Source: Anaerolineae bacterium (GTDB lineage: Bacteria; Chloroflexota; Anaerolineae; DAOTYC01). From it: DNA of 64,000 nucleotides. Positions within the stretch are counted from its first letter, which is position 1, and each line of letters begins with the position of its first letter. The position numbers were made by a program, and so were the translations under genes. Below, one piece after another: positions 1-64,000 of this stretch. The stretch spans positions 2,577 through 66,576 of the forward strand of contig DAOTYC010000060.1 of the NCBI GenBank assembly GCA_034435095.1, read 5' to 3'. The notes beneath the pieces are model-generated. The model was given only the letters and a program-made list of their open reading frames with translations, made no database searches and was not told the origin of the DNA.

Positions 1-819
1 TGACGCCGCATCTGCTACGCCGCCCAGCAGACGGCCTGTGGCAGATGGACTTTGATGGGATGGCGACAGATGTGCACCTGGGTTTGCGATCACTTTCAGA
101 AGTGGGGGCAATACGGCATAGAGAGCCGCCCCAAACAGGGCGATGTAGAGCGCCTGGGTGTGTCCTGCCAGTATCTGGAGCGCGACCACAATGCCGGCAC
201 CCAATGCGGCACGCAAACGGGCGGCCCGCGGCCGGCCCGCCCCCGTTACCGACAGAGCCGCGTCTGGCGGGAACGAGTGCCGTTCGCCCCAAGCCAAATC
301 TATCAATAGAAGCAATAGTGGAAACCAAATGGTCACATTGAGCTGATTGATGTGTTCTACCTGCGCGCCGAGGTAACCACCCAAAGCGAAACAACAGGCA
401 GCGAAGAAACCGCTGTATGGCCCCAATCCCAGCGATCGGCGTGCAAAAAGATAGGTAAAAAGACCGGCCAGAAAAACGTGCAAAGCGATTGAGAAATTGA
501 CCGATTGGGGAGCGGGTAGCCAGGCTGAGGCTACATTGAAAGGATAGAGCACGGCAGCCTGAATATTGGCGAGAAACGGGACGCCCATAAACAAATAAGG
601 GTTCCAAAGGGGGATCCGCCCCTGTCGCCAAGCATCCGCGGCGTACTCGCGGTAGGGATAGAAATAGGCAAAGATGTCTAACCCAACCAGGATCAAATTG
701 GTCAGCAGGACCTTCCAGAAAAAGGCGACGGTCAAGGCCGCCAGCCCGAAAACGGCCAGCCCATCTTTCCATGGCTGGCGATGGGGCTGGGGCTCTCTGT
801 AAAAGCTCCACTTAGCCAT
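1..819 (-). CDS. YfhO-family (GT-C-like) integral membrane glycosyltransferase, partial. Only the N-terminal ~273 aa are in the window and the gene continues past position 1.
   Basis: I translated the minus strand by hand and it stays open from ATG (plus 817-819) to the window edge: MAKWSFYREPQPHRQPWKDG...[27 protein letters not shown]... This shares the NPYLFxGxPFLA motif with the N-terminus of the 14811..18950 YfhO-like ORF. Its ATG overlaps the stop of the GT39 gene (ATGGCTAA). It is absent from the ORF track because it is truncated. Confidence 0.7.
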   Translation of the reverse strand, partial: MAKWSFYREPQPHRQPWKDGLAVFGLAALTVAFFWKVLLTNLILVGLDIFAYFYPYREYAADAWRQGRIPLWNPYLFMGVPFLANIQAAVLYPFNVASAWLPAPQSVNFSIALHVFLAGLFTYLFARRSLGLGPYSGFFAACCFALGGYLGAQVEHINQLNVTIWFPLLLLLIDLAWGERHSFPPDAALSVTGAGRPRAARLRAALGAGIVVALQILAGHTQALYIALFGAALYAVLPPLLKVIANPGAHLSPSHQSPSATGRLLGGVADAAS

Positions 820-2482
820 CGGGGGTGTTTTCCTCGATGCGGTACAGGGTGAACGAACGTGTGCCGTCTTCTCGATAAGCCTCGTAGATGGGTGCCGTGT
901 TAAGCCCTGCCTGTCTGAGCGCCCAGCGGTACGCCGTCGCCGAGCGCCAGCTTGGGAAGGCTATGTATTTGGGCGTTCCAGAGCGGTGCGAGGCGTCCTC
1001 GGCCAGCTCGTCGGCCGTAGTGTACCACTGGAAGAGATAAGGAAAGTCGAAAAGGTAGAAAGAATAATGCCATCCCAACCAGTGGTGATAGATTACTGCT
1101 CCACCCGGCACATTGCCACGGATGTAGCTGACTACTGCATCAATGCCATTGTAGGCGCCGTGCGCTCCGCCGATACCATAGCGACTGCTGGCCGCGTCTC
1201 GAACGGGGCGAAGAAGCGTGAAGAGCAAAAGGATAGTTACGCCAACGCCATAAAAGAAGTGCAGATACTTGCCCGTATCTCCTGCGAGAGGGAGAACGCA
1301 ATCGGGTTGAGGATTCGCGTCACGCCCATGGCAGTCCGCGCCATCAGACAAGCGCGGTGAAAGCCGACGGTGCACGAGCCTGCCGTATGTCTGCCACAGG
1401 TCGAGCGGCAACAACAACACCCGTGCCAGCAAAAGCAGGACGACAGGCGCCAGGCCCAGCAGGTAGCGGTCCCAGATGTTGAAGTCCACGAGCGTGTGCA
1501 CCAGGATAAAACCTGCCGCGAATAGGGCAAACATCCAGTCCAATCGCGCGCTCCTCTCGGTTCGCCAACGCAGGCCCGCATATCCAAGTAAAAAAGGCAA
1601 GCCGACTATCAGAATGAAGTTGAGGGTACGCGACCCGGTGAAATAGCCCAGAAACTGGCTCCATTCATGAAGTCTTTCAGGCCAGGAGGCAATTGCCGCC
1701 CACCTCAGTCCTCCATAGCTGACGAGGCTCTGCTCAAAAAAGCCGTTTGGCGCGGCCCGCATGATGTCCCATATTACAGCCGGAATGAGGGCCAGGCCGA
1801 ATGCGACCCCGAATCGGAGCAAGGGGGAGCCGGGCTTGCCGGCCTGGGCGGACGCCGAAGGTCGGTCTAAGCCTGTGGCGCCGACGGCAACGATCAGAGC
1901 CAAGAACAAGATGGCCGGTGGTTTGGTGATGAAACCCAGCCCCAGCAGCCAGCCACTTAACCCCCAGCGACCATAAGCGACGGCGAGCAGCGAACCCAGC
2001 ACCCAAGCGACCATCATGGGGTCGGTGAGGGCAGTCGGCGCAAACAGAATGTTGAACGGTGAAAAGGCTGCCAGAGCCAGGCACACCAAAGCCACACGCT
2101 GATTGTAGAGCCGTTTGCCGAGAAAAAAGACCAGGAGCAAACTGGCTGCGCTGAACAACTCGCCCGGCAGCCGGGCGACCGTCTCGCTATGGCCGAAGAG
2201 GTGCATGAACAGCACCAGGCAATAGATATGCAGAGGTGGCTTGTCCACCGCACAGTGGCTCAGCCACGGGTCCTGACCGGTGACAACTTTCAAGGCCCAG
2301 TGCGCATAAATGGCTTCATCTTGGTGAAAGCGGCTGGCGGCGATTGGGGCAAGTCGGGCCACGACCCCCGCTACACACAAGCTGGCGACAAATCCCGCGA
2401 CCCAATGGCGGCGCAACAAGCGGAACAGGTCTTTCAGCCAAACCGACATCGTTTGCGGGAGCGGACATGCCTGTAGTATCAT
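812..2482 (-). CDS. GT39-family (ArnT/PMT-like) polytopic membrane glycosyltransferase
   Basis: 556 aa with many TM segments. The N-terminal region (HWALKVVTGQDPWLSHCAVDKPPL, FITKPPAILFLALIVAVG) is typical of the dolichyl/undecaprenyl-phosphate-sugar dependent GT-C fold (PMT_2/ArnT). Confidence 0.75.
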   Translation of the reverse strand: MILQACPLPQTMSVWLKDLFRLLRRHWVAGFVASLCVAGVVARLAPIAASRFHQDEAIYAHWALKVVTGQDPWLSHCAVDKPPLHIYCLVLFMHLFGHSETVARLPGELFSAASLLLVFFLGKRLYNQRVALVCLALAAFSPFNILFAPTALTDPMMVAWVLGSLLAVAYGRWGLSGWLLGLGFITKPPAILFLALIVAVGATGLDRPSASAQAGKPGSPLLRFGVAFGLALIPAVIWDIMRAAPNGFFEQSLVSYGGLRWAAIASWPERLHEWSQFLGYFTGSRTLNFILIVGLPFLLGYAGLRWRTERSARLDWMFALFAAGFILVHTLVDFNIWDRYLLGLAPVVLLLLARVLLLPLDLWQTYGRLVHRRLSPRLSDGADCHGRDANPQPDCVLPLAGDTGKYLHFFYGVGVTILLLFTLLRPVRDAASSRYGIGGAHGAYNGIDAVVSYIRGNVPGGAVIYHHWLGWHYSFYLFDFPYLFQWYTTADELAEDASHRSGTPKYIAFPSWRSATAYRWALRQAGLNTAPIYEAYREDGTRSFTLYRIEENTPDG

Positions 2483-3234
2483 TCTGACAAATCGTTGTCT
2501 TCTATTCTGCCTGACCTTGAGCGGGTGTGGAGTCGGCGGTCAGCCAACCGAAAAACGGCCATGCCCAGCAGCAGGAAGGCCAGGAACAGGACGACGCCAC
2601 CTTCGAGCTGCACCCAATCCCTCCTGATCAGGGATACGGCGCATACATATAGCCATACAAAAGAGAATAGAACCAGGACAACGCCAGTGGTCTTCAAGTT
2701 GACGGTTTGGCCGTGCCCGACACCGTGTTCCCCATCAAACCTTTGCAGCAGCCAGGAGATGATGCCGATCCCTACAAAGGCTGTGCCGATCAGGCTCACC
2801 AGGATCAGACTGCTGTCAACAAACACGCTGCCCAATATGCCGATGATGGTCAGAATGATCGCGATTCCGGCCAGCGCGCCGTACACCGCCCTGCAATAGG
2901 ATAGGAAATGCCCGCCCAACGCCTGGCTCAGCATGAAGTGCTTGTTTTTCACTCGAGCCTGAAAATACCAACCCAGGTAGAAGAATACAGGGAGAAGCAT
3001 AAGGCCAAAGACAATGATGACCACACTGTTCCATGGGTCTAACAACAGCCCATCCCCTTGGGCAAATGCCCACAACTGGTACAAAAGGCCCAGTACAAAC
3101 AAGGTCAACGGTACGGAGAGAAGAAAAAACCAGATGAAGGCGATGAACCTTTGAAAGGCCGGCACCTTAACTAAGAGTCCGTCTCTCTCTCGGCCGCCTG
3201 CTCGCTCATCATAGCCGTCTTTGCGACTTGCCAT
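2479..3234 (-). CDS. hypothetical polytopic membrane protein
   Basis: 251-aa ORF with ~6 hydrophobic helices. It overlaps the GT39 start by 4 nt, so the two are probably translationally coupled in the glycosylation operon. I recognise no family. Confidence 0.45.
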   Translation of the reverse strand: MASRKDGYDERAGGRERDGLLVKVPAFQRFIAFIWFFLLSVPLTLFVLGLLYQLWAFAQGDGLLLDPWNSVVIIVFGLMLLPVFFYLGWYFQARVKNKHFMLSQALGGHFLSYCRAVYGALAGIAIILTIIGILGSVFVDSSLILVSLIGTAFVGIGIISWLLQRFDGEHGVGHGQTVNLKTTGVVLVLFSFVWLYVCAVSLIRRDWVQLEGGVVLFLAFLLLGMAVFRLADRRLHTRSRSGRIEDNDLSE

Positions 3235-3286
3235 AGGACCTCCCGCCGTTTCAATAAAGATGGCTGCAATAGGTCACACCGAGGGT

Positions 3287-3982
3287 TCAATCCACAAAGC
3301 GATATTTGATGAGCGTCCACAAAGCGACCAATCCGTCACGCCAGGTGATCTTCTTGCCCTCGGCATATTCACGTCCGTAATACGAAATGGGCACCTCGAT
3401 TATCCGGTAGCCGCGCTTCAGAATCTTGGCGGTGATCTCGGGCTCCAGGTCAAAGCGACGTGAGCGCAGCTTGATCCCTTCGAAAACCTCCCGGCACACC
3501 ACTTTGTAGCAGGTTTCCATGTCGCTGAGGATGGTGTCGTACAGGAAGTTCGTGACGAAGGTCAGCAACTTGTTGCCCAGCATGTGAGAGAAGAACATCG
3601 CTTTGCGCGGCGCCCCTAAAAACCGGGAGCCGTAAACCACACAGGTCCGCCCTTCCAGGATGGGACGGAGCAAGACGGTGTAGTCGCGCGGGTCGTACTC
3701 GAGGTCCGCATCCTGGATCAGCAGAATGTCACCCTGCGCATGTTGGATGGCCGTCTGAATGGCGGCGCCTTTGCCCTGATTCTTCTCGTGAAAATAGGCG
3801 TGGAAATCTGGGGCCTGCGCGAGTTTCTGGAGTATTTCCCGAGACCCATCGGTTGAGCCATCATCTACAGCGATAATTTCTTTTTCCACTCCGTCTATTT
3901 GAACCGCGCGAACCTGCCGAACGATTTCTTCGAGCGTGGGCTTTTCGTTGTACACTGGAATCATCACAGATAACTTGATCAT
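3287..3982 (-). CDS. GT2 polyprenyl-phosphate sugar synthase (Dpm1/ArnC/GtrB-like)
   Basis: Motifs MIPVYNEKPTL, AVDDGSTDGS and QDADLEYDP. The start is more likely the internal MIKLSVMIPVYNE (ATG ~3982, preceded by GGAGGAG) than the track start at 4069. Confidence 0.8.
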   Translation of the reverse strand: MIKLSVMIPVYNEKPTLEEIVRQVRAVQIDGVEKEIIAVDDGSTDGSREILQKLAQAPDFHAYFHEKNQGKGAAIQTAIQHAQGDILLIQDADLEYDPRDYTVLLRPILEGRTCVVYGSRFLGAPRKAMFFSHMLGNKLLTFVTNFLYDTILSDMETCYKVVCREVFEGIKLRSRRFDLEPEITAKILKRGYRIIEVPISYYGREYAEGKKITWRDGLVALWTLIKYRFVD

Positions 3983-4230
3983 CTCTCCTCCCTCTATCCG
4001 GCAGGCTGCCGAATGGGCTGCATCGAACGGCACCCCTGAAGTTTTCCTGACAACAGGCACCGTCGCCAATACGGCGCAACCAGCACGGCAGCGAAGGTCA
4101 TATCAGGCTTTCAGCCAATGGCGGATGCCGTCTTGGTTGATTTCGAGTTTCTTCAGTTACAGCTCCGATTATACCTTAAGCGTATGCGACTGGCAAGTAC
4201 TGCCCGGCCGGTCGGTGCATCCAGGACTTC

Positions 4231-4335
4231 AGGCGAGTTAACAGAAGTCTCAACCCCGTCATGCTGAGCGCAGCGAAGCATCTCATTTCACGATGCACAA
4301 CGAGATTCTTCGCTTCGCTCAGAATGACGGCCAGT
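4231..4335. repeat. REP-like imperfect palindromic intergenic repeat, copy A
   Basis: cccGTCATGCTGAGCGCAGCGAAGCATCTC-17nt-GAGATTCTTCGCTTCGCTCAGAATGACGG. The arms are reverse complements with ~3 mismatches. The left flank ggtgcatccaggacttcaggcgagttaacagaagtctcaacc is shared with copy C at ~43196. Confidence 0.55.
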
Positions 4336-4485
4336 CGCAGGTCAGGTATGGAAACCCGACCTACGGCGGCAGGTTTGGAAATCTGCCCTAGGGCTCACCT
4401 AAAATTTCGGATACACCCGGGCCGGTCGATTGCGCCGTTCTCCCCCCATGATTGTCGCGGCTGACAATGACAAAATGGCGCACTG

Positions 4486-5577
4486 TCACTGGATTACATC
4501 AACGGGGGTTTGGTACGGCGCCCATTCGTACAGCGTCCTGGCATTTTCCTCGCTCAGGATGATGCAGCCATACGAAACCGGATAGCCGATCAGTCCCTCC
4601 CACATCTTCTGGCCGGTGGAGCGGGTAATGGGCGGGGCGTGAATCCCGTTCTCGGTAGAGCCGGCATAGTAGATGCCCAACCAATACGGCATATCCAGGT
4701 CCCAGGCTCTGGCGTATGCCATCTTCAATCTGGACTGCACCTTATAGTGGCCTGGTTTGGTAGCCCGGCCAAACTCGCCCGTTGAGCAGGGCCATGTGTG
4801 GATAGACCGCCCGTTTTCATAAAGATACATGCGCTGCTGCGAGATGCTCACCACGATGCGCCTGTCGGGTTTGGTCAATAAGTCCGTGACTTCGGCCAGC
4901 TTCTGGCGAGCCAGGATGTTTTCAGGGTACAGCCGCAATGAACGTTCGTAACGCCATCTGGCCTGTAGCGCCCGCCCCATGCTTTGCTGCCAAAGCCCTT
5001 CCTGGAGAGTGGCTGCAAAAAGCCGCTGCTTGATGTCCTTGAAGTCAGGAGCGACAGCATAGACTCGCTCAAAGTGGTTGGCAGCGGCTGTCCAGCGCGA
5101 GCGCTGGTAGTTTTCCTCTCCTTGTTGATACTCACTGAGCAAGCGATACAAAGAATCAAGCGAATCGGACTGGGGCAGAATGATTCTGGCAGCATGTAAT
5201 TGAATCAAGGCCGCGCGCAAATCGCCTTGCTCGATCAATTGCTGGGCGTATAGCCGGTGGGCAGTGCCCAACCGTTCCGGGATGGCAGCATTCTCTGGTT
5301 CGAGGCCATGCAGTTCAGAATACAGCTCAATACACGAAGACCAATCAGCGCTTTGCCAGGCGGCCTCTGCCACCTGGTGCAGTTGCGCCCTGCGTACCGC
5401 AGGGACGGATTCCAGCCAGCCTTTCGCTGCTTTGACCATGAGAACTGCGGTTTGGCGCAGCAACGGCGTGGAAAACAGGTCGGCGTATGGCCTGGACGCG
5501 CCGACAATGGCCGCAGTTACCACCAGGCCGATAGCCATGCCCGAGAATATGCGCACAAGATGACCGTTTTGGTTCAT
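4486..5577 (-). CDS. L,D-transpeptidase (YkuD domain) with an N-terminal TPR-like region and TM anchor
   Basis: C-terminal catalytic motif HTWPCSTGEF...HAPP...GYPVSYGCIILS (His/Cys of the YkuD fold). The N-terminus has a hydrophobic anchor and helical repeats. Confidence 0.75.
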   Translation of the reverse strand: MNQNGHLVRIFSGMAIGLVVTAAIVGASRPYADLFSTPLLRQTAVLMVKAAKGWLESVPAVRRAQLHQVAEAAWQSADWSSCIELYSELHGLEPENAAIPERLGTAHRLYAQQLIEQGDLRAALIQLHAARIILPQSDSLDSLYRLLSEYQQGEENYQRSRWTAAANHFERVYAVAPDFKDIKQRLFAATLQEGLWQQSMGRALQARWRYERSLRLYPENILARQKLAEVTDLLTKPDRRIVVSISQQRMYLYENGRSIHTWPCSTGEFGRATKPGHYKVQSRLKMAYARAWDLDMPYWLGIYYAGSTENGIHAPPITRSTGQKMWEGLIGYPVSYGCIILSEENARTLYEWAPYQTPVDVIQ

Positions 5578-5606
5578 ATCATAACAACCGGTATATTTTG
5601 TTTACA

Positions 5607-5635
5607 ATTATACTCAGTGTGATACCGACATGCAA
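5607..5635 (-). promoter_or_regulatory. sigma70-like promoter for the L,D-transpeptidase gene
   Basis: On the minus strand, TTGCAT-17 nt-TATAAT lies ~25 nt upstream of the ATG. Coordinates are hand-counted. Confidence 0.45.
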
Positions 5636-5639
5636 AAGT

Positions 5640-5668
5640 TTGACTAAGCTCTTCAGAAGTGGTATCAT
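5640..5668 (+). promoter_or_regulatory. sigma70-like promoter for the GT4 operon, back-to-back with the divergent promoter above
   Basis: TTGACT-17 nt-TATCAT in the AT-rich intergenic stretch, with a ~155-nt leader to 5824. Confidence 0.4.
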
Positions 5669-5823
5669 TATGCGGCACGTACCTGGTGATGAGGGAATTG
5701 TGACTGGGAGTAGAATGAATAGAGTAACGAGACTGTACCGGCGACCTCTAACGCACGAAGGAGTGTGACGTCATAGTGCAATTTGACGTTATCGGTCGTG
5801 TTTGGGAGGTAAGCTAAACATCT

Positions 5824-6936
5824 ATGCGCATTGCTATCGACGCCAGGCTGGTCTATTACACTCAAGCCGGTATCAGCCAGTACATCAAACGGTTGGTAGA
5901 GTCTTTAGCCGAGCTGGACGATCAAACAGAATATCTGATCTTGCAAAGCCGCAAGCACCGCGCGCCCCTCGTTCAACGCCCAAATTTCAAGCGGATACCC
6001 ATTTGGACGCCATGCCATCACCGTTTGGAGCAGTGGACCCTGCGGTTTGAGATTTCGCCGCTTGATATTGATGTCTTACACAGTCCCGATTTTATCCCGC
6101 CCTTCCGCGGCAACTTTAAGTCGGTCATTACTGTGCATGACCTGGCGTTCTTGCTATACCCGCACTTCTTGACCAAGGAAAGCGCCAGGTATTACGGCCA
6201 GATTGACCAGGCAGTGCGGCGAACAGACCACATCATTGCCGTCTCCGAGGCCACCAAACGTGACTTGATGCAACGGCTGGGTGTGCCGGAGAACAAAGTG
6301 ACCGTGATCTATGAGGCCAGCTCGCCGCAGTATCGTCCCCTGCCTGCTCAAGAAGCCCGCTCTTACGTTCAGGCCAAATTCAACCTGGCAGACGATTATG
6401 TTCTGTTCGTGAGCACGATTGAGCCTCGCAAGAATGTCCCCGGCTTGCTGCAAGCGTTCCGGCAGTTGCTCGATTCATACCGGGTGAAGGTCAAGCTCGT
6501 GCTGGCTGGCGGACGGGGATGGCTCTTCGACGAGGTTTTCGCCACGGTGGGCCGGCTCAACCTGACTGAGCACGTATATTTCTTGGGGCGTGTTGAGACG
6601 GAAGACTTGCCCTATCTCTACAATGCGGCGCGCTTGCTGGTGCATCCCTCTTTCTACGAAGGATTTGGCCTGCCGCCTTTGGAGGCCATGGCCTGTGGGA
6701 CGCCCGTGATCGTCTCCAATGTGTCGGCTCTGCCCGAAGTGGTAGGAGACGCTGGCCTGATGATTGACCCTCAGAACATCTCCGAGCTGGCGGTGGGCAT
6801 GTATCGTCTGCTGACGGATGAAGCGTTGCGCAGCGAAATGATCCACAAAGGACTGGCAAGAGCCGCCTGTTTCTCATGGGAAAAGGCCGCTCGCGAAACA
6901 CTCGAGGTATACCGCAAGGTCAGCCAGAGTAAATGA
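5824..6936 (+). CDS. GT4-family glycosyltransferase
   Basis: C-terminal GT-B signature [23 protein letters not shown]. Confidence 0.85.
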
Positions 6937-8162
6937 AAATTCTTTTGCTCACGCCTCAGCTCCCGTATCCGCCGCATCAAGGGACAACCATCCGCAATTA
7001 CAACATCATCAGACAGTTGGCCCGGCGACATGAGGTGCATTTGTTGTCGTTTGTGCAGCAGACAGATGACCTGTCTGCTGCTGCGCCTTTGCGAGAGATG
7101 TGTCGGTCTGTTCGAGTGGTGACGGCGCCGCGGCGGACTATGATCCAGCGTATACGCGGATTACTGGCGTCCACCTTGCCAGACATGGCGATGCGCCTGC
7201 CATCTCAGGAGTTCCAAGAGGCCCTGGACTCTTATGTGGAACAAGTCAAGCCCGATGTCGTCCAGGTGGAAGGGATAGAGATGGCGCAATACGGCCTCCA
7301 CCTGGCTGAACGTAGAACGAGCTCCCACCCCATTCTGGTATTCGACGATCACAACGCCGAATACGTCTTACAGCGCCGCGCCTTCGAGACCGATGTACGG
7401 CAGCCGCGCCGCTGGGTGGGAGCGCTGTACTCATGGATACAGTGGCATCGCCTGGCGCGCTATGAGCGGTTGACCTGCGAACGACACGATTGGACGGTAG
7501 TTGCCTCCGAGGCGGATGCAGCCGCCATCCACGTGCTTCTTCCTCAATTGGAGCTGAAAATCATCCCCAATGGCGTTGATACGGAGTTCTACCGGCCGGA
7601 TGCTGTTGTCGAGCACAAGATTATCTTGCCCGCACGAAGCATGGTGTTTACCGGCAAGATGGACTTCCGTCCGAACATTGATGCGGTGTTATGGTTTGTG
7701 AACGATGTGTTCCCAATGATCAGGTCGCAGTCACCAGACGTGCACTTCTACGTCGTGGGTCAGAAACCTCATCCCCGCGTTGTAGCCCTGGGCGAGAAAC
7801 CGGGCGTTGTCGTGACAGGATATGTAGAGGATGTCCGACCATACATCGCCCAGGCGGCTGTCTATGTTGTGCCACTGCGCATTGGCGGTGGGACGCGGCT
7901 CAAAATCATGGAGGCGATGGCCATGGCGGCGGCGGTGGTATCCACCTCGCTGGGATGTGAAGGCTTCCCGCTGACGGCCGGTAAGCACCTCAGAATAGCG
8001 GATGAAGAATCCGACTTCGCTGCGGCGGTGCTGGAACTATTACGCGATGAGCCCCAGGCGCGGCGTTTGGGCGCACAGGCCCGGCGCTTTGTCGAACAGC
8101 ACTACGATTGGGCCAGCATCGTACCCCTTTTCGACCAGGTCTATGTGCCCAAGAACACCTGA
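6933..8162 (+). CDS. GT4/GT1-family glycosyltransferase
   Basis: [26 protein letters not shown] plus C-terminal GGTRLKIMEAMAMAAAVVST. Its start overlaps the upstream stop (ATGA). Confidence 0.8.
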   Translation: MKILLLTPQLPYPPHQGTTIRNYNIIRQLARRHEVHLLSFVQQTDDLSAAAPLREMCRSVRVVTAPRRTMIQRIRGLLASTLPDMAMRLPSQEFQEALDSYVEQVKPDVVQVEGIEMAQYGLHLAERRTSSHPILVFDDHNAEYVLQRRAFETDVRQPRRWVGALYSWIQWHRLARYERLTCERHDWTVVASEADAAAIHVLLPQLELKIIPNGVDTEFYRPDAVVEHKIILPARSMVFTGKMDFRPNIDAVLWFVNDVFPMIRSQSPDVHFYVVGQKPHPRVVALGEKPGVVVTGYVEDVRPYIAQAAVYVVPLRIGGGTRLKIMEAMAMAAAVVSTSLGCEGFPLTAGKHLRIADEESDFAAAVLELLRDEPQARRLGAQARRFVEQHYDWASIVPLFDQVYVPKNT

Positions 8163-8205
8163 CCACGGTTGCAACGGCCATGCTGCCGGCCATTCATTGC
8201 GCCGG

Positions 8206-9381
8206 ATGGTGCGCCTGTTTTTGTTGAGGGCAATCGCCCGCTGGCGACCCTCGCATTGCCAAACACGCGCTCCTACGCCCTCGCCGGATTCCGTGTTGCT
8301 CATCCGCCCAGACCACCTGGGAGACATGCTCTTTACGATACCTGCCGTGCGGCATTTGCGTCAGGTCTGGCCTGCCGCCCGACTGACCATGTTGTGTGGT
8401 CCTTGGGCGCAGACGATAGCAGAGAGAAATCCATACCTGGATGAGGTGCTCATCTGCCAGTTCCCGTGGTTCTCGCGCCAACCGCGCAAATCGTTTCTCG
8501 ACCCGTATTGGCTCCTCCGCGAGGAAGCCAGACGCCTTCGGGAACGCGCCTTCGACCTTGCCATTGTCATGCGCTTTGACCACTGGTGGGGGGCCTGGCT
8601 GTCGTGCTGGGCGGGCATTCCCTGTCGCCTTGGATACGACATACCCGAAGTTGCCCCTTTCTTGACTCAGGCAGTGCCTTATGCGCAGGGTCGCCACGAA
8701 GTATTGCAGAATCTGGCTTTGGCTGAAGCGGCGACCGGCAGCTCAGCAAACGCTGATAGCGGGCGATTGGAGTTCTCGCCGACCGCAGAGGAGGTTGAAA
8801 CGGCGCAGCGACTGCTGGCCTCGGCGGGCGTGCAGTCCGAAGACCGGCTGGTGTGTGTCCATCCTGGGGCAGGCGCGCCGGTCAAGCTGTGGGACAATCG
8901 AGCGTGGGCGCAGGTGATCCAGGCACTGATGCGCGAATATGGCGTGAAGGTCATTCTGAGCGGCGGCCCCGGTGAGGCAAGTTTGTTGCGAGAGCTGGAG
9001 AGCCTGCTTGTTGCTGGTCTGGACTCCGGCGAGGCTGCCAGGGTGACAAACCTGGCAGGCCGAACCAACCTGGGCCAATTGGCCGCTGTGATGCAGCGAT
9101 GTCGCCTGGTGATGGGCGTTGATAGTGGGCCGCTGCATCTGGCAGTTGCCGTAGGTACGCCTACCCTGCACCTGTTTGGCCCGGCGGACGCCCGGCTGTT
9201 CGGCCCGTGGGGGGACCCACAGCGGCATCTGGTGGTTACGTCGCCTCTGGGATGCGCCCCGTGCAATCGAATGGATTATGCTCCGGCCGAACTGGACAAC
9301 CATCCCTGTATGCGCAACATCACGGTGGAATCGGTGCTGGCGGCCGCCCGCCGCCTGCTGGATGCCGGCCTACAGGACTGA
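8206..9381 (+). CDS. GT9-family glycosyltransferase (heptosyltransferase-like)
   Basis: LIRPDHLGDMLFTIPAVRHLR and GVDSGPLHLAVAVGTPTLHLFGP. The track start at 8002 overlaps the upstream gene by 160 nt. ATG ~8206 (MVRLFLL) just after the upstream stop is more plausible. Confidence 0.75.
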   Translation: MVRLFLLRAIARWRPSHCQTRAPTPSPDSVLLIRPDHLGDMLFTIPAVRHLRQVWPAARLTMLCGPWAQTIAERNPYLDEVLICQFPWFSRQPRKSFLDPYWLLREEARRLRERAFDLAIVMRFDHWWGAWLSCWAGIPCRLGYDIPEVAPFLTQAVPYAQGRHEVLQNLALAEAATGSSANADSGRLEFSPTAEEVETAQRLLASAGVQSEDRLVCVHPGAGAPVKLWDNRAWAQVIQALMREYGVKVILSGGPGEASLLRELESLLVAGLDSGEAARVTNLAGRTNLGQLAAVMQRCRLVMGVDSGPLHLAVAVGTPTLHLFGPADARLFGPWGDPQRHLVVTSPLGCAPCNRMDYAPAELDNHPCMRNITVESVLAAARRLLDAGLQD

Positions 9382-9392
9382 GGTAGGCTGGT

Positions 9393-10643
9393 GTGGAGAT
9401 TCTGTTCATCAGCCCGTTCGGGCTACGCCCCAAGTACACGGTGAGCGGACGCGCCCTACCTTTGGCGAGGGCTCTGGCGCGCCGCGGCCACCAGGTTCGT
9501 CTGCTGATCCCACCCTGGGACCGTCCGATAGACTCGGGGCGGCGCACTTTGGTGGACGGCGTTCAGGTGGAGCACATCGCGCTGCCTCCTCCACTGCCAG
9601 GAGTCAGGCACATTCTGATCGTATGGCGTTTGCTGCGACAGGCCATTTGCTCACATGCTGAGATAGTTCACGTCTTCAAACCCAAAGGATATTCAGGCGT
9701 TGTCGTCCTTGTGTTGTGGTATCTGAGACGATTGGGTATAATCCGTGCCCGTATGGTTGTGGATACCGACGACTGGGAAGGGTGCGGCGGCTGGAATGAA
9801 CGCGGCGGGTATCATCCCCTGGCACAGCGTGTCTTCGCCTGGCAGGAACGATGGGGGCTGGTTCGCTGTGATGGGGTTACTGCCGCAAGCCAGACCTTAC
9901 AGAGCCTGGCCTGGAGTCTTGGCGCGCGCCGGGTGTGCCATGTGCCCAACGGTTTACTCGAACCGGTGGTATTGCCGCCGAGCCGCGGTTTGAGAGCCAA
10001 AGGGCACGGGCCTGAGCTCCCAGCCGACACGAGCCTCACAGCGTTAATATACACCCGGTTTGTCGAGATTGCACCGGAGCATTTGGCGGCGATTGTGTCT
10101 GCTTTGCTGGAGCGGATAGCGGGCCTGGCCTGCCTGGTGCTGGGGTCAGGGCTGACCGATGAACTGGAGCGTTTCGAGCATTGTCTGACCAACGCTGGAC
10201 ACTTGGGGAGGCAGACGGCTCCCTCTCGCTCCGATACGTCGGGAGCAGCGCGCCGTGTGCAGGTGCTGGGGTGGGTTGAGGCGGCAGACTTGGCGCAGTA
10301 CTGGGCCTCAGCCGACATTGGCCTGTTCCCATGCGAGGATAACCTGCTGACCCGCGCGAAGTCTCCTTTGCGATTGGTGGAGATGATGGCCGCTGGCTTG
10401 CCGATTGTGGCCCATCGCGTGGGCGAAGTGGCGCGCTATCTCGAGGACGGTGTTTCCGGCCTGCTGGTGCCTGCGGGCGATGATGAAGGGTTCGTCAACA
10501 CTGTAGCCAAATTGGCCTCATCGCCAGAATTGCGCCGACGCTTGGGAACGCAGGCGCGTCAACGTGCGGAGCGTGATTTCAATTGGCGTCATCTGGCAGC
10601 GCAGGTGGAGGCCCTCTATCAACAAATCATCGCTCTTAGCTGA
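9393..10643 (+). CDS. GT4-family glycosyltransferase
   Basis: RAKSPLRLVEMMAAGLPIVAHRVGEV in the C-terminal GT-B domain. Confidence 0.8.
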   Translation: MEILFISPFGLRPKYTVSGRALPLARALARRGHQVRLLIPPWDRPIDSGRRTLVDGVQVEHIALPPPLPGVRHILIVWRLLRQAICSHAEIVHVFKPKGYSGVVVLVLWYLRRLGIIRARMVVDTDDWEGCGGWNERGGYHPLAQRVFAWQERWGLVRCDGVTAASQTLQSLAWSLGARRVCHVPNGLLEPVVLPPSRGLRAKGHGPELPADTSLTALIYTRFVEIAPEHLAAIVSALLERIAGLACLVLGSGLTDELERFEHCLTNAGHLGRQTAPSRSDTSGAARRVQVLGWVEAADLAQYWASADIGLFPCEDNLLTRAKSPLRLVEMMAAGLPIVAHRVGEVARYLEDGVSGLLVPAGDDEGFVNTVAKLASSPELRRRLGTQARQRAERDFNWRHLAAQVEALYQQIIALS

Positions 10644-10662
10644 GAAGTGGGAAGCAACGAGT

Positions 10663-11163
10663 ATGCCACACGAACGCAACCCGTGGAAACTGACAATCCG
10701 ATGTTGGCTGCCGGTCATCCTGTGGATGGCTTTCATTTTTGTCGTCTCATCTCAGCCCAAGGCCAGTATGCCACACCACCCCAATGGTCTGTTCGATTGG
10801 GGGATCAAGAAGTCGGCGCACATGATCGAATACGGGATTTTGGCAATGCTGGTCTGGCGGGCTATCAGCGGGAGCGCGGGCGCAACCATCAGACGGTCAC
10901 AGATCTGGCTTATTCCCCTGTTCTGTATAGCATACGCCGCCACGGACGAATATCACCAATCGTTTGTGCCGGGCAGGTCAAGCAGCGTCTGGGATATCCT
11001 CATTGATGGGCTGGGCGTCCTGTTGACTCTGGCCATCGTGTCATTGCTTCTCAAGCAACGAGCGCGGCGCCTATCAGGCTTCTTCTTCTACCCCTGGCTC
11101 ACTCGCTTCCTCGACGGGTTTTCGCCCCTCCGGCCGGTAGTACAGGACAATCTCCCCGAATAG
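10663..11163 (+). CDS. VanZ-like membrane protein
   Basis: Four TM helices and the DEYHQSFVPGRSSSVWDILIDGLG motif. The internal ATG ~10663 is preferred over the overlapping track start. Confidence 0.7.
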   Translation: MPHERNPWKLTIRCWLPVILWMAFIFVVSSQPKASMPHHPNGLFDWGIKKSAHMIEYGILAMLVWRAISGSAGATIRRSQIWLIPLFCIAYAATDEYHQSFVPGRSSSVWDILIDGLGVLLTLAIVSLLLKQRARRLSGFFFYPWLTRFLDGFSPLRPVVQDNLPE

Positions 11164-11850
11164 CTTTTCCTGACGGACCGACAGAAAACCGCTCTTGATC
11201 AATTCCAGCACAGCCAGGAAGGTGACAATCACCTCGATTCGCGTCTGGGCGGTGGCAATGAGTTCGTGAAAGGCCATCTGGCCCTTCCTGTCAAGGGCGA
11301 ATGTAATCTGGTCAACCTTGTCATGGATGGAGATGGTGATCGGCGGAATGACTTGAGACACAGGCGGTTCCGCCGGCTTGATCTGCAAGGCGCGCCTGAC
11401 CGCCTCAACAAGAGCGGCCAAAGACATGCCATCGGCGTCCAGCTCTCTGGCGCTCCCCGCCACCGACACCGCGCCGACCCTCACGTAAGCGCGCAGATTC
11501 TGTTTGCTTCGTTCTGCCAGAAAGGCGGCGACCTCTTTGAATCTCTTGTACTCGATCAGTTGACGGACTAAGTCTTCACCGACATCGCCCTCCTCGTCTT
11601 CTGGCGCAGTTCCCGACGGGACGGGAAGCAACAGGCGCGATTTAATCAGCAGCAGTTTGCTGGCTACCACGAGGAAATCGGCCAGGTTGGCAGCTCGTTT
11701 CTCTCCCAGGTGGCTGATGTACTCCAGGAATTGGTCGGTGACCTGCGCTAAGGAGACTGTGGTGATGTCCAACTCCTGTTTTTCAATTAGGTGAAGGAGA
11801 AGGTCTAGCGGCCCCTCAAAAACGGGTAGTCTGACTTCGTAGTTGATCAC
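11074..11850 (-). CDS. scpA: segregation and condensation protein A
   Basis: MINYEVRLPVFEGPLDLLLHLIEKQELDITTVSLAQVTDQFLEYI is a canonical ScpA N-terminus. Confidence 0.85.
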   Translation of the reverse strand: MINYEVRLPVFEGPLDLLLHLIEKQELDITTVSLAQVTDQFLEYISHLGEKRAANLADFLVVASKLLLIKSRLLLPVPSGTAPEDEEGDVGEDLVRQLIEYKRFKEVAAFLAERSKQNLRAYVRVGAVSVAGSARELDADGMSLAALVEAVRRALQIKPAEPPVSQVIPPITISIHDKVDQITFALDRKGQMAFHELIATAQTRIEVIVTFLAVLELIKSGFLSVRQEKLFGEIVLYYRPEGRKPVEEASEPGVEEEA

Positions 11851-11861
11851 GCCATTATCTT

Positions 11862-13973
11862 TCAGAGAGCCTGTTTGACTGCGTCCAATAGCCTATCGCG
11901 CCATCTTGCGCCGCTGTCCCATTGGTCGCCAGGGCAGGCCGTCGCGATCAATTCCTTGTGGCCCCTGATGCTCTCAATCGGCAAGCCGAGTTGCCGCGAC
12001 AGATGGGCCAGCAATCGCCCCGCGCTGGCCAACTGGGCATCCGTTGGGAGGTCACCCACGAAATTTCCGGCCAACGCGATACCCAACGATGTCTGATTTT
12101 CGCTCCTGGCGTGATACGAGACGGTTTCCAGACGATTGGTCTGATAGATCGTTCCGTCGGCCATCACCACGAAGTGATAGCCAATGCCGGGCCAGTCTCG
12201 TTCATTGACGTGATAGCGTGCGATGTCTACCGGGCCAACAGTTGGCGCAGCCGCTGTGTGGTGTATGATCGCCTGGCTGATTTCCTTCAACTCTCTGACA
12301 TCGTATGTCTTACTCTGGTGCTTGGGCAAGAGGTCAGTCACGTCTATGATAGTAAGGTGGACCACTTGCGTTCCAGAGTTCCGTTCAGCTAGCTGACCTG
12401 CAAGGTCAGCGACCTGTTGTTCGAGTGTTTGAATTCGCTGTTCCAGTGCAGCGATTTTCGACTGGGCCTCGCGAACTTCTTTGCCGATTGGCTTCAGCAC
12501 CACCTGACCCGGCCCGAGTTCCTCCATCGCCACGTTCTGAAAGTATTGGACGCGGACGCCGGCTTCGAGGTGCGCGTCGGTAATAGGCAGGCCGCACACC
12601 GCTGCCCCAAGTCCGCGGTAGAGAGCCAGAAACGGGTCCGCGACAGTGCAACCGGTTTCTTCAAAGTATACGCCAGCGGCGGTGGGCGCGGCTTCAACCC
12701 TCACTTCCTTGTCTAGCGTGGGCGACCCGCGAGACGAGAGCCAAATGGTGTCGTTTTCAATCAGGTCCCACTTAATCAGAAATGCGCCAGCGGCGGTGGG
12801 CGCGGAAACATAGACCTGACTCAGAGTTAGAGTCATGCCGGGACCTACGTCGGCCGGCAGGCGGGCGCGTGTCTCCTCGGCGGAATGAATCAATTCACCA
12901 TGCAGAGTATACCACCGGCAGCCGATTTTCACCCGGTCGGCGTGCCACGGCGCAGTACCGGCGTTTCTCAACTTGATTTTAACCGCTTGTCGTTCTCCAG
13001 CAATCCATTTATCTGGTGCGCTGTATTCCAGCCATTCGGCCCGGTAGGCGGGCACAGGCACAGCAGGCCTTGCCGGAACCAGGGGCGGGCGGGGAATGTT
13101 GCCAACGGCCCGCACTACCGGCCGGAATTCACCGGACTCCTTGCGCCAGACAAACTGTGCCCACTGTGGGTCGGGCGACGAGGCAATGAAGCAACAAGCC
13201 GACCCTAAATAAGGGTAGTTGAACAGCTCCTGGTAGAACGTCGTGTATTGGGCGGCCTGAATATCACCCGAGAGGTTCGGCGTACTGTTGCCAAACTCGG
13301 TGATCTCAATAATCTTGTTGGGGAACCTCTCGTGGTAGAGCTTAAAGCGCAGGCCCCACTCGCTCTTCAAATGGTTGTCGCCCTGCCAATAGATATGACA
13401 TCCCAACCAATCGGATGCTTGAATCGCCTGGCGGCAGATTTCCAGCCATTCCAGGTCGCGGTGGGGCCAGTGAGGTGCCAGGCCCGGAAAGCCTAGAAGA
13501 GCCCAGGGGCAGGCCTGCTTGATCAACCTGAACACCTGCAGATACCAGTCTCGAAAAGAGCGTGCCGCTTCGTCTGAACTGCCCCAGCCTTCGTACCCTT
13601 GATGATGGTTGGGCTCGTTCAGGATCTCAAACTTGGCCGTGAACAGACGCAACTCTTTGATGCGTGCGATGGCGGTGGTGGCAAAGGACTCGGGATCAGG
13701 GTGCGATGCGCCAACTCGTTCATCGTGGAGGCGAACAATAAATTCCAGGCCGGGATTCTCGGCCTTCACCCTCTCGAAAACGTGATTGCCGGTAAGGCTC
13801 AATACCTTGAGAGTTTCTATGCGCGCTTCTCTGATGACCAGATAGTCGCCTTCAGCAAAGGTGAAGTCATTGCGGGCATGTAGTCCGATCCGAACTGACC
13901 GATTGGCGGGCATGTGGTTTCTCCTTGGGCGACACAGTGAGCCGATAGCGCGTAGCCGGCTGACCCGTTTCAC
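11862..13973 (-). CDS. multidomain cell-wall hydrolase: GH-A clan TIM-barrel glycosidase domain, coiled coil, and Amidase_2 (N-acetylmuramoyl-L-alanine amidase/PGRP) domain
   Basis: The N-terminal domain has NEP (acid/base) and IIEITEFG (nucleophile) motifs. The middle region is coiled coil (KIAALEQRIQTLEQQVADLAGQL). The C-terminal domain has IIHHTAAAPTVGP...GYHFVV...SYHARSENQTSLGIALAGNF. Confidence 0.7.
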   Translation of the reverse strand: MKRVSRLRAIGSLCRPRRNHMPANRSVRIGLHARNDFTFAEGDYLVIREARIETLKVLSLTGNHVFERVKAENPGLEFIVRLHDERVGASHPDPESFATTAIARIKELRLFTAKFEILNEPNHHQGYEGWGSSDEAARSFRDWYLQVFRLIKQACPWALLGFPGLAPHWPHRDLEWLEICRQAIQASDWLGCHIYWQGDNHLKSEWGLRFKLYHERFPNKIIEITEFGNSTPNLSGDIQAAQYTTFYQELFNYPYLGSACCFIASSPDPQWAQFVWRKESGEFRPVVRAVGNIPRPPLVPARPAVPVPAYRAEWLEYSAPDKWIAGERQAVKIKLRNAGTAPWHADRVKIGCRWYTLHGELIHSAEETRARLPADVGPGMTLTLSQVYVSAPTAAGAFLIKWDLIENDTIWLSSRGSPTLDKEVRVEAAPTAAGVYFEETGCTVADPFLALYRGLGAAVCGLPITDAHLEAGVRVQYFQNVAMEELGPGQVVLKPIGKEVREAQSKIAALEQRIQTLEQQVADLAGQLAERNSGTQVVHLTIIDVTDLLPKHQSKTYDVRELKEISQAIIHHTAAAPTVGPVDIARYHVNERDWPGIGYHFVVMADGTIYQTNRLETVSYHARSENQTSLGIALAGNFVGDLPTDAQLASAGRLLAHLSRQLGLPIESIRGHKELIATACPGDQWDSGARWRDRLLDAVKQAL

Positions 13974-14054
13974 AACTCGGTTACCACCAGTGTATTATAG
14001 CGGCTATCAGAACACTGTCAAATAGGCCCGACAGCGTGGCAAGTTGAATTACCG

Positions 14055-14083
14055 TTGACCTTTTCACATCACGGTAGTATAAT
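14055..14083 (+). promoter_or_regulatory. sigma70-like promoter for the ppm-like/yfhO-wzx operon
   Basis: TTGACC-17 nt-TATAAT about 40 nt upstream of GGAGGAG-ATG. Confidence 0.45.
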
Positions 14084-14121
14084 CCCACTTGCGTCTGTTT
14101 GAGGAGGAGAATATCTCATCA

Positions 14122-14850
14122 ATGATGAAAATCATGGTAGTGATACCTACCTATAATGAGGCGACCAATCTCCCAGCCATCGTCGGCGAGCTGTGGTCAT
14201 TAGGATTGGATTCGCTCGAAGTGCTTGTCGTGGACGATGATTCACCTGATGGCACTGGACAGATCGCCGATGAGCTGGCTGAGCAATATCCGGAACGTTT
14301 CCACGTGATCCACCGACAGGGCAAGTTGGGCCTGGGGACCGCCTATCTGACGGGCTTTCGCTACGCGCTTGAGCATGGCGCTGACTACATAATTCAGATG
14401 GATGCCGATTTCTCCCATTCGCCCAGTTACATCCCGGCTATGTTGGAGAAATGCCAGGAATATGACGTTGTGGTCGGCTCGCGATACGTGCCCGGGGGGC
14501 AGTTGGACGAGAAGTGGAGCTTTTGGCGGCACTTCTTGAGCTGGTGGGCCAACAGCATCTACGCACGCTTGATTCTGAACCTGAAGGTGCGCGATGCCAC
14601 CGCCGGGTTCAAGTGTTGGCGGAGAGGTGTGTTGGAGGCCATTGATTTCGATCAAATCACATCCAACGGCTATGTCTTCCAGGTGGAAATGGCCTACGTA
14701 ACAGAAAAACTTGGCTTCCGCGTCTACGAGTTGCCCATCTACTTCGAGGACCGGCGGATTGGGCGGTCTAAGATGACGATTCCCGTAAAATTTGAAGCGG
14801 CCTGGCGCGTATGGGAGATACGTTGGAGGCACAGGAATCTCAAGCCTTGA
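14122..14850 (+). CDS. GT2 polyprenol-monophosphate sugar synthase (Ppm1/Dpm1-like)
   Basis: [26 protein letters not shown] and [13 protein letters not shown] ~14122 follows a GGAGGAG RBS. Confidence 0.85.
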
Positions 14851-17800
14851 GAATCCGTAAGCTGTGGCCCGACCTGACCGCCATCGTTATGCTCTTTCTG
14901 TTGCCTTTGGCCCTTTTCTGGGCGGTCACCATCGGCCCGCGTACTCTCTTGCCTTTCGACAATCTGTTCACCATCGAACCGTGGCGTTCCTTTGCGGCAC
15001 AACTGGGCGTCAGCGTCCCTCACAATGAATTGCTGAGTGACCTCATCCTGGAAAACTACGTATGGAAGCAGTTCATCCGCGAGTCGCTGGCGAACCGCCA
15101 AATCCCCTTGTGGAACCCATATCTGTTCAGCGGTTTGCCATTCCTGGCTGCCGGACAGCATTCCGCACTCTATCCTCTGAGCGTTCTCTTCTACATCCTG
15201 CCACTGGCTAAAGCCTACGGCTGGTTCAGCGCCATACAGCTTTTCCTGGCTGGGCTGGCGATGTATGTCTTGGGGCGCGTGCTCGGCCTGAGCCGATTCG
15301 GCTCTCTACTGGCCGGGATTACCTACATGCTGAGCGCGTTCTTCGTGATCAGTGTGGTCTTTCCCATGGTTATCGCCGCGGCAGCGTGGTTGCCGCTGCT
15401 TCTGGCCGTTATCGAAATCGTCATCCGTAAACAAGAACAGAAAGGCCCCATCCGCTACTCCCCCATACCGTACATCATCGCCGGCGCGGTAGTCCTCGGC
15501 GTGCAGGTGCTGGCCGGTCACGTCGAGATCACCTATTACGTCTTGATGGTCTGCGGCTTCTATGGAATTTGGCGGCTGGTCGCCTTGTGGCGCAGCCAGC
15601 GCGCCCTGGGCCCGACAGTGCGGTTGGGCGGCTGGCTGCTCATTATGGTGGCCCTGGGCATGGGGCTCGGCGGAGTGCAATTCATCCCCCTCTTTGAGGT
15701 TGCCCAACACAATTTCCGCTTAGGCTCGGTGGGCTATCACGAGGTCATCGGCTGGGCCTTCCCCTGGCGACAGGCTGTAACTTTTTTGATCCCAGACTTT
15801 TACGGCAACCCAAGCCATCACGCCTACTGGGACATTGTGTCCTGGCGCTGGCAACCCGTGCTGCGTAATGCCTTGGGCCAGGCTGTTCACACCATCGCCT
15901 GGCTCAAGGAGCTGCCAACGTGGAAGAATTACGTCGAGGCTGCCAGCTACGTGGGCGTCTTGCCCCTGTTGCTGGGATTGGTGGCGCTCTTGGGGCGACG
16001 GACGCGCCATATCTGGCTGTTTGCCTGTCTGGCCATCGTTGCGCTCTTGTTTGCTTTCGGTACGCCGCTGTACGCCCTGTTGTTCTATCTGTTGCCCGGC
16101 TTCAATCAGTTGCATTCGCCGTTTCGTTGGGTGTACCCTTATACTTTGAGCGTGGCCGTGTTGGCCGGCTTCGGCGCCTCGTATCTGTCAAGGAGCGGGG
16201 TTTCGGATTCCGGAATCCGAAACCCCTCACAACGCATAGGCTGGCCGGCTTTCTGGGCCGGCGTGGCTGGCCTGTGTCTGTTGCTCATCGTACTGGCCTT
16301 CCCTGGCCCATTCATCGCCCTGGCGGACGCGGTCCTGGCCCATTCGGAACTGACGCAGCGCGCCTTTGAGAGCGGCCGCATGTTGCTGTCCTACCAGTGG
16401 CGCAATGCCCTCGTATTTGTCGTGTTCTTGATTTCGGCGGGCGCGGTGATACGCATTAGCCGCTGTCCCATCTATCTGCCGCGCCGTTTAGGTGGCTACG
16501 CCGTATGGAAGCCGCTCGCCGTCGTCATCCTGGCGCTGGATCTGATGGTTGCCTCGGCGGGCTTCAACCCGGCAACCGACCCCAAGTTGATGGAGTTCAA
16601 GCCGCCGGTCGCCGGGTTTTTGCAGCAAGATCCTGGCCTTTGGCGACTGACCGCCTTTGTCGCGCCCGGCGAAAAGACACTGATCGCCAATACCGGCATG
16701 TATTATGGCTTTCAAGACATCCGCGGCTACGATTCCATCTTCCCGCGCCAATACGCCGATTTTATGGGCACGATTGAAGAGCAGGATGAACTTCTTTTCA
16801 ACCGAATTGCTCCGCTGTCAGAATATGACTCTCTCGATTCACCGATGTTAGACCTGGCCAATGTCAAGTATGTCGTCACGACGCAGCATATACCGAACGC
16901 GGGCTATGAGCTGGTCTACGACAACGAGGTGCGCGTCTATCGAAACGAGGACGTGATGCCCAGAGCCTTTGCCCTGCCGGCCCGCGCCGCACAAGTACGG
17001 CCCGCAGGGGAAATCTTAAAGCTGCTGCCGGCGACCGACCCACGTCAGACGCTGGTGCTGGAGGCTGAACAGGTCGCGTCCAGCCCGCCGCCGTGGGGCG
17101 GTCCCGCGCCGGACGCGACCTGGCCGCTCACGCCGGCTACGGTGGCCGAGTACGGCGCGAACGAAGTCGTCATCCGCGTGGATATACCATCGGAGGGGTA
17201 TCTGGTTCTGGCCGACTCGTTCTTCCCCGGCTGGAAGGCATATCGGCGCGCGCCAGAGGCCAGCGCAAAAGAAGAAGATGAGCTCCCTCTCTATCGCGCC
17301 TACGGCAACTTCCGCGCCACGCCGCTGCCTGCTGGCGAACACATCGTCCGGTTCAAATACAGTCCGTTGTCGGTCAAGCTGGGGGCGTATGTCAGCTTCA
17401 TGTCGGCGATAATTCTGTTCCTGCTGGGTTGCGCCTGGGTGTGGGGGCGTTACTACCGCGAGAGTGAGGACGATTCGCCGGTCAAGCGCATCGCCAAGAA
17501 CAGCCTGACGCCGATGTCGCTTTCGTTGCTCAACAAAGTGATTGACATGGCGTTCGCCATGTTGATGTTGCGTATCCTGGCGCCGGAAAACGCTGGCCGC
17601 TATCAGTTTGCCGTGGCGTTCTTCACCTTCTTTGAGATTCTGGTGCGTTTCGGGTTCGGTACATTGCTCACCCGCGAAGCAGCCAAAGACCGTTCGCAGG
17701 CCAACCGCTACCTCAGCAACACCATTGTTCTCCGCTCGGGCCTGTGGCTGCTGTCGCTGCCGGTCATGGCCGGAGTGGTGTTCCTCTACATGCGCTACGG

Positions 17801-18950
17801 CGGCGTGACGGCAGACACCGCCACAGCCATCGGTTTGCTCGCCATCGCGCTTTGGTTCAGCGTCGTCGCCGACGCGCTGACCGCCGTGTTCTACGCTTAC
17901 GAGAAGATGGAGCATCCGGCCTCGCTGAGCACCATGACCACCGTCCTGCGTGTGCTGTTGGGCGCGCTGGTCATCCTGCCGCCGCTGAACTGGGGCTTTG
18001 TTGGACTGGCGGGGGTGGCTATCGTGACCAACGTTTTCAGCGTGATCGTCCTGTATTCGCTGCTGGCGCGCCTGTTCTTCCGCCCGCGCCTGGAATTCGA
18101 CCGCGCCCTGGGGCGTCAGATGTTCGCTGTCTCCTTCCCACTGATGATCAACCACCTGTTGCAGACCATCTTCTTCCGCATAGATGTGTGGATTTTGCAG
18201 CCAATGCACGGCGCGACGGTAGTGGGCTACTACGGCGCAGCCTACAAATATATAGACGGCCTGAACGTGGTCCCGTCTCTGTTCACCATGGCAATCTTCC
18301 CGTTGATGTCGCGCTTCGCCAGCGAATCACGGGCTTCGCTGTTGCGTGCCTATGTGCTCGCTCTGCGCCTGCTGTTCATGATCAGCATACCGGTTGCGGT
18401 GGTTACGCCGTTCATCGCCCGCGAGCTTATCCTTATCTTAGGCGGCGGCGAGTATCTGCCCGATTCGATGATCGCGCTGCAACTGCTCATCTTCTTCTTC
18501 CCGTTCAGTTGCATCAACCAGGTAACGCAATACGTGCTCATTGCCATTGATCAGCAGCGTTACCTGACCAGGGCGTTCCTGATCGGCGTGACGTTCAACG
18601 TGGTGATGAACCTCATCTTCATCCCGGCGTATAGCTACAAGGCGGCGGCGGTCATCACCATCTTCTCGGAGGTCGCGCTGATGATTCCCTTCTATTACTG
18701 CGTCAGGAAGAACCTGGGGGCGGTGCCGTGGTTCAGCCTGGTCTGGCGGCCGGCCCTGGCGTCGGGGGCAGCCGGGGCGATGCTGTGGCTGCTGCGCGAC
18801 GTCACACCGCTGTTGACTGTGCCGCTGGCCGCCGCAATCTATCTGGCGGGCATGGCGTTGCTGGGCGCCTTCCGTGAGCAGGACATGAACATCATCCTCG
18901 CGCAGTTACCGCTCGGACGGGTGAAGGCGAAGATTGCCGGACTGCGGTAG
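14811..18950 (+). CDS. fusion protein: N-terminal YfhO-family GT-C glycosyltransferase (~850 aa) and C-terminal Wzx/PST-family (MOP superfamily) flippase (~480 aa)
   Basis: Single 1379-aa ORF. The N-terminal region has the YfhO signature [21 protein letters not shown] and many TM helices. From ~aa 900 it reads [64 protein letters not shown], the canonical N-terminus of polysaccharide-biosynthesis (Wzx/RfbX/SpoVB) flippases, followed by ~12 TM helices. Confidence 0.7.
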
Positions 18951-19065
18951 GGTGCGCCTTGCGCCCAATCCTCGCCGGTTCTCCCGCACACGGGCCGGGC
19001 CGGTTGTTGGTAATAAGGCCGCAAGACTGAGACGTTGAAGCGCATTTAGTCATTGTGCCCTCAAT

Positions 19066-19094
19066 TTGCCTCTTCGCCGTTTATCATGTATGAT
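19066..19094 (+). promoter_or_regulatory. sigma70-like promoter
   Basis: TTGCCT-17 nt-TATGAT about 55 nt upstream of the 19150 start. Confidence 0.4.
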
Positions 19095-19149
19095 AGCTTC
19101 TTGCGCGCAGTGCTTCCCCGAGCTCTGTGACGAATAAGGAGGTTTTGGC

Positions 19150-20754
19150 ATGAAACGAACAGTCTATTTGGCCCTGCTGGCGGTTCTTCTGCTGCCGCTG
19201 CTGCCCGGCGCGACGCAGGCCGCCGGTGGCGACACTCCTGCCGCGGCCGGTCTGCTGATTCCCAGCGGCGAGCAGGGCCTCATACCACCCCAGGCCGGGA
19301 AGTGGTATCGCTACGACGTGGCCGACGATGTAGAGCAGGTTGAGTTCTCCCTGCACTTTTGGCCCAGCGACGAAGTGAGATTCCAGCAAGTCAGGCTGGA
19401 GCTTTTCACCGCGCAACAGATCAATGGCGACATGTTGCCCATGGGGGAGGGATTCGCCCTCAACCGTCGCGAGCAGGGTCTCTCAGTAGGCCGCCGGGTT
19501 TGGATGGGCTGGCTCATCCGGGGGACGTACTATCTCCACGTAGTGAATGAGTCGCTGGCAGAAACCTTCAATTACATGGTCACTTCGGGAGGAGGCAGCG
19601 CGGCGACGCTTTCTCCGTCGCCAACCACCCCCTCTGCCTCGCTGCCGAACGGCGCCGCTACCGACTCGGCTGGCCCGTCGCCGTCCCCTTCGCTCTTCAA
19701 GACAGGTGTCTTGGGCCTCAAGGGACTTCGTCCGCCAGCCATGACCGACAGCCCGCCCGACAGCGTGGATGCACTCCTGGAAAATGCGAACAACCTGTAC
19801 CCCGCTGATGCCGCCTGGATGTATGAGACGCAGCACGGCCGGGTCAAATATGGGCAGGTGCGGTGGTACAAACTGGAAATCGGCGACAAACAGGAGCGCG
19901 TAGACATCACCATGCATTTCTGGCCGTCCAACGGTAACATCTATCACCATGTCTTCTTCGGCGTATTCACCGATTATCGGTTGCGCGTCTGGCAGGACGG
20001 CGGCGCGTTTCAGGCCATTGGTCTGGGCGGCGATACCGGCTTCGAAGAGGACCGCGCGTTGGTGATGAACAAAAAGGTCTGGCGTGGCGACCTGCCACAC
20101 GGCGTCCATTATGTCGGGGTGTGGGTGGATGCGGACCTGAAGAACAAGGAATTGGGCCTGCCCAATGTTGACTTCATTGACTTTCTTCTTGTCCCGACCT
20201 ACTACAACCAGCCCAACTTGCCTTTGCCCGTGACCAATATTCCCGAATGGCTGGCCCAGCCGCTGACCACGCGCATCAAGCGCAGCGGCGTGTTGGCCGG
20301 TCCGCGACTGACCAGGCCCGCGCCGGCCGCTTCGACCGCAGCCGCGCCGGCGGCGATTGTTCAGCCGCCTGCCCCCCAGCCCGGTGAGACCGAACTGCGG
20401 AACAAGGCAAACGGGTCATTGCCGCCCAACACCAACCAGTGGTATCGGTATGATGTGCTAGACCCCGACGGAGAACGTCTGACGGTGACGATTGAGTGGA
20501 GCCACGGCGATGGCAACCTGTTTCATAAGGTAGGCTTTGGTGTATACGACCGCTTCCAATTTGACACGTATCTGCGAGACAACGCCGGCTTGGGCTTCGG
20601 ATTAGCTGGCTCGACTGGACTGGACACGGACTATGGCCCGCCTATCAGCCGCAAGGTCTGGAAGGGGGTGCTGCCCAAAGGCACGTACTTTATCCGCGTC
20701 TACAACGAGGCCAACAAACAGATGGACTATACCATCCGGGTTGCCCGTGAGTAA
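19150..20754 (+). CDS. secreted protein with three internal ~170-aa repeats (PPC/pre-peptidase-C-terminal-like beta-sandwich domains)
   Basis: Signal peptide MKRTVYLALLAVLLLPLLPGATQAAG. Three repeats each carry WYRYDV...(L/I)TxHFWPS...FGV(F/Y). Confidence 0.6.
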   Translation: MKRTVYLALLAVLLLPLLPGATQAAGGDTPAAAGLLIPSGEQGLIPPQAGKWYRYDVADDVEQVEFSLHFWPSDEVRFQQVRLELFTAQQINGDMLPMGEGFALNRREQGLSVGRRVWMGWLIRGTYYLHVVNESLAETFNYMVTSGGGSAATLSPSPTTPSASLPNGAATDSAGPSPSPSLFKTGVLGLKGLRPPAMTDSPPDSVDALLENANNLYPADAAWMYETQHGRVKYGQVRWYKLEIGDKQERVDITMHFWPSNGNIYHHVFFGVFTDYRLRVWQDGGAFQAIGLGGDTGFEEDRALVMNKKVWRGDLPHGVHYVGVWVDADLKNKELGLPNVDFIDFLLVPTYYNQPNLPLPVTNIPEWLAQPLTTRIKRSGVLAGPRLTRPAPAASTAAAPAAIVQPPAPQPGETELRNKANGSLPPNTNQWYRYDVLDPDGERLTVTIEWSHGDGNLFHKVGFGVYDRFQFDTYLRDNAGLGFGLAGSTGLDTDYGPPISRKVWKGVLPKGTYFIRVYNEANKQMDYTIRVARE

Positions 20755-20790
20755 TGCCCTGCGCCCGACTTTTCAGTTCAGGAGCCGCCG

Positions 20791-21297
20791 ATGAACCACC
20801 CAATCGTGTCCGATCAGCGTCGCTATCTGCCCACCTACGAGAACTGCTTCGTCTGCGGCAGCCGACACCCGCGCGGTCTGCGCTTGCGTTTTTTCACCTA
20901 CGGGGATGGCATCGCGTGGGTGGAATTCAAGCCCGAAAACAGCCTGACCGGCTACGAGGAAATCGTTCACGGCGGCGTTGTAGCGACGATGTTCGATGAG
21001 TTGCTGGGTTGGTCGGTGGGTCTCAAGACGAACCAATTGTTCCTGACCGGCGAACTAACCGTGCGCTACCTGAGGCCCGTTCTCTCCAATCGCATCTATT
21101 TGGGCAGCGCGCAGCCCATCGAAGACAAAAAGCGGTACTGGGTTGCCGAAGGCGAACTGAAGGATGAGGACGACATCGTGTATGCCCGCGCCTCCGGCAA
21201 ATACTTTCCAGTTGGCGAGGAAAAAACCCGCGAGTTCGCGACTAAACTGACTTACCAGCCGGATGACCTGCCCATTTTCTTGGATTCGCGCGATTGA
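20791..21297 (+). CDS. PaaI/YbgC-type hotdog-fold thioesterase
   Basis: CFVCGSRHPRGLRLRFF...EEIVHGGVVATMFDELLGW. Confidence 0.75.
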   Translation: MNHPIVSDQRRYLPTYENCFVCGSRHPRGLRLRFFTYGDGIAWVEFKPENSLTGYEEIVHGGVVATMFDELLGWSVGLKTNQLFLTGELTVRYLRPVLSNRIYLGSAQPIEDKKRYWVAEGELKDEDDIVYARASGKYFPVGEEKTREFATKLTYQPDDLPIFLDSRD

Positions 21298-21414
21298 CAG
21301 GGAACTCCCAGCCGAGTACAATAGCTGACAAACGGAGCCCGCTCGCCGGATTTGCCGCTTAAGGGCGCGCAGCGGGTGGAATCGTCACGAAATGGGATGG
21401 TGATACACAAGGTA

Positions 21415-22164
21415 ATGAGAACAGCAGCAAAGACCTGGATTGTCTTAGCCATAGCCTTTTTCCTGTTAAGCTCTTCCCTCGGATGCGCCATCGTGAAGGT
21501 TGTGCGCAAGGGGACAAGCGAGCCAGCGCAGGTGCAACAGCCAAAGATGGCCGAGGTTCAACCGACGTTCACGCCCGTCCCGACGCATACGCCGGTGCCT
21601 ACCTTCACGCCGACGCCGACGCTTACGGCGACACAGACGCCAACGAATACGCCGTCCCCGACAGCCACACCGCTGCCTCCAACCGATACGCCTGTACCGA
21701 CCAACACACCAGTCCCGCCCACCAAGCCTCCGCCGCCGACCGATACGCCTGTGCCGCCAACGGATACGCCCGTCCCATTTATCACTGCGCACGGGGTCGT
21801 CGGTACCTTAACTTTGATTGACCCACAGCCAAGTTATCGCAACCGAAGCGCGGTGAAGCTCCGCTGGTCGGCAAAGAACGAGACCGGTGCGCCAATCGAG
21901 TTCGGCATTCTCGGCATCACCATGAACACGGGTACGGGACCCAACCAGTTCCAGAGTACCCGTTCGGGGCCAAACAACAAACTGGAGCCTGGTGAGGAGA
22001 TTGGCGCGGAAGAAATCGTCAGGCCGCTCCGCTTTGGAGAGCAGGTTGAGGGCGACGTCCTCATCGTCTTGTCAATGTGTTTTAACAAATATGACGAATG
22101 TGAAAAACCAGGCGCGGATTGGGAGAATATCTCTCCACCTGTTGTGATTCATATTGTGCCGTAA
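21415..22164 (+). CDS. secreted/anchored protein with a Pro/Thr-rich linker and small C-terminal domain
   Basis: Signal-like MRTAAKTWIVLAIAFFLLSSSLGC, a ~80-aa PT linker (PTFTPVPTHTPVPTFTPTPT...) and a ~120-aa globular C-terminus. The start could instead be 21397 or 21352. Confidence 0.5.
   Translation: MRTAAKTWIVLAIAFFLLSSSLGCAIVKVVRKGTSEPAQVQQPKMAEVQPTFTPVPTHTPVPTFTPTPTLTATQTPTNTPSPTATPLPPTDTPVPTNTPVPPTKPPPPTDTPVPPTDTPVPFITAHGVVGTLTLIDPQPSYRNRSAVKLRWSAKNETGAPIEFGILGITMNTGTGPNQFQSTRSGPNNKLEPGEEIGAEEIVRPLRFGEQVEGDVLIVLSMCFNKYDECEKPGADWENISPPVVIHIVP
21565..21785 (+). repeat. imperfect tandem DNA repeats encoding the PT linker
   Basis: Reiterated units such as ccgaccgatacgcctgtgccg, ccaaccgatacgcctgtaccg and ccaacggatacgcccgtccc. 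These are coding low-complexity repeats, not CRISPR. Confidence 0.5.
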
Positions 22165-22330
22165 GGTCCTCGGCTGTCGCCGAGCCGATGGCTTAGTTTG
22201 TCGGGAAATATAGAAACACACATCGGTGTGTTCGACAGGGTCGATCTCATGTTGTGTCGTTTCATCAGCCCAACGAGGTCGCCCTTTTTTGTTTTCTGAA
22301 GGACAAGAAAGAAAGGATGGGCAAAAGTCA

Positions 22331-23959
22331 ATGCACATTACATTGTACGACACTACCCTGAGAGATGGAGCACAGCGAGAAGGAATCTCGTTTTCGGCCC
22401 GCGACAAAATCATGATTGCCCAGCGACTGGACCGCTTTGGAATCAGGTATATCGAAGGGGGTTGGCCTGGTTCCAACCCAAAGGACATCGAGTTCTTTCG
22501 CCAGGCTCGTCACTGTACCTTTGAACAGGCAATTATCACCGCTTTCGGCAGCACCCGCCGCGCCAATGTAGATGTCGCGAAAGATGCCAACATTCGCGCA
22601 CTGCTCGAGGCCGAAACCAGCGCTGTGGCAATCTTTGGCAAGAGTTCGCCGTTACAGGTGGAACACGTTTTGCGCACCACGCGCGATGAAAACTTGCGGA
22701 TGATCGCCGAAAGCTGCGCCTACATCAAAGCGCACGGGCGCGAGGTCATCTACGATGCGGAACATTTTTACGATGGCTACAAAGCGGACCCCGACTATGC
22801 GTTGGCGACCCTGCGGGCCGCCGTCGAGGGTGGCGCCGATGTGTTGGTGCTGTGCGAGACCAACGGCGGCTGTTTGCCCAGCGAAGTTAAGGCCATAACC
22901 GAGGCAGTAGCCAGGGTATTTGACCTGCCTCTGGGGATTCACGCGCACAACGACTCAGGATTGGCCGTCGCCAATACACTAATGGCTGTGGAAGCCGGCG
23001 CACGGCACGTGCAGGGGACCATTAACGGGTACGGAGAACGCTGCGGAAACGCAGACCTCTGTTCCATTATCCCTAACCTGCAACTGAAAATGGGTTATTC
23101 ATGCGTCACACCGGAACAACTGGCCAGCCTGACCGAAGTGTCACGCTATGTCAGTGAAATTGCCAACCTGAACCCCGACACTCACGCTCCCTTCGTGGGC
23201 CACAGCGCGTTCGCCCACAAAGGCGGCACACATGTCAACGCTCTCATGAAGTGGGCCGACAGCTATCAGCACATTGACCCGGCACTGGTGGGCAATTCAA
23301 GGCGCATTCTGGTCTCCGAGTTGGCGGGCAAGAGCAACCTCCTGTCCAAGATTCAAGAATTTGGCCTGGAAAGGAAACTGAGCACAGAACAGATTAACAC
23401 GGTCATCCAGCATATCAAGCGGTTGGAGAGCCAGGGTTTCCAGTTTGAGGGCGCGGAGGCCTCGGTCGAATTGATGCTCAGGCGCGCTGAAGCCGATTAT
23501 GTGCCTCCCTTTGAACTCATAGATTTTTACACGCTGGTCGAAAACCGTGACGGAGTCCATAACGCCGGTATCTCGGAAGCGACTGTCAAGATTCGCGTGA
23601 AAGGCCAGGTCATGCACACGGCGTCAGAAGGCAATGGGCCGGTCAACGCGCTGGACGGCGCGCTGCGCAAGGCGTTGCTGCCGTTCTTCCCTCAAATCGC
23701 ACGTATCCAACTGATTGACTATAAAGTGCGCATCCTCGACCCAGATTCGGCCACCGCCGCTCAGACTCGAGTCTTGCTGACTTCGCAGTGTGGCGACCGG
23801 ACCTGGAGCACAGTGGGCAGTTCGACCAACATCATCGAAGCCAGTTGGATTGCACTCACAGACAGTTTGGAATATGGCCTCTTAACCTGTGCCCAGGAAG
23901 AGACAGGGACCGACGCCGGCGCGTCAACCGAACTGTCACATTGTGCGATTTCGTTCTAA
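22331..23959 (+). CDS. cimA: (R)-citramalate synthase (LeuA-family, TIGR00977-like)
   Basis: MHITLYDTTLRDGAQREGISFSARDKIMIAQRLDRFGIRYIEGGWPGSNPKDIEFF matches the CimA-type N-terminus. A LeuA-dimer regulatory domain is present at the C-terminus. Internal ATG ~22331. Confidence 0.8.
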   Translation: MHITLYDTTLRDGAQREGISFSARDKIMIAQRLDRFGIRYIEGGWPGSNPKDIEFFRQARHCTFEQAIITAFGSTRRANVDVAKDANIRALLEAETSAVAIFGKSSPLQVEHVLRTTRDENLRMIAESCAYIKAHGREVIYDAEHFYDGYKADPDYALATLRAAVEGGADVLVLCETNGGCLPSEVKAITEAVARVFDLPLGIHAHNDSGLAVANTLMAVEAGARHVQGTINGYGERCGNADLCSIIPNLQLKMGYSCVTPEQLASLTEVSRYVSEIANLNPDTHAPFVGHSAFAHKGGTHVNALMKWADSYQHIDPALVGNSRRILVSELAGKSNLLSKIQEFGLERKLSTEQINTVIQHIKRLESQGFQFEGAEASVELMLRRAEADYVPPFELIDFYTLVENRDGVHNAGISEATVKIRVKGQVMHTASEGNGPVNALDGALRKALLPFFPQIARIQLIDYKVRILDPDSATAAQTRVLLTSQCGDRTWSTVGSSTNIIEASWIALTDSLEYGLLTCAQEETGTDAGASTELSHCAISF

Positions 23960-24000
23960 ACGTGAGTGTGTAACGACGATGGCGTGCGTCAAGGAGGAGC

Positions 24001-25089
24001 ATGATGAAAACCTACCGTATCCCGATGGTGCCGGGGCCGACCTCAGCGCCTGAGCCAGTTCTGGCTGCATACACCGTCAACTACGGTTCCGGTGACCTGG
24101 AGCCGGAGTACTACGAACTGTACGAAGAGACCCAAAGCCGCCTGCAAAGGATCATGGGAACCTCCAACTCGATAGTCATCATGAGCGGAGAGGCCATGGT
24201 CACATTATGGGGAGCGTTGAAAAGCTGCCTCAAGCCCGGCGACCGGGTTCTTTGTATCGGAACGGGCGTGTTCGGCTACGGCATCGGCCAGATGGCACGG
24301 TCGGTGACCAGCGATGTCCACTTCGTGGACTTCAGTTACGACGAAATCTGTCGCCCGGAACGGGCCGAAGACGCCATCATGAGCTTACGCCCCAAGATGG
24401 TCACGATGGTGCATTGCGAGACGCCATCGGGCACGCTGAACCCGGTCGCTGAAATCGGCCAGCTCATTCGGTTGCACGGCGTGCCCCTGTTCTACGTGGA
24501 TGCCGTCTCCAGCGCGGGCGGGGTACCTCTGCTCACGAATGAATGGGCCATTGACTTGTGTCTGGTGGGCACGCAGAAGTGTCTGTCCGCCCTGCCCGAC
24601 CTGGGCATATTGTCCGTTAGCGAAAGGGCCTGGCAAGTAATCAAAGAAGTGCGCTATGAAGGTTATGACGCGCTGGGGCCATGGCGGACTGCTTTGAGCG
24701 ACCGCTGGCTTCCTTACACCCCTTCCTGGCAGGCTATGGCAGCCCTGCACACCGCTTGCGGTCTCTTGCTCGATGAAGGCCTCGACCGGGTATTCCAACG
24801 GCACGCGGACGCGGCTCAATTGTGCCGTCGGCGGGCGAAAGAAATGGGGCTGGAACTCTTCCCACGTCGAGAGGAGTATTGCTCTCCCACCGTGACCGCG
24901 CTTAAAGTTCCGGAACGGATCGGCTGGGCCGAACTGGACCGACGCCTGCGTAGCGCCGGCATGGTGGTAGGCGGCTCTCTTGAAAAACTGGCTGGGAAGG
25001 TCTTTCGGATTGGGCACATGGGCACCCAGGCCAACCTGCAACTGGTCGAACAGGCGATGGATGTCTTGGAGCAAATGCTCAGACTTTGA
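24001..25089 (+). CDS. class V PLP-dependent aminotransferase (serine-pyruvate/alanine-glyoxylate type)
   Basis: AAT_I/class V fold, GTQKCLSALPDLGILSV, RBS AAGGAGGAGC-ATGATG. Confidence 0.8.
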   Translation: MMKTYRIPMVPGPTSAPEPVLAAYTVNYGSGDLEPEYYELYEETQSRLQRIMGTSNSIVIMSGEAMVTLWGALKSCLKPGDRVLCIGTGVFGYGIGQMARSVTSDVHFVDFSYDEICRPERAEDAIMSLRPKMVTMVHCETPSGTLNPVAEIGQLIRLHGVPLFYVDAVSSAGGVPLLTNEWAIDLCLVGTQKCLSALPDLGILSVSERAWQVIKEVRYEGYDALGPWRTALSDRWLPYTPSWQAMAALHTACGLLLDEGLDRVFQRHADAAQLCRRRAKEMGLELFPRREEYCSPTVTALKVPERIGWAELDRRLRSAGMVVGGSLEKLAGKVFRIGHMGTQANLQLVEQAMDVLEQMLRL

Positions 25090-25114
25090 GGAATGAGGCA
25101 GTCTGTGTTATAAT
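25086..25114 (+). promoter_or_regulatory. sigma70-like promoter for the rubredoxin-encapsulin operon
   Basis: TTGAGG-17 nt-TATAAT preceded by TGT (extended -10 TGtTATAAT). Confidence 0.5.
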
Positions 25115-25166
25115 TTGTCCGCCTGACAAAATTGTTCAGTAAATTGATACAGGGAGGTTTTACAAC

Positions 25167-25325
25167 ATGGATAAGTGGCAATGTACGGCGTGTGGTTACA
25201 TCTATGACCCGGCAGTCGGCGACCCTGACGGGGGCATCCCGGCCGGAACAGCTTTCGAGGACCTGCCGGACGATTGGGTGTGCCCAGAATGTGGAGTGGG
25301 CAAGGACATGTTTGAGAAGCTGTAG
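25167..25325 (+). CDS. rubredoxin
   Basis: 52 aa, [52 protein letters not shown], with both CxxCG and CPxCG iron-binding knuckles and an AGGGAGG RBS. It is below the ORF-track length cutoff. Confidence 0.85.
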
Positions 25326-25433
25326 GAGCTTAATATTGGGAATAAGTTAATCGAAATCATCGTTTAACTTGGGATAGGGGCCAGGAGTAGTTCTTCCAGT
25401 CTCTATCCCCTCCTCCAAGTGAAGGGGTCAAAG

Positions 25434-26621
25434 ATGCGCCTGGTCATTGTCGGCAATGGCGTGGCGGCCGTTAATGCGGCGTTAACAGCCTTGAAGGTTC
25501 GGCCCAATGCCGAGATTACAGTCTTCTCCGAAGAGCCGTATTACTATTACCCCCGCCCGCGTCTATGGGAGTTTCTGCCGGGCAAGCTGTCGCTAGAGCA
25601 GCTTTACTTCTATCCGCCAAGCTGGTACGAAGAACGTGGCATCATGGTGCAATTGGGAACGCCCGTAGCGCAAATAAAGCCGACTGACAGAGCGGTGATC
25701 CTTAAGAATGGGCAGGGAGCCTCTTATGACCGTCTATTGCTCGCCAATGGGGGGCTTTCCTTTATCCCGCCCATAGAAAACGTACGGCAACGAGGCGTTT
25801 TCGCGCTTCGCAATGTGGAAGATGCCCTGGCCATCCGCGCTTACGCAGAGCGAGCACGTTCGGCAGTGGTCATTGGTGGGGGCTTGCTGGGACTTGAATC
25901 GGCCCGTGGTCTGAAGGACCTGGGGCTTCAGGTGACCGTTGTCGAAATGGCGCCGTGGCTGCTGCCGCGTCAACTCGACGAACCAGGCGCCGCCATCCTG
26001 CGAGAAATCTTCGAGGGTATTGGCATTAAGACGATTACCGGCGCGATCACCCAGGCGATTGAGGGAGAAACCCAGGCGACCGGCATTCTTCTGAAGGATG
26101 GCCGTCGCATCCCCGGCGAGCTTGTTTTGATTTCGGCCGGAGTCCGCAGCAACACCGCGCTGGCCGCGGCGGCGGGATTGCAGGTAAATCGTGGCGTCGT
26201 CGTAGATGAACACATGCAAACCAGCGCGCCGGACATCTACGCCGCTGGGGATGTAATCGAATTTCAGCAACGCAGCTACGGCATCATTCCGGCGGCCATC
26301 GAGCAGGCGCGTGTCGCTGGCGCCAGTTTGTGCGGCGAGTCTGAGCCCACTTATCAGGGCACCGTCCCTTCCAACACCCTGAAAGTGGTGGGGATCAGCC
26401 TGACCACGGTGGGTACGACGGACGCCCCCAATGGCAACTATCGCGAATATCGTATTTCTGACTCATCTCGCGGCCTGTATAAGAAACTGGTGGTGAACAA
26501 CAATAAGCTGGTCGGCGCGATTCTATTGGGTTTTCCCAAAGAGACAGCCCAAATCACCAGAATGGTGCGCGAGCAAGAGCCGCTGGACCGGCCGGTGGAA
26601 GAGTTGCTGCAATTGAATTAG
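25434..26621 (+). CDS. FAD-dependent pyridine-nucleotide-disulfide oxidoreductase, NAD(P)H:rubredoxin oxidoreductase-like
   Basis: MRLVIVGNGVAAVNAA (FAD Rossmann), a second GG motif VVIGGGLLGLE, and ~400 aa. Adjacency to rubredoxin supports the call. ATG ~25434. Confidence 0.7.
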   Translation: MRLVIVGNGVAAVNAALTALKVRPNAEITVFSEEPYYYYPRPRLWEFLPGKLSLEQLYFYPPSWYEERGIMVQLGTPVAQIKPTDRAVILKNGQGASYDRLLLANGGLSFIPPIENVRQRGVFALRNVEDALAIRAYAERARSAVVIGGGLLGLESARGLKDLGLQVTVVEMAPWLLPRQLDEPGAAILREIFEGIGIKTITGAITQAIEGETQATGILLKDGRRIPGELVLISAGVRSNTALAAAAGLQVNRGVVVDEHMQTSAPDIYAAGDVIEFQQRSYGIIPAAIEQARVAGASLCGESEPTYQGTVPSNTLKVVGISLTTVGTTDAPNGNYREYRISDSSRGLYKKLVVNNNKLVGAILLGFPKETAQITRMVREQEPLDRPVEELLQLN

Positions 26622-26650
26622 GCATCTACGAAGCATTCAAGAATGGGAGA

Positions 26651-27184
26651 GTGAAGAAGATGAGTTTGCAAGGCAAGAGAATTGCCATTCTGGCAGAGGA
26701 AATTTATGAAGATATGGAGCTGTGGTACCCCTATTACCGTCTGAAGGAAGCCGGCGCAGAGGTGGTAATCGTGGGCACCGGTTCAGCGAACCAATATCCC
26801 AGCAAGCACGGCATACCGGTCAAAGTTGATGTCGAAGCCGGCAAGATTTCAGCCGATGAGATAGACGGGGTCATCGTGCCCGGCGGGTTCGCGCCTGATA
26901 GAATGCGCCGCTACCCCGCCGTGTTGGAGTTGGTCAAGACCGCTTTCGACCGCGGCAAACTGGTTGCAGCCATCTGTCACGCCGGCTGGGTGTTGGTGTC
27001 TGCGAAGGTGTTGAATGGCCGTAGAGCTACTTGTGTGTCGGCCATCAAAGACGACGTGATCAACGCTGGGGCAACTTATGTAGATGAGCCGGTCGTGGTG
27101 GACGGCAATTTGATTACTTCACGGACGCCGGCAGATTTGCCGGTGTGGTTGCCCGCGATCATTTCATTCCTGGAGGGCAAATAG
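26651..27184 (+). CDS. DJ-1/PfpI-family protein
   Basis: GKRIAILAEE...AAICHAGWVLVSAKVL, with the nucleophile elbow Cys in AICHAG. Confidence 0.8.
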   Translation: MKKMSLQGKRIAILAEEIYEDMELWYPYYRLKEAGAEVVIVGTGSANQYPSKHGIPVKVDVEAGKISADEIDGVIVPGGFAPDRMRRYPAVLELVKTAFDRGKLVAAICHAGWVLVSAKVLNGRRATCVSAIKDDVINAGATYVDEPVVVDGNLITSRTPADLPVWLPAIISFLEGK

Positions 27185-27236
27185 GCAATGGCAAGCCTGG
27201 ATTTGCCCCATAGTTTGTGCTCGAAAGGAGGCAGAT

Positions 27237-28187
27237 ATGGCCGAACTGACCAAACAGCAAATTATCGCCATGCTTAACGAAGACTTGAAAGGCGAACACA
27301 TGGCCATCATTCAGTATCTTCGCCATGCTTACGCGATAGGCGAAGGAGAGGTGGCCTGTGAGATCGAAGCCATTTCGCGGGAAGAAATGTACCACTTTCA
27401 CTGGCTGTCCGAACTGATTGTAGAATTGGGGGGCAAGCCGACCCTCGAACGCGCCAAACTGGACCTTGGCGGGAACGAACCGGCCGACTGGTTGTTTAGA
27501 GACATCCGCGCTGAGCAAGAAGCCATCGCTCTGTACAAGAAACACATCAGCCTGATTGATGACCCTAAGGTCGTGCGCGTCCTGAAACGGATCCTGTCTG
27601 ATGAACAGGCACACGAACAAGACTTTACCAAGCTGATGGAAGAGGTCAAAGCAGAGATGCCGTCGCCCGATGTGCCGGCGACAGAACCTGCGCCAGCTCC
27701 AGATGCGCGATTGGTGGAGATACTGAATCAGGGTGTGCGACACGAGTACACGGTTATCCTCCAGTACCTCTATCATTCACATACGACCCCCCATCGTGGC
27801 ATCGGCGAAGAGCTGCACTGGCAAGCCGTCAATGAGATGCAGCACATGGGCTGGCTCTCTGAGGCTGTCATAGAGCTGGGTGCAGAGGCTGACATGGAGC
27901 ACACCGAAGTCGACCTCTCGGCAGATACAGCCGCGATGTTGAAAGCTGACATTGCTGCCGAACGAGCAGTGACCATGGACTATGACGCCCAGATCAAAGA
28001 GGTGCAGGATGAGGAGATCAGAGAACTGCTGAGCCGCATCCGTGACCATGAAATCTATCACGATGAGTTGTTCACAGAAATGCTGGAAGAATTGCAGAAA
28101 GAAAACCCGCCCTCTGAACAAGACAAACCGGAGTCGGCGACAGGAGATGCTGAAATTCCGACAGTTGGCAGCCTGATCGGCAGGTAA
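27237..28187 (+). CDS. tandem (duplicated) bacterioferritin-like diiron protein with a C-terminal encapsulin targeting peptide (putative encapsulin cargo)
   Basis: Two consecutive complete four-helix-bundle ferritin-like domains. Each has helix A E...QY..H (LNEDLKGEHMAIIQYLRHAY / LNQGVRHEYTVILQYLYHSH), helix B ExxH (EEMYHFHWLSELIVELGG / NEMQHMGWLSEAVIELG), helix C E, and helix D ExxH (DEQAHEQD / DHEIYHDE). The C-terminus ...GDAEIPTVGSLIGR resembles Family-1 encapsulin cargo-loading peptides (hydrophobic-GSL-hydrophobic-G). Confidence 0.7.
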   Translation: MAELTKQQIIAMLNEDLKGEHMAIIQYLRHAYAIGEGEVACEIEAISREEMYHFHWLSELIVELGGKPTLERAKLDLGGNEPADWLFRDIRAEQEAIALYKKHISLIDDPKVVRVLKRILSDEQAHEQDFTKLMEEVKAEMPSPDVPATEPAPAPDARLVEILNQGVRHEYTVILQYLYHSHTTPHRGIGEELHWQAVNEMQHMGWLSEAVIELGAEADMEHTEVDLSADTAAMLKADIAAERAVTMDYDAQIKEVQDEEIRELLSRIRDHEIYHDELFTEMLEELQKENPPSEQDKPESATGDAEIPTVGSLIGR

Positions 28188-28243
28188 CACGAACTTTTAG
28201 CCTGGAAGCGCAGAGAGGCTTTGATTAGATTAAGGAGGAAACC

Positions 28244-29053
28244 ATGAACGAATATCTTTTGCGAGAAGATGCCCCTCTTTCTAAGGAAGATTGGGAACGG
28301 ATTGACAACACGGTAGTCGAAGTAGCCAAAAGGTTGTTGGTTGGGCGGCGATTCATTCATCTGTTTGGCCCACTGGGGCATGGCGTCCAGTTCGTCACCG
28401 TAGACCGACTGGATGGCGCAGCAGGTGATGTCGTCGCTGTGGACTTGAGCCAACGACAGGTCGTCCAGTTGGTCACCATTCAAAAGGATTTCAAACTGCT
28501 GTGGCAAGATCTCGCCAACGGTGAACAGACCGGCTTGAAGTTCGATGTGGGGCCGGTGGCTGTCGCGGCTGTCGCGGCCGCCCAGGCCGAAGACGAACTG
28601 ATCTTCAAAGGTGGGAGTGGCATGGAGGGATTGCTGAGCGTCAAGGGCCACACCACTTCCCCATTGGGCAATTGGGACGAGGTCAATGCAGGTATCATGG
28701 CGGTAGCCGGCGCGGTTGGGAAGCTCATGGGCCGCGGCTTTTTGGGGCCATTTGCACTGGTCACCAACCCCGTGACCTACGCCAAGTTGTTGCGTCCCGT
28801 GCATGGTCAGGGCGCTCAGCTCGAAATCAAACTGGTGGAACAAATCGCGACGGCTGGCATTTTCCAGACACCAGCGTTGAAAGAAAATGAAGCGGTTGTG
28901 GTCTCCACCGGGCCGGAAAACCTCGACCTGGCGGTGGGACAGGACCTGGTCACAGCCTATCTGGGGCCGGACGGCCTGGACCACATCTTCCGCCTGGTAG
29001 AGACGGTCGCCCTGCGCATCAAGCGACCAGGGGCAATTTGCGTCCTGAAATAG
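28244..29053 (+). CDS. Family 1 encapsulin shell protein (HK97-fold, linocin M18-like)
   Basis: MNEYLLREDAPLSKEDWERIDNTVVEVAKRLLVGRRF and the C-terminal DLAVGQDLVTAYLGPDGLDHIFRLVETVALRIKRPGAICVLK align motif-for-motif with T. maritima/M. xanthus encapsulins (L.R..APL....W..ID ... LILGQDLSIGYED...ETFTF). AAGGAGG RBS. Confidence 0.85.
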   Translation: MNEYLLREDAPLSKEDWERIDNTVVEVAKRLLVGRRFIHLFGPLGHGVQFVTVDRLDGAAGDVVAVDLSQRQVVQLVTIQKDFKLLWQDLANGEQTGLKFDVGPVAVAAVAAAQAEDELIFKGGSGMEGLLSVKGHTTSPLGNWDEVNAGIMAVAGAVGKLMGRGFLGPFALVTNPVTYAKLLRPVHGQGAQLEIKLVEQIATAGIFQTPALKENEAVVVSTGPENLDLAVGQDLVTAYLGPDGLDHIFRLVETVALRIKRPGAICVLK

Positions 29054-29083
29054 AGACCAGTCCGTCTGGAATGAACGAGTGAA

Positions 29084-29128
29084 GGAGAGCGAAGATGACC
29101 ATAATTCATCTTCGCTCCTTTTGTTTTT
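29084..29128 (+). terminator. rho-independent terminator ending the encapsulin operon
   Basis: GAGCGAAGATGA-ccataat-TCATCTTCGCTC is a 12-bp perfect stem, followed by CTTTTGTTTTT. Confidence 0.65.
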
Positions 29129-29265
29129 GATAGGCCGGTCAAATTCTAACAAATCTCTAGTGGAATTATCCCTCGATATGGTGTATAATAGAGTTGAACA
29201 AAGGGGAGCCGTTGGGTGGCCCTTACGGTCATGAATCGTGAATGAACTTGAAAGGCTGAAGCAAG

Positions 29266-29928
29266 ATGTCGCACGGGATGTGGGAACTGCCCGACCTTTC
29301 GGAGAACTTATCTCGGCAGAGTGAATCGTTTGGAGAGGACCTCCGTCAGGTCTCCTACGCTGCGGGCGAGACAATCTACACGCCAAAGGCTGGCAGTGAA
29401 GCCGTGTATTTGTTGATCGAAGGCGAAGTACAGCTCTATCGGCTGGGCTCAGACGGCCGACGGTTCACGGTGGCGGTCCTGAAACCGGGTGCAGTATTCG
29501 GTCAGGCCAGCTTGTTGGGCAGCCTGGAGTCGGAAACGTATGCTGAAGCGACCGCGCCGTCCGCTGTGTGGTGTATTGCCGGACGCAGTGCTCAGGAGGT
29601 GTTTTCGCGCAGTCCCAGCCTCAGATTTGGCCTGCTCACCGGGCTGAGCCGACGCCTGGCCGATGCTGAGGAGCGTCTGGAGTGGATGGCCTACAAAAAG
29701 GTCTCGGCCCGGCTGGCCGGGCTGCTGCTGCAAATGATGGATGCAGAACGAAAAACGGTCACAGGCATCACCCATCAGAAGATGGCAGATATGCTGGGCG
29801 CGTACCGTGAGACTGTCAGCCAGGCGTTCAGAGAGCTTCGCGTTAAAGGCCTGGTCAGCCCTGGTCGCAAGAACATCAAGATACTGAACCCGGAGGGGCT
29901 CAGAAAAATGGCTGAGAATATGAATTAG
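29266..29928 (+). CDS. Crp/Fnr-family transcriptional regulator
   Basis: N-terminal cNMP-binding beta-roll and C-terminal HTH (MADMLGAYRETVSQAFRELRVKGLV). No N-terminal Cys cluster is seen, so it is probably not an Fe-S FNR. Confidence 0.85.
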   Translation: MSHGMWELPDLSENLSRQSESFGEDLRQVSYAAGETIYTPKAGSEAVYLLIEGEVQLYRLGSDGRRFTVAVLKPGAVFGQASLLGSLESETYAEATAPSAVWCIAGRSAQEVFSRSPSLRFGLLTGLSRRLADAEERLEWMAYKKVSARLAGLLLQMMDAERKTVTGITHQKMADMLGAYRETVSQAFRELRVKGLVSPGRKNIKILNPEGLRKMAENMN

Positions 29929-29941
29929 GAGGTAACTTGTA

Positions 29942-30370
29942 ATGTACAGCAAAATCGTCGTGACTCTCGACGGGTCTGCTCATGCCGAATGTGCACTCTC
30001 ACATGCCGAAGCATTGGCCAAGAGCCTGGGCGTCGAGCTGGTGCTGCTGCAAGTAGTCCCTTACCCCGAGGTGAGGGATGAAGCTGTTGAGCTCGAATGG
30101 CAGGAAGCCGCCCGCAAGTATATGGACGACATTGCGGCGGGCCTCAAGAGCCTGGGAGTCGAATCCCGTGTCGAAGTCTTATGGGGAGATGTGGCTGAGA
30201 AGATCGTTGAATATGTGGAAGAAGACAAGAATGCTCTGTTGGTGATGTCCACGCATGGCCGGACAGGATTAGCTAAATTGGCATTTGGCAGCGTCACCGA
30301 AAGAGTGTTAAGAGAGGCAAAGACCACTCCAGTGCTTGTGTGTCGTTGCATGGACAGCGGCGCTGCATAG
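29942..30370 (+). CDS. universal stress protein (UspA family)
   Basis: MYSKIVVTLDGSAHAECAL...VMSTHGRTGLAKLAFGSVTERVLREAKTTPVLV. Confidence 0.85.
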   Translation: MYSKIVVTLDGSAHAECALSHAEALAKSLGVELVLLQVVPYPEVRDEAVELEWQEAARKYMDDIAAGLKSLGVESRVEVLWGDVAEKIVEYVEEDKNALLVMSTHGRTGLAKLAFGSVTERVLREAKTTPVLVCRCMDSGAA

Positions 30371-30567
30371 GTCGCTTTTCCCGACTTCATGGGCCACCGG
30401 GCAGGCTCTTCATCAGGCGGCACGCGCTGCTTGATGGAGAGCCTGTCTTATTTCACGGACTATGCAGCTTATGTTGCCAGTAATCCAAAGTGGTGTATAA
30501 TCATTGTCGGGCGCACCTGCTGATATTCCCACCTTCACCGCGCTGGACATACAAGGAGGTCACGCAA

Positions 30568-31122
30568 ATGAACGTACTGAACCGCATTATTGTGGTGATT
30601 CTGTTGTTGATTTTGGTGGTCCTTATGCCTGTGCTGATATTCTTTATCATGGCGATGCCAGAAACTTCCATCGCCGCAGTCGAACAGGCTGTTTCATTCA
30701 TCAAGTCGCAAATGTCTTTCTTCAATCGTTTGATTTTCTCTATACTCGCGGCCGTGGTGTTCGTGGTATCTCTGTTCCTGCTCTGGGTGGAAGTCCGCCG
30801 GCCTAAGGCGCGAGTCGTCGCCGTCCAGGAAGTGAAAGTGGGAGAAGCGCGAGTCAACATTGACTCCATCGTTCAGCGACTGGAATACAATATTGACCGC
30901 CTGCAGGATGTCGTGAGCGCCCGACCGGTGGTGAAACCAAAGGGCAACGGCGTGGATGTGCTGGTTCACCTGGAAACCGCACCAGAAATTGACATTCCGA
31001 TGAAGACCGAGGAGGTCGTCCAGCTCACCCGTGAAGTGATTGAATCGCAAATGGGTCTGAAGCTGCACAATGTCAGCGTCGAGATCAAACACGCGCCGTA
31101 CCCTGAAGACACGGTTTTATAG
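30568..31122 (+). CDS. membrane-anchored hypothetical protein (AmaP/alkaline-shock-anchor-like)
   Basis: N-terminal TM MNVLNRIIVVILLLILVVLMPVLIFFIMAM, a second TM, then a soluble domain. RBS AAGGAGG. The promoter -10 is GGTGTATAAT at ~30491-30500. Confidence 0.45.
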   Translation: MNVLNRIIVVILLLILVVLMPVLIFFIMAMPETSIAAVEQAVSFIKSQMSFFNRLIFSILAAVVFVVSLFLLWVEVRRPKARVVAVQEVKVGEARVNIDSIVQRLEYNIDRLQDVVSARPVVKPKGNGVDVLVHLETAPEIDIPMKTEEVVQLTREVIESQMGLKLHNVSVEIKHAPYPEDTVL

Positions 31123-31227
31123 ACTGAGTCGCCTGATAATGCCGGGAACGCAGGCATCTGGCCCCAAATCAGCCCGAGACAGTGTGCGTGTGGGGAATAG
31201 AAGCTCGCACGCTTTACAGACAGCGAA

Positions 31228-31797
31228 TTAGCCGGTACGGATGCGCCCGGTTAGAAGTATTTCAGACTCCAATATTTCGATGTTCATCACCTGAACATCC
31301 AACTGAGCTTCCAGGAGAGTCTCATTGATGGTTTGAGACAGGGCGTCCAAGACAAAACCAGGTACTGGAAAGGGGCCCGCAGAACTTTTCTGGATTTCGA
31401 ATTGGACTCGGTCGTTGACAACCTGCGCCGAAGAGACCAACGTCACCCTGATTCTAAACGGCAGCACGCCTACCACGGTGACGGCTGCGAAAATTTTGCC
31501 TTTGGTGAAGCGGACCCGCGGGTCCGCTATCATCGCTTGTGGCTCTTTCGCCGCGCGAAGGGCCAACCAGGAGCTCATCTCTTCGTCGCTAATCTTTAGA
31601 TTGAACTGGCTGCTCGGCCCTTGCTGCAACGCCTCAGCGACTTTCTTTTCCAGGCGGAGGGCCGCTTCTTCGGAGACAGATATAGGGCCGCCAGGGAGTT
31701 CTGAGTTCGGGTCGGTTTGTCCTGGCACACAGGCCAGGGTCATGACCACAACGAACAACAGGCATCCCAGCAGCAATACGGAACGACCTCCATTCAT
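31228..31797 (-). CDS. hypothetical secreted protein or lipoprotein
   Basis: Signal peptide with VMTLAC lipobox-like cleavage site. I recognise no family. Confidence 0.45.
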   Translation of the reverse strand: MNGGRSVLLLGCLLFVVVMTLACVPGQTDPNSELPGGPISVSEEAALRLEKKVAEALQQGPSSQFNLKISDEEMSSWLALRAAKEPQAMIADPRVRFTKGKIFAAVTVVGVLPFRIRVTLVSSAQVVNDRVQFEIQKSSAGPFPVPGFVLDALSQTINETLLEAQLDVQVMNIEILESEILLTGRIRTG

Positions 31798-31924
31798 CGC
31801 GCCGCGTCCTCCTTTTGACGTTCGGTCAGAGTCTATATTGATAACAGGGACAAATCGGCGACAGTGATTATACCAAATACCCGACCGTCAGACAAAAACC
31901 GGGCGGGCGGGTTTCATCGGCAAG

Positions 31925-32533
31925 GTGCTGAAATCAGTGAGAAGTGAGACAGAATCCAAAGACATCAGCGAGATTAAGCTCATCTTGGAAAGCCTGCTGT
32001 TCGTTGCGACAGAGGCAATCGCTGTGTCTCGTTTGGCAGATGTGGCGGGCGTTTCTCCGGCGGAAGTAGAAAGTGCCCTGCGAGAATTGGAAGCGGACTA
32101 TCAACAGCGTGGCTTTCGCTTGCAGCGGCACAGGGACATGGTACAACTGGTCAGCGCGCCCGAAATGGCCTCCTATGTGGAGAAATTTCTAGGTTTAGAT
32201 TTGACGACTAAGCTGTCAGCGGCAGCTCTCGAGACCCTGGGGATCATTGCCTATCGCCAACCGGTGACCCGCGCCCAAATTGAGGCCATTCGCGGTGTGA
32301 ACTGCGATGGTGTTTTGCGCACGCTGTTGAACTTCGGCTTGATAGAGGAATGTGGGCGCCTCGAACAGGCGGGCCGGCCGATCCTGTACGGCACCACTTT
32401 TCAGTTTCTACAGTACTTCGGCTTATCCAGGCATGATGAATTGCCACCGCTGGAGGAAATTGCCGGGCAAGACCCGCCGGACTCGTCGGCTGATGCGGAA
32501 CGCGATGAGTCAGTCAAGTACCTTAAATCATGA
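31925..32533 (+). CDS. scpB: segregation and condensation protein B
   Basis: ILESLLFVATEAIAVSRLADVAGVSPAEVESALRELEADYQQRGFRLQ is a canonical ScpB winged helix. Confidence 0.85.
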   Translation: MLKSVRSETESKDISEIKLILESLLFVATEAIAVSRLADVAGVSPAEVESALRELEADYQQRGFRLQRHRDMVQLVSAPEMASYVEKFLGLDLTTKLSAAALETLGIIAYRQPVTRAQIEAIRGVNCDGVLRTLLNFGLIEECGRLEQAGRPILYGTTFQFLQYFGLSRHDELPPLEEIAGQDPPDSSADAERDESVKYLKS

Positions 32534-33452
32534 GTCGAATGGAGACCCGACCTTGACTGCTAAAGAACGATTACAAAAAGTATTGGCATCGTATGGAATC
32601 GCCTCGCGCCGGGCGTGTGAGGAGATGATCCGCGCCAGGCGCGTGCAAGTGAACGGCCACATCATCACCGAACAAGGCGTCAAGGTTGACCCGGCTGTGG
32701 ATGACATCCGCGTCGACGATGTTCCCCTGCCCAAGAAGATGCCGTTGACCTATATCCTGCTCAACAAACCGGTGGGGGTGGTTTCGACCGCAAGCGATGA
32801 GAAGGGACGCAAAACAGTTGTGGATTTGGTCCCCTCTACAGTGAGGGTCTACCCGGTGGGCAGATTAGACGCCGACAGCGAGGGCCTGATCCTGCTGACC
32901 AATGATGGCGAGCTGACCCATTATCTGACCCACCCCCGCTACGGGCATAAGCGCGAGTACCGCGTGTTGGTCATCGGCAGGCCAGAGGAGGAATCGCTCC
33001 AGAGAATACGACGCGGCATGATCCTCGAAGAAGGACCCACCGGCCCCGCCGTTGCCGAGATTGTTGGCCCAAAAGGCTGCGAACGGGACCACCTCCCCGC
33101 GCCCGAACGCGGCACAACCTGGCTGAAAATTGTCATCGGCGAGGGCCGCAAACATCAAGTACGGCGCATGTGCGAGATCATCGGCCACCCGGTGCTGCGA
33201 CTTATCCGGGTCGGCATGGGGCCGCTTCGCCTGGGCAATTTGCCCATCGGCCAATACAGGTACTTGACTCCAGAGGAGGCCGCCGCCCTGCGCTCGGCGG
33301 TCAGCGGCAGTGAAAAGCGATCAGGGGGCGGACGAACCCGAATTGCACACCAGCCTGCTCTTCCAGCAGGCCGGCATCCTCAGACCGGTCGCAGCAATGC
33401 CGTTCCACGCTCTGTCGGACGAAACAGACCTGGCACACGGAGAGAAGAATAG
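32493..33452 (+). CDS. rluB: RluB/RsuA-family rRNA pseudouridine synthase
   Basis: S4 domain ERLQKVLASYGIASRRACEEMIRARRVQVNG and catalytic VGRLDADSEGLILLTNDGELTHYLTHPRYGHKREY. The start is ambiguous: ATG ~32493 or ~32505, and the track start at 32352 overlaps scpB. Confidence 0.8.
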   Translation: MRNAMSQSSTLNHESNGDPTLTAKERLQKVLASYGIASRRACEEMIRARRVQVNGHIITEQGVKVDPAVDDIRVDDVPLPKKMPLTYILLNKPVGVVSTASDEKGRKTVVDLVPSTVRVYPVGRLDADSEGLILLTNDGELTHYLTHPRYGHKREYRVLVIGRPEEESLQRIRRGMILEEGPTGPAVAEIVGPKGCERDHLPAPERGTTWLKIVIGEGRKHQVRRMCEIIGHPVLRLIRVGMGPLRLGNLPIGQYRYLTPEEAAALRSAVSGSEKRSGGGRTRIAHQPALPAGRHPQTGRSNAVPRSVGRNRPGTRREE

Positions 33453-33456
33453 CGCT

Positions 33457-34152
33457 ATGAAGAAAATCTCTACTATCGCCATTGATGGGCCTGTGGCCTC
33501 TGGGAAAAGCACCGTCGGTCAGCGGTTGGCCCGCAAGCTGAACTATCTGTACTTCGATACCGGGGTCATGTACCGCGCTATCACCTGGGCTGCCCTCAAG
33601 CGGGGCATCCCCATCGAAGACGAGGCCGCGCTCAGCGCATTGGCCGAGGAAGTTGCCATCACGGTTACTCAACCAACTGTAGACGATGGGCGGCAATACG
33701 ATGTATACGCCGATGATGAAGACATCACCTGGGCCATTCGCTCGCCGGAGGTCGAACGGTATGTCTCACCCGTCTCGGCTTATCCCGGCGTCCGCCGTGC
33801 CCTGACCCGCCAACAGAGGGCAATTGGTCTGCGCGGCCATGTGGTGATGGTGGGCCGGGATATTGGCACGGTGGTGCTGCCAGATGCCGACCTGAAAATC
33901 TATTTGGATGCCTCGGTCAATGAGCGCGCCCGACGCCGTTACCAGGAAAAGCTGGCCCGCGGCGAACAGGCCGACCTGGAAGAAGTGCTGGTCTCCACCC
34001 GCCGACGCGATGAGATTGATTCGACTCGAGCCGCTGCGCCGCTACGCGCCGCAGACGACGCGGTGATCGTGCCGACGGACGACCTCGATGTGGATGGCGT
34101 GGTGGAGGTCATCCTGCGGATTCTGGCCGCACGCGAGCGAGAGGACCCGTGA
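33457..34152 (+). CDS. cmk: cytidylate kinase
   Basis: MKKISTIAIDGPVASGKSTVGQRLARKLNYLYFDTGVMYRAITWAALK. ATG ~33457 lies directly after the rluB stop. Confidence 0.9.
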   Translation: MKKISTIAIDGPVASGKSTVGQRLARKLNYLYFDTGVMYRAITWAALKRGIPIEDEAALSALAEEVAITVTQPTVDDGRQYDVYADDEDITWAIRSPEVERYVSPVSAYPGVRRALTRQQRAIGLRGHVVMVGRDIGTVVLPDADLKIYLDASVNERARRRYQEKLARGEQADLEEVLVSTRRRDEIDSTRAAAPLRAADDAVIVPTDDLDVDGVVEVILRILAAREREDP

Positions 34153-35438
34153 AGCCAATCGGCGGGATGGTAGCGCGCGTCTTGCCCGGCAGTATCGCCG
34201 ACGAGCTCGACCTGAAACCCGGCGACCAGATCATCTCGATCAACGGGCATGTCCTGCACGATGTCATTGATTACCGCTTCTACGGCGCGGAAGAACACAT
34301 CGAACTGTTGGTGCGTCGAGGAGATGAAGAGCTGCTGTTCGAGGTCGAGCGCGACTACGGCGAGGAACTGGGACTGGAATTTGCAGAACCAACGTTCGAT
34401 GGCGTGCGCCATTGCGTTAACCACTGCTCATTCTGCTTCATCAAGGGGATGCCACCGGGTCTGCGGCCCTCTCTTTATGTCAAAGACGACGATTACCGCT
34501 ATTCATTTCTGTTCGGCAACTTCATTACGTTGACCAACCTCTCCGAGGCGGACTGGACGAGAATTGCCGAACAGCACCTCAGCCCCTTGTACATCTCAGT
34601 CCATGCGACCGACGATGCCCTGCGCCGCCGTTTGTTGAGTAACCCAAGGGCGCCCGAAATCCTGCCTCAGTTGTGCCGCCTGCGAGACCTCGGCATTGAA
34701 ATGCACACCCAGATTGTGCTGACGCCCGGGCAAAACGACGGCGACTGCCTGCACCGAACGGTTTCAGACCTGGCAGGCCTGTGGCCCGCCGTGCGCAGCG
34801 TGGGCATCGTGCCGGTCGGCCTGACGCGCTTCCAGCGTGGCTGTGGCCGCGTTTACCGCGCCGATGAAGCAGAGCCGCTGCTGGACACAGTGGCTGCATG
34901 GCAAAAGCACTATCGTCGGCAGTTTGGCCTGAATTGGGTCTACGCCGCCGATGAATGGTACCTGCTGGCCGGGCGGCCTGTGCCCTCGGCCAGAGCATAC
35001 GACGGATTCCCGCAGGTGGAGAACGGCATTGGCCTGGTCCGTATCCTGTTGGACGATTGGGTCAAGGCGCGTCGCAAGAAGCCGCCCACGGCCCAATCAC
35101 CCATTACCCTGGTTTGCGGGATACTGATCGCTCCGCTTTTGAGCCAATTAGCCGATGAGTTGGCCGCATTCGTGGGAGTGTCGGCAGACGTCCTGCCCGT
35201 AGCGAACCGCTTCTTCGGCGAGCAGGTCACTGTCTCCGGTCTGCTGACCGGTCAGGATGTACGCACCGCTCTGCAACGCGCCCGCCCGACGGGCTGGGTT
35301 TTCCTGCCTCGCGCCATGTTCGATGACGCGGGCCGCGCCACCCTGGACGACCTCACAATTCCCGAAATCGCCCAGGGACTCGACGCGCGAATCGAGATAG
35401 CAGCGACGCTGAGTCAGGTTGTCCGAGCGATGAGCTAA
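34149..35438 (+). CDS. DUF512-type PDZ-domain / radical-SAM-like protein
   Basis: N-terminal PDZ (VARVLPGSIADELDLKPGDQIISING), then CVNHCSFCF (CxxxCxxC) and the conserved downstream core. Confidence 0.7.
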   Translation: MKPIGGMVARVLPGSIADELDLKPGDQIISINGHVLHDVIDYRFYGAEEHIELLVRRGDEELLFEVERDYGEELGLEFAEPTFDGVRHCVNHCSFCFIKGMPPGLRPSLYVKDDDYRYSFLFGNFITLTNLSEADWTRIAEQHLSPLYISVHATDDALRRRLLSNPRAPEILPQLCRLRDLGIEMHTQIVLTPGQNDGDCLHRTVSDLAGLWPAVRSVGIVPVGLTRFQRGCGRVYRADEAEPLLDTVAAWQKHYRRQFGLNWVYAADEWYLLAGRPVPSARAYDGFPQVENGIGLVRILLDDWVKARRKKPPTAQSPITLVCGILIAPLLSQLADELAAFVGVSADVLPVANRFFGEQVTVSGLLTGQDVRTALQRARPTGWVFLPRAMFDDAGRATLDDLTIPEIAQGLDARIEIAATLSQVVRAMS

Positions 35439-35442
35439 CGGT

Positions 35443-35565
35443 TTATCCACGGATCCCGGCCTTGCCCGCCAATTCGGCGGCGAACTTGCCAGAGCGAATA
35501 ACCAACGGTACGCCACCGCCGGGCTGCACGGTCGCCCCGGCGTAGAAGAGATTAGGGAAATATGG
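35443..35565 (-). pseudogene. 3' remnant of a CrtI/CrtD-family FAD-dependent desaturase gene, truncated by insertion of the R-M islet
   Basis: Minus-strand frame PYFPNLFYAGATVQPGGGVPLVIRSGKFAAELAGKAGIRG* aligns with the CrtI C-terminus in this window (KFANLYFTGGATHPGTGLPIVLISAKLTAERVVTGR*). An in-frame TGA lies immediately upstream at the GC-content break. Confidence 0.5.
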
Positions 35566-35598
35566 TCATCGCTTCAAAATTGGCTGGCGCGACGAATC

Positions 35599-35628
35599 TT
35601 GACAAAGCACCCAGTATATTGTATAATT
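35599..35628 (+). promoter_or_regulatory. near-consensus sigma70 promoter of the Phd-like/MTase operon
   Basis: TTGACA-18 nt-TATAAT. Confidence 0.6.
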
Positions 35629-35649
35629 TGGCTAAATTATACAATATAC
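35614..35649. promoter_or_regulatory. perfect 16-bp inverted repeat (putative operator) overlapping the -10 and TSS
   Basis: GTATATTGTATAATTT-ggct-AAATTATACAATATAC. The arms are exact reverse complements. Confidence 0.55.
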
Positions 35650-35667
35650 GAAGTTGGAGCAGACGGA

Positions 35668-35910
35668 ATGGTTACCAAGACTATCTCTTCCACTACTGCA
35701 CAGAATAACTTTGGCCGCGTTCTTGATGACGTGATTCAAAATGATTCTCGCTATGTCATCAAGCGTCGAGGCTTGCCGCAAGCCATACTGTTGAGTTTGC
35801 CGGATTTTGAAAGATTGTTGGTAGCCAATGCTCACGAACGGTTGGCGGTGGGGCAGCTACTGCGCGAAATCGGGCCAGTGTACCAACTTGGAGAGACTAT
35901 TAAGCAGTAA
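35668..35910 (+). CDS. Phd/YefM-fold antitoxin-like DNA-binding protein (putative controller of the R-M system)
   Basis: 80 aa, MVTKTISSTTAQNNFGRVLDDVIQNDSRYVIKRRGLPQAILLSLPDFERLL, matches the Phd/YefM N-terminal fold. It ends 8 nt before the MTase ATG. No cognate toxin gene is adjacent. Confidence 0.65.
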   Translation: MVTKTISSTTAQNNFGRVLDDVIQNDSRYVIKRRGLPQAILLSLPDFERLLVANAHERLAVGQLLREIGPVYQLGETIKQ

Positions 35911-35918
35911 GTGACAAC

Positions 35919-36863
35919 ATGACAATTGAGCAACTTGAGCGCATTTATACACTTCACTATGAATTTCATCGTTTCACAAATTCGATTGTGATACATGCGG
36001 ATTGTTTTGCGTGGATGAGCGAAATTCCCCCTGACAGCATTCATGCTATCGTCACAGATCCTCCCTACGGAGTGAAAGAATACGATCCAGAACAATTAGA
36101 AAAGCGAGCAAATGGAAATGGGGGAGTTTGGCGCATCCCACCATCCTTTGATGGCCATGTCAGGTCGCCTTTACCACGCTTTACCGCGCTGAATCAAAAG
36201 GAAAGAGAGCGAATTCGAGAGTACTTTTGTGAGTGGGCTCAACTGGCTTTACGAATCTTACGCCCTGGCGCCCATGTTTTCCTGGCATCAAACGTTTTCC
36301 TCTCACAAATAGTCTTTGCCGCGATTGCTGATGCTGGCTTAGAGTTCCGTGGGCAGGTGGTCAGATTGGTCAGAACATTCCGAGGTGGCGATAGGCCAAA
36401 GAACGCGGAGGATGAATTTCGAGACGTTTGCTCAATGCCACGCGGTTGTTATGAACCATGGGGCATCTTTCGAAAACCTATCCCCAAAGAAATGACTCTG
36501 AGCGAATGCCTACGAATCTTCCAAACCGGCGGCTTGCGTCGAAAACCAGATGGCAACCCCTTTGAGGATGTCATCGAAAGTGAACGCACACCACAAAAGG
36601 AGCGAATGATAGCTGACCACCCAAGCCTGAAGCCGCAATCTTTTCTTCGCCAAATCGTGCACGCTTCTTTGCCGTTGGGTGAAGGGATAGTACTTGACCC
36701 TTTTATGGGCTCTGGTTCTACCATTGCGGCGGCTGAAGCGACAGGATATTCTGCTCTTGGTGTTGAGAAGTGCAGAGAATACTACTCGATGAGCTTACAG
36801 GCCATTCCTTCTTTGTCTTCGCTTTATGTCAAAGAGACACAAATGTCTTTTCAGTTAATCTAA
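35919..36863 (+). CDS. beta-class N6-adenine/N4-cytosine DNA methyltransferase
   Basis: Motif IV IVTDPPYG comes before motif I LDPFMGSGSTIAAAE. That order places it in the beta group. Confidence 0.85.
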   Translation: MTIEQLERIYTLHYEFHRFTNSIVIHADCFAWMSEIPPDSIHAIVTDPPYGVKEYDPEQLEKRANGNGGVWRIPPSFDGHVRSPLPRFTALNQKERERIREYFCEWAQLALRILRPGAHVFLASNVFLSQIVFAAIADAGLEFRGQVVRLVRTFRGGDRPKNAEDEFRDVCSMPRGCYEPWGIFRKPIPKEMTLSECLRIFQTGGLRRKPDGNPFEDVIESERTPQKERMIADHPSLKPQSFLRQIVHASLPLGEGIVLDPFMGSGSTIAAAEATGYSALGVEKCREYYSMSLQAIPSLSSLYVKETQMSFQLI

Positions 36864-37547
36864 GTCCTCATACACCCAGTTGGCTTTCATTTTTCTCACG
36901 CCGCTTTGCGTAACACTGGCAGTAATCGTTCGACGACTGGTTTCCGAACGCCCGGAAAAGGCCCAATCACCTTTATCAAGCCTAGCAGCGTAAACGCCCT
37001 TGAAGCGAAACGGCTTAGATTCTACACCTCTTATCTTATCCCGCGATGTATTGCTGTCAAAATAGAATACCATAAGCCAAACAGGTTCTGGGTTATGTCC
37101 TTGCCAGCCACTTGCATGCCTTGAGGCTTTTATCTCGATCCCATCTTGCGCATATTGTACTGTATCATTGGGAAACTTCCCTCTGGGTATCAGGTCAGGA
37201 TGCCCATTGTGATATCGGTTTTTTACCAGGTAGGTGCAATGCTCGGGAATTCTGAGGCCCATAAACTCTCCCACAATGCTGCTAAAATTAGCTGGCATCA
37301 GAAAACTCTCAAGCCTGGGGAATCCTTTTGTGTGGAGTTGCTGGTTTATGAAGCCTAGAAAACTTGTGAGGTCTTCCATGGCTCGACGCACATGTTCGGT
37401 TGTCAAGCCATAAGGAAGACTGACTTCAGGATTAAAGCGGTTCGGGTTCACAGGTACAGGTGTACAAGCCGCGAATTCATCGAGCATTGTAGTTATCTCA
37501 CAGTCTTCTAAAATGTTTAACCATTGTCGAAACTCGGCCTGGCGCAC
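36855..37547 (-). CDS. putative Type II restriction endonuclease (PD-ExK)
   Basis: Convergent with the MTase and overlapping it by 9 nt. It carries GHPDLIP...DGIEIKAS (PD...ExK) and is AT-rich. The real start may be the internal MLDEF (~37487), which avoids overlap with the MFS 3' end. Confidence 0.55.
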   Translation of the reverse strand: MRQAEFRQWLNILEDCEITTMLDEFAACTPVPVNPNRFNPEVSLPYGLTTEHVRRAMEDLTSFLGFINQQLHTKGFPRLESFLMPANFSSIVGEFMGLRIPEHCTYLVKNRYHNGHPDLIPRGKFPNDTVQYAQDGIEIKASRHASGWQGHNPEPVWLMVFYFDSNTSRDKIRGVESKPFRFKGVYAARLDKGDWAFSGRSETSRRTITASVTQSGVRKMKANWVYEDLD

Positions 37548-38719
37548 CGCACATCATGCCCTCGATGGCTCGAATAGGCGAACGCACAGAGCAGGCCCAG
37601 TACAGGGGCGACTGTCAGCCATTGCAGACCGATGGTCAAAGAGGATTGGTCGGCAATGAAGCCCGTCAAAGACGCACCGACGCCGCCGGGCAACCAGCCG
37701 ATGCCAGTCGCCAGGGCGGAAGCGAGACCCACTCCACGCGGCCATGCCTCTTGCGCTGCGGCGATGGTCACCGGAAAACTGAACCCGATCAGAAAACCGA
37801 TGCAGCCGGTCAGCAGAGCCAGCCAATCTCCCGATGTGTGGATGAACAACCAGTGAGTCGGGGCGAGCAGGCCCAAGCCCAACGCCAACACTCGCCAGCG
37901 TCCAATCCGGTCGGACAGCGCGCCCCCGGCCAGGCAGCCGACGCCGACGGCTATAGACAGGATGGTCAGCGTCTGCCCACTTCTCACCAGCGACCAGCCC
38001 TGAGATTGCAGCCACTCCGCCAGGTAGGTGGAGAAGCTGAAATGATACCACGACCGGCACATGACGATCAGCGTGACAAGCGCCAACGCCAACAAGGACC
38101 CGGGGGGCGCGTCGGTCGGCCTTGCGTCGGCCAGTCGCCTGTCAAATGAGGCGTGGGCTGCCGCACGACGTCCCAGGTTCCATTCCCAGTATAAGAGCAC
38201 GGCTGTGCCCACGGCGATGGGCGCCAAAACCAGTGTGCCGGACAGGCCAAGCAGGCCGATAATGACCGTAATCAGGAGCGGGCTCAGGGCCGAACCGAGC
38301 GTGCCGCCCACGGAGAAGACCGCCAGCGCGCCACCCCGTTTGTCAGCATCCACCGATCCGGTGGAACTCGCGCCGGCTGGATGGAAAGCCGCCGAACCCA
38401 ACGCGCCAAATCCCACGACCAGAAGCAGCAGCCAATAGTTGCCCACCAGGCCAACCAGCCCCATGACGAGACCGATCCAGGCAACGCTGGCGACGACAAT
38501 GGCCCGCGGGCCCCATCTGTCGCTGAGATAGCCGAACAGCGGTTGAGCCAATGTATCGCCAATAATGGAGACAAAGGCCACGAACCCAACCTGGGTATAG
38601 GACAAACCCATAGTTGTGATCAGGATGGGATAGAGTACCGGCATGAAATTGTTGCACAGCTCAATGCTGAAATGAGCTAAAGCGATGGGGAAAATATGAC
38701 GGACTGTATCTCGACCCAT
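37517..38719 (-). CDS. MFS transporter
   Basis: 12 TM helices in an MFS-type arrangement. The C-terminal tail may be altered by the islet insertion. Confidence 0.8.
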   Translation of the reverse strand: MGRDTVRHIFPIALAHFSIELCNNFMPVLYPILITTMGLSYTQVGFVAFVSIIGDTLAQPLFGYLSDRWGPRAIVVASVAWIGLVMGLVGLVGNYWLLLLVVGFGALGSAAFHPAGASSTGSVDADKRGGALAVFSVGGTLGSALSPLLITVIIGLLGLSGTLVLAPIAVGTAVLLYWEWNLGRRAAAHASFDRRLADARPTDAPPGSLLALALVTLIVMCRSWYHFSFSTYLAEWLQSQGWSLVRSGQTLTILSIAVGVGCLAGGALSDRIGRWRVLALGLGLLAPTHWLFIHTSGDWLALLTGCIGFLIGFSFPVTIAAAQEAWPRGVGLASALATGIGWLPGGVGASLTGFIADQSSLTIGLQWLTVAPVLGLLCAFAYSSHRGHDVRCARPSFDNG

Positions 38720-38725
38720 GGACGC

Positions 38726-39457
38726 TTACTCTCGGCCTTCCAGGCCATGTGCCTCCAGGAGGGAGACATCGCTGAGTAAGTCAGCGGTAGGCCCATCGGC
38801 GACAATCACTCCCTCATCGAGAATGACCGTCCGCGAACACAGTTTGCGCGCCAGTCGCTCGTCATGGGTGGCAATTAACATTGTCTGAGGCAAAGTACGC
38901 AGAAGCTCAATCAACTTGCAGCGGCCGCGCGGGTCCAGGCCGGCCGATGGTTCGTCCAGCACCAGGACCTCCGGCGACATGGAAAGGACAGAGGCCAGGG
39001 CAGCACGTTTCCGCTCGCCAAGGCTGAGGTGATGCGGCATGCGCTGCTCGAACCCCTGCAGATTGACCTGCTGCAAAGCCCAATCCACCCGTTCACGCAC
39101 CTCGACTGGCGACAGTCCCATGTAGATGGGCCCGTACGCCACGTCATCCATCACCGTTGGCGAGAAGAGTTGGTCATCCGGGTTATCGAAGATGACTCCC
39201 ACCTTTGACCGGATCAGACCGAGGTTGCGTTCGTTCAGTTCGATGCCCATGATCCAGATAACCCCGTGGCTGGGCAGCGTACCGTTGAGGTGCAGCAAGA
39301 GGGTAGATTTACCGGCCCCGTTCGGCCCCATCAGCGCGACTTTCTCACCAACGGCGACGTTCAGGTAGACGTCGCGCAAAGCCACCCGACCATCCTGATA
39401 GCTGTAAGACAGACCCCGCACCTCGATGGCCAGGCGCGGGGAAGCGACATGTTCCAA
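38726..39457 (-). CDS. cbiO: ECF/cobalt-type ABC transporter ATP-binding protein (CbiO/EcfA)
   Basis: Walker A GPNGAGKST, signature LSLGERKRAALA, Walker B LVLDEPSAGLD. Confidence 0.85.
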   Translation of the reverse strand: MEHVASPRLAIEVRGLSYSYQDGRVALRDVYLNVAVGEKVALMGPNGAGKSTLLLHLNGTLPSHGVIWIMGIELNERNLGLIRSKVGVIFDNPDDQLFSPTVMDDVAYGPIYMGLSPVEVRERVDWALQQVNLQGFEQRMPHHLSLGERKRAALASVLSMSPEVLVLDEPSAGLDPRGRCKLIELLRTLPQTMLIATHDERLARKLCSRTVILDEGVIVADGPTADLLSDVSLLEAHGLEGRE

Positions 39458-39510
39458 AGCGGCATTCCTCCTGATAGGCTATGCCAAAAGGATTTTGTGG
39501 GAATCAAGAA

Positions 39511-40332
39511 TCAGAAGACACCCGGCGACAACACTGAATAGGATAATACCACAACTGCGAGGATTAGCAAAGAGGTGCCGGCGACCAGGGCATCTTGCCC
39601 TTGCAGCCGCAACTGTTGAGCAGAACGTATCTCACCATCGAAGCCTCGCGCGCGCATCGCCAGGTAGATGCGCTCGCTTCGTTCGTAGCTGCGGAGGAAC
39701 AGCGTCCCGGCCATCTGGCCCGTCACTTTGGCGCGCCAGGCCAGCGTGCCGCCTGCCTGCCTGTCGGGGCGCGCGCTGCGCGCGTCGCGGGCGGCCATCA
39801 TCCGCCTCACTTCGTCTACCAGCACAAACAGGTAACGGTACATAAAGCCCAACATTGACACCAGCAGAGGGGGCAGTCCCAAACTGCGCAGGCCACACAA
39901 CAGTTGAGTGAACGGCGTGGTAGCTGACAGGATGAGCGCGGCCTGGAGACCAAGCCAGGATTTCAGGAGGATAGACAGGAAGCGGACAAGGCCCTCGGCC
40001 GTGGCCGTCAGGTGCAACGACCCCCAGGCCACGCTGAACAGCGGCTGCCCGGGCGTGGTAAACACCAGGGCCAGGGCAGCGAGCGCGAACGGCAAAGCTA
40101 CGGTGGAGCGACTGAGCATGGCGCCGAGAGGCAGGCGAGCAGCCCAGATTGCAAGCAGGATCAAGCCCCAAAAAGCCAGCGGCCAACTGAAGTGGACATC
40201 GAGCGGCAGGCTGGTCAGCACGACGATGTACAGCACAACTACTGCCAGCTTGACGCGGGCATCCAGACGATGCACCGGACTGGAGCGCGATATATACGGC
40301 TCAAGCTCGAACATGTTGATTGTCACTGTCAA
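39511..40332 (-). CDS. cbiQ: ECF transporter T component (CbiQ/EcfT)
   Basis: HRLDARVKLAVVVLYIVVL and the conserved TM core. Confidence 0.8.
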   Translation of the reverse strand: MTVTINMFELEPYISRSSPVHRLDARVKLAVVVLYIVVLTSLPLDVHFSWPLAFWGLILLAIWAARLPLGAMLSRSTVALPFALAALALVFTTPGQPLFSVAWGSLHLTATAEGLVRFLSILLKSWLGLQAALILSATTPFTQLLCGLRSLGLPPLLVSMLGFMYRYLFVLVDEVRRMMAARDARSARPDRQAGGTLAWRAKVTGQMAGTLFLRSYERSERIYLAMRARGFDGEIRSAQQLRLQGQDALVAGTSLLILAVVVLSYSVLSPGVF

Positions 40333-40622
40333 ATTCCGGCGGACTTGTTCTGTGTCTTAAGCCAGCTTGCCAACCCATATCCCAGCGCAAACAGGAGAAG
40401 CGTGCCCACCACTCCGGCCACAATGGTCGCCAGGGCTTCATCAGGAATGCCGGGAAACACATAATCGGGAATGATGTGATAAAACGGCTCGGTGGCACGG
40501 TCAATGAAGCCATGATCTTCGGCCACGCGCTCCAGCCCATCAGGGTATGAAGACGCCAAAGGAGATGCCACAGCCAATAGCAACGCGACGAACAAGGCGA
40601 TAAGCCACCAACCCCTTTTCAT
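40329..40622 (-). CDS. PDGLE-domain membrane protein (CbiN-like accessory component)
   Basis: SSYPDGLERVAEDHGFIDRATEP flanked by two TM helices. Confidence 0.65.
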   Translation of the reverse strand: MKRGWWLIALFVALLLAVASPLASSYPDGLERVAEDHGFIDRATEPFYHIIPDYVFPGIPDEALATIVAGVVGTLLLFALGYGLASWLKTQNKSAGI

Positions 40623-40628
40623 TGTTCC

Positions 40629-41291
40629 TTACCCCCTCTCACCAATAGTTGACAAGGTCGGTCCATAGCTCAACAGGTCGCGCCGTGTGGCGTAAATCAA
40701 CGCCATCGCCGCAGTGGTGATCAGGCCCTCGCCAATACCAATCAGGGCATGAACGCTGCCCATAGCCGGGATGGCCAGGCCAAACGGCGAAGTCCCCGAC
40801 AATCCCAGCTCAACAGCGCAAGCCAGTGAGGCAATCACGATAGACAACCATGCCGCACCAAACCGACTGATCCATAACCCCACCGAATTTTTGCCAACAA
40901 TTTGGGTCAATACCAGGTAAGTAAGATAGGCGGAGAATGTGCCGACGACGGCCATATTGGTAATGTTGGCGCCCAGCACGATCAGGCCGCCGTCCTGGAA
41001 CAGCAGGGCCTGGACAGCGACGACGCAGGTCATGATCAGCACACTCACCCACGGCCCGACCAGCAGTGTAGCCAACGCTGCACCGAGGAAATGTCCTGAT
41101 GTGCCGCCAGCGACGGTGAAATTGAGCATCTGGGCGGCGAAGATGAAAGCTGCCAAGACGCCGGTGAGCGGGACCTGCCGCTCACCCAGGGCATGTCGGC
41201 TGCGGGTCAGGGCAAGCCAGATGAAAAAGACGGCAACAATCCACAACACAGCCGAAACCGCCGTGCTCAGGAAACCGTCTGGAATGTGCAT
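40629..41291 (-). CDS. cbiM: CbiM/NikM-type substrate-capture component
   Basis: N-terminus MHIPDGFLS at the internal ATG ~41291, and a polytopic membrane core. Confidence 0.8.
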   Translation of the reverse strand: MHIPDGFLSTAVSAVLWIVAVFFIWLALTRSRHALGERQVPLTGVLAAFIFAAQMLNFTVAGGTSGHFLGAALATLLVGPWVSVLIMTCVVAVQALLFQDGGLIVLGANITNMAVVGTFSAYLTYLVLTQIVGKNSVGLWISRFGAAWLSIVIASLACAVELGLSGTSPFGLAIPAMGSVHALIGIGEGLITTAAMALIYATRRDLLSYGPTLSTIGERG

Positions 41292-41424
41292 CGGTTGTTC
41301 CGTCACGCGTTCGGTAACCAATGGAGCAATCGTAAACAACATCTTAACCTCCTTTGTGTCATTTTGCCTTCCGAGCTCCCCCACGGCGCGTGGGCGCGCC
41401 GCTCATTGGGGAAGAAACACCGCC

Positions 41425-41512
41425 CTATCCCGTCATTCTGAGCGAAGCGAAGAATCTCGCGCTGGCAGGCGTTGAGATTCTTCGGCGCTACCGCGCCTCA
41501 GAATGACGGAAC
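41425..41512. repeat. REP-like palindromic intergenic repeat, copy B
   Basis: ccCGTCATTCTGAGCGAAGCGAAGAATCTC-15 nt-GAGATTCTTCGgcgctaccgcgcCTCAGAATGACGG. The right arm carries a 13-nt insertion. Confidence 0.55.
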
Positions 41513-41558
41513 AGGGTAGTTTCCTAGTAGAGCGACAGGGTGTCGCCCGGCAGGCTCA

Positions 41559-41587
41559 CAAAACAAAAGACCACCTTCGCCTGGTCT
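41559..41587 (-). terminator. rho-independent terminator (minus strand) downstream of the HpcH aldolase gene, inside the cbiM upstream region
   Basis: Minus-strand AGACCA-ggcgaagg-TGGTCT followed by TTTGTTTTG. Confidence 0.5.
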
Positions 41588-41762
41588 TCAGACCGGCTCA
41601 AGGTGATCTTCAGATCTACCCTAACGGCTATTACAAGACTGGGGTCAAGATCCCCGTCCGTCAGACTTCATGCCTGACAGAAGCAAGAGTCTTTATAACA
41701 CGGAAACACAGCGCTGTCAAATGCGACCAGTTCCGCCAATGATTCGGACGTAACCTTGCGGT

Positions 41763-42539
41763 CTATTTCAGCGCAGAACGCAGGGCCTTCAGAGCGTTTT
41801 GAGAAGCGTTCATGATCATGGGAATATCGCCCGACCACGTGATGACGCGCATACCTTTGGCCATCCACTCCTTCAAGTGATCGACGTTCCCGGTGTGAAT
41901 GCCGGCCGCCACGCCATGTTTCTGGCAGGCAGCAATCACTTTTTCTATGCTCGCCACCTCAAGCGGATGGGTCAGCTCCCCCGGGATGCCCAGCGACACC
42001 GATAGGTCATTCGGGCCAATCAGAGCAACGTCCACGCCCGGAACGGACACCATCTCGTCAATGTTCTCGATAGCCTCGCGGCTCTCAATCTGAATGATAA
42101 CCAGTGTGTGTTCATTGGCCCATTCCATGAATTCCTTGGTGGGAATACTGAGGTAGTCCGAATGGGCGCGCTGCACTGCGCAGCCTCGCTCGCCCAGTGG
42201 CGGGTACTTCATGTAACTCACCACCCGGCGCACCTGGTCTGGCGTGTCCACTCTGGGGACCATCAGGCCTTGCGCGCCGGCGTCGAGTGGGCGCGACATG
42301 AGGAAATACACCAGGTCGGGCACGCGGATGAACGGCGCGATGCCGGCCAGCCGCGCCACCCTGACCATGTCGGCGACGGTTTGCAAGTCGTAAGGGCCGT
42401 GCTCCATGTCAATGAAGAAGAAATCGAAGCCCGCCGCAGCGAGGATCTGGGCGATGCCAGGCGAACGCACCTCCTGAACCATCGTGCCGAAAACGGTCTC
42501 GCCGCGTTTGAGGGCGAGCTTGACCCTGTTCTCCCTCAT
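41763..42539 (-). CDS. HpcH/HpaI-family aldolase (2-keto-3-deoxy-sugar-acid aldolase-like)
   Basis: GTMVQEVRSPGIAQILAAAGFDFFFIDMEHGPYD...GAQGLMVPRVDTPDQ. Confidence 0.8.
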   Translation of the reverse strand: MRENRVKLALKRGETVFGTMVQEVRSPGIAQILAAAGFDFFFIDMEHGPYDLQTVADMVRVARLAGIAPFIRVPDLVYFLMSRPLDAGAQGLMVPRVDTPDQVRRVVSYMKYPPLGERGCAVQRAHSDYLSIPTKEFMEWANEHTLVIIQIESREAIENIDEMVSVPGVDVALIGPNDLSVSLGIPGELTHPLEVASIEKVIAACQKHGVAAGIHTGNVDHLKEWMAKGMRVITWSGDIPMIMNASQNALKALRSALK

Positions 42540-42715
42540 GGCTTTTGCTCTTTCTCTTGTGCCTGTGGTTCATCGTAGACGCCGGACGACGCTTTCCTGA
42601 ACTCGCGGATGGCTTTGCCCAAAGCACCTCCGACATCGCCCAGCTTGCCAACCCCAAACACCAGGACAACGATCACCAGGATAATGATGAGCTCCGGAAC
42701 TCCAAGGTGAGGCAT
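42536..42715 (-). CDS. tatA: twin-arginine translocase subunit TatA/E
   Basis: 59 aa, MPHLGVPELIIILVIVVLVFGVGKLGDVGGALGKAIREFRKAS... Its stop overlaps the aldolase start (ATGA). It is below the ORF-track cutoff. Confidence 0.8.
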   Translation of the reverse strand: MPHLGVPELIIILVIVVLVFGVGKLGDVGGALGKAIREFRKASSGVYDEPQAQEKEQKP

Positions 42716-42811
42716 ATTGCTTCCCTCCTGACAAGGTAAAGAAATTCAGGGCATAAATGGCCCTTGCCAAAAAGGCCGAAAAACTTCACACGATAGGGTA
42801 ATTTCTAAACC

Positions 42812-43012
42812 CTACCCCTTTGTCTCTTCTTCTGATTTCCTGGCTTCGGCGAGCTCTTTCTTCGGTTGATCATCCTCGCCAGAGGACGCCTTCTTGAACT
42901 CGCGGATGCCTCTGCCAAGCGCACCTCCCAGATCGCCCAGTTTCCCCACACCGAACACGATTACGATAATTACCAGAATAATCAGCAGCTCTGTAACACC
43001 AAGATGAGGCAT
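42812..43012 (-). CDS. tatA: twin-arginine translocase subunit TatA/E (second paralog)
   Basis: MPHLGVTELLIILVIIVIVFGVGKLGDLGGALGRGIREFKKAS..., starting at the internal ATG ~43012. Confidence 0.8.
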   Translation of the reverse strand: MPHLGVTELLIILVIIVIVFGVGKLGDLGGALGRGIREFKKASSGEDDQPKKELAEARKSEEETKG

Positions 43013-43195
43013 GACCCGACCCTCCTTATGCCAATAATCCGTGGCGCGTACCTGACGCGCACTGCGACGCCGACTTGCCCTCCGCCGGCACACCACGTGA
43101 AACACAACGCAGCATGGCCGTATGTCGAAGCAGTTCTTTACCCATTATAACACAGAAACGACCAGCCGACAAGTTCGGGCAACCTGGGGGTGCAT

Positions 43196-43300
43196 CCAGA
43201 ATTTTAGGCGAGTCAGCAGAAGCCTCAACTGCGTCATGCTGAGCCGAAGCCCTGAGCGCAGCGAAGGGGCAGCGAAGAATCTCAAACCACGAAGCACACG
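43196..43300. repeat. REP-like repeat, copy C (left module conserved, right arm degenerate)
   Basis: ggtgcatccagaattttaggcgagtcagcagaagcctcaactgcGTCATGCTGAGCcgaagccctgagcgCAGCGAAGgggcagcGAAGAATCTC. This shares ~70 nt with copy A. It is followed by a cacgaagca x3 micro-repeat. Confidence 0.5.
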
Positions 43301-43342
43301 AAGCACACGAAGAGAATCAATGTTTGCTCAGCTATGTCTTTT

Positions 43343-43371
43343 TTGCAACCTAACGGGCTCTATGGTAAAAT
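43343..43371 (+). promoter_or_regulatory. sigma70-like promoter for xpt-guaA
   Basis: TTGCAA-17 nt-TAAAAT with a ~46-nt leader carrying a GGGGGGAGGG RBS. Confidence 0.4.
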
Positions 43372-43423
43372 TAGAGTAAGCAAAACGCATCTTGTCACAA
43401 GGGGGGAGGGAACAGCAGGTTTT

Positions 43424-43993
43424 ATGCAGGCGTTGAAGGAGAGAATCTTGCGGGAGGGCCGCAATCTGGGCCGGGGCATTCTAAAGGTAGACAGTTTCAT
43501 CAACCACCAGGTTGACCCTATCCTGACAATGGAAATGGGCCAGGAACTGGGGCGACGGTTCGCCGATGTCGGGGCCACCAAGGTCTTGACCGCTGAGATT
43601 TCAGGCATCGCCCCGGCGTTGATGACCGCCTTCGCGCTGGGAATTCCGGTGGTCTATGCGCGCAAACACAAGCCGATTACCATGCCCGAACAGGCCTATA
43701 TTCAGAGTGCGCCATCGCACACCAAAGGGCGGCAGGTTGAGCTGATCGTTTCGCCGGAGTTCCTGTCTGCCCAGGATCGGGTGTTGATCATTGATGATTT
43801 CCTGGCGACCGGCAATACCATTGCCGCATTGATCCGCATCGTGGAAGAGAGCGGGGCGACGCTGGTCGGCATCGGCGCGGTGATTGAGAAGACCTTCGAG
43901 GGGGGACGGGCCGCCCTGGCCGGTCTGAACGTGCCAATCGAGAGCCTGGCCATCATCACCGACATGAGCGACGGTAAGATCGTCATCGCCTGA
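43424..43993 (+). CDS. xpt: xanthine phosphoribosyltransferase
   Basis: MQALKERILREGRNLGRGILKVDSFINHQVDP...VLIIDDFLATGNTIAAL (PRPP motif). Confidence 0.85.
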   Translation: MQALKERILREGRNLGRGILKVDSFINHQVDPILTMEMGQELGRRFADVGATKVLTAEISGIAPALMTAFALGIPVVYARKHKPITMPEQAYIQSAPSHTKGRQVELIVSPEFLSAQDRVLIIDDFLATGNTIAALIRIVEESGATLVGIGAVIEKTFEGGRAALAGLNVPIESLAIITDMSDGKIVIA

Positions 43994-44014
43994 CCTGCAT
44001 GGGGGACCGCATCC

Positions 44015-45619
44015 ATGAACGCAGTTGGGAAAAATAACGCCTTTCGGCCCGATGTCCGGGAAAGCGTCGTCGTCATTGATTTCGGCTCGCAGTACAGCCA
44101 ACTCATTGCGCGCCGGGTGCGCGAGTGCAACGTCTACTCCGAACTCATCCCCTACTACGCTGACCGCGCCGAGTTTGAACGCCTTTCGCCTAAGGGCTAC
44201 ATCTTGTCCGGCGGGCCAATGAGCGTGAATGACGAGAGCGCGCCGCATCTGCCCGATTTCGTTCTGGCGAGCGGCCTGCCGGTGCTGGGCATCTGCTATG
44301 GCCTGCAATTGTTGGCCTACCATCTGGGCGGCCGGGTGACCGGCGCAGACCGGGCCGAGTATGGCCTGGCGCAGTTGAAGGTTCTTGCGCCGGAGGCCAA
44401 AATCTGGAAGGGTATTCCCTTGGATGGACAGCGAGACGCCCCGCCAACGCTGCCGGTCTGGATGAGCCACTGGGACCAGGTGACTGCTTTGCCGCCTGGT
44501 TTCAAGGTGCTGGCGGCGACCGAGAACGCGCCCATCGCAGCTATGGCCGACGAGTCGCGCGCCCTCTACGGAGTGCAATTCCACCCTGAAGTGGCGCACA
44601 CAGCTTACGGCCTGCAGATGCTGCGCAATTTCGTTTTCGAGGTCTGCGGCTGCCGCGGCGATTGGACGCCCCAGCAGTTCATTGACCAGAGCATTACGGC
44701 CATCCGCGAACGCGTGGGAGATGGGCAGGTGGTGTGCGGTCTCAGCGGCGGCGTGGACTCGGCGGTGGTCGCCACGCTGTTGCATCGGGCCCTCGGCGAC
44801 CAGTTGACCTGTATCTTTGTTGACACCGGCCTGCTCCGCCTGGACGAGCCGCAACAGGTCGTGCATACCTTTCGGGACAGATTGGGGATGCGCCTGATCG
44901 CAGTTGACGCATCGAGCGACTTCCTGGCTGCGTTGGCGGGCGTCACAGATCCGGAAGAAAAGCGGAAACGTATAGGCGAGAAATTCATCCGCGTTTTCGA
45001 GCGGGAGGCGCGCAAGCTGGGACGGGTGGATTTCCTGGCGCAGGGTACGCTCTACCCCGACGTCATCGAGAGCACCGCGCCCGACCGGAATGTCGCCGCG
45101 CGCATCAAGACTCATCACAACGTGGGCGGCCTGCCGCCTGATATGCAGTTCCAGTTGGTCGAGCCGCTGCGCTACCTGTTCAAGGATGAAGTCCGGCGCG
45201 TGGGCGAGGAGTTGGGCCTGCCAGACGAAATCGTGTGGCGGCACCCCTTCCCAGGCCCGGGTCTGGCCGTGAGGATTCTGGGGGAGGTGACGCCTGAGCG
45301 ATTGCAGACGTTGCGCCAGGCTGACGCCATAGTCCTGGCCGAACTGCGCAAGGCGGGCCTCTACCGGCGGACGGCGCAGGCCTTTGCAGTGCTGTTGCCG
45401 GTGCGCAGCGTAGGCGTGATGGGTGACGAACGGACTTACGCCCATGTGGTCGCCGTGCGGGCGGTGACGACCGAAGATTTCATGACGTCTGACTGGGCGC
45501 GGCTGCCGTATGAGGTATTGGCAACCATATCAAACCGAATCGTCAACGAGGTGCGCGGCGTGAACCGTGTGGTATACGACATCTCCAGCAAGCCGCCAGC
45601 GACGATCGAGTGGGAGTGA
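44015..45619 (+). CDS. guaA: GMP synthase (glutamine-hydrolysing)
   Basis: GATase [22 protein letters not shown]-loop SGGVDSAV, and C-terminal [19 protein letters not shown]. Confidence 0.9.
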
Positions 45620-45622
45620 CGC

Positions 45623-46834
45623 ATGGTCCGAATCCTACATTTTTCCGATTTGCACTTAGGCGCGGAGAGCTACGGGCGATTTGACCCGGAGACCGGCCTG
45701 TCCAGTCGCATGGGCGATTTCACAGCCGCGTTCGACCACGTTGTGGCCTATGCCCTGCAAAATGACATCCACCTGGTTCTCTTTGCCGGCGACGCCTATA
45801 AGACCTGCGACCCTTCGCCCACACTGCAACGCGAGTTCGCCCACCGCATCGCTCAGATGGCACGGGCAGGCATTCCGGTTGTGTTGCTGGTGGGCAATCA
45901 CGATGTGCCCAATGCGCGCGGGCGGGCCAATGCTGTCACCATCTTCGAGACCCTCGGTGTTGAGAACGTGTACGTCGCCAGCCGACCTCAGACGTGGCAT
46001 ATCGAGACACGCGGCGGCCCCATTCAGGTGCTGACTCTCCCCTGGCTGGGCCGCAGCATCCTGACCTCTTTGGATGAACACAAGAACAAGTCCATCGAAG
46101 AAATACAACAGACTCTGCTTGAAAAAGTGGAAAACGTTCTGCTGGGCGAGATTGCCGCGCTTGACCCGACGCAGCCAGCCGTATTGTTGGCGCACGCCTC
46201 CGTCTTCGGCGCCACGTTCGGTTCAGAGCGCAGGACCATCCTGGGGCGGGACCTGCTGCTGCCGGCCAGTCTATATGCCAACCCGGCCTTCGATTACGTG
46301 GCTTTGGGGCACATTCACAAACACCAGGTGTTGAACGATGCCCCGCTCGTGGTATATTCCGGCAGCCTGGAGCGGATTGATTTCGGCGAAGAAAATGAGG
46401 ATAAAGGATTTGTAGTCGCCGAAGTGACCAAAGGCCGGGCCAGGTACACGTTCGTCCAGACGCCCGCTCGAAAATTCATAACCATCAGGGTGCAGGTGAC
46501 AGGTCAAGACCCCATGTCGGATATCGCAAAGGCCATAGAACAGGTTGATGTCCGAGACGCTGTCGTCCGCTTAATCGTTCGCGCCTGTGCTGAACACGAG
46601 CCGCTGATTGACGATAGAGCGTGTCGGCAATTGCTTCGCGATGCGTTCTATATTGCAGCCATTGTGCGGGATATCGAGCGTTTCAATCGGATAAAGTTAG
46701 GGGGGGCTGATTCTGTTGAATCGCTCACACCGCGCCAGTTGTTGGAGCAGTATCTGCGGTCGAAGAACACCTCTCAGGAGCGCATTCATATATTGCTGGA
46801 GTATGCCGATAGACTGATGATCTCTGGTGAGTGA
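45623..46834 (+). CDS. sbcD: SbcD/Mre11-family metallophosphoesterase nuclease
   Basis: MVRILHFSDLHLG...VLFAGDAYKTCDPSP...LVGNHD. No SbcC-like ATPase gene follows. Confidence 0.75.
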   Translation: MVRILHFSDLHLGAESYGRFDPETGLSSRMGDFTAAFDHVVAYALQNDIHLVLFAGDAYKTCDPSPTLQREFAHRIAQMARAGIPVVLLVGNHDVPNARGRANAVTIFETLGVENVYVASRPQTWHIETRGGPIQVLTLPWLGRSILTSLDEHKNKSIEEIQQTLLEKVENVLLGEIAALDPTQPAVLLAHASVFGATFGSERRTILGRDLLLPASLYANPAFDYVALGHIHKHQVLNDAPLVVYSGSLERIDFGEENEDKGFVVAEVTKGRARYTFVQTPARKFITIRVQVTGQDPMSDIAKAIEQVDVRDAVVRLIVRACAEHEPLIDDRACRQLLRDAFYIAAIVRDIERFNRIKLGGADSVESLTPRQLLEQYLRSKNTSQERIHILLEYADRLMISGE

Positions 46835-46886
46835 TTTCGATAGCGGGCCAGGCGCGTCCCGTCAATCGCGCCGGTGAGGAGGTCCC

Positions 46887-49226
46887 ATGTGTTCGTTGAG
46901 ATGTGTGGTCGGTCAACTGAGTGTAGTGGGAGGTGTCCGATATACGCAGGCTGAGAATGTCTTGGCCGTAGAGCCTGGGAGTTTTCCCCACTCAACACGC
47001 AACGACTACGGGCTTTATGCCGTACTGGAGCTATCGGGCCTGGTTCCGCCTCCACCAGAGCTTATGGAGCAGTTGCTCAACGTGCTGCAGAACGAATTCT
47101 ATGGTTCCTCGGGCAGCGTCGCGCTGAGCCTGCAAAACGCTATCGCGCAGGTCAATCAAGCTCTATATGACTTCAATCTGGAGCAGGAACGGAACGAACG
47201 ACAAGGCGGCGGATTGACCTGCATTGTCCTACGCGGGGCGGATCTTTATCTGGCGCAAGGCGGGCCGACGGTCGCTTATCTCGTCGCTCAAGGCCGCACT
47301 CATCGGTTCCCTGATCGTTCGCCGTGGCTCGATGAGGATTTTGACGATGAAGAAACCCCTGCACCGCGGCCTCTCGGCGCGACCCGGCAGTTCACGCCCG
47401 AGATCACCCATCGCCAGGTTTCAGCGGGAGATTTCGTCGTCCTGGCTGAAAGCCTCTTGGGTCAGACGGTTTCGCTGGAGCAAGTCGAGCAGGCCGTGTT
47501 TCCTGGCGACGTGCGGCTTACGGCTGAACGTCTTGCCGATTTGCTGGAAGGAGAAGACAATTTCTCTGTGGCCGTGGTTGAGATGCGTGGGGCAACAATA
47601 CCTTCACGCATCGATCAGCTCCAAACCGGGCACGCTCAAACAGCCTCAGTAGTCAGTTCTACAATCGAAGCGCCAGTCGCGTCCCAGGTCCTTCGACGCA
47701 CGGAGACAAGACGGAAGCGCACGGTCGGCCATCGCACGGCTGGCCTGCGTCGAGACGTAGGTCGGGCTGCGGAGCAAAGCGTCTGGTCGCGCATCGACTG
47801 GGCCGGAATACAGGCCGTGCTGAGCAAAGTCCTGTCGCGGGTTGGCGCCTGGATTGCGGCTGGACTGGGCCTGATATGGATGTTGCTTAAGACGCTGGTC
47901 ATCCGCATCCTGCCCGGCAGTCACGACGCGGAGTCCATGCAGCCTGAAAGACGACGGAAACCGACCTCGTCTGCCAGGCCGCGCGCCTCACAACCAAGAC
48001 GCCCGCGCGCCGACCAGAGCCGTTTGAAATCAGCTCTGGCCTCGATCGTTGCCTTCAATTTGTGGAAGTACATTGCGATTGCCATCCCGCTCCTCGTCCT
48101 GGTCATTGTGGGGCTGGTGTATGTGCAGCGTGAACGGGCCGTCTACCAGGCCCACGACCAGTTGATTCAAAGCGCCCGGGCCAAGTACGACCAGGCATTG
48201 GCGAAAATGGCCGATGCGGACCTGGCCCGCACTCTGTTGGCCGACGCCCTGCGAAAGTTGGATGAAGCGAACACCATCCTGCCGCTTGCTACAGAACCGC
48301 CCAACTTGCGCAAGGATATTCTAAAGAGTATTGACCAGCTCAGCCAGGTGAAGCGACTGTATTTCCTCCCACGACTCCATCAGTATACTGCCGCAGGAAC
48401 AGACCTGGGCCGTATCGTGGTTGACGGCATCAATGTATATGTACTGGACCGGGGAACCAATCGAGTGTTCAAGCATGTGCTCAATGAGACCGAAGATGGC
48501 TTCGTCAATCCAGGTGAAGAACCGGTGTTGATTGAGAAAGGCAAGCAAGTAGATGATGTTGTGGTGGGTGAACTCCTGGATATGAACTGGGCGCCTGCTG
48601 GCGGAGGACGCCAGACCGGAAATCTGGTCATCCTGGACAAAATGGGCAATCTGTTCGATTATGGCCCCACTTACGACCTGAAGAACAGGCCCCTGGCGGC
48701 AACCGACCAATGGCAATACCCGCAGGTGGTCTGCGGCTTCTACGGCAATCTGTATATACTGGACTCTCAGCGTAATCAAATCCTGAAGTATCTGCCTACC
48801 CCGGCGGATGGAGGCTACAGCAATGCGCCCCTCGAATACATCATCGAGGGCGCCAATGTGGATTTGACCGGCGCGGTGGACATGGCCATAGACGGACACG
48901 TGTACGTTCTATATGCAAACGGCCGGCTCATTAAGCTGATGAATGGAGCGACGGTGCCCTTTGAAGTGATAGGGCTGGACACCCCTCTAAACAATCCCAC
49001 GGCGGTTTTCACTAATGCTGACCAGGATACCCAGTATCTGTATGTCGCCGACCGAGGTAATAAGCGCATCGTGCAACTGACGAAGGATGGCCGGTTCCAA
49101 AAACAGTACAAGGTAGACACCGATGCCTTCAACGAGCTGCGAAGCCTGTGGGTTGACGAACTGGAACAAAAGATGTACATTGTCAGTGGCAATAGTGTTT
49201 TTATCACCAACCTGCTGTTAGAGTGA
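46887..49226 (+). CDS. membrane protein: degenerate PP2C-like (pseudophosphatase) cytoplasmic domain, TM helix, extracytoplasmic NHL/beta-propeller repeats
   Basis: The N-terminal region resembles PPM phosphatases but has GGPTVAYLV in place of the catalytic GDSRAYL. A central TM is LWKYIAIAIPLLVLVIVGLVYV. The C-terminus has repeated YVLDRGTNRV / LYILDSQRNQI / LYVADRGNKRIV blades. Confidence 0.5.
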   Translation: MCSLRCVVGQLSVVGGVRYTQAENVLAVEPGSFPHSTRNDYGLYAVLELSGLVPPPPELMEQLLNVLQNEFYGSSGSVALSLQNAIAQVNQALYDFNLEQERNERQGGGLTCIVLRGADLYLAQGGPTVAYLVAQGRTHRFPDRSPWLDEDFDDEETPAPRPLGATRQFTPEITHRQVSAGDFVVLAESLLGQTVSLEQVEQAVFPGDVRLTAERLADLLEGEDNFSVAVVEMRGATIPSRIDQLQTGHAQTASVVSSTIEAPVASQVLRRTETRRKRTVGHRTAGLRRDVGRAAEQSVWSRIDWAGIQAVLSKVLSRVGAWIAAGLGLIWMLLKTLVIRILPGSHDAESMQPERRRKPTSSARPRASQPRRPRADQSRLKSALASIVAFNLWKYIAIAIPLLVLVIVGLVYVQRERAVYQAHDQLIQSARAKYDQALAKMADADLARTLLADALRKLDEANTILPLATEPPNLRKDILKSIDQLSQVKRLYFLPRLHQYTAAGTDLGRIVVDGINVYVLDRGTNRVFKHVLNETEDGFVNPGEEPVLIEKGKQVDDVVVGELLDMNWAPAGGGRQTGNLVILDKMGNLFDYGPTYDLKNRPLAATDQWQYPQVVCGFYGNLYILDSQRNQILKYLPTPADGGYSNAPLEYIIEGANVDLTGAVDMAIDGHVYVLYANGRLIKLMNGATVPFEVIGLDTPLNNPTAVFTNADQDTQYLYVADRGNKRIVQLTKDGRFQKQYKVDTDAFNELRSLWVDELEQKMYIVSGNSVFITNLLLE

Positions 49227-49316
49227 TGCTTTTGAGACGTGCTGGATAGGCACTGCCTGCGTAGAGCGCAGCCGTGTTGGCCGCGTTCTACGCAGGCAGG
49301 TGGAGGGGCGCAGATC

Positions 49317-49994
49317 ATGGGAAAAATCAAGGTGATTCTGGCCGAAGATCATGCGGTGGTGCGCCAGGGCACCAAGCAGCTCCTGGAACGTTACCCTGAT
49401 ATTGAAGTGGTCGGGGAGGCCCATGATGGCGAAGAGGCCATCGCGCTGGCAAAGGCCCTGCAACCAGATGTGGTCATCATGGACGTGCGGATGCCGCGCA
49501 AATCGGGGATCGAGGCAACCCGAGAAATTAAGAAAGAAAACCCAGGGTTAGCCGTCTTGGTGCTGACCGCCCACGATGACGACGAGTATATCTTCGCCTT
49601 GCTGGAAGCCGGGGCAAACGGTTATCTGCTTAAGACGGCGGAAGTCGAAGAGCTGGTTAAGGCAGTCCGAGCTGTCAATGCTGGGCAGACCGCCCTCGAC
49701 CCGCTCGTCACCCAGAAAGTCGTCTCCCAGTTCAAAGGTGGAAAATCTTTGCCCGATGTGATCGCCGAGGTGGGCGACGAGATGGACGGGCTGACCGGAC
49801 GCGAGCTGGAAGTACTGAGAATGGTTGGTCAGGGCATGACCAACAAGGAAGTGGCACAGAAACTTTACATCAGTGACCGAACTGTGCAGGCTCATTTGAG
49901 CAGCATCTTTTCCAAACTACAGGTTGCCTCCAGAACCGAAGCGGTGATGTACGCCGTCCGCAAGGGATGGATCACCGTAGACCACAAGCGTTAG
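49317..49994 (+). CDS. NarL/FixJ-family response regulator
   Basis: REC domain IKVILAEDHAVVRQG...VVIMDVRMP with a LuxR HTH at the C-terminus. RBS GGAGGGG. Confidence 0.85.
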   Translation: MGKIKVILAEDHAVVRQGTKQLLERYPDIEVVGEAHDGEEAIALAKALQPDVVIMDVRMPRKSGIEATREIKKENPGLAVLVLTAHDDDEYIFALLEAGANGYLLKTAEVEELVKAVRAVNAGQTALDPLVTQKVVSQFKGGKSLPDVIAEVGDEMDGLTGRELEVLRMVGQGMTNKEVAQKLYISDRTVQAHLSSIFSKLQVASRTEAVMYAVRKGWITVDHKR

Positions 49995-50004
49995 CCCGGC
50001 CAGC

Positions 50005-51786
50005 ATGACACAGATTGCTTCTTGGCTTGCGCAACTCAGCCGCAGACGGCGTGAACTACATACCCAGGCTTTCCTCTGGATTATCCTGCCCTTGATGATC
50101 ATGCTGATCATCATCTTCTTGATCAACATGTTCTCCTACCAGCAAGTGATGGAATCTTTGGTGAAAGCTCGCAATCAGGAACTGGCCCGCATGGCCGCCG
50201 CCGGCCTTTCTCAGAACGTGCAGGCCTATTCCGATATTCTTGTCGCCCTGGCCAGCACGGATGAGATACGGAGCGACGACCCCCAGCGTCAACAACATGC
50301 GTTGTTCCTGGCCGATAAGGTGGTGGAACTGTTCGACGGGGGTGTCTTTGTGCTCAACAGCAAAGGGACGATTGCCGCCAGCGACCGCAAACACACGGAC
50401 ATGGTGGGCCAAAATCTGGCGATTGCCTCCTATTTCCAAAACACGCGCGCCTTGCGACAGCCGACTTTCTCCGATGTTGTCTTGGACCCGGCCAGCAACG
50501 CACAGGCCATCGTTCTGGCGGCTCCCATCCTGGGACGCGAGGGGGCATTTCAGGGCATCGTTATGGGCGTGTTTGGCTTGCTCTCACAGCGGCTGGGGCG
50601 GGAGCTGTACGACCTGCGGTTGGGAGAAAAAGGGCTGGCATACATTGTGGACCGCAACGGGCGCATCATCTTCCACACCACTGCTGCCTATATCGGCCAG
50701 AATTACAGCGATCAACTGGCCGTAGACCGCCTGCAACACGGCGAGGCGGGCGGCGCATTTCTACAGAACGATGACCGACAGTCTCTGCAGGTCATCGGCT
50801 TTGCGCGTGTACAGACGACCGGCTGGGGGATGGTCATCCACGAACCGTGGGCCGAAGTCATCGCGCCGACTGAGCCGTATCTGCGGTTCACCCTGATCGT
50901 GTTGTTTGGTGGCTTCTCGCTCACCACGGCGCTGATCATCCTGAACATCCGACGAATCACCACACCAATCGCCGCGTTGGTCAAATCAACCACCCGTGTC
51001 GCTCGCGGTGATTTCTCCAGCCGGGTACAGGAAGGCGGCATCAAAGAAATCGCAGAGTTGGGCCGGTCATTCAACATCATGATGGACCAGATCGCCCGCT
51101 ATCGGGCCGGAATGCGCCGCTACATAGCCGCGGTGACCCACAGTCAAGAAGATGAACGCAAACGCATCTCCCGCGACCTGCACGATGACACCGTCCAGGC
51201 TTTGGTCGCCATCGGCCAACGGATTGACCTCTGCCGCGCCAAACTGACCGACGGCGAAGACATCACCGATGACCTCAAACAACTCCGCCAGATGGTCACT
51301 GAAACGGTCAAAGACGTGCGCCAGTTCAGCCGCGACCTGCGGCCGTTGGCGTTGGAGGACCTGGGCCTGACCGCCGCATTGCAGTATCTGGTCAACGAGC
51401 TGGGTGAGAATATGGAGGCGACGCTCGATGTCAGCGGCGAAAGCGGGAAGCTTGCCCCCGAGCTTGAGGTCGCCATCTATCGCATTGTCCAGGAGACGTT
51501 GCAGAACGTCCGCAAACATGCCGAAGCGTCTCGCCTCTCAGTTTCAGTCGTCTTCACAGCACACAATGTCGAAATTCAGGTTCAGGATAACGGACGGGGT
51601 TTTGAAGTTCCCGAAAACCTGTCTGAGTTTACCCGCAACGGCAGCTACGGGGTCATGGGCATCGCCGAGCGGGTCAAATTGCTCGATGGTGATTTCCACA
51701 TTTTTTCCCAGCCCGGCCAGGGAACGCGCGTCTCAGTCATTCTCCCCAAAGAACTGGCAACCAACTGGGACTTTCCGGAAGAATAG
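50005..51786 (+). CDS. sensor histidine kinase (TM, Cache-like sensor, HAMP, HisKA_3, HATPase_c)
   Basis: H-box HSQEDERKRISRDLHDDTVQAL, with the ATPase N/G boxes at the C-terminus. Confidence 0.8.
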   Translation: MTQIASWLAQLSRRRRELHTQAFLWIILPLMIMLIIIFLINMFSYQQVMESLVKARNQELARMAAAGLSQNVQAYSDILVALASTDEIRSDDPQRQQHALFLADKVVELFDGGVFVLNSKGTIAASDRKHTDMVGQNLAIASYFQNTRALRQPTFSDVVLDPASNAQAIVLAAPILGREGAFQGIVMGVFGLLSQRLGRELYDLRLGEKGLAYIVDRNGRIIFHTTAAYIGQNYSDQLAVDRLQHGEAGGAFLQNDDRQSLQVIGFARVQTTGWGMVIHEPWAEVIAPTEPYLRFTLIVLFGGFSLTTALIILNIRRITTPIAALVKSTTRVARGDFSSRVQEGGIKEIAELGRSFNIMMDQIARYRAGMRRYIAAVTHSQEDERKRISRDLHDDTVQALVAIGQRIDLCRAKLTDGEDITDDLKQLRQMVTETVKDVRQFSRDLRPLALEDLGLTAALQYLVNELGENMEATLDVSGESGKLAPELEVAIYRIVQETLQNVRKHAEASRLSVSVVFTAHNVEIQVQDNGRGFEVPENLSEFTRNGSYGVMGIAERVKLLDGDFHIFSQPGQGTRVSVILPKELATNWDFPEE

Positions 51787-51890
51787 CAGTTGCCTCTATC
51801 CAGCCCGCTTGTGTCCAGTTTTCGTCTAATGCTGTAATCAAGAATACTGACATTACTTGAACAAGTGAATTACAATTTAATTGACAAAAC

Positions 51891-53219
51891 TTGAAAAGAA
51901 ACGGGCAGGCGAAAGTGGCGTCGGAACATAGTAACCCGGTTTACAACTTGAGGGCTGTGGTCCTCGAAACAGGGCTTACGCCGGATACTCTGCGTGTCTG
52001 GGAGCGACGCTACGGCATCCCTCAGCCGAAGAGGAGTGCTGGAGGTCACCGCCTTTATTCTCAAAACGACATAGACACACTCAAATGGCTGATCGCAAAA
52101 CGGGAGAGCGGGTTGAGCATCAGCCAGGCAGTCAGCTTATGGAAGCAGACAGTCGAGCATGGCTCAATCCCCAGTCGCCTTGACGTTTTCTCCGCAACCG
52201 ACCTGCGTAGCGATTCAGATCTGAATGCGTTCCGTAGAGCCTGGGTGGGCCAATGCCTGGCCCTCGACGAGAAAATGGCCGAACAAGTCCTGACTTCAGC
52301 CGCGACGTTCTATCCCATGGCGCAGGTGTGCACAGAGGTAATTCAGCGTGGCCTGGTCGAGGCTGGCGACTTGTGGTACAAAGGAGAAATCTCTATCCAG
52401 CAGTTCTACCTGCTCACTGAACTGGCTGTCCGGCGGCTGGAAAGCCTGCTGGCGATGGCACCTGAGCCAACGCGCCCGGAGCGTGTGCTCTTGAGCAGCC
52501 CACCCCAAGAACAGCATACACTGGGCCTGCTGTTGTTGGCCCTTCTGTTGCGTTGGGGCAGATGGGATGTCGTCTATCTGGGGGGCAATTTGCCCTTGTC
52601 CAATCTGGCCGACACAGTGAAACAGATCAAACCGACTCTGGTGGTTTTGTCGGCCCAACAACTGCACACCGCAGCCAGTCTGGCCGAAGCCGCCAGGTCG
52701 CTGCAGGGCACTGGGGCAGTTGTCGCGTATGGGGGGCGGATATTTAATCTGCTGCCCTCTCTGCGCAAGCATGTGCGCGGCCATTTTCTGGGAGAAGAAC
52801 TGACCACGGCGACTGAAGCGATAGACTGTCTGTTGCGCGAGGGGCCATCGCTTCCTCCGGTTCAGGCAGCGGCAAGGGAATTTGTCTTGGCGGCCGACTG
52901 CTATCGCGCCCAGCAGTACTTGTTCGAAGCCCATCTGCAGGAAAACTTGAAGGGCCTCAAAATGACCGCTGTCCAGGTGGCCGAAGCGAATGAGCATCTC
53001 AGGCGCAACATCCTGGCTGCCCTGTATTTTGGCGATATGGAGTTGCTGACCCAAGAGGTCTTTTGGATAGAGGGGCTGCTTGCCTATCACCGGATTCCGG
53101 TAAACCTGTTGTATCGTTATCTGAACGTGTATTATCGGACGGCAAAAACCCACCTGGGAGAGGAATGCCGTCCGCTCATTGACTGGTTGGCTCACATCAC
53201 GGGAAACGAGCCTGGTTAG
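51891..53219 (+). CDS. CarH/LitR-like MerR-family regulator with a cobalamin-binding domain and an extra ~150-aa C-terminal extension
   Basis: Mer[32 protein letters not shown]12-binding Rossmann with lower-ligand motif EQHTLG (DxHxxG). The coordinates are from the ORF track; my own read of the printed sequence puts the TTG at 51890-51892 instead. Confidence 0.7.
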
Positions 53220-53280
53220 GCCAGCCAACGCGCTACGGCCTGACCGGCGTATTACTGAAGAAGCACAGGAGGAGAAGGTC

Positions 53281-54204
53281 ATGCGTGTGATTATCACAGG
53301 CGGCACAGGTCTGATCGGCCGCCACTTGAGCGAGAGTTTGGTCCGCGACCAGCATGAAGTGATTGTCCTCAGCCGAAATCCGTCAAACGCCAGCAAGCTG
53401 CCAGCCGGCGTGCGGGTGGAACGCTGGGATGGACAGACCGCAGAAGGCTGGGGCAAGCTGGCCGACGGCGCAGATGCTATCGTGAATTTGGCCGGAGAGA
53501 ACATCGGCGAGGGGCTGTGGACGACGGAGCGCAAACGGCGCATTGTGGAAAGCCGCTTGAACGCCGGGCGTGCCGTGGTTCAGGCGGTAGAGGCAGCCTC
53601 ATCGAAACCCGAAGTGGTCGTCCAGGCCTCTGGGGTGGGCTACTACGGCAACCGCGGGGACGAGGAGCTGACCGAAGGTTCTGCCCCTGGAGAAGGTTTC
53701 CTCGCCCGCCTCGCCGTCGAGTGGGAAGCCAGCACGGCTGCGGTCGAGCCGCTCGGCGTCCGGCGGGCTATCATCCGCACCGGCGGCGTCCTGGCCCGCG
53801 AGGGTGGGGCGTTGCCCAAGATGATCCTCCCTTTCAGGCTGTTTATCGGTGGCCCTCTGGGAAGTGGCAAACAATGGTTGCCGTGGATTCACATCGCCGA
53901 CGAAGTGGGGGCAATCCGCTTTCTGTTGGAAAACGCATCGGCCACGGGCCCATTCAACCTGGTCGCCCCACAACCGCTCACCAACGCCAATTTTGGACGC
54001 GAGCTGGCGCGGGTCATCCGCAGGCCATACTACATGCCGGCGCCCGCCTTCGCCATTCGTCTGTTACTGGGCGAGATGGCTTCTGTCGTCCTGGAAGGGC
54101 AACGGGCTTTGCCAGCAAAGCTGCTTCAGGCGGGCTACAGGTTCCATTTCTCCGACGCCGCCAGCGCTCTTCGTGACTTGTTGTCGCCCGGAGGGGCCAG
54201 GTGA
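53281..54204 (+). CDS. TIGR01777/YfcH-type SDR epimerase-family protein
   Basis: [20 protein letters not shown] at the internal ATG ~53281, with a C-terminal DUF1731-like region. Confidence 0.75.
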
Positions 54205-55043
54205 GCTACTTTGGCTTTTTGCTGCGCTTTCTCCTACCTCCGCTGTGCCTGCTGGCGATGCTGAACCTGTGGGACGGTTGGCGAGGGCGCAAGTTGCCGT
54301 CTGAGATGCGTGGGCAGCCCGCTTGGGTGGTGGTGTTGGCCCACGTTGTAGTGGCCGTCGTCTACACGACGCCCTGGGACAATTATCTGGTCGCCACGCG
54401 GGTCTGGTGGTACGATCCGGCGCGGGTCATCGGGCTGACCTTTGGCTGGGTCCCTGTAGAAGAGTACATGTTTTTCATCCTACAGACCATCATGACCGGC
54501 CTGTGGTTTATCTGGCTGGCCCGCCGATTGACGCCGCGTGGGCCAGTCCCATCCCGGCCGATGGTGCGACGGTACGCCGTGGCGTCGGCAGTCATATTGT
54601 GGCTTGGCTTCGCGTCAATATTTGTCGTGAATTGGGCGCCGGGCACTTACCTCGCTCTGGAGTTTACGTGGGCGCTGCTGCCCATCATGCTGCAACTGGG
54701 CTTTGGTGCGGACATCCTGTGGCGCTATCGTCGCTTGATCGCTCCCGCCATCCTTGTCCCCACCCTGTATCTTTCCGTGGCAGACTCAACCGCTATTGGC
54801 TTCGGAACCTGGACGTTCAGTCCAGTGAAATCCACCGGATGGACCGTCGCCGGCATCTTGCCAGTGGAAGAGCTGCTGTTCTTTTTGTTAACCAATACAT
54901 TGATCTGTTTCGGCATGGCTCTGGTGATGTCTTCGGAAAGCCAGCCTCGTTTTTGGGGCATGGTCAGAACCGTGAGAAGGTTTTTGATAAAAGCAAATCA
55001 CCCTGGGCCTCGCAGCCAACAAAGACAACAACTGGGAGGTTAA
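54201..55043 (+). CDS. lycopene cyclase domain protein (fused CrtYcd-type)
   Basis: Two repeated membrane half-domains with [20 protein letters not shown]. The start overlaps the upstream stop (ATGA). Confidence 0.7.
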
Positions 55044-55046
55044 ACG

Positions 55047-56546
55047 ATGTCAAGAAAAGGGCACATCATCGTCATCGGAGCCGGCCTGGGGGGGCTGGCG
55101 GTAGCTGCCCGTCTGGCACGAGCAGGCTATCGGGTCACCGTCTTCGAAAAGCAAGACCGACCGGGTGGCCGGTCTGGAGTCATACGTCATAATGGCTTTC
55201 ACTTCGACACGGGGCCGACCCTGTATCTGATGCCAGAAGTGTTCGAGCAGACGTTTGCCGAGCTGGGGCGACGTCGTGAAGATTACTACCCCCTGTTCAA
55301 AGTCAACCCGAACTACCGCATTCATTTCCACGACGGCGATTCCATTCTCCTGCAGACCGACATGACGGCCCTTCAGAACGAGATGGAGCGCTTCGAGCCG
55401 GGCGTCTTTCCCCGCTGTTTGAAGTTCCTGGCCGAGGGCAACATGGCTTACAATGTGTCTCTGCAGAAATTCCTGGGACGCAACTTTCACAGCCTGTTTG
55501 AATTCTTCGCCCCTGCCCACCTGCCGCTCATGTTCCAGTTGCGTGTCCTGAAAAAACACTACGCTGAGACTTCGAAATACTTTGAGTCCGATAAGTTGCG
55601 GCGAGCCATGACCTTTCAGACGATGTATCTGGGTTCGTCGCCTTTCGATTCCCTGGCGACTTACACGCTCCTCCAGTATACAGAAATGGTTCGCGGCATC
55701 TACTTTCCGCAGGGCGGGATATACGCTGTCATCGAGGCTTTTGAGCGGATTCTGGCAGAGGAGGGGGCGGAGTTGGTCTGCAACTCGCCAGTGCGGGAGA
55801 TCGTCCTGGACGGGATGACTGCCAAAGGCGTGATTCTGGAGGATGGCACCCGTGTAGACGGAGATGCCGTCGTGGCGAACGCTGACCTGCCGTATGTCTA
55901 TGACCGGCTGCTGCCTCATCCTGAGGCCAGGAAATACGCCGAGGTACTGAAACGGAAGAAATACACTTCTTCTGCGGTCATGTTCTATTGGGGGATCGAC
56001 CGACGTCTGGAAAAAGAGCTGCCCGTGCATCACAATATCTTTCTGGCTGAAGACTACCAGGGTTCCTTCGAGCAGATATTTCGCGAATACCGGGCGCCGG
56101 TGGACCCATCGTTCTATGTCAGCGCACCAACGCGGACCGACCCCTCCTACGCGCCTGAGGGCAAGGAATCTCTGGTCGTACTGGTCCCCGTGGGCCATCT
56201 GGAGGAGGGTGTTGAGACCGACTGGCAACAGCAAACCGCCCAGATCAAAGCGCATGTGTTGCGTCGCCTGGCACAACTGGCAGGTGTGCGAGACCTGGAG
56301 AAGCATATTGAATACGAGGCGGTCTATACTCCTCGATACTACCGCGACGCCCTCAACCTGATGAAAGGTTCGGCCTTTAGCCTGGCGCACAATTTTCTTC
56401 AGGTTGGTTACTTCCGTCCCCACAATAAGGCGGACAAGTTCGCCAATTTATACTTCACGGGTGGGGCCACCCATCCTGGCACGGGATTGCCGATCGTCTT
56501 GATTTCGGCCAAACTGACGGCCGAGAGAGTTGTCACAGGGAGATAA
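55047..56546 (+). CDS. crtI: phytoene desaturase
   Basis: FAD fold HIIVIGAGLGGLAVAARLARAGYRVTVFEKQDRPGGR, ~500 aa, and C-terminal YFTGGATHPGTGLP. Confidence 0.85.
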   Translation: MSRKGHIIVIGAGLGGLAVAARLARAGYRVTVFEKQDRPGGRSGVIRHNGFHFDTGPTLYLMPEVFEQTFAELGRRREDYYPLFKVNPNYRIHFHDGDSILLQTDMTALQNEMERFEPGVFPRCLKFLAEGNMAYNVSLQKFLGRNFHSLFEFFAPAHLPLMFQLRVLKKHYAETSKYFESDKLRRAMTFQTMYLGSSPFDSLATYTLLQYTEMVRGIYFPQGGIYAVIEAFERILAEEGAELVCNSPVREIVLDGMTAKGVILEDGTRVDGDAVVANADLPYVYDRLLPHPEARKYAEVLKRKKYTSSAVMFYWGIDRRLEKELPVHHNIFLAEDYQGSFEQIFREYRAPVDPSFYVSAPTRTDPSYAPEGKESLVVLVPVGHLEEGVETDWQQQTAQIKAHVLRRLAQLAGVRDLEKHIEYEAVYTPRYYRDALNLMKGSAFSLAHNFLQVGYFRPHNKADKFANLYFTGGATHPGTGLPIVLISAKLTAERVVTGR

Positions 56547-56556
56547 AGGAAGTGCT

Positions 56557-57501
56557 ATGGAGCTGAGCTGGGCAAGAGCTTTGGTCAAGCCGGAAGGGGG
56601 CTGCGGGGCCATGGAAAGACGATTGAGGGAGGCATTCGAGTATTGTCGGCAAGTGACCAGGCGCTATTCGAAATCTTTCTATTTCAGCAGCGGGCTTCTG
56701 CCGCCGGAAAAGCGTGAGGCGGTGCGCGTCTTATATGCCTTCGCCCGTCTGAGCGACAACCTGGTTGACGAGGATGGGGGTTTGACCCACCAGGATAGGG
56801 CAGCTCGACTGGAAGCATGGCAAGAGGCAATGTATCTTCCCGTCGAAAAGCAAAGCCACCCGGTACTGATGGCCTGGGCCGAAGTGCGCCAGCGTTACCA
56901 GATACCCGTTCGCTACAGCGAGGAGCTGCTGGAAGGCATGAAGATGGACTTGCGATTGACCCGTTATCAGACCTTCGACGACTTGACGCGATATTGCTAT
57001 TGCGCCGCAGCCACGGTGGGTTTGTGTAGCATGTACATCATCGGCTTTACCGACAGGCCGGAGACTTTTCAACGGGCCGAGGATCTGGGAGTTGCGCTAC
57101 AACTGACGAACATCTTGCGAGACGTGGGCGAGGACTGGCAGAGGGGCCGAATTTACCTGCCGCAAGAAGACATGGCGCGTTTCGGCTACACAGAAGACGA
57201 CCTGAGCCGGTCAGTGATCGATGAGCGATATCGCGCACTGCTCGACTTGCTGATCAAGCGGGCAAACACATTGTACGAGCGGGGTTGGGAAGGCATTGCC
57301 TGGCTCGACAAAGACGGACGGCTCGCCGTGGCCGCCGCCACCGAAGTCTATCGGGCGATCCTGCGCAAAATTGTCGCCTGGGGCTACGACAATTTTCATC
57401 GGCGCGCCTATCTGAACGCCTGGGAAAAAGCGCGCCTTCTGCCATCTGTGTGGTGGCGGGTGCGTTCGCTCGACAGACGTGGTGCGGCCACGCCGTTTTA
57501 G
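56557..57501 (+). CDS. crtB: phytoene synthase
   Basis: SQS/PSY motifs YCYCAAATVGLCSMYI and LTNILRDVGEDWQRGRIYLP. Confidence 0.85.
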   Translation: MELSWARALVKPEGGCGAMERRLREAFEYCRQVTRRYSKSFYFSSGLLPPEKREAVRVLYAFARLSDNLVDEDGGLTHQDRAARLEAWQEAMYLPVEKQSHPVLMAWAEVRQRYQIPVRYSEELLEGMKMDLRLTRYQTFDDLTRYCYCAAATVGLCSMYIIGFTDRPETFQRAEDLGVALQLTNILRDVGEDWQRGRIYLPQEDMARFGYTEDDLSRSVIDERYRALLDLLIKRANTLYERGWEGIAWLDKDGRLAVAAATEVYRAILRKIVAWGYDNFHRRAYLNAWEKARLLPSVWWRVRSLDRRGAATPF

Positions 57502-57575
57502 GCCTGCGAGATTACAATGTTATAATAAGCCTCCGGACTTAACTCAGGTGGATGATGTGCCATGGGAGGGAGAAT

Positions 57576-57971
57576 ATGACGGAGCTTGTTCCCGGTCTGA
57601 TCGGGGAAAAAAGAATTGTCGTGACTGAGGAATACACAGCCAAACATCTGGGCAGCGGCAGCGTATTGGTGTTTGCTACACCATCCATGATTATGCTGAT
57701 GGAGCAAACCGCAGTCAGTTCGGTTGATCCATTGTTGCCAGTCGGCCAGCGGACCGTGGGTATCGCGGTTGATGTCAGGCACCTGGCGGCGACACCGATG
57801 GGGATGAGCGTGCGGGCGCGCACCGAACTGCTCGAAGTGGACGGCCGTCGTTTGAAATTCCGCGTCGAAGCCTTCGACGAACGGGAAAAGATCGGCGAAG
57901 GCTTTCACGAACGCTTCATTATTGACGTGGAGAAATTTCAGCAGAAGGTAGCGGCGAAAAAAGCTCAATAA
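57576..57971 (+). CDS. hotdog-fold thioesterase-family protein
   Basis: 132 aa, MTELVPGLIGEKRIVVTEEYTAKHLGSGSVLVFATPSMIMLME. RBS GGGAGGGAG. Confidence 0.55.
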   Translation: MTELVPGLIGEKRIVVTEEYTAKHLGSGSVLVFATPSMIMLMEQTAVSSVDPLLPVGQRTVGIAVDVRHLAATPMGMSVRARTELLEVDGRRLKFRVEAFDEREKIGEGFHERFIIDVEKFQQKVAAKKAQ

Positions 57972-58013
57972 GCTGTGAGCAAGCTCCATACCACAATTTG
58001 CCTCCCCAACCAT

Positions 58014-59117
58014 TCACCTCTCCGTCGGCGCCACAATTTCCCAGCCGAAGACAGGGAAGGTAGGCAGTGGCTGAACCGTTGCCGCAGTCGAGCGCGCCGG
58101 CGCGATGGACGTCGGTTTGGGCCGGGTCGCCGCGCGGACGGCCGGCTGAGCGGTTTGGGTCTCACTCGAAGCCGCAGCCGAGGTCAGTTGAACGGCAGTG
58201 AGAGTAACCGCGCCTTGGCGATTGGGGAGAATATAACCAGCCAAAGGGCTGCTCGATACACACAATCCAAATACGCCCAACAGCAATACGACACATAAAG
58301 CCGCGACAGCGACCCACGGCAGGGCCGTCCGTTCGGGTATGACCTCGACCACTTTGATCACCAAAGCAGTCACATTGTCGTTTCCACCGTGTCGGTTGGC
58401 CGCTTGAATCAACTGGGCAGCGGCCTCTTGCGCCGACTGGTGGGTAGTGACAATCTGGAGGATCTCTTCTTCGGGGACTTCATTGGACAAGCCGTCGCTG
58501 CACAGCAGAACAATGTCGCCCGCTTTCAGAGGTGTGCTGAACGTATCAACATCAACTTCAGGCCGACTGCCCATGGAACGGGTAATGATGTTGCGGTAGA
58601 TATGCGCCTGGGCCTCAGCCTCGCTCAACAGACCGGCCTCAACCTGTTCGTTGACCCACGAATGGTCGCGGCTGAGCTGGCGAATCCGGCCGTTGGTGAC
58701 GAGATAGGCCCGGCTATCTCCAACGTTGGCGACCAGCAATTCATCGTCCTGCACGACCGCAGCTACCAGCGTAGTGCCCATTCCGGAATGGGCCGCGTTG
58801 GACGCCGCATGAGCGTAAATTTCCGAATTGGCGGCCCAGAAGGCCTGTTCCAGGCTGCGTCTGAGGTCGATGTCCATGTCTTCATAGTAATGGCGGAACA
58901 AAACGTTGATCGCTTTCCGGCTGGCGACTTCGCCGGCAGCGTGTCCGCCCATGCCATCGGCTACCGCGTACAGACGACCTTTGCGGTTCACCAGGTCCTG
59001 AGAGAGTTGAATTGACTCCAGGTAGTCTTCAAAGACGCCCAGTGAGTCTTCGTTGTGGTCCCTGACCATCCCCACATCCGTCAGCGGCCCTATATCAAGA
59101 CGTAAACGTTGGCCCAT
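58014..59117 (-). CDS. PP2C-family Ser/Thr phosphatase with a C-terminal TM and Pro/Ala-rich extracytoplasmic tail
   Basis: LGVFEDY...YAVADGMGGHAAGEVASRKA and VANVGDSRAYL. Confidence 0.8.
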   Translation of the reverse strand: MGQRLRLDIGPLTDVGMVRDHNEDSLGVFEDYLESIQLSQDLVNRKGRLYAVADGMGGHAAGEVASRKAINVLFRHYYEDMDIDLRRSLEQAFWAANSEIYAHAASNAAHSGMGTTLVAAVVQDDELLVANVGDSRAYLVTNGRIRQLSRDHSWVNEQVEAGLLSEAEAQAHIYRNIITRSMGSRPEVDVDTFSTPLKAGDIVLLCSDGLSNEVPEEEILQIVTTHQSAQEAAAQLIQAANRHGGNDNVTALVIKVVEVIPERTALPWVAVAALCVVLLLGVFGLCVSSSPLAGYILPNRQGAVTLTAVQLTSAAASSETQTAQPAVRAATRPKPTSIAPARSTAATVQPLPTFPVFGWEIVAPTER

Positions 59118-59224
59118 TCCCTCCCATTCCTTGTTGACGAGTCTGCCACTTGACGCACATTGAGCTTGATTGTACAGATTCTTGCAAACAACGTCAAATC
59201 TCTTTTTCCAGGACGAAGCGGAAT

Positions 59225-59253
59225 TTGCAATTGAATGAGTGCCATGTTATACT
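59225..59253 (+). promoter_or_regulatory. sigma70-like promoter for the ABC importer operon, with a ~180-nt structured leader
   Basis: TTGCAA-17 nt-TATACT. The leader contains the hairpin ccagga-agcat-tcctgg and T-rich tracts. Confidence 0.45.
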
Positions 59254-59437
59254 GAATCGCCTTTCAGAGAAACCAACTCGATCCAACGTTGCTTCCGAAC
59301 GATGTCGTTCCCCGGCGCCCACGACGGACGCATCTCACCAACGCCGTTTTTGCAATACCGAATTGTCGGGCGTTTTTCCAGGAAGCATTCCTGGGTGATA
59401 AGATTTATTGTGTCCACAGAAAGGAGAGGCAGTCAAA

Positions 59438-61075
59438 ATGAATAGCAAACTGGTTCACGTGTGGAGACTTCTGTTGGTGTTGGTGATAGCATCCCTGGTG
59501 ATAGGCATCGCTCAGGCACCGCTGAGCGCGGCCTCGCCGCCTGCCCAAGAGGGTAAGAAGGTGCTTGTGGTAGCGGCCAATCATCAATACGGCGACACGC
59601 TGGATGTTTTCGCTGCAGCAACCACCATGGAGCCACACAACATGATTTACGAAACGCTGGTTTCCATGGACACGAACTATCAGTTCCAGCCTGGCCTGGC
59701 CGAGAAATGGGAGGTTTCGGAGGATGGTCTCACGTGGACCTTCCATCTCCGTAAAGGCGTTAAATTTCACGACGGCAGCGATTTCAACGCTGAGGTGGTC
59801 AAGTGGTGGCTGGCCGGCGTAGCCACTGGCCCCAATGCGTACATGTTCGAGTCAATGACCGAGGCCAAAGTGGTCGATGAACACACCATCCAGATGATCT
59901 TCCCCGCCCCATTCCCCAACCTGTTGTACAACCTGTCCGTGAGCTTCAGCGGCATCATGAGCAAAGCCGCTTTTGAGAAATATGGGGACGAATATGGCAC
60001 CAAATACGCTGTCGGTACGGGGCCTTTCATGCTCAAGGAGTGGGTGCCGAACGATCACCTGCTGTTGGTCAAAAACCCCGACTACAACTGGGCGCCCGAA
60101 TGGACAGGCCATACTGGCCCGGCCAACGTTGATGAAATCCTATTTCGCATCATCCCCGAAGATGCCACCCGTCTGGCCGAACTGCAGGCTGGCAACGTGC
60201 ACCTGTTGATCAACCCGCCGCCGCCACGCGAGCTGCCCATGTTCCAGGACAACCCTGACTATTTCGTTCAGGCATCGTCTGCGGCGACCATACAATTCAT
60301 TGGCATGGGGGTGAACGAGCCTCTGCTCAAAGATTTGCGCACGCGGAAGGCCATTGGCCATGCCATAGACCGCGATCTGCTCAACAAGACGATCTATCAG
60401 GGCATTGGCAGCCCCACCACCACCTACCTGGCCCAGGAATTGGGCGGGAATAAGGGGGTAGCGGAAGTCGCGCCAAGCTTTGACGTAGCCAAAGCCAAGT
60501 CCCTTCTGGCTGAAGTCGGCTGGGTAGCCGGGCCAGACGGGATCTTAGTGGCAGAGAACGTGGAGGGCGTCGAAAAAGGTACGCGCTTTGAGGTCAGCTA
60601 CTGGACCTATCAAGAAGACGAGTACCGTCGGTTGGCCGAGGCCACGCAAAAAATGCTGGCCGATGTTGGCATTAAGGCGAACGTGCAGTTAATGGACAAC
60701 CCGACTTACGCCGATCGTCTGAAAGGCGGAGGGGTGCAGCTCATCTTGCGCCAATATGAGTGGGACAACAACGACATCCTCGAGTGGTTCCACCATTCCA
60801 AGCTGTTGCCCTACCCCAACTACCTGGGCGTCAACGACCCGAAATATGACGCCATGTTGGACGACGCCAACTACAAGACGCCCACGTTCGAGGAACGAGA
60901 TGCCAAGTACGTCGAGTTGCACAAGTACCTGATTGAAAACTGGTATCCATGGGCGCCGATACGACAAACGGCTGACGTCTTCGTCGGGCGCAACTCGGTC
61001 AAGAACTTTATGGCGATCCCTCTGCGCGGTCTCAGTTCGACTGCTTGCTGGACGGTGATTGACCTGGCGCAGTAG
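59438..61075 (+). CDS. ABC transporter substrate-binding protein, family 5 (peptide/nickel, DppA/OppA-like)
   Basis: Signal peptide MNSKLVHVWRLLLVLVIASLVIGIAQA. The ~550-aa SBP_bac_5 fold includes GTGPFMLKEW. Confidence 0.85.
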   Translation: MNSKLVHVWRLLLVLVIASLVIGIAQAPLSAASPPAQEGKKVLVVAANHQYGDTLDVFAAATTMEPHNMIYETLVSMDTNYQFQPGLAEKWEVSEDGLTWTFHLRKGVKFHDGSDFNAEVVKWWLAGVATGPNAYMFESMTEAKVVDEHTIQMIFPAPFPNLLYNLSVSFSGIMSKAAFEKYGDEYGTKYAVGTGPFMLKEWVPNDHLLLVKNPDYNWAPEWTGHTGPANVDEILFRIIPEDATRLAELQAGNVHLLINPPPPRELPMFQDNPDYFVQASSAATIQFIGMGVNEPLLKDLRTRKAIGHAIDRDLLNKTIYQGIGSPTTTYLAQELGGNKGVAEVAPSFDVAKAKSLLAEVGWVAGPDGILVAENVEGVEKGTRFEVSYWTYQEDEYRRLAEATQKMLADVGIKANVQLMDNPTYADRLKGGGVQLILRQYEWDNNDILEWFHHSKLLPYPNYLGVNDPKYDAMLDDANYKTPTFEERDAKYVELHKYLIENWYPWAPIRQTADVFVGRNSVKNFMAIPLRGLSSTACWTVIDLAQ

Positions 61076-61150
61076 CCCTACACCATTGCAGCGTGGCCTT
61101 CCTTAAGTGCCTGGAGGGCCACGCTGATATTCAGTGAAGAACATCTTTGA

Positions 61151-62071
61151 GTGATGACCGCCTATCTGGTTAAACGTCTCTTACTGGCCATCCCGGTGCT
61201 GTTGGTGACCGCCTTTCTGGTCTTCGCTGCCCTACATCTTTCGCCCGGCGACCCTGTGGAAGTCATCGTGGGCCCCATCGCACCGCCCGAAGTGCGCGAA
61301 ATGGTGCGCCACAAGCTGGGCCTCGACAAACCCTTGCCGGTGCAATTTATCTTGTACATGAGCCATATCGTCCAAGGCGACCTGGGGCAGTCGATTCTCA
61401 ACAAGCGAGAAGTGGCTGCCATGATCGCGGAGAAACTGCCGGTCACCGTTGAATTGGGCCTCACTTCATTCGCCCTCACCTATCTGTTGGGCGTCCCCCT
61501 GGGAACGATTGCCGCGCTGAAGCGCAGTTCGTTTTCGGACTGGTTCACCATGATTATGGCGTTGCTGGGTGTTTCCATGCCGGGGTTTTGGTTGGGGCTG
61601 TTGCTTATCTACGTGTTCTCCGTAAACCTCCGCATTTTTCCGGTGACCGGCCACGGCACATTCTCGCACCTGGTGCTGCCTGCCCTGGCGCTGGGCTTAC
61701 CTTTTGTAGGGCGTGTGGCCCGCGTGACGCGCTCTACAGTGCTGGAGATTATCGGCCAGGATTACATTCGCACCGCTCGTGCCAAAGGGCTACGCGAATC
61801 AATAGTCGTTTTCCGCCATGCTTTGCGCAACGCACTCATTCCTATTATTTCCCTGATGGGACTTGACTTTGGCTACATCCTGGGCGGATCTGTGGTCATC
61901 GAACACGTCTTCGCCCGACCGGGCATCGGCGATATGATTCTGCGCAGCATCTATTCGCGTGATTTCCCGGTGCTGCAGGGCTGCATGTTCGTGCTAACCG
62001 GCGGAATCATTCTGGGCAACATTCTCGCGGACATTGCCTACGTGGTCGTTGACCCACGTATCCGGCATTGA
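61151..62071 (+). CDS. ABC transporter permease (DppB/OppB-like)
   Basis: BPD_transp_1 with the EAA-like loop RTARAKGLRESIVVFRHALRNA. Confidence 0.85.
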   Translation: MMTAYLVKRLLLAIPVLLVTAFLVFAALHLSPGDPVEVIVGPIAPPEVREMVRHKLGLDKPLPVQFILYMSHIVQGDLGQSILNKREVAAMIAEKLPVTVELGLTSFALTYLLGVPLGTIAALKRSSFSDWFTMIMALLGVSMPGFWLGLLLIYVFSVNLRIFPVTGHGTFSHLVLPALALGLPFVGRVARVTRSTVLEIIGQDYIRTARAKGLRESIVVFRHALRNALIPIISLMGLDFGYILGGSVVIEHVFARPGIGDMILRSIYSRDFPVLQGCMFVLTGGIILGNILADIAYVVVDPRIRH

Positions 62072-62100
62072 CCCTCGAGTAATGCTGGGAACGGAACGTT

Positions 62101-63045
62101 ATGGGAGACTGGCAGAACAATAACGCACAACCAGCGGAACTCTCGTGTCCGATGGAAAACTGTCCCGCAGCCACGATAGACTGGCAGGGCGGCATCGCTG
62201 AGTTTTCCAGCAGACGTTCGAACATCTGGCGACAATTGCGCCGCAGCCCGGGCGCGATGATTGGTTTGTGTCTGATCGTGTTGTTGCTCTCGACGGCTCT
62301 CTTCGCCGATGTCATCGCCCCGCAAGGGATCGACGACCAGGATCTGCTCAAAGGGCTTCTGCCGCCGGGCAGCGAATTTTTGCTGGGCACCGACGAATTT
62401 GGGCGCGATATGTTCAGCCGCATTGTATACGGCGCGCGCGTCTCGCTGCAGGTCGCCATCATCGCGACCACGGTCTCGGCGCTGGTGGGCGTCTCGCTGG
62501 GCGTCGTTGCCGGCTATTTTGGCGGCACTCTTGATCACATTATCCAGGGGATGATTGACATCAGTTGGGCGTTCCCGACTGTGCTGATGGCCATCTTTCT
62601 GGTCGCCACGCTGGGTCCAGGCCTGGTCAACGTGATGATCGCGGTCGGCCTGGTGTACTGGGGCGGATACGCGCGCGTCGTGCGCGGGCAGGTGCTCTCG
62701 TTGCGCGAGTGGGATTATGTCACCGCCGCACGGGCAATGGGCGCCAGCGATTGGCGCATCATCGTGCGGCACATCCTGACCAACGTGTTGGCGCCGGTCA
62801 TCGTAATGGCGACCCTGATGATGGGGGATGCCATTTTAATCGAGGCTACGCTCAGTTTTTTGGGCATGGGCGCCCAGCCCCCCACCCCCAGTTGGGGCTC
62901 CATTCTGGCTGGCGGACGCACCTATCTGCGCCTGGCCCCCTGGGTCAGCTTGATCCCTGGCCTGGCCATCATGTTGACGGTACTGGGCTTCAATCTGCTC
63001 GGCGATGGCTTGCGTGACGCTCTCGACCCGCGGCTGAGAACGTGA
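62101..63045 (+). CDS. ABC transporter permease (DppC/OppC-like)
   Basis: VTAARAMGASDWRIIVRHILTNV, an EAA-type motif. Confidence 0.85.
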   Translation: MGDWQNNNAQPAELSCPMENCPAATIDWQGGIAEFSSRRSNIWRQLRRSPGAMIGLCLIVLLLSTALFADVIAPQGIDDQDLLKGLLPPGSEFLLGTDEFGRDMFSRIVYGARVSLQVAIIATTVSALVGVSLGVVAGYFGGTLDHIIQGMIDISWAFPTVLMAIFLVATLGPGLVNVMIAVGLVYWGGYARVVRGQVLSLREWDYVTAARAMGASDWRIIVRHILTNVLAPVIVMATLMMGDAILIEATLSFLGMGAQPPTPSWGSILAGGRTYLRLAPWVSLIPGLAIMLTVLGFNLLGDGLRDALDPRLRT

Positions 63046-63108
63046 TGGACGGGTAACGCAAACGATGATATAATTTACCTCACTTGCTAATAGACGCAGG
63101 AGGACAAC

Positions 63109-64000
63109 ATGCTAAAGCGAATCAGAATCCGGGGCTACAAGTCTCTGGCAGACCTGGAAGTGACGCTCACGCCGTTGTCTGTCCTTTTTGGCCCTAATGC
63201 GTCTGGCAAAAGCAACTTCTTAGACGCGCTGCAATTGCTCTCCAGGATAGTCACTAATCGAACCCTCAAAGAAGCCTTCGATCCCCCCTATCGTGGCACT
63301 CCGCTGGAGTCCTTCACGTTTGGGCCGGATGGCATCAAGGGTCTGCTTGCCAAGGAAAGTGCGTCTTTTATCATGGAGGCAGATGTAGAGCTTTCTCCTT
63401 GGGTAATCGAGACGGTAAACCTTCAAATTCAAGAGATGAAGCAGGGTAGAGGCAACGACGATTCTGGTAATTCTGGGACAAAGAGCCCTTCCCTGGTGCG
63501 TGAGAAGAACTTGCGTTATCGGATCGAGGTCGAAATCTTGCCTCAGTCAGGTATATTGCGTGTCGCTGACGAATATCTGGCACCTATCACGCCAAACGGA
63601 CAAATCAAAACCAGTCGCAGGCCCTTTTTAGAAGTCGTGAACGACAAACTACACTTGCGTATGGAGGGGCAAGCCCATCCACGCTATCACGACCTTTATC
63701 TTGACCATAGTTTGCTCTCTCTTCCACTATATCCTCCTCACTACCCTCACCTGGTCGCTATGAGACAGGAACTATCGAATTGGTTCTTTTTCTATTTTGA
63801 GCCCAGGGAACGGATGCGCGCGCCCAATCCCGTGCGAGAGGTTCGTCACATTGGGTTAATGGGAGAAAACCTGGCGGCATTTCTCAACACGTTGCGCGCT
63901 TTGGATGAACCTCAGTTCAGAGCGGTGGAAAAGTCGCTTCGTCTATTGATTCCATCCATTACCCGTCTTGAGGTAGGAGTAAACGACTTAGGGGAAGTCG
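63109..64000 (+). CDS. AAA_21/OLD-like (ABC-type) ATPase, N-terminal ~297 aa only. The gene runs off the window.
   Basis: The hand translation stays open to the edge: MLKRIRIRGYKSLADLEVTLTPLSVLFGPNASGKSNFLDALQLL (Walker A GPNASGKS). This N-terminal architecture is typical of SMC/RecF-like ATPases in phage-defence systems. The region has lower GC, a TATAAT -10 and a GGAGG RBS. Confidence 0.6.
   Translation, partial: MLKRIRIRGYKSLADLEVTLTPLSVLFGPNASGKSNFLDALQLLSRIVTNRTLKEAFDPPYRGTPLESFTFGPDGIKGLLAKESASFIMEADVELSPWVIETVNLQIQEMKQGRGNDDSGNSGTKSPSLVREKNLRYRIEVEILPQSGILRVADEYLAPITPNGQIKTSRRPFLEVVNDKLHLRMEGQAHPRYHDLYLDHSLLSLPLYPPHYPHLVAMRQELSNWFFFYFEPRERMRAPNPVREVRHIGLMGENLAAFLNTLRALDEPQFRAVEKSLRLLIPSITRLEVGVNDLGEV

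Follow-up and report, generated by a model that had tools for sequence, protein, structure and literature searches.

A tagged REP-like hairpin with a GA/GNA core at three intergenic sites of an Anaerolineae genome, in distant bacterial phyla and in phages

What is the short palindrome that recurs in the intergenic DNA of this Anaerolineae genome, and by what means was it placed there? In the usual view, each REP is specific to a lineage and co-evolves with the RAYT transposase resident there. The first-pass annotation of the 64-kb stretch of DNA analysed here, the whole of which is called the window, had described a common core at three sites and read it as REP/BIME-like. Inspection of the whole 64-kb window revealed three intergenic sites made up of five hairpin units, with no further match. 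The presence of the core at all three sites was confirmed by the sequence itself, by counts against expectation and by a covariance model. The 21-nt core GTCATKCTGAGCGNAGCGAAG occurs 3 times in the window against 0.01 expected, and the 12-nt half-core GTCATKCTGAGC occurs 5 times against 0.00 expected. The covariance model R1, trained solely on units from other genomes and run over the window with filters off, matched at 41430-41460 (plus), 4300-4330 (minus), 4256-4286 (plus), 41472-41509 (minus) and 43250-43268 (plus), while its next-best match had an E-value of only 0.31, lay within a 1379-aa ORF and is not credible. A half-unit GTCATTCTGAGC at 8950 is in frame (VILSGG) in a GT9 gene and was judged to be a coding coincidence. 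The features of the three sites are as follows.

4214-4256, plus strand: 5' extension common to sites A and C, GGTGCATCCAG...CTCAAC (repeat family D6, 86% identity to 43189-43244)
4257-4284, plus strand: unit A1, with tag CGTC, hairpin ATGCT-GA-GC-GCA-GC-GA-AGCAT and tail CTC (R1 46.5 bits, E=2.4e-10)
4285-4301, no strand: spacer of dimer A, 17 nt, partly homologous to site C at 43284-43300 (alignment A1)
4302-4329, minus strand: unit A2, with CGTC, ATTCT-GA-GC-GAA-GC-GA-AGAAT and CTC, a T-A variant (R1 48.2 bits, E=8e-11)
41431-41458, plus strand: unit B1, 30 nt identical to A2 (R1 48.5 bits, E=6.7e-11; inverted repeat I1)
41459-41473, no strand: spacer of dimer B (from sequence and fold)
41474-41508, minus strand: unit B2, with tag, foot and tail intact (R1 30.5 bits, E=5e-6)
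43189-43231, plus strand: second copy of the 5' extension, the A/C flank (alignment to site A)
43232-43283, plus strand: rearranged arm of site C (R1 matches 43250-43268 alone, E=0.0017)
43284-43300, plus strand: spacer-like segment, a homologue of the dimer A spacer, with a short CGAAGCACAC tandem after it (alignment A1)

Site A is an inverted dimer (4257-4329) in which A1, a G-C variant at stem position 3, and A2 form a heterodimer with the tags pointing outward. Site B is a second inverted dimer (41431-41508). The arms 4301-4330 and 41430-41459, one from each site, are 100% complementary over 30 nt, and dimers A and B fold as hairpins of about 30 bp with z-scores of -7.2 to -8.6, in agreement with the long hairpins with inverted partners proposed for these two sites in the first pass. 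In the long-hairpin fold of dimer A, the single mismatches fall precisely at the positions where A1 and A2 differ. Unit B2 carries a 12-nt insertion GCGCGGTAGCGC instead of the 5-nt apex, and the insertion folds as a small GC hairpin of its own. Site C (z=+0.6) is a rearranged single copy (43232-43283) with the order CGTC-ATGCTGAGC, CGAAGC, a nested untagged unit CCCTGAGCGCAGCGAAGGG (43250-43268) and GCAGCGAAGAAT-CTC. Its outer halves are now unpaired, with G opposite A at stem position 3, and it is without a partner arm; site C is a decayed copy.

The left flank of about 45 nt said to be common to sites A and C proved real: 4214-4269 and 43189-43244 share 86% identity, and the flank is found at these two places only in the window. 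The similarity runs on into the spacer (CACGAnGCACA), the stretch common to the two sites being 4214-4300 of site A only. No match to the A/C flank was found in the other motif-bearing loci. The unit is thus embedded in a larger composite in the Anaerolineae genome, since sites A and C share both the flank of about 45 nt and part of the spacer. Three sites were counted in about 72 kb of the host genome. The copies are identical in all metagenome assemblies of the host organism, which give no direct sign of movement.

The anatomy of the unit was deduced from its occurrences in other genomes. It comprises 28 nt, consisting of a (C/T)GTC tag, a 5-bp stem ATNCT/AGN'AT, two tandem G·A pairs in the contexts T-GA-G and C-GA-A, a GC/GC mini-stem, a GNA triloop and a CTC tail. 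A scan of one genome per species with the motif GTCATNCTGAGCGNAGCGAAGNATC, a 25-nt core with 22 fixed bases for which we estimate about 0.07 chance matches, returned at least 119 stretches, with 152 matches among those listed. Of these 152 listed matches, 146 have Watson-Crick complementary bases at the free positions N1 and N3 (C-G 72, T-A 58, G-C 14 and A-T 2), and the loop N is free, all four bases being present among the matches listed. A second scan specified the structure only (5 nt, GA, 2 nt, GNA, 2 nt, GA, 5 nt, with complementarity obligatory); it gave 0 matches in 50 shuffles of the window and recovered the compensated variants ATTCCGAGCGAAGCGAGGAAT, ATTTCGAACGAAGTGAGAAAT, ATCCTGAACGAAGTGAAGGAT, ACCCT...AGGGT and ATTCTGAGTGCAACGAAGAAT. 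In an alignment of 136 distinct units, which admitted only units with 6 or more of the 7 pairs, so that the N1/N3 count in the 152 matches is the unbiased test, all 7 pairs change on both sides compared with 3.6 in shuffles, and 98% of the intra-arm cells pair compared with at most 53% when the partner is slid. This covariation shows that the fold is maintained besides the sequence.

The GTC of the tag precedes 362 of 383 skeleton matches, and the base before it is T in 123, C in 20 and another base in 7 of 150 cases (T 82%, C 13%). Stem pair 1 is A-T in 357 and stem pair 2 is T-A in 354 of 367 units, the bases of these two pairs being fixed in the initial scan and unconstrained in the structural scan. 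The tail consists of C, then T (80%), then C (55%). Stem mismatches comprise 13 of the G·T type and 16 of the A·C type, with no excess of G·U.

The apex of the unit, GCGNAGC with N free or the compensated ACGNAGT and GTGNAAC, matches the published requirement for the d(GCGNAGC) DNA mini-hairpin. This mini-hairpin has a Tm of 70-76 °C, is nuclease resistant and is far stabler as DNA than as RNA; it is known at phage origins, ssi signals and N4 promoters, including recognition sites of primase and N4 RNA polymerase (PMC13037366). It differs from the present unit in being a structural motif, which is not known as the centre of a repeat that is dispersed in genomes and has a tag and a foot. Nearest-neighbour folding of a single unit yields -1.9 kcal/mol as DNA and -4.6 kcal/mol as RNA, with z about 0. 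Because these single-unit energies are weak, the argument for stability is drawn from the published mini-hairpin data. The statistics of the unit are DNA-like rather than RNA-like.

The arrangement of the units helps to define which structure is selected. An inverted partner is present within 60-150 nt for roughly half of the units, and about half are single. By orientation, the intact pairs comprise 46 with the tags outward, 5 with the tags inward and 14 direct ones, with a median gap of 35 nt. In 19 of the 46 intact dimers (41%), including site A, the arms differ at stem position 3 and yet each arm is self-complementary, the arms matching in the other 59%. Therefore, the small hairpin inside each arm, and not the long hairpin of the dimer, is the selected structure as judged from these sequences. 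The units avoid coding sequence, as 18% of them lie in crude ORFs compared with 78% of random positions. With regard to gene pairs, 29% of sites lie between convergent genes against a background of 20%, a modest enrichment, and 15% against 20% lie between divergent genes. Around 87 dimers, direct repeats of k = 1-6 were no more frequent in the flanks than in the control, so no target-site duplication was detected. The 9-bp direct repeat GGCCGGTCG (4206 and 4420), reported in the first pass as bracketing site A, is likewise not a target duplication, as chance alone predicts about one copy per window and no counterpart is seen at site C. Spurious small ORFs also arise from the units, with peptides such as VILSEAKNL and ILRFAQND.

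The core is not a genome-specific REP, and its recurrence across other genomes is overwhelming. Among the genome matches listed, it spans more than 20 bacterial phyla according to the record titles, including Nitrospirota, Chloroflexota, Acidobacteriota, Planctomycetota, Bacteroidota, Bacillota, Pseudomonadota, Verrucomicrobiota, Omnitrophota, CPR groups and others. The CPR carriers include Saccharibacteria and Gracilibacteria, the cultured carriers Hymenobacter, Mucilaginibacter and Pedobacter, and plasmid carriers were found in Hymenobacter, Planktothrix, Calothrix, Granulicella and Novosphingobium. A scan of viral sequences (IMG/VR) returned at least 120 stretches, about 30 of which are contigs of a single lineage of tailed phages that has genes for major head and portal proteins. 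Curated phage genomes yielded essentially none, with one weak match, and no match was found in 5,426 E. coli genomes.

Turnover of the unit can be seen among relatives. In related phages, the same intergenic position is empty (L221 and L267), holds a unit (L222 and L255) or holds a CAGAATGA array (L317). No unit was found in 409 kb of loci from relatives with 72-79% identical HpcH. Embedding in lineage-specific larger repeats is found elsewhere too, as in a ACAGGCTGCGGAAAAA palindrome in Acidobacteriota and in the common spacers of locus L098, where whole dimers are duplicated with their spacers included. In the data analysed, the palindromes were also seen to break metagenome contigs or to make them fold back.

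Two classes of known repeat resemble the unit. It shares with the GTAG REPs and REPINs of RAYT systems, including the BIMEs of E. coli, a small, imperfect hairpin whose foot bears a conserved tetranucleotide in single-stranded form, an arrangement in intergenic inverted doublets, the lack of a target duplication and hairpins thought to be active as single-stranded DNA. However, its tag is (C/T)GTC instead of GT[AG]G, which places it with the CGTC-tagged REPs, and no RAYT was found in about 72 kb of the genome. In addition, its core is near-invariant across phyla, whereas GTAG REPINs are lineage-specific and vertically inherited with their RAYT.

The CGTC-tagged REP superfamily, with families CGTC-1 to CGTC-4, was described by Di Nocera, De Gregorio and Rocco (2013, BMC Genomics 14:522, PMC3733652), and its members include Neisseria dRS3, equated with CGTC-1, and Rickettsia RPE-4 and RPE-6. 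These REPs have a CGTC or TGTC tag (CCTC being accepted), a stem of 8-9 Watson-Crick pairs that starts with A-T and has at most one mismatch, a loop of 4-5 nt and a short tail with the consensus CCA. They lie in intergenic DNA, mostly as inverted dimers, favour unidirectional and convergent gene pairs, are embedded in larger palindromes and are distributed over five phyla, mostly in Alphaproteobacteria (PMC3733652). No associated transposase was reported for them in the surveys of 2013 (PMC3733652) and 2018. The present unit agrees with this layout in its 5' tag, which is CGTC in A1, A2, B1, B2 and the outer arm of site C, in a stem that opens with A-T and T-A, and in a short unpaired 3' tail opening with C. 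In both, the repeats lie between genes, mostly as inverted dimers whose spacers measure roughly 20-100 nt, sit within larger palindromes particular to a lineage, occur in distant phyla and have no flanking transposase gene. Units of the canonical CGTC-1 layout (TGTCATTCCCGCGAAGGCGGGAATCCA) co-occur with the GA/GNA units in loci L005 and L025.

The differences from the CGTC REPs lie in the stem, loop, tail and spread. The stem consists of 5 Watson-Crick pairs, 2 tandem G·A pairs and 2 Watson-Crick pairs instead of 8-9 uninterrupted pairs, and the loop is a 3-nt GNA instead of 4-5 nt, so that the unit falls outside the stem and loop definition of 2013 taken literally. The tail is CTC and not CCA, and the spread over more than 20 phyla and phages is much wider than five phyla. 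As the 2013 rule allows at most one stem mismatch, its pruning would have dropped the GA/GNA family. The typical peptides of the family are not in the intragenic table of the 2013 paper (PMC3733652), and a search of open-access text for the core and half-core sequences, figures being outside its scope, returned unrelated primer coincidences only. Because the layout matches the superfamily while stem and loop differ, we call the GA/GNA hairpin a new, uncatalogued family within the known kind of CGTC/TGTC-tagged REPs. The REP/BIME-like reading of the first pass is upheld by short intergenic palindromes, mostly inverted dimers and no target-site duplications; the selected structure, on the other hand, is the small hairpin and not the long one described in the first pass.

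Based on the anatomy, arrangement and distribution of the unit, we propose that the three sites hold five copies of a non-autonomous, REP-like hairpin element of single-stranded DNA, which was probably moved in trans by a putative partner enzyme. The unit would fold as a hairpin in single-stranded DNA, and a trans-acting enzyme may then read the tag and the A-T foot and copy or move the unit. Such a step would be analogous to the HUH/Y1 enzymes of the GTAG REPs, as TnpA-REP and the Y1 enzymes of IS200/IS605 read a guide tetranucleotide at the foot of a hairpin (PMC6006769).

Pfam identified GT2, CbiM (with PDGLE and CbiQ) and TatA on the minus strand, with a phosphoribosyltransferase also adjacent, so that the neighbours are YkuD/GT2 at site A, HpcH/cbiM at site B and tatA/xpt at site C. 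The first-pass statement that the copies lie 5' of minus-strand GT2, cbiM and tatA genes is therefore supported by Pfam, but it is incomplete, since sites A and B also lie 3' of minus-strand genes, for a YkuD-domain protein and an HpcH aldolase, respectively. Dimer A is found 156 nt downstream of the YkuD gene. At site B, the dimer has a terminator-like hairpin of the HpcH gene (41589 to 41566) on one side and the start of cbiM on the other, and site C lies between divergent genes.

Alternatively, the unit might be a structured RNA module, either a part of an mRNA or a small RNA, acting as a 3'-end protector or terminator, an RNase III site or a cis leader of, for example, cbiM. We consider this unlikely; what probability an RNA role has in some contexts comes mainly from a sense bias in one phage lineage and from the resemblance to an annotated Aggregatibacter small RNA. 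Dimers A and B do fold as hairpins of about 30 bp as RNA (z = -7 to -8.6) and dimer B may sit in a leader, but the long RNA stem is not a conserved feature, because the arms of 41% of dimers are mismatched to each other. The slight enrichment at convergent genes would suit this reading, but 15% of sites, site C included, are between divergent genes. The orientation of single units between co-directional genes is 14:1 in favour of sense in the one phage lineage, where they stand between late genes, while outside this lineage it is inconsistent, with sense to antisense ratios of 14:8 in cells and 9:18 in viruses. No U-tract follows the hairpin, the CTC being succeeded by unbiased sequence, and a terminator scan of the window did not call the units. 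The lack of a G·U excess (13 vs 16) also argues against RNA, and the GNA triloop with a free N is the signature of the DNA mini-hairpin. The arms CGGCTTGCTGAGCTTGCCGAAGCATC of the Rfam small RNA AaHKsRNA41 (RF02901, Aggregatibacter small RNA 41) agree with the unit at about 21 of 28 positions by our own count, but the match scores 26.0 bits against a gathering score of 97, and tag and apex differ. Both strands of site A match RF02901, because the match is to a palindrome. Over the whole window, Rfam gave no gathering-level match, and a relaxed search returned only AaHKsRNA41 at 26 bits and a microRNA artefact.

Less probable still, and in our opinion improbable, is a binding site for a host factor or a promoter-proximal module, in which the A/C flank would be an upstream promoter element for GT2 and tatA. 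Near-consensus sigma-70-like hexamers are present on the minus strand at both sites (TTGCCA-17-TATAAT, 4196 to 4168, at site A; TTGTCG-17-TATAAT, 43172 to 43144, at site C), each pair 16-18 nt past the end of the A/C flank. However, consensus promoter matches are no evidence of function, and the flank was seen in this genome only and twice only. Similar mini-hairpins occur at the recognition sites of primase and N4 RNA polymerase (PMC13037366), and a replication-linked process would fit the strand bias of single units, whose G-rich strand is on the locally C-skewed strand in 104 cases against 46 (skew windows of about 4-15 kb, mostly 8 kb), a bias for which gene-strand dominance is no explanation. 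On the other hand, a double-stranded operator is unlikely because the covariation keeps pairing and not base identity, and the copy number and position of the unit vary among close relatives, unlike those of a conserved regulatory site.

Coding conservation was rejected, and so was, as wholly implausible, a reading of the dimers as classical MITEs, in which a DDE-type insertion sequence would have been deleted and its terminal inverted repeats left as the two arms. Dimers of 60-150 nt with inverted ends and the duplication of whole dimers in genomes such as that of L098 would suit it, but there is no target-site duplication in 87 dimers, the 9-bp repeat at site A does not exceed chance, single units make up about half of the total, no transposase lies between distant arm pairs (the L066 pair flanks groES-groEL), and a double-stranded terminal repeat leaves the covariation within each arm unexplained. 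No complete insertion sequence with such arms at its ends and target duplications around it was seen.

Returning to the trans-mobilised, REP-like hairpin element, we searched for a partner enzyme near the units. A tblastn search of the window, of a further 7.5 kb and of 2.38 Mb of motif-bearing loci, for which two approximate probe sequences of low sensitivity were used, revealed no RAYT/IS200-like (Y1) ORF and gave noise only; one match in locus L098 was discarded, as it lies in no ORF. Clustering of the ORFs from 239 loci revealed no associated gene, only the structural genes of the one phage lineage being recurrent, and the ORFs of locus L268 had no Pfam matches. Comparison of Planktothrix plasmids showed a repeat array at a rearrangement boundary and no clean empty site. 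In metagenome relatives of the HpcH gene, synteny past tatA-HpcH is not kept and the intergenic DNA is unalignable, a comparison that shows the absence of the element and not its insertion boundaries. If the element is mobilised in this way, effects on the neighbouring genes (YkuD/GT2, HpcH/cbiM and tatA/xpt) would be secondary, such as, speculatively, an exonuclease block at transcript ends.

As to the partner, we tentatively suggest that the tagged GA/GNA hairpin might be a replication-time substrate of a widely transferred enzyme acting on single-stranded DNA, or of a near-universal replication factor such as primase, although we regard this more specific proposal as doubtful. It would account for the near-invariance of the core from CPR through Bacteroidota and Firmicutes to tailed phages, for the lack of an accompanying RAYT and for the bias of single units to the locally C-skewed strand.

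The practical consequence of the finding is that such palindromes disturb metagenome contigs and yield spurious small ORFs. The GA/GNA family is more interesting than an ordinary species-specific REP, owing to its conservation across phyla and its mini-hairpin core; it is still a member of a repeat class described in 2013, with a mechanism that we infer. Through it, a repeat dispersed in genomes is connected with the biophysically exceptional d(GCGNAGC) mini-hairpin. In this REP-like hairpin, 22 of the 25 core positions are kept in more than 20 phyla, in plasmids and in phages, and no transposase is in sight. For the question of how CGTC-type REPs originated and are mobilised, it offers a comparative data set of very large size. 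If the hairpin is indeed a replication-time substrate of the kind suggested, its partner would answer the question raised in 2013 of what makes and moves the CGTC-type REPs.

The REP-like units at dimer A (4257-4329) and at the rearranged single arm, site C (43232-43283), share a flank of about 45 nt, and a predicted sigma-70-like promoter begins 16-18 nt beyond the end of this common flank in each case. A pair of direct repeats, found nowhere else in the window, lies immediately right of dimer A.

4168-4196, minus strand: predicted sigma-70-like promoter TTGCCA-17-TATAAT, near consensus, pointing at the GT2 gene
4343-4394: 25-nt tandem direct repeat, CAGGTATGGAAACCCGACCTACGGC and CAGGTTTGGAAATCTGCCCTAGGGC, 80% identity, spacing 27
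39511-41342: cbiM-PDGLE-cbiQ operon, with its upstream region at 41343-41762
43144-43172, minus strand: predicted sigma-70-like promoter TTGTCG-17-TATAAT with TG upstream, near consensus, pointing at the tatA gene

The upstream region of the cbiM-PDGLE-cbiQ operon holds dimer B, which is located downstream of a terminator-like hairpin (41589->41566). A search against Rfam detected no cobalamin or other riboswitch at this operon.

An exact half-unit, GTCATTCTGAGC, was found at 8950-8961 of the forward strand, in frame (VILSGGPGE) within a Glyco_transf_9 gene, and the 3' half of the unit is absent there; we judged this match to be a coincidence of the coding sequence and put its probability at about 0.015 by our own estimate. 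Repeat D1 (74% identity) corresponds to two tandem tatA paralogues at 42536-42715 and 42813-43013, and repeat D2 is a Pro/Thr-rich coding repeat at 21640-21774, separate from the tatA pair.

Loci that carry the unit also contain other GTCAT-tagged hairpin families (L005, L025, L043, L039 and L273), among them the canonical CGTC-1 layout TGTCATTCCCGCGAAGGCGGGAATCCA as well as GTCATTGCGAGGAACGAAGCAATC and GTCATTGCGAGCGAAGCGTGGCAATC. Their co-occurrence points to a superfamily with the tag and foot in common and a differing upper stem. At most of six further loci (L015, L021, L075, L083, L103 and L007; chiefly Acidobacteriota, with L103 labelled Saccharimonadales) dimers are nested in a longer conserved palindrome, ACAGGCTGCGGAAAAA...TTTTTCCGCAGCCTGT, of which L007 has the left half only. 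It is similar to palindromes that have been reported as targets or hosts of some REP families of the CGTC-1 and GTAG types.

On the Planktothrix agardhii plasmid AP017994.1 (L324:1440-1725), a dimer of about 100 nt with expanded apices is present as three tandem copies, located at the onset of homology with a related plasmid. The array adjoins a gene for a PglX (BREX) methyltransferase, as annotated at that place in the near-identical plasmid NZ_LR882951.1; the neighbouring ORFs in AP017994.1 itself are annotated as hypothetical. The unit palindromes are points at which metagenome contigs of the window's organism are broken or folded back. The contig L203 ends at window position 4361, 31 nt from dimer A, and L120 opens with an additional, 89%-identical copy of the site B region (1-247), after which the collinear sequence begins.

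Among the matches listed from cellular genomes (L001-L119) and viruses (L204-L323), single units have their G-rich strand on the strand with local C skew in 104 cases versus 46 (41:21 in cells and 63:25 in viruses), the skew being read on stretches of only some 4-15 kb, in most cases 8 kb. Gene-strand dominance does not account for this bias.

Twelve loci (L093, L087, L106, L117, L018, L034, L035, L037, L047, L091, L098 and L005) contain short sequences duplicated in tandem at a period of 18-22 nt. The repeat consists of a few upstream bases joined to the initial 10-14 nt of the unit; its right border is always the hairpin apex. Site C of the window is to be compared with these apex-bounded duplications. 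Their pattern would be consistent with a polymerase that stalls or slips, or with a nick, where the DNA is folded into a hairpin.

Follow-up and report, generated by a model that had tools for sequence, protein, structure and literature searches.

The locus described here, in a 64,000-nt stretch of DNA (hereafter the window) from an uncultured member of the Anaerolineae (Chloroflexota), is best explained as a Family-1 encapsulin operon with a double ferritin-like protein (DFLP) as cargo, and as a module of the rubredoxin-dependent O2/ROS-defence cluster of Chloroflexota. Co-transcription of rubredoxin (Rd) and NAD(P)H:rubredoxin oxidoreductase (NROR) genes with the compartment would then reflect shared regulation and descent from a stress cluster. 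We put the probability of this explanation at roughly 0.55.

An earlier note on this DNA had placed five co-directional genes between one promoter and one terminator, and all are found where it put them, on the forward strand. The sigma-70-type promoter, TTGAGG-17-(TG)tTATAAT (25086..25114), has 10/12 matches plus a TG extension, and its -35 overlaps the stop codon of an upstream aminotransferase gene. Six promoter-like sites were found against 3.6 expected, so the promoter alone is within chance; the -35 and extended -10 are kept at identical spacing in two relatives with about 69% DFLP identity (L004 and L005), against a diverging leader. The intrinsic terminator (29087..29127) consists of a 12-bp stem, a 7-nt loop and a T-run (fold z = -3.65). 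Intergenic gaps measure 38-108 bp, Shine-Dalgarno sequences precede the cargo and shell genes, and composition is flat across the region. In the same two relatives, which represent two other species-level lineages, the five-gene order and both flanks are kept at 64-88% amino-acid identity, a synteny that exceeds chance by far. These features argue for a real five-gene operon, with co-transcription predicted from its one promoter and one terminator. Expression along it may be non-uniform, given a stable hairpin after the rubredoxin gene. This GC-rich structure in the rd-NROR spacer (25371..25409, forward strand) has no U-tract, and the spacer as a whole (25326-25433) folds at -35.2 kcal/mol (z = -3.0). 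A stable hairpin occupies the same position in L004 and L005 with a different sequence, and an Rfam search gave no match. The hairpin may act as a leaky attenuator or stabilise the RNA.

The last gene of the operon (28244..29053) encodes a Family-1 shell protein of 269 aa. It matches PF04454 at E 2e-66, the search that the earlier note had proposed as a check, and scores 251 bits with NF041155 (cut-off 100). HMM searches passing curated cut-offs likewise bear out the identities that the note had given to all five products, together with the Family-1 assignment. The shell belongs to the EncA/IMEF-shell clade; among solved shells, those of M. xanthus (EncA; 4PT2/7S20, E 2e-60) and Q. thermotolerans (6NJ8) come nearest, with T. 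maritima reaching just E 4e-19. Encapsulins have the HK97 fold, and a weak secondary match to PF09950 (Major_capside, 22.6 bits) lies under the cut-off, so a prophage HK97 capsid gene in a chance string of genes was also considered. This idea is refuted by the equivalog score and by the closest solved structures, all of which are encapsulins, as well as by the tagged cargo gene directly upstream, the synteny kept in three lineages, the flat composition and a lack of phage genes nearby.

The cargo gene (27237..28187) encodes a DFLP of 316 aa, matched by PF00210 in two stretches. It comprises two bacterioferritin-like four-helix bundles, each with an E-E-H-E-E-H diiron motif (E20/E50/H53/E93/E123/H126 in the first half and E170/E200/H203/E242/E272/H275 in the second) and an intact heme-ligand methionine (M51 and M201); all of these residues are invariant in the alignment of homologues (A1). 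Residues 5-288 align with the solved structure of TmDFLP (9VIW, E 1e-46). The family was described and characterised in a 2025 preprint, in which TmDFLP is a dimeric, heme-binding protein with demonstrated ferroxidase activity (Anuchina et al., bioRxiv 10.1101/2025.09.13.676036). A low-complexity Pro/Glu-rich linker leads to the C-terminal targeting peptide (TP) IPTVGSLIGR (28155..28184), the single occurrence of the TVGSL motif in the 64-kb window. At position 1 of its motif it has Pro in place of the published Leu or Phe, a point against our explanation. In long-form DFLP homologues the TVGSL core is invariant and the linker hypervariable. Across evaluable related loci from 73 species-representative genomes and two metagenome contigs, peptide and downstream encapsulin gene occur together at 14 and are both missing at 60, with the peptide alone at one and the shell alone at none (Fisher p = 3e-14). 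The C-terminal targeting peptide that the note had seen on a diiron ferritin-like cargo therefore tracks the shell gene.

Upstream of the cargo, the operon opens with the gene for a rubredoxin of 52 aa (25167..25325) with CxxCG...CPxCG motifs (PF00301, E 2e-25; NF045768, 95.7 bits, cut-off 90), which is 83-87% identical to rubredoxins from encapsulin-free ROS clusters. The NROR-like flavoprotein follows at 25419..26621 (Pyr_redox_2, E 3e-56; Rubredoxin_C, E 6e-17), its best solved relatives being 3KLJ (E 2e-46) and 1XHC. Its ORF opens at GTG 25419; public assemblies call ATG 25434 (395 aa; gene call in L001). A DJ-1/PfpI family protein with the Cys-His nucleophile motif AICHAG is encoded at 26651..27184 (PF01965, E 4e-52; TIGR01382, 176.7 bits, cut-off 139), likely from ATG 26660 (174 aa), and DJ-1 genes also occur within encapsulin-free Rd clusters. 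A search of Rd, NROR and DJ-1 for the TVGSL motif found no targeting peptide. Directly downstream of the operon, and on the same strand, lie the Crp-family regulator (29266..29928) and universal stress protein gene (29942..30370) that the note had reported. HMM matches assign a cNMP-binding domain and HTH_Crp_2 to the regulator, which has a single Cys and is therefore not an Fe-S FNR; it is transcribed separately from the operon, yet is syntenic in L004 and L005. The universal stress protein (PF00582, E 1e-28) is likewise a neighbour conserved by synteny. The oxidative-stress flavour that the note had seen in the gene set was judged right.

What is the origin of the rubredoxin genes? In Chloroflexota, the usual setting of a DFLP gene is a co-directional PerR-Rd-FDP-NROR-Rbr-DJ-1-SOR-DFLP-FMN-reductase cluster (FDP, flavodiiron protein; Rbr, rubrerythrin; SOR, superoxide reductase), with or without a shell. 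Clusters free of encapsulin hold Fur/PerR, Rd, flavodiiron protein, NROR, rubrerythrin, DJ-1, desulfoferrodoxin, DFLP and FMN reductase. Among 44 fully flanked DFLP genes, 34 have a co-directional Rd nearby, regardless of encapsulin presence, and 40 have some Rd-pathway gene; every neighbour hit (288/288) is co-directional with DFLP. At most loci Rd adjoins flavodiiron protein, superoxide reductase and rubrerythrin, all of them canonical Rd clients. Rd shows no enrichment at encapsulin loci (4/12 against 42/68 loci), and both Rd and NROR are missing nearby at 5/12 encapsulin-DFLP loci in species-representative genomes. Because Rd accompanies DFLP regardless of the shell and stands beside canonical clients, and with those five loci holding neither gene, the note's claim that the untagged Rd/NROR pair is dedicated to the cargo is not established. 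The link between Rd and DFLP is real but not encapsulin-specific, the Rd genes deriving, on this comparison of loci, from a widespread anaerobe oxygen-stress cluster. The window operon itself is a pared-down version of the Chloroflexota Rd/ROS cluster. Neither the operon nor the rest of the 64-kb window holds FDP, SOR, Rbr or PerR; DFLP is the sole candidate Rd acceptor within the visible 64 kb, and this weighs against our explanation. So does the enrichment of NROR at encapsulin loci (7/12 against 15/68, p = 0.016, uncorrected for phylogeny), in two different gene orders.

Could the electrons be meant for the compartment? They may reach the cargo inside the shell, and two such roles were weighed. 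NAD(P)H, NROR and Rd might physiologically reduce the DFLP heme and mobilise shell-stored Fe2+ after stress, which in anaerobes would parallel the action of Bfd/FPR on bacterioferritin (Bfr), that of the TP-tagged ferredoxin of IMEF systems and that of the M. xanthus flavin ferric reductase EncD. We regard this as rather unlikely. The Met-Met heme site of bacterioferritin type kept in DFLP speaks for it, as does Desulfovibrio desulfuricans, in which bfr shares an operon with rubredoxin-2, the reductant of Bfr heme. An electron route to the core has a precedent in Bfr, whose heme passes on electrons received from a small Fe-S protein (PMC8346489), and encapsulin-linked reductants are known in the IMEF ferredoxin (PMC8346489) and in EncD, which with NAD(P)H releases Fe2+ from EncA shells (PMC11126975). 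In Chloroflexia, the stop codon of the encapsulin gene overlaps the start of NROR; this translationally coupled pair has genes for a YHS-domain protein and a metal ATPase beside it, a metal-homeostasis context from which the ROS cluster is absent and which also counts against our explanation. An FMN reductase gene lies directly 3' of DFLP in many encapsulin-free clusters, and 3' of the encapsulin gene in L004. However, the two encapsulin reductants known so far are themselves cargo with a TP, whereas Rd and NROR of the window are untagged, and the five encapsulin-DFLP loci noted above have no reductase nearby. A protein of 5.6 kDa should not pass encapsulin pores. Heme binding by DFLPs in vitro was only sub-stoichiometric (bioRxiv 10.1101/2025.09.13.676036).

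The other role is that of the earlier note, an encapsulated peroxidase or oxidase driven by NAD(P)H, in which Rd would re-reduce the DFLP diiron centres and so allow catalytic turnover of H2O2 or O2 by the cargo in the shell, in the manner of rubrerythrin. The other terminal members of DFLP clusters (FDP, SOR and Rbr) are all Rd-dependent reductases, and no other Rd client lies in the 64-kb window. A natural Rd::DFLP::TP fusion (P0033/P0188), with the domain order of reverse rubrerythrin, stands directly upstream of an encapsulin gene in three assemblies and tells against our explanation too, and an NROR::Rd fusion adjoins the DFLP-encapsulin pair in L060. The Rd::DFLP fusion is nevertheless confined to one lineage, the other close relatives among the best 120 matches being unfused. 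The diiron sites are bacterioferritin-like, PF00210 scores 72 bits against 37 bits for PF02915, and the preprint tree agrees in placing DFLPs with bacterioferritins and not with rubrerythrins; TmDFLP acts as a ferroxidase that slows with Fe3+ build-up (bioRxiv 10.1101/2025.09.13.676036). With Rd not enriched at encapsulin loci, and a shell that would part untagged Rd and NROR from the cargo, we consider catalytic turnover in the shell improbable.

The note had called the configuration uncharacterised, and this holds in part. The shell with a two-bundle ferritin is already catalogued, as a 'Bfr'-type cargo class whose host phyla include Chloroflexi (Andreas & Giessen 2021, PMC8346489) and in the 2025 preprint. 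Such operons, e.g., CaDFLP-Enc of Caldanaerovirga acetigignens, resemble the window in having a two-bundle cargo, with identical invariant residues at the diiron and Met positions and a C-terminal xTVGSL, directly 5' of the shell gene, but have Leu/Phe where the window peptide has Pro. Genes for a rubredoxin-domain protein and a rubrerythrin lie near the Caldanaerovirga pair (bioRxiv 10.1101/2025.09.13.676036), but the accessory set of free Rd, NROR and DJ-1 under one promoter is described in neither paper, and it is this co-transcribed set that is new relative to known DFLP-encapsulin operons.

The iron-storage system of M. xanthus resembles the window in its shell, its LTVGSL targeting core and its pairing of ferroxidase cargo with EncD, a reductase that uses NAD(P)H to release iron (PMC11126975). 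EncA W96, which aligns with the flavin-binding Trp of T. maritima, is conserved as W87 in the window shell, which is about nine residues shorter in the stretch aligned to EncA residues 60-75. In contrast to the two-bundle DFLP, EncB and EncC are half-ferritin cargo of EncFtn type, and EncD is TP-tagged, unlike NROR and Rd. IMEF encapsulins of Firmicutes also combine an iron-mineralising Family-1 operon with a small Fe-S carrier, proposed to reduce and release stored iron (PMC8346489); theirs is a Bfd-like 2Fe-2S ferredoxin with an N-terminal TVGSL that co-purifies with the shell, whereas the window encodes an untagged rubredoxin and its own NAD(P)H reductase. Rubrerythrin and reverse rubrerythrin join a diiron four-helix bundle to a rubredoxin centre; the window cargo differs in having two bundles, a Bfr-type heme site, no rubredoxin domain and a grouping with bacterioferritins. 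The anaerobe D. desulfuricans likewise transcribes the gene of a heme-containing Bfr-type protein together with that of a rubredoxin serving as its redox partner, but there Bfr forms a 24-mer cage outside any encapsulin, and NROR and DJ-1 are not in the operon. The Rd-dependent clusters of anaerobes (NROR-Rd-FprA-Dfx-revRbr under PerR in C. acetobutylicum, NROR-Rd-SOR-Rbr in P. furiosus) pass electrons from NAD(P)H via NROR and Rd to a terminal reductase, the canonical FDP/Dfx/Rbr pathway with PerR control of clostridia (PMC7482061). Rd, NROR and DJ-1/PfpI of the window have orthologues in the full Chloroflexota cluster; relative to anaerobe Rd clusters, FDP, SOR, Rbr and PerR are lost, an encapsulated ferroxidase stands in their place, and the neighbouring regulator is of the Crp family instead of PerR.

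On the explanation that we prefer, an encapsulin operon within the Rd-dependent stress module, exposure to O2 or H2O2 would lead to transcription of the operon, and DFLP dimers would be loaded into the EncA-like shell via the targeting peptide. Their bacterioferritin-type diiron centres would oxidise incoming Fe2+ with O2 or H2O2, and Fe3+ laid down in the lumen would withdraw Fenton-active iron. In the cytosol, NAD(P)H, NROR and rubredoxin would form the reducing chain that serves ROS defence in anaerobes generally, while DJ-1/PfpI may repair or detoxify damaged molecules.

Five co-directional genes occupy the places that the earlier note had assigned to them, and their open reading frames, with matches to the rubredoxin, ferritin and encapsulin families in the Pfam HMM searches it had proposed and in NCBIfam, agree with its reading of each. 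The first (25167-25325) encodes a rubredoxin (Rd; PF00301, E 2e-25; NF045768, 95.7 bits, cut-off 90) of the ~50 aa class, reading WQCTACGY...VCPECGVGK with two CxxCG-type cysteine pairs. The second (25419/25434-26621) is an NAD(P)H:rubredoxin oxidoreductase-like flavoprotein (NROR), in which an FAD/NAD two-dinucleotide-binding fold (Pyr_redox_2, PF07992, E 3e-56; PF00070, E 5e-21) is joined to a rubredoxin-reductase C-terminal domain (Rubredoxin_C, PF18267, E 6e-17). Among solved structures 3KLJ and 1XHC are nearest to it, and it reached no NCBIfam equivalog cut-off. The gene adjoins rd in the window and at many other loci, and at the related locus L085 the NROR start directly adjoins the stop codon of rd; NROR is linked genetically to rubredoxin, with reductase activity predicted from its domains. 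A DJ-1/PfpI protein follows (26651/26660-27184; TIGR01382, 176.7 bits, cut-off 139.05), with its cysteine nucleophile in an AICHAG motif and a score under the PfpI deglycase equivalog cut-off (161 against 330). The operon closes with a 316-aa two-domain ferritin (27237-28187; PF00210, two stretches) and an encapsulin (28244-29053). The longest frames of the NROR and DJ-1 genes begin at GTG codons (25419 and 26651), against ATG starts in public assemblies at 25434 (395 aa) and 26660 (174 aa), and the ATGs are probably the true starts.

The bracketing promoter and terminator described earlier are both present, as a promoter-like site (-35 and extended -10) at 25086-25114 and a terminator at 29087-29127 (fold z = -3.65). 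As a hexamer pair alone the former is within chance (6 found, 3.6 expected), and alignment with two relatives places the -35 and extended -10 at identical spacing in leaders that have otherwise diverged. This three-way alignment holds no conserved palindrome besides -35/-10 and no obvious PerR, Fnr or Crp operator, and the leader and spacers contain no known RNA element (no Rfam match at E <= 1). Gaps between the five genes are 38-108 bp, ribosome-binding sites are good, and the whole unit, with an upstream aminotransferase gene and the downstream Crp and Usp genes, recurs in two other species-level lineages (loci L004 and L005) at 64-88% identity. Recent acquisition of the shell gene by horizontal transfer was rejected: composition shows no step, and GC is 0.52-0.61 throughout the region. 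A strong GC-rich hairpin lies directly 3' of rd in all three syntenic relatives (window 25371-25409; L004 ~6089-6122; L005 ~6077-6122), at the same position, with differing sequence and without a clear U-tract. It may act in read-through attenuation, or stabilise an rd-only transcript that gives surplus rubredoxin.

Downstream, the Crp-family regulator and Usp protein reported earlier were likewise recognized by Pfam/NCBIfam. The regulator (29266-29928) has a single cysteine and hence no Fe-S cluster motif of the FNR type. It matches the Family-2B encapsulin model NF041163 weakly (35.7 bits, cut-off 400), only because both share a cNMP-binding domain. After the Usp gene lies a protein resembling the alkaline-shock membrane anchor AmaP (30490-31122; 51 bits, just under the cut-off of 55), preceded by a long hairpin (30400-30447) and by the best promoter-like site of the region (30474-30501, 11/12). 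Together the Crp, Usp and AmaP-like genes look like a general stress island.

The identification of a Family-1 shell holds firmly, as the protein passes the cut-offs of both NF041155 (251.1 bits, cut-off 100) and PF04454 (E 2e-66; 224 bits, cut-off 24.3). Its best PDB matches are encapsulins only, and it falls in the Myxococcus xanthus EncA/Q. thermotolerans clade (E 2e-60); membership of Family 1 predicts an icosahedral, cargo-enclosing shell. The Thermotoga maritima-type encapsulin is only distantly related (E 4e-19). A flavo-encapsulin of that type was rejected on account of this distance, and the conserved tryptophan W87 is a lead rather than evidence. A prophage capsid is ruled out by the equivalog HMM, the encapsulin-only PDB matches, the tagged cargo and the absence of phage genes.

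The cargo is a double ferritin-like protein (DFLP). Residues 5-288 align with residues 12-296 of the Thermocrinis minervae protein TmDFLP (PDB 9VIW; E 1e-46), and both this alignment and the double PF00210 match describe two tandem four-helix ferritin domains in a single chain. Two diiron motifs, E20/E50/H53/E93/E123/H126 in the N-terminal domain and E170/E200/H203/E242/E272/H275 in the C-terminal domain, are invariant in an alignment of 16 homologues, as are the putative heme-ligand methionines M51 and M201. These are the features by which the family was defined, namely EEHEEH in the N-terminal domain and in ~57% of C-terminal domains, and two fully conserved heme-ligand methionines (bioRxiv 10.1101/2025.09.13.676036). 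The same preprint places DFLPs beside bacterioferritins (Bfr) in its phylogeny and describes homodimers with Bfr-type diiron sites, sub-stoichiometric heme and ferroxidase activity, shown for TmDFLP and the Caldanaerovirga acetigignens protein CaDFLP only. By analogy with this family, the window cargo is predicted to be a homodimeric heme-binding ferroxidase. A rubrerythrin-type cargo was rejected, since the protein lacks an Rd domain and scores 37 bits with PF02915 against 72 bits with PF00210; an Rd domain on a DFLP was seen only in a rare fusion (P0033/P0188).

The earlier note had the cargo ending in an encapsulin-targeting peptide (TP), and this is upheld. After a hypervariable Pro/Glu-rich linker the protein ends in IPTVGSLIGR (28155-28184), and 56 bp separate its gene from the shell gene that follows. 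Many DFLPs end in an xTVGSL targeting peptide (bioRxiv 10.1101/2025.09.13.676036). Set against the published motif [LF]-x-[VI]-x-x-[LI], the window peptide P-T-V-G-S-L matches at positions 3 and 6 and has proline, preceded by isoleucine, at position 1, a variant common to the window and loci L004, L005, L036 and L060. A species-wise scan (one genome each) found DFLP relatives in 386 species, and the 80 closest were all Chloroflexota MAGs. Each DFLP frame was extended to its stop, and two features were sought, a TVGSL-like motif in the last 30 residues and an encapsulin gene within 400 bp downstream. Fourteen loci had both, 60 neither, one (L036) the peptide only and none the shell only (Fisher p = 3e-14). 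Among the remaining ORFs of the 64-kb window and of 15 related encapsulin- or TP-bearing loci, Rd, NROR and DJ-1 included, none had such a motif close to either end. The co-occurrence of peptide and shell, with no motif elsewhere, identifies DFLP as the cargo, and the missing motif predicts that Rd, NROR and DJ-1 lie outside the shell; for the same reason they were rejected as secondary cargo of the IMEF ferredoxin or EncD type. The DFLP of L036 (2659-3609) carries a clear peptide (PPTVGSLFGQKQE) and has DJ-1, Rd, NROR and Rd genes upstream. The 8 kb downstream of it lack an encapsulin gene, and this protein may serve as a secondary cargo or be an orphan. A rough neighbour-joining tree, which gives no direction of gain or loss, shows at least two changes of TP/encapsulin status. 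The idea that encapsulation was added on once was rejected on that count, and neither gain nor loss is claimed.

What surrounds DFLP genes elsewhere bears on the role of the rubredoxin pair. Window proteins were searched by tblastn against all fetched loci, and genes filling the gaps were assigned by Pfam. In encapsulin-free Anaerolineales one co-directional string runs in the order Fur/PerR-like gene, Rd, flavodiiron protein (FDP), NROR, rubrerythrin (Rbr), DJ-1, desulfoferrodoxin-type superoxide reductase (SOR), a short DFLP without TP and FMN reductase, and the Dehalococcoidia have Rd-FDP-(SOR)-DFLP. At 44 fully flanked loci Rd was present in 34 and at least one Rd-pathway gene in 40, and all 288 of 288 neighbour hits lay on the DFLP strand. 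In the classical anaerobe defence, electrons pass from NAD(P)H through NROR and Rd to FDP, SOR or Rbr, under PerR control in clostridia (PMC7482061). The Chloroflexota cluster is this set, to which DFLP is regularly added, and the window operon is a pared-down cluster (Rd, NROR, DJ-1, DFLP) plus a shell gene.

Several smaller features recur at these loci. An FMN reductase/flavodoxin-like NAD(P)H-dependent gene directly follows DFLP at L029 (8856-9446) and at 13 further GTDB loci that lack an encapsulin, and follows the encapsulin gene at L004 (9891-10559); DFLP is thus habitually flanked by a reductase. Half-ferritin ORFs of 69-70 aa (partial rubrerythrin/EncFtn-like, one ExxH, no TP) are enriched at encapsulin-DFLP loci (6/12 against 7/68). 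They lie near the encapsulin gene at L017, L023, L039, L043, L060 and L061, and also at L040 (11038-11250); the window has none.

The reading we favour, at a probability slightly better than even (about 0.55), is encapsulated DFLP iron storage within a stress operon, with Rd and NROR serving general cytosolic defence. Transcription would be induced by oxidant and DFLP dimers packed into the EncA-like shell, where they would oxidise Fe2+ with O2 or H2O2 and store an Fe3+ mineral, withdrawing Fenton-active iron. NROR and Rd would meanwhile drive general reductive defence in the cytosol, and DJ-1/PfpI would deal with damaged molecules. The observed basis comprises the identities of the parts, intact catalytic residues, TP-shell co-inheritance, the operon signals and membership of a conserved Rd-type cluster.

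The earlier note had instead described Rd and NROR as a dedicated electron-delivery pair. They do share the operon, and it is possible, although doubtful, that a cytosolic chain from NAD(P)H through NROR and Rd is the dedicated redox partner of the encapsulated heme/diiron DFLP, whether as catalytic peroxidase or oxidase or in reductive iron release. Neither FDP, SOR, Rbr nor PerR occurs within the 64-kb window, where DFLP is the only visible candidate Rd acceptor. Encapsulin loci are enriched for NROR (7/12 against 15/68; p = 0.016, with phylogeny not corrected for), which stands there in two gene orders. The dedication of the pair fares less well: Rd is not enriched there (4/12 against 42/68), the clusters exist without a shell, and both Rd and NROR are missing from the neighbourhood of 5 of the 12 encapsulin-DFLP loci. 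Shared ancestry and shared regulation of the stress cluster therefore explains the pair more simply. A folded rubredoxin, moreover, should not pass encapsulin pores, and this topological problem, an untagged Rd/NROR facing a cargo inside the shell, is common to both forms of direct coupling. Rd-driven release of iron from the encapsulated DFLP is judged unlikely, and the catalytic Rd-driven peroxidase or oxidase of the earlier note improbable. Precedents nevertheless exist on the other side. Desulfovibrio bfr-rd2 is one. In Bfr a small Fe-S protein supplies electrons that the heme hands on to the mineral core (PMC8346489), and DFLP keeps that heme site. Encapsulin-linked reductants are also known, in the IMEF ferredoxin (PMC8346489) and in M. 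xanthus EncD, a flavin ferric reductase (PMC11126975), but these are TP-tagged cargo, whereas the window Rd and NROR carry no TP.

Gene fusions and couplings bear on the same question. A 392-aa Rd::DFLP::TP fusion lies directly upstream of the encapsulin gene at L003 (5517-6695), L085 (8001-9179) and L086 (252-1430). The three assemblies are independent, represent a single lineage and show one residue of difference in the fusion; free Rd, NROR and Rbr genes lie upstream of it under a Fur-family gene. With the fusion as query, all other close relatives among the 120 best matches were unfused. A common Rosetta stone was rejected accordingly, and the fusion is weak evidence because it is limited to one lineage. 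Directly upstream of it is a 62-aa ORF with a weak match to the metal-binding TRASH domain (L085, 7804-7992; L003, 5320-5508), which recalls the YHS-domain protein upstream of DFLP-encapsulin in the Chloroflexia. There (L016, 7110-11016; L040, 7127-11028; L017) the order is YHS-domain protein, membrane protein, DFLP with a WTVGSL peptide, 290-aa encapsulin and NROR-like protein, and a HEAT-repeat protein also adjoins the unit. At L016 and L040 the stop codon of the encapsulin gene and the start of the NROR gene overlap, and the neighbours are a heavy-metal P-type ATPase and the YHS-domain protein, not ROS genes; none of the three units has a free rubredoxin within 8 kb. Next to DFLP-encapsulin at L060 (6268-7731) is a 487-aa NROR with a C-terminal Rd domain (Pyr_redox_2, Rubredoxin_C and PF00301), followed by a 69-aa half-ferritin ORF, TP-tagged DFLP, encapsulin and superoxide reductase.

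How much of this is new? The shell and cargo pair is of a kind already catalogued. The 'Bfr' cargo of the 2021 catalogue already consists of two four-helix bundles, in a few Firmicutes, Aquificae, Chloroflexi and Cyanobacteria (PMC8346489), and the window pair is a member of this Family-1 'Bfr/DFLP' operon type, just as its Rd, NROR and DJ-1 are members of the anaerobe ROS pathway. Specialists would not be greatly surprised to meet an iron encapsulin in an oxidative-stress setting. In the literature examined, we found no description of Rd/NROR/DJ-1 and a Bfr/DFLP encapsulin in one operon, nor of DFLPs as standard members of Chloroflexota Rd-dependent O2-defence clusters; in the catalogue text and supplements examined, rubredoxin has a single occurrence, in a DyP neighbourhood that is unrelated (PMC8346489).

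The locus touches on two questions of the field, the release of encapsulin-stored iron and the electron route to encapsulated redox cargo, and the entry of NAD(P)H into the shell is debated for EncD (PMC11126975). A compact set of parts under one promoter (shell, heme/diiron cargo, rubredoxin and reductase) suits in vitro tests, and natural variants, namely the Rd-DFLP fusion, the NROR-Rd fusion and the coupled encapsulin-NROR pair, make electron access to encapsulated iron testable. If the Rd chain were dedicated after all, electrons would have to cross the encapsulin shell or the partners be co-packaged within it, and this would be the first natural operon to encode, for a protein nanocompartment, the whole electron chain from pyridine nucleotide to cargo. 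Two inspected gene neighbourhoods could not establish a physiological role of DFLPs in oxygen or peroxide stress (bioRxiv 10.1101/2025.09.13.676036). The present census puts the family in Rd-dependent O2-defence clusters of anaerobic Chloroflexota, where most members are unencapsulated, and points to such a role.

Follow-up and report, generated by a model that had tools for sequence, protein, structure and literature searches.

The 64,000-nucleotide stretch of Anaerolineae DNA analysed here (the window) carries a stop-free plus-strand open reading frame at 27237..28187, which encodes a 316-aa protein and has an AGGAGG Shine-Dalgarno sequence ahead of its ATG. We refer to this product as the window DFLP, for double ferritin-like protein. 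Judged from the DNA itself, its gene lies in an apparent operon in which rubredoxin, rubredoxin reductase, PfpI, DFLP, and encapsulin would be co-transcribed in that order. A promoter-like site (TTGAGG-17-TATAAT with a TG; 25086..25114, plus strand), a weak candidate with 10/12 matches in a consensus scan, is a possible start of the operon ahead of rubredoxin. The rubredoxin (25167..25325, plus strand; Pfam PF00301, E = 2.3e-25) is 52 aa long, has no targeting peptide, is annotated as a gene in public contigs that match the window exactly, and occupies the same position in the related locus L003. It is followed by an NAD(P)H:rubredoxin oxidoreductase-like flavoprotein (25419..26621, plus strand) that matches Pyr_redox_2 (E = 3.4e-56) and Rubredoxin_C (E = 5.6e-17), the latter being the C-terminal domain of rubredoxin NAD+ reductase in Pfam; its length is 395 aa in the gene calls of the public contigs and 400 aa for the longest ORF. 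Directly upstream of the DFLP gene is a DJ-1/PfpI family protein (26651..27184, plus strand; PF01965, E = 4.1e-52; TIGR01382, 176.7 bits, above the cutoff), a position kept in L003 and in a second related locus, L006. The encapsulin gene (28244..29053, plus strand) begins after a 56-nt gap on the same strand, with its own AGGAGG ribosome-binding site in that gap, and a terminator-like hairpin with a 12-bp stem followed by a T-tract (29087..29117, plus strand; pattern scan), 34 nt past the encapsulin stop, probably marks the end of the operon. L003 and L006, where the DFLP shares 69% identity with that of the window, have these five genes in the same order, and so do the exactly matching public contigs.

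Beyond the hairpin, Pfam identifies a Crp/Fnr-family regulator (29266..29928, plus strand) and a universal stress protein (29942..30370, plus strand). This pair also follows the encapsulin gene in L003; the two are conserved neighbours, and a functional link to the operon is putative. With a single Cys in its sequence, the regulator does not qualify as an FNR-type [4Fe-4S] oxygen sensor. The minus-strand ORFs at 27159..27776, 27777..28190, and 28058..29386 were dismissed as shadow ORFs of well-supported plus-strand genes. Scans for Rfam families and tRNAs across the entire 64-kb window gave no matches, and a tandem repeat scan returned nothing relevant.

The window DFLP contains two ferritin-like domains in series, as the first-pass annotation had proposed when it described a tandem pair of bacterioferritin-like four-helix bundles. 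Pfam Ferritin (PF00210) matches two stretches within the 316 residues (E = 4.7e-20), with overlapping ferritin-superfamily models besides, and an internal alignment of residues 1-141 with residues 151-316 gives 31% identity (E = 6e-21). The profile searches thus assign it to the ferritin/Bfr superfamily, and not in a non-ferritin helical family, the placement that had been named as fatal to the proposal. An AlphaFold2 model built from an alignment of 38 homologues (pLDDT 92.1, pTM 0.85) predicts a Bfr-like fold for each domain. In this model, the N-terminal domain (residues 1-140; 27237..27656, plus strand), delimited by Pfam, the alignment, and AlphaFold2, has helices at 6-34, 38-63, 82-106, and 110-140, and the C-terminal domain (residues 157-289; 27705..28103, plus strand), delimited by the alignment and AlphaFold2, has helices at 157-183, 187-213, 231-255, and 259-289; a fifth helix (helix E) was found in neither domain of the model. 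The domains are joined by a Pro/Ala-rich linker (residues 141-156; 27657..27704, plus strand) that is predicted to be disordered, with pLDDT falling to 67 in residues 141-150. Residues 290-316 are also disordered in the model and comprise an acidic, Pro-rich, flexible spacer (residues 290-306; 28104..28154, plus strand; pLDDT 55-66), whose sequence and length differ between homologues, and a C-terminal tail.

Each domain carries a full set of diiron ligands in the order E/ExxH/E/ExxH, namely E20, E50/H53, E93, and E123/H126 in the N-terminal domain and E170, E200/H203, E242, and E272/H275 in the C-terminal domain. The earlier claim of two complete sets per chain therefore stands, as all 12 of the 12 ligands are present and invariant in the alignment of 38 homologues, together with two methionines, M51 and M201. 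These residues can be placed on a known structure. A phmmer search of the PDB matches query residues 5-288 to residues 12-296 of 9viw_A, a 306-residue chain labelled 'bacterioferritin' (E = 1.3e-46). This is TmDFLP from Thermocrinis minervae (PDB 9VIW), characterised in a preprint along with CaDFLP from Caldanaerovirga acetigignens (bioRxiv 10.1101/2025.09.13.676036). When the 9viw_A alignment is shifted by 10 residues to allow for the tag and numbered as in the preprint, E17/E47/H50/E92/E122/H125 of TmDFLP correspond to E20/E50/H53/E93/E123/H126 of the window DFLP, and E167/S197/H200/E240/E270/H273 correspond to E170/E200/H203/E242/E272/H275. The window protein has the canonical E200 where TmDFLP has S197, so that both of its predicted diiron sites are complete; a complete EEHEEH set is reported for 57% of DFLP C-terminal domains (bioRxiv 10.1101/2025.09.13.676036). 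M51 and M201 align with the heme methionines M48 and M198 of TmDFLP, a pair stated to be 100% conserved in DFLPs (bioRxiv 10.1101/2025.09.13.676036). This conserved heme-ligating pair was overlooked by the first-pass annotation.

The biochemistry of these two relatives is the basis for what can be said of the window protein in solution. Crystallography, SEC-MALS, and SAXS all show TmDFLP as a homodimer; it forms no cage in these experiments or in AlphaFold3 predictions, and it turns Fe(II) into Fe(III) without a partner (bioRxiv 10.1101/2025.09.13.676036). TmDFLP and CaDFLP bind heme sub-stoichiometrically and are found as dimers or monomers, with a heme occupancy in TmDFLP of only 3-8% and a crystal without visible heme (bioRxiv 10.1101/2025.09.13.676036). 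By analogy with TmDFLP, the window DFLP would be dimeric, bind heme, and act as a ferroxidase. One residue bears on the first of these properties: the position of the disulfide-forming C184 of TmDFLP is R187 in the window DFLP and Cys in 26 of the 38 homologues, a difference that may weaken the putative dimer. CaDFLP likewise has no C184-type Cys and is mostly monomeric (bioRxiv 10.1101/2025.09.13.676036).

The protein ends in IPTVGSLIGR (residues 307-316; 28155..28187 with the stop codon, plus strand), which the first-pass annotation had read as an encapsulin cargo-loading peptide. The reading is supported, with the tail in place and an encapsulin gene 56 nt downstream. The published targeting motif is [LF]-x-[VI]-x-x-[LI], with LTVGSL and FTVGSL as examples (bioRxiv 10.1101/2025.09.13.676036); the tail has the TVGSL core with its invariant Gly, and its first hydrophobic anchor is Pro. 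An xTVGSL sequence lies near the C-terminus in 68 of the best 120 of 2746 homologues, where the residue before TVGSL is L in 31, P in 17, W in 11, F in 8, and Y in 1, and the remaining 52 homologues are mostly 280-291 aa long and generally stop just past the last helix. Within the clade of the window protein (P0002-P0018, 62-82% identity), the tail is kept as [IV]-P-[TS]-[VI]-G-S-L while the spacer before it diverges, so the Pro before TVGSL is, by sequence, a clade-specific variant of the tail; it is conserved beside encapsulins in L003 and L006. No second C-terminal TVGSL-like motif occurs on other ORFs of at least 60 aa in the window.

The link between tail and shell was scored in 75 independent related loci, most of them from one scan of GTDB species genomes and with loci short of downstream sequence excluded. 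The tail and an encapsulin ORF occur together in 14 loci and are both lacking in 60; a single locus has the tail without the encapsulin and none has the encapsulin without the tail (Fisher's exact p = 2.7e-14). Together with the homology statistics, this co-occurrence rules out a chance finding. In each of the 14 loci with both, the shell gene directly follows the DFLP gene in the same orientation. The tail is thus retained in encapsulin-adjacent orthologues and missing where the encapsulin is missing, the reverse of the non-conservation that had been put forward as evidence against a targeting role, and tail and encapsulin gene move jointly as a strict module. Clade conservation, the encapsulin neighbours in L003 and L006, and these counts together support the reading of the Pro-type tail as an encapsulin targeting peptide.

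The shell gene encodes a 269-aa family 1 encapsulin, matching NF041155 (E = 1.2e-74; 251.1 bits against a cutoff of 100) and PF04454 (E = 2.3e-66). Among solved shells it most resembles M. xanthus EncA, a T = 3 particle (E = 1.8e-60), and 6nj8 (1.7e-59), the T = 4 shell of Q. thermotolerans. The T = 1 shells are distant, with an E-value of 4e-19 for T. maritima and a range of 1e-14 to 1e-19 for T. maritima and M. tuberculosis. As both of the nearest shells have iron-storage cargos, the window shell is likely, on homology, to be a large iron-mineralising encapsulin.

A scan of GTDB species genomes found 404 loci with DFLP relatives, nearly all in Chloroflexota, the top match being 69% identical; about one fifth of the 75 scored loci are tail-bearing. 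In 44 of 61 related loci, a rubredoxin gene precedes the DFLP gene on the same strand, and the association extends to relatives without a tail. In 43 tail-less loci that span 10 kb or more, the genes near the DFLP on its own strand include those for rubredoxin (35 loci), flavodiiron protein (27), rubrerythrin (21), and superoxide reductase (15). Two tail-less loci illustrate the pattern, which is that of the classic clusters by which anaerobes defend themselves against oxygen. In L004, the DFLP is found with a Fur-family regulator, rubrerythrin, rubredoxin, DUF7130, and ferredoxin, and in L034 with a Fur-family regulator, rubredoxin, flavodiiron protein, rubredoxin reductase, and rubrerythrin, followed by PfpI, superoxide reductase, the DFLP itself, FMN reductase, and flavodoxin. 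One homologue (P0033) is a natural fusion of rubredoxin, DFLP, and tail, with an encapsulin gene 3 nt downstream, and PDB 3fse is a fusion of PfpI with a ferritin-like domain. The DFLP preprint reports a rubredoxin-domain gene near CaDFLP and calls the role of non-encapsulated DFLPs unclear (bioRxiv 10.1101/2025.09.13.676036).

Taken together, we consider it very probable that the product of 27237..28187 is a double ferritin-like protein and the core cargo of the family 1 encapsulin encoded next to it, with the mechanistic details held less firmly. In the proposed mechanism, the two Bfr-like bundles of one chain would pack against each other as the subunits of a bacterioferritin dimer do, each bundle providing one diiron ferroxidase centre, with M51 and M201 at the interface able to ligate heme. 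By analogy with TmDFLP, the window DFLP would be a homodimer and not a cage. The flexible spacer would present IPTVGSLIGR to the inner face of the encapsulin for docking, so that the protein is expected to reside within the shell. Fe(II) would enter via the shell pores and be oxidised at one or both diiron sites, and the ferric mineral would be retained in the encapsulin lumen, which would take the place of a ferritin cage. From the apparent co-transcription with rubredoxin, rubredoxin reductase, and PfpI, we infer that the system helps an Anaerolineae-type member of the Chloroflexota, either anaerobic or microaerophilic, to respond to oxygen/peroxide and iron stress. A rubredoxin chain could serve it in either of two ways, by re-reducing the metal centres in a peroxidase or oxidase turnover, or by releasing iron reductively through the heme. 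The latter would parallel the ferredoxin Bfd acting with Bfr, and Desulfovibrio Bfr with rubredoxin-2 offers a second parallel.

What novelty there is comes from the clusters for rubredoxin-dependent oxygen detoxification in which related tail-less DFLPs are found. Anaerobes use a rubredoxin electron chain against O2 and reactive oxygen species. It is conceivable, and we put it forward tentatively, that the Chloroflexota DFLP is a client of this chain, running from NAD(P)H through rubredoxin reductase to rubredoxin, which would make the operon a redox-coupled iron compartment. Electrons from rubredoxin would reach the DFLP heme and drive re-reduction of the diiron sites or release of stored iron, much as Bfd does for bacterioferritin, and the encapsulin and tail module would have been added to an older, soluble, rubredoxin-dependent DFLP. 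If true, the tail-less DFLPs, whose purpose the 2025 preprint does not explain, would also have a role. A difficulty is that the window rubredoxin, itself tail-less, should not cross the shell to an encapsulated cargo.

A rival reading would have the DFLP be mainly a rubredoxin-dependent peroxidase or oxidase, comparable to rubrerythrin with its rubredoxin supplied in trans, where NAD(P)H, the reductase, and rubredoxin would re-reduce diiron sites and heme as they turn over H2O2 or O2, and iron storage would be secondary. The presence of rubredoxin and its reductase within the same apparent operon fits such an enzyme, as do the recurrence of rubredoxin in the 44 of 61 loci, the flavodiiron, rubrerythrin, superoxide reductase, and Fur-family genes around the tail-less relatives, and the rubredoxin-DFLP-tail fusion beside an encapsulin gene. 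We nevertheless regard it as unlikely to be the main function. A protein of about 6 kDa such as rubredoxin should be too large for encapsulin pores, the window rubredoxin has no targeting peptide to bring it inside, and the shell is nearest to large iron-storing T = 3 and T = 4 encapsulins. Ferroxidation by TmDFLP also needs no partner (bioRxiv 10.1101/2025.09.13.676036). The ferroxidase and peroxidase or oxidase functions are not mutually exclusive and can coexist.

A shell within a shell, in which 12 chains (24 domains) form a Bfr-like cage that is then packaged in the encapsulin, is highly improbable. Andreas and Giessen assumed a cage for 'Bfr' cargos (PMC8346489), a dodecameric double-ferritin cage does exist in Asgard archaea (bioRxiv 10.64898/2026.08.25.747088), and the Bfr-like fold of each domain would be compatible with one. 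The homology, however, is to the wrong protein for this: the non-cage 9viw matches at E = 1.3e-46, as against 3.2e-15 over one domain for a mini-Bfr related to the Asgard family. The AlphaFold2 model also has four helices per domain with no helix E, and a linker that is disordered and not ordered, and TmDFLP is free of cages by SAXS, MALS, and AlphaFold3 (bioRxiv 10.1101/2025.09.13.676036). The suggestion in the first-pass annotation that the fused unit may not form the canonical 24-mer agrees, by analogy, with the TmDFLP homodimer (bioRxiv 10.1101/2025.09.13.676036). Finally, that the tail is a chance resemblance on a free cytosolic ferritin-like protein, lying beside an encapsulin with some other cargo, is scarcely credible: Pro ahead of TVGSL does deviate from the published motif and 60 of the 75 DFLP loci have no encapsulin association, but the near-perfect co-occurrence of tail and encapsulin argues against chance, as do the [IV]P[TS][VI]GSL sequence kept despite spacer divergence and the lack of such a tail on other ORFs of the window.

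The cargo class to which we assign the window DFLP is already known. It was named 'Flp+Flp' by Giessen and Silver in 2016/2017 (10.1101/085266), described as the two-bundle 'Bfr' cargo type of family 1 encapsulins by Andreas and Giessen in 2021 (PMC8346489), and given a structure and an activity under the name DFLP in 2025 (bioRxiv 10.1101/2025.09.13.676036). Having been reported three times, the class makes the window protein no discovery but one more example, from an uncultured Anaerolineae-type bacterium, of a catalogued and solved cargo, and in itself it matters little. Some interest remains in the Pro-type tail, in a C-terminal diiron site that is intact, and in how strongly DFLPs throughout the Chloroflexota are tied to rubredoxin and oxygen defence. 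DFLPs are far commoner in this phylum than published counts suggest, with 404 GTDB species against the 157 proteins of the InterPro-based preprint set, 56 of which have C-terminal encapsulin targeting peptides (bioRxiv 10.1101/2025.09.13.676036). The recurrent context of rubredoxin, its reductase, flavodiiron protein, superoxide reductase, and rubrerythrin, together with the natural fusion, suggests what the redox partner of DFLPs may be and how iron may exit an encapsulin store, a hypothesis that can be tested.

In relation to other diiron proteins, rubrerythrin membership was rejected on a weak, partial Pfam match and the lack of a fused rubredoxin domain, and Mn catalase and COQ7 were rejected on partial, overlapping superfamily matches in Pfam. 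Classical bacterioferritin (TIGR00754) was rejected at 38.8 bits against a cutoff of 125.55, with two domains and no helix E. Compared with E. coli 1BCF and D. desulfuricans 1NF4, one window chain is equivalent to two Bfr subunits, and in the absence of helix E a cage is not expected, which would leave mineral storage to the encapsulin. The EncFtn/EncB-type assignments fell short of their cutoffs as well (EncB_fam 75.8 bits against 90, TIGR04535 45.6 against 125, Pfam EncFtn-like 18.1 against 27). The window DFLP nevertheless resembles EncFtn/Flp, EncB/EncC, and IMEF, which are ferroxidase-type cargos with LTVGSL- or FTVGSL-type C-terminal peptides in iron-storing family 1 encapsulins. It differs in being a double bundle, where EncFtn, a half-ferritin of two helices, forms decamers and IMEF is a dimer of single four-helix bundles.

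A separate cage-forming double-ferritin family, the Asgard dFTN, was described in 2026, and members from Asgard/TACK archaea combine five-helix domains and an ordered linker with a 12-mer cage and mini-Bfr kin (bioRxiv 10.64898/2026.08.25.747088). The dFTN preprint makes no mention of encapsulins (bioRxiv 10.64898/2026.08.25.747088). As in the window DFLP, one dFTN chain holds two ferritin domains that arose by duplication, but the dFTN duplication was independent; membership was rejected on the four helices per domain and disordered linker of the window protein, and on the E-values of 9viw (1.3e-46) and the mini-Bfr 9qq4 (3.2e-15, one domain).

The 'Flp+Flp' and 'Bfr' cargos were recognised in a few Firmicutes, Aquificae, Chloroflexi, and Cyanobacteria (PMC8346489; 10.1101/085266). 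These papers had few examples and assumed a 24-mer cage inside the shell, which later DFLP work contradicts. It is with the proteins of that later work, TmDFLP and CaDFLP, that the window DFLP agrees most fully, in its pair of Bfr-like four-helix domains with a disordered linker between them (residues 140-152 of TmDFLP are unresolved in the crystal), its N-terminal EEHEEH set, its conserved Met/Met heme pair, and an xTVGSL-type peptide past a flexible spacer. As with CaDFLP, the encapsulin gene is immediately downstream, the arrangement of a core cargo. In contrast to TmDFLP, the window C-terminal site is a full EEHEEH set, with E200 in place of S197, and R187 replaces the disulfide Cys C184. 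In contrast to both, the window tail has Pro and not L or F ahead of TVGSL, the host is an uncultured Anaerolineae-type member of the Chloroflexota instead of the Aquificae or Firmicutes, and rubredoxin, rubredoxin reductase, and PfpI are part of the apparent operon.

Double ferritin-like proteins (DFLPs) without the C-terminal encapsulin targeting peptide are housed in Chloroflexota within rubredoxin-dependent clusters for the detoxification of O2 and reactive oxygen species (L034:2948-9883 and L004:4369-7263 among the related genomic loci; summary over L006-L085). The genes surrounding these tail-less DFLPs encode a Fur-family regulator, rubredoxin, flavodiiron protein, rubredoxin reductase and rubrerythrin, along with PfpI, superoxide reductase, FMN reductase and flavodoxin. 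Where the locus spans at least 10 kb, a rubredoxin gene lies on the same strand at 35 of 43 tail-less DFLP loci, and a same-strand flavodiiron protein gene at 27 of the 43. The role of tail-less DFLPs was left open by the 2025 preprint (bioRxiv 10.1101/2025.09.13.676036).

Rubredoxin is also found physically joined to a tailed DFLP. The homologue P0033 (L086:5001-7036) carries an N-terminal rubredoxin domain naturally fused to a DFLP with an LTVGSL tail, and a gene for a 284-aa encapsulin begins 3 nt 3′ of the fusion gene. Read as a Rosetta stone, this arrangement hints that rubredoxin is a DFLP partner that could be co-encapsulated. At another locus (L038:415-3606), genes for PfpI and a rubredoxin lie upstream of a DFLP bearing the Pro-type tail PPTVGSLF, together with a 477-codon ORF in which rubredoxin appears to be fused to its reductase, and no encapsulin gene was present in the 8 kb downstream and 2.6 kb upstream that were examined. 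This DFLP could be a secondary cargo, as has likewise been proposed for the solved DFLP of Thermocrinis minervae, TmDFLP.

In the window, a DJ-1/PfpI gene (26651-27184) lies immediately 5′ of the DFLP gene, a position kept in L003 and L006, and structure searches returned an Anabaena protein in which a DJ-1/PfpI domain is fused to a ferritin-like domain (PDB 3fse). Together, the conserved gene order and this fusion suggest a recurrent functional pairing of PfpI with ferritin-like proteins. Three minus-strand ORFs over the encapsulin and DFLP genes (28058-29386, 442 aa; 27159-27776, 205 aa; 27777-28190, 137 aa) were rejected as genes, being shadow ORFs of the kind common at 57% G+C.

Elsewhere on the plus strand, a 270-aa ORF (21352-22164) has an N-terminal hydrophobic segment followed by a long Pro/Thr-rich region of PTxTPVP repeat units, with an 18-nt period at 21562-21611 (TRF). 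It had zero Pfam matches; its product, probably secreted or lipid-anchored, would contain a PT linker. In the very long 1379-aa ORF at 14811-18950 (+), segments resembling YfhO membrane proteins occur together with a Polysacc_synt/MurJ-type flippase domain. Either cell-envelope functions are fused here in an unusual way, or mechanical ORF calling has possibly run two genes together.

The sole cysteine of the window DFLP, C41 (27357-27359), lies where helix B begins, and 33 of 38 homologues have Cys at this position, whereas TmDFLP has Ser here. C184 of TmDFLP forms the dimer disulfide, and while Cys occupies this position in 26 of the 38, the window DFLP has Arg (R187, 27795-27797).

Follow-up and report, generated by a model that had tools for sequence, protein, structure and literature searches.

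Introduction

Type II restriction-modification (R-M) systems such as PvuII, AhdI, Esp1396I and Csp231I are controlled by C proteins (PMC3874152, PMC2175313, PMC2275141), and in EcoRII, SsoII/Ecl18kI and ScrFI the methyltransferase (MTase) represses its own promoter by means of an N-terminal HTH domain (PMC3874152). R-M systems have also been linked to indels and substitutions lacking mobility genes (Furuta, Abe and Kobayashi 2010, PMC2853133), a 'substitution' being defined there as an allelic site at which the DNA differs over more than 1 kb.

The locus described here lies in a 64,000-nt stretch of an Anaerolineae contig, hereafter the window. We consider it likely that it is an acquired, self-contained Type II R-M cassette, consisting of a phd-like regulator, a beta-class MTase and a convergent PD-(D/E)XK restriction endonuclease (REase), which entered through illegitimate recombination. 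By the criterion of PMC2853133 the islet is a 'substitution', and it resembles the cases collected there in being an R-M pair with a GC content below that of the host, present in one genome and missing from a close relative, with boundaries at gene ends and no integrase or transposase. It differs from that kind in having neither a long target duplication nor flanking repeats, and in having replaced a host gene whose fragments are still present, so that insertion and deletion can be reconstructed. The insertion event itself is ordinary; as for a Phd/YefM-type regulator of R-M systems, no earlier description was found in a literature search that covered few papers from subscription journals.

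Results and Discussion

A Foreign Islet in the Place of a Desaturase Gene

The features of the locus, in window coordinates, are the following:

35446..35562, minus strand: 3' remnant of a crtI-family gene, codons 443-481 and stop (39 codons)
35566..35596, minus strand: second, internal crtI fragment, codons 94-104 (FVAPANFEAM), 31 bp
35597..37487: conserved and mobile R-M cassette, 1891 bp, GC 0.472, beginning 2 nt ahead of the -35 box and ending with the REase start codon
35599..35627, plus strand: sigma-70 promoter of the phd-MTase operon, TTGACA-17 nt-TATAAT, 12/12 consensus match
35614..35649: putative operator, 16-nt inverted repeat GTATATTGTATAATTT / AAATTATACAATATAC with a 4-nt centre
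35668..35910, plus strand: Phd/YefM-fold protein, 80 aa, PF02604 (E 6.7e-11), with a GGAG ribosome-binding site upstream
35919..36863, plus strand: beta-class DNA MTase, 314 aa, PF01555 (E 1.8e-18), PADLOC MTase_II PDLC03215 (E 8e-103)
36855..37487, minus strand: Type II REase candidate of PD-(D/E)XK fold, 210 aa, its 3' end overlapping the MTase gene by 9 bp
37488..37540: foreign DNA of about 50 bp (53 bp) upstream of the REase gene, including the new end of the MFS gene
37517..38719, minus strand: MFS transporter gene of the host, chimeric at its 3' end, PF07690 (E 7e-43)

The initial annotation had pointed to a low-GC segment of about 2 kb, and its foreign composition was established computationally: the span 35560-37520 (1961 bp) has a GC content of 0.469, the lowest of the whole window, in which spans of the same size average 0.574 (sd 0.025), and the windowed profile reaches its 2-kb minimum at 35561-37540 (0.47 vs 0.574). 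GC3 is shifted as well, being 0.52 in phd, 0.44 in the MTase gene and 0.46 in the REase gene versus 0.61-0.75 in eight flanking genes. Other copies of the cassette are also below their own flanks in GC, in 28 loci out of 28. The gene content had been correctly read: the islet carries only three genes, encoding the Phd/YefM-like protein (PF02604), the beta-class MTase (DPPY, then FMGSG) and the convergent 210-aa PD-ExK candidate.

The alignment of the flanks with relatives lacking the islet, proposed at the outset as a check, was run and defined the empty site in a sister species (L083-L086), which has the MFS gene, an intact 481-aa Amino_oxidase/NAD_binding_8 (CrtI-family) gene and a convergent DUF512 gene, but not the islet. 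The MFS orthologue was the route to this site; a scan of GTDB genomes with the DUF512 protein gave best relatives just 62-70% identical and no downstream synteny, and the islet proteins had no tblastn match in the 80 loci examined. The flanks are 85.6% and 86.5% identical to L083; against this reference, about 14% diverged, homology ends at 35560 on the left flank and resumes at 37541 on the right one, the non-homologous block 35561-37540 of the window replacing L083 11180-12582. The islet bounds initially placed at 35566-37520 are hence corrected to 35561-37540 by the empty-site comparison, the islet itself being upheld. The same junctions occur in two further assemblies (L081 and L082, 99.95% identity), therefore they are not an assembly artefact. 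Similarity with other cassette copies at the DNA level begins at 35597 and ends at 37478-37482.

The empty-site references comprise one lineage (about 86% identity) and one more distant contig, L087, in which the MFS-to-crtI adjacency is kept. Copies of the cassette were found in unrelated phyla and on plasmids, and no outgroup genome was found with the cassette at the same position and a host-like composition. That the islet is horizontally acquired foreign DNA, as originally claimed, is supported, since it is absent from a sister species with the same flanks and an intact gene there.

At the left edge, a CrtI/CrtD-like gene had been described as truncated by an in-frame stop to a 40-codon 3' remnant. 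The stop is indeed present, two codons upstream of the start of homology, while the remnant counts 39 codons and a second crtI fragment had been missed. In the remnant, 34 of the 40 final residues are identical to the intact L083 orthologue, and residues 443-480 of the latter match window positions 35562-35449 by tblastn (89%). The second fragment adjoins the left end of the cassette, in a frame different from that of the remnant; it is identical to L083 11533-11563 at 28 of 31 nt, in the same orientation (E 5e-7), and is matched by tblastn too. These two colinear fragments, codons 443-481 and 94-104, are all the crtI that survives in the window. The identity of the disrupted gene, also proposed earlier, was confirmed at the level of the family: the L083 orthologue scores 264.5 bits and that of L087 273.7 bits against TIGR02734 crtI_fam (cut-off 238.1), which supports a CrtI/CrtD-like (CrtI-family) desaturase, and the orthologue scores under the cut-offs of the equivalog models CrtD and CrtID.

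At the right edge, the MFS protein and P0122, its counterpart in the empty-site species, share 94% identity, and the C-terminus reads PSFDNG* in the window vs SVRVGE* in that orthologue; the last six codons and the stop (37517-37519) come from foreign DNA. Thus, the overlap originally reported between the right edge and the 3' end of the MFS gene holds insofar as foreign DNA forms the MFS end, but not for the reading frames. In fact, the REase starts at ATG 37487 (210 aa), the start shared by all homologues and chosen by both gene callers, and not at GTG 37547, therefore the REase and MFS frames do not overlap; the MFS gene is transcribed toward the REase gene across a gap of 29 nt. The 53 bp upstream of the REase gene gave no match to the deleted target region (L083) or to other copies of the cassette.

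Mode of Insertion

As had been noted, no transposase or integrase is found among the three genes of the islet, and no terminal repeats, direct or inverted, are visible at the edges (35561/35597 and 37487/37540). A target duplication was looked for there as well and not found. The event was an illegitimate, deletion-associated insertion of a kind already catalogued for R-M systems. Compared with the empty site, it is not a simple insertion: besides the cassette, located near crtI codon 93, there are two losses from the target, of about 353 bp and about 1017 bp.

The course of events can be proposed as follows. The cassette would have entered the Chloroflexota chromosome through illegitimate recombination, without a recombinase of its own, landing near codon 93 of the CrtI-family gene. 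A deletion of about 353 bp, which removed crtI codons 1-93 together with the spacer and the 3' end of the MFS gene, and another of about 1017 bp, which took crtI codons 105-442, may have accompanied or followed the insertion, and together these changes would have killed the desaturase gene and given the MFS protein its six-residue tail. Post-segregational killing by the R-M pair could explain why the insertion was retained despite the loss of a host gene. The islet is a clean and fully reconstructed instance of a host gene being inactivated by a naked R-M cassette without a recombinase.

The Methyltransferase and the Candidate Endonuclease

In the MTase, the motifs DPPY (residues 47-50) and FMGSG (262-266) follow the beta-class order, that is motif IV, target-recognition region and motif I. 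A motif IV of DPPY, and not SPPY, is the mark of an N6-adenine beta-class MTase. The best NCBIfam and PDB relatives (PRK11524, CcrM and MboIIA) are adenine enzymes, and the protein probably modifies N6-adenine; no characterised close relative was found in the search for relatives.

The 210-aa protein carries an intact motif, H96-P97-D98 and E118-I-K120, of which P97, D98, E118 and K120 are retained even in homologues as low as 27% identity. In its AF2 model (pLDDT 90), which has an alpha/beta core, D98 lies before a core strand and E118-x-K120 in the next core strand. TM-scores of the model vs known REases are low (0.3-0.4). The protein and 33 diverse relatives had no Pfam or NCBIfam match, sequence searches of the PDB (by phmmer and with a profile of distant members) gave nothing, and PADLOC REase_II gave a partial match only (E 4.7e-7). 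The fold was the sole informative comparison for this protein. It resembles the NaeI/EcoRV/SwaI/ThaI branch of PD-(D/E)XK enzymes in core fold, placement of the catalytic motif, size (about 210 aa) and position beside a cognate MTase gene, but at the sequence level it shows no detectable similarity to them (structural alignments give 9-13% identity) and belongs to no Pfam family.

The pairing with the MTase is obligate in the loci compared: a convergent MTase gene directly follows the REase stop in 77 of the 77 loci having at least 200 nt beyond it, and the identities of the two proteins fall in parallel from locus to locus. The pair is also seen on plasmids and viral contigs, distant pairs being carried by 4.9-kb ColE1-type Klebsiella plasmids. 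The REase family, with more than 3,300 clusters at 90% identity, spans several phyla and occurs on plasmids as well as some viral contigs. Where sources give its members a name, it is 'hypothetical', and no Pfam model covers them; the family offers an inexpensive target for annotation and for the discovery of enzymes.

No consensus promoter was found for the R gene in the window, and the regions upstream of R showed no conservation between loci. As in C-protein systems, some copies of the same R-M family carry a classical HTH regulator upstream of R: on the Acidiphilium plasmid pACMV5 the gene of such a regulator overlaps the start of the R gene, and Xre-like C-termini are encoded upstream of R in three further loci (L106, L120 and L166).

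The Phd/YefM-like Gene, Its Promoter and a Putative Operator

The 80-aa protein scores above the cut-offs of both PF02604 (42.3 bits, cut-off 29.8) and TIGR01552 (26 bits, cut-off 20.8). Its AF2 model (pLDDT 78) has the order beta-alpha-beta-beta-alpha, and the top 40 Foldseek matches are all antitoxins of the YefM/Phd/RelB type. Beyond residue 68 the chain is predicted to be unstructured, and the C-terminal tail, RELxPxYxLGE, is conserved, with P70, Y72 and G75 invariant. Fifteen columns are invariant in an alignment of 47 sequences, in which purifying selection on the protein is evident.

The consensus promoter upstream of phd is conserved across 25 related loci, and other R-M types have it as well. 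The putative operator is 100% complementary, spans the -10 box together with the expected start of transcription, and contains the box TTGGCTAA. The motif TTAGCTAA-N-TTAGCTAA follows the gene: loci with Phd have it with a mean of 2.8 mismatches, whereas from Phd-less loci it is absent (mean 6.96 mismatches, equal to shuffled sequence), and it is present upstream of phd in Eco29kI-type systems too. No second operator was found near the R gene, the sole other match in the window, at 30269, being at chance level.

Phd is present in 30 of the 59 loci with enough room, and in all 30 it lies directly upstream of M; in other loci its slot is occupied by HTH_17/MerR-like or RHH-like ORFs, as judged by eye from the sequences. 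Since half of the copies of the cassette lack it, Phd is, on this distribution, dispensable for the core R-M function.

A Possible Class of R-M Controllers

The clade to which this Phd belongs comprises 106 clusters, of which 7 were sampled (54-100% identity). All seven precede an N6_N4 MTase gene that has a convergent REase gene, with a phd-MTase spacing from overlapping frames to 38 nt; the MTase is the gene downstream of phd in the window and in each of these contexts, and no toxin gene of the Doc, YoeB or RelE type was found in the islet or in the seven contexts. Three R-M types are joined to the clade, one of them with PF09517 RE_Eco29kI, and the same promoter-operator arrangement is found in all. 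The three Type II systems bearing the module are the PD-ExK family, an Eco29kI-type GIY-YIG system and a third type.

On these linkages, Phd/YefM looks like a portable R-M controller, analogous to the C proteins. As C proteins do, it stands as a separate small protein, predicted to be dimeric and to bind DNA, at the head of one of two convergent units, with its putative operator within its own promoter; it is modular and common to unrelated R-M systems, and the presumed purpose is the same, namely M before R on entry. On the other hand, it has the Phd/YefM antitoxin fold and not an Xre-type helix-turn-helix, and phd heads the M operon and not the R gene. Unlike C-boxes, TTAGCTAA-N-TTAGCTAA overlies the -10 box and start site in a promoter that already matches the consensus, for which reason pure repression is predicted rather than the activation-then-repression of C-boxes. 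To our knowledge, the operator is unrelated to known C-boxes. Fold, M-side position and operator would therefore make Phd a functional analogue of the C proteins at most, and not a member of them.

The predicted autorepression of M, high at entry and low later, with promoter competition or collision affecting R, recalls EcoRII, SsoII/Ecl18kI and ScrFI; here, however, the predicted repressor is not a domain of the enzyme but an 80-aa protein with a gene of its own upstream of M, and the genes are convergent, not divergent. With the YefM-YoeB and Phd-Doc operons the locus shares the family and fold, a phd gene placed first in a tight operon with a strong promoter, a putative palindromic operator overlapping the -10 box and a conserved, probably disordered C-terminal tail. 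What differs is the gene after phd, which encodes a DNA MTase, the 'antitoxin' of the R-M pair, and not a toxin.

It is, in our estimate, an even call whether the clade represents an undescribed class of R-M controllers, in which a module of promoter, TTAGCTAA-N-TTAGCTAA operator and 80-aa repressor is set on the MTase genes of three or more Type II systems unrelated to one another.

Proposed Working of the System

The MTase would protect a short site, and a dimer of the REase would cut the same site when unmethylated. In a naive cell, the consensus promoter could drive a burst of methyltransferase on entry, and the operon would later be throttled by the Phd-like protein, a dimer of which may repress the phd-M operon by binding the palindromic operator that spans the -10 box and start site. 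The R gene, without a consensus promoter, is probably weakly expressed, perhaps by read-through from the MFS gene. Early and strong transcription of M would meet the overlapping R gene head-on, and such a collision could delay restriction.

If Phd is a true repressor, R-M systems have recruited the DNA-binding module of toxin-antitoxin systems as an alternative to C proteins. Such a module, in place of the Xre-type C proteins, would directly connect, at the molecular level, the regulation of toxin-antitoxin systems with that of R-M systems and would widen the known range of ways to time methylation before restriction; its sequence signature could help to locate R-M systems, with their promoters, in metagenomes.

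Alternative Explanations

The Phd gene might instead be an orphan or decaying antitoxin from a lost toxin-antitoxin pair, hitch-hiking without a role in R-M. The protein is a member of PF02604 and TIGR01552 with a YefM fold, the islet has no toxin gene and half of the cassette copies do without Phd, all of which fit such an origin; nevertheless we hold it unlikely, because the seven sampled clade members all lie directly upstream of an MTase gene, in three R-M types and with no toxin, because promoter and operator are conserved and co-vary with the presence of Phd, and because of the purifying selection seen in the 15 invariant columns of 47 sequences. Another alternative is a role as a proteic antitoxin, the tail neutralising the REase or modulating the MTase, perhaps within a co-repressor complex like that of YefM-YoeB. 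The tail is suggestive, both for its conserved motif with P70, Y72 and G75 and for a predicted disorder past residue 68 like that of the toxin-binding tails of Phd/YefM. The same tail is, however, kept with an unrelated GIY-YIG Eco29kI-type REase and with a 302-aa partner protein, which makes a REase-specific interaction unlikely; neutralisation of the REase was downgraded as a candidate on this ground. Many cassettes lack Phd, moreover, or have HTH or RHH regulators instead. An interaction with the shared PF01555 MTase fold would escape the argument from the tail, and taken as a whole a proteic antitoxin is improbable. We therefore retain the view that the Phd gene is not a stray antitoxin but, most likely, a transcriptional controller of the system.

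As regards the islet as a whole, it could be ancestral in this lineage, the sister species having lost it and carrying an unrelated desaturase gene in its place. This would owe what credit it has to the small sample of empty sites, one lineage at about 86% and one more distant contig; we find it scarcely credible, considering that the window holds two colinear fragments of that same desaturase gene, in the right order and orientation, that two lineages share the MFS-to-crtI adjacency, that the GC and GC3 of the islet are far from the host values and that the cassette is known from unrelated phyla and on plasmids. Acquisition of the islet stands against it, and the reading of the 210-aa protein as the REase of the acquired pair is likewise preferred to other roles, such as a repair nickase or a methyl-dependent nuclease, and to an inactive relic. 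Both are very unlikely: the protein is obligatorily paired with the MTase, their genes overlap at the 3' ends and the two sequences diverge in parallel; classical C-protein genes precede the 210-aa gene in some copies; a methyl-dependent nuclease beside its own methylase would be lethal; and the catalytic motif is intact. The window copy has a Leu at a position where at least 90% of the homologues and the two sister assemblies have Phe, and because of this substitution (F40L) its activity could be reduced.

Composition, Empty Site and Junctions of the Islet

The initial annotation described a low-GC islet of about 2 kb with atypical codon usage, and this is borne out by a windowed GC profile, in which 35560-37520 (1961 bp) has a GC of 0.469, the lowest of all equal-size spans in the window (mean 0.574, sd 0.025), and by third-position GC (phd 0.52, methyltransferase 0.44, endonuclease 0.46, versus 0.61-0.75 in eight neighbours). 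Its three genes, a Phd/YefM gene (phd), a beta-class methyltransferase (M) and a convergent PD-ExK ORF (R), were confirmed by a PF02604 match, the DPPY/FMGSG motif order and P97-D98/E118-I-K120, respectively. Since the junctions recur identically in two other assemblies (L081 and L082) at 99.95% identity, the contig is not chimeric. The features are as follows:

35446-35562 (-): crtI 3' remnant, 39 codons, preceded by an in-frame stop
35566-35596 (-): internal crtI fragment, codons 94-104
35597-37487: mobile unit, 1891 bp, starting 2 nt ahead of the -35 box and ending at the endonuclease start codon
35599-35627: sigma-70 promoter upstream of phd, 12/12 match
35614-35649: perfect 16-nt inverted repeat, putative operator, spanning the -10 box plus the expected transcription start
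35668-35910: Phd/YefM gene (PF02604, E 6.7e-11)
35919-36863: N6_N4 methyltransferase, DPPY at residues 47-50 and FMGSG at 262-266 (beta-class order)
ATG at 37487 (-): endonuclease candidate, 210 aa, motifs H96-P97-D98 and E118-I-K120
37488-37540: residual foreign DNA, 53 bp

The DUF512 neighbour, used as query in species-representative genomes, gave only distant and non-syntenic matches. The MFS protein has a 94% identical orthologue (P0122) in a sister species, whose four contigs (L083-L086) carry the entire neighbourhood in the same order without the islet: MFS, an intact 481-aa Amino_oxidase/NAD_binding_8 gene and the convergent DUF512 gene. Aligning the flanks with L083 by BLASTN defined the empty site: identity is 85.6% over 26933-35560 and 86.5% over 37541-41372, and 1980 bp in the window (35561-37540) occupy the place of 1403 bp. 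In the more distant contig L087 (MFS 74% identical) the desaturase gene likewise comes next after MFS. The intact gene belongs to the phytoene desaturase family (TIGR02734, 264.5 bits; cut-off 238.1) and scores under the cut-offs of the CrtD and CrtID equivalog models. The window contains a second CrtI-family gene at 55071-56549 (+), a paralogue that shares 26% identity with the intact orthologue (tblastn, E 6e-39) and may or may not make up for the lost gene. The left flank also contains, at about 27237-29053 (approximate, from L081 gene calls with an offset of 24148), a ferritin-like protein gene immediately followed by one for Linocin_M18 (encapsulin shell), just after rubredoxin, pyridine-nucleotide oxidoreductase and DJ-1/PfpI genes, which looks like an encapsulated-ferritin oxidative-stress cluster.

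The left edge truncates the CrtI-like ORF at an in-frame stop, as had been noticed, leaving the 39-codon remnant (34/40 residues identical to L083). It adjoins the internal fragment, of the same orientation but in a different frame, which matches L083 11533-11563 at 28/31 nt (E 5e-7; FVAPANFEAM in the window, FVAPADFEAM in L083). We delimited the mobile unit as 35597-37487 because DNA similarity to other cassette copies begins precisely at 35597 and breaks off at 37478-37482. The following 53 bp, without match in the replaced target region or among other cassettes, give the MFS gene a new tail (PSFDNG* replacing SVRVGE*), in agreement with the overlap reported for the right edge. Relative to L083 two stretches are missing, about 353 bp (the last 24 nt of MFS, a 50-nt spacer and crtI codons 1-93) and about 1017 bp (crtI codons 105-442); together with the fragments left behind, this points to a landing near crtI codon 93, accompanied, or later followed, by at least two deletions. 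No terminal repeats, target duplication or recombinase gene were found at the islet, and gene calls and a repeat search at its edges agree with the initial annotation that integrase, transposase and terminal repeats are missing. The islet fits what Furuta et al. (PMC2853133) define as an R-M 'substitution', here without mobility genes, a class already known. Both the observation and the interpretation first given hold, with refinements. As an R-M acquisition the islet is ordinary; its notable parts are an uncharacterised endonuclease family and, above all, a recurrent, putative controller module of Phd/YefM type.

The Endonuclease Candidate and Its Methyltransferase

The DPPY motif and the adenine-specific nearest relatives of the methyltransferase suggest an m6A product. 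For the endonuclease, two independent gene calls give the ATG at 37487; a longer reading from GTG (230 aa), which would run into the MFS gene, was rejected, as homologues are all 209-218 aa. Neither the 210-aa protein, nor 33 relatives down to 27% identity, nor the profile built on them match Pfam, NCBIfam or PDB by sequence, and PADLOC reports a partial REase_II match (E 4.7e-7). Homologous clusters number >3,300, and the 50% clustering level adds 527 representatives; named homologues, labelled 'hypothetical', are 60-84% identical and come from bins of Chloroflexota, Marinimicrobia, Bacillota and Deltaproteobacteria. Residue 40 is Leu in the window (CTC, 37370) but Phe in the near-identical L081 and L082 and in at least 90% of homologues; L082 additionally carries N107K (window 37167). 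Two of the about 12 distinct differences from L081/L082 over about 20 kb fall inside this 633-bp gene.

Among 80 metagenomic loci, a convergent, abutting methyltransferase follows the endonuclease stop in all 77 with at least 200 nt beyond it, and the two proteins diverge in parallel. The homologue on Acidiphilium plasmid pACMV5 has its start overlapped by a gene annotated as an HTH regulator and faces a convergent methyltransferase, as in the textbook C-R/M layout, and Xre-like C-termini lie immediately upstream of R in L106, L120 and L166. A 34%-identical R and M pair occurs on 4.9-kb ColE1-type Klebsiella plasmids. Because these contexts (paired methyltransferase, C-type regulators, plasmids) agree, the protein is taken to be the Type II endonuclease cognate to M and to represent an undescribed sequence family within the EcoRV/NaeI structural branch.

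On the Klebsiella pneumoniae plasmid pCol4401-L117 (NZ_CP040037.1) the pair lies at 2602-4322; it is also present in eight further plasmid records from Klebsiella. The plasmids are mobilizable, those listed from Klebsiella and Citrobacter being ColE1-type and 4.9-5.2 kb. On the plasmids the endonuclease homologue is labelled 'hypothetical protein' and its convergent neighbour 'DNA methyltransferase'; clinical isolates apparently carry here a plasmid-borne R-M system that has so far gone unannotated. The pair (58-66% and 63-68% identity) also occurs, without phd, on five IMG/VR contigs (L170-L174, 32-86 kb), which may be phages or prophage-adjacent host DNA. Cassette GC was under flank GC in 28/28 related loci drawn from L088-L166 (means 0.50 and 0.59) and tracks host GC (r = 0.82), which suggests partial amelioration in many hosts.

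A Recurrent, Proposed Phd/YefM-Type Controller Module

Of the 59 loci with space for the gene, 30 have phd, in every case immediately before the methyltransferase. In the remaining loci either nothing or another small ORF takes its place; judged by eye, these ORFs resemble DNA-binding proteins, HTH_17/MerR-like (L126, L145, L160) or ribbon-helix-helix-like (L123, L131). Other loci have a C-type regulator upstream of R instead. The promoter is conserved in 25 other Phd-bearing loci, followed by TTAGCTAA-N-TTAGCTAA with a mean of 2.8 mismatches; loci without phd, scanned over 400 nt ahead of M, average 6.96, equal to shuffled sequence. The AF2 model of the Phd-like protein (pLDDT 78) has YefM topology, and its best 40 Foldseek matches are YefM/Phd/RelB-type antitoxins.

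In the mechanism that we propose, the Phd-like protein acts as a dimer to repress transcription from the consensus promoter ahead of phd. On entry into a naive cell this promoter would be active and produce a methyltransferase burst, and strong M transcription would run into the convergent R gene, whose 3' end overlaps that of M by 9 bp with no terminator found between them at the locus. As repressor accumulates, M would drop to a maintenance level and R would be relieved. No recognisable promoter was found for R; transcription may reach it by read-through from MFS, with 29 nt between the MFS stop codon and the R start. The scheme resembles methyltransferase autorepression in EcoRII, SsoII and Ecl18kI and shares its purpose with C proteins (PMC3874152), but uses a toxin-antitoxin DNA-binding fold instead; no earlier description of a Phd/YefM-type R-M regulator was found in the literature searched, whose coverage was incomplete.

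The module extends beyond this R-M family. The Phd-like protein belongs to a small clade (106 clusters at at least 54% identity), and 7/7 members with contigs examined precede an N6_N4 methyltransferase and a convergent nuclease, of three kinds: the window's own family, including cultured Roseiflexus sp. RS-1; 454-aa methyltransferases with PF09517 RE_Eco29kI endonucleases; and a 332-aa methyltransferase with a 302-aa protein of no assigned family. The latter two kinds have the same promoter-operator ahead of phd, and no toxin gene was found in the contexts examined. The C-terminal motif RELxPxYxLGE is conserved across all three, which argues against an endonuclease-specific neutralising role for the Phd tail. 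The Eco29kI-type islets (L179-L181, L183, L185-L187) and that of the third type (L182, with the 302-aa ORF convergent) are compact, have three genes and lie among housekeeping genes without mobility genes. The L183 islet (3257-7036), flanked by Exonuc_VII_S and Exonuc_VII_L Pfam matches, may have split an xseB-xseA pair.
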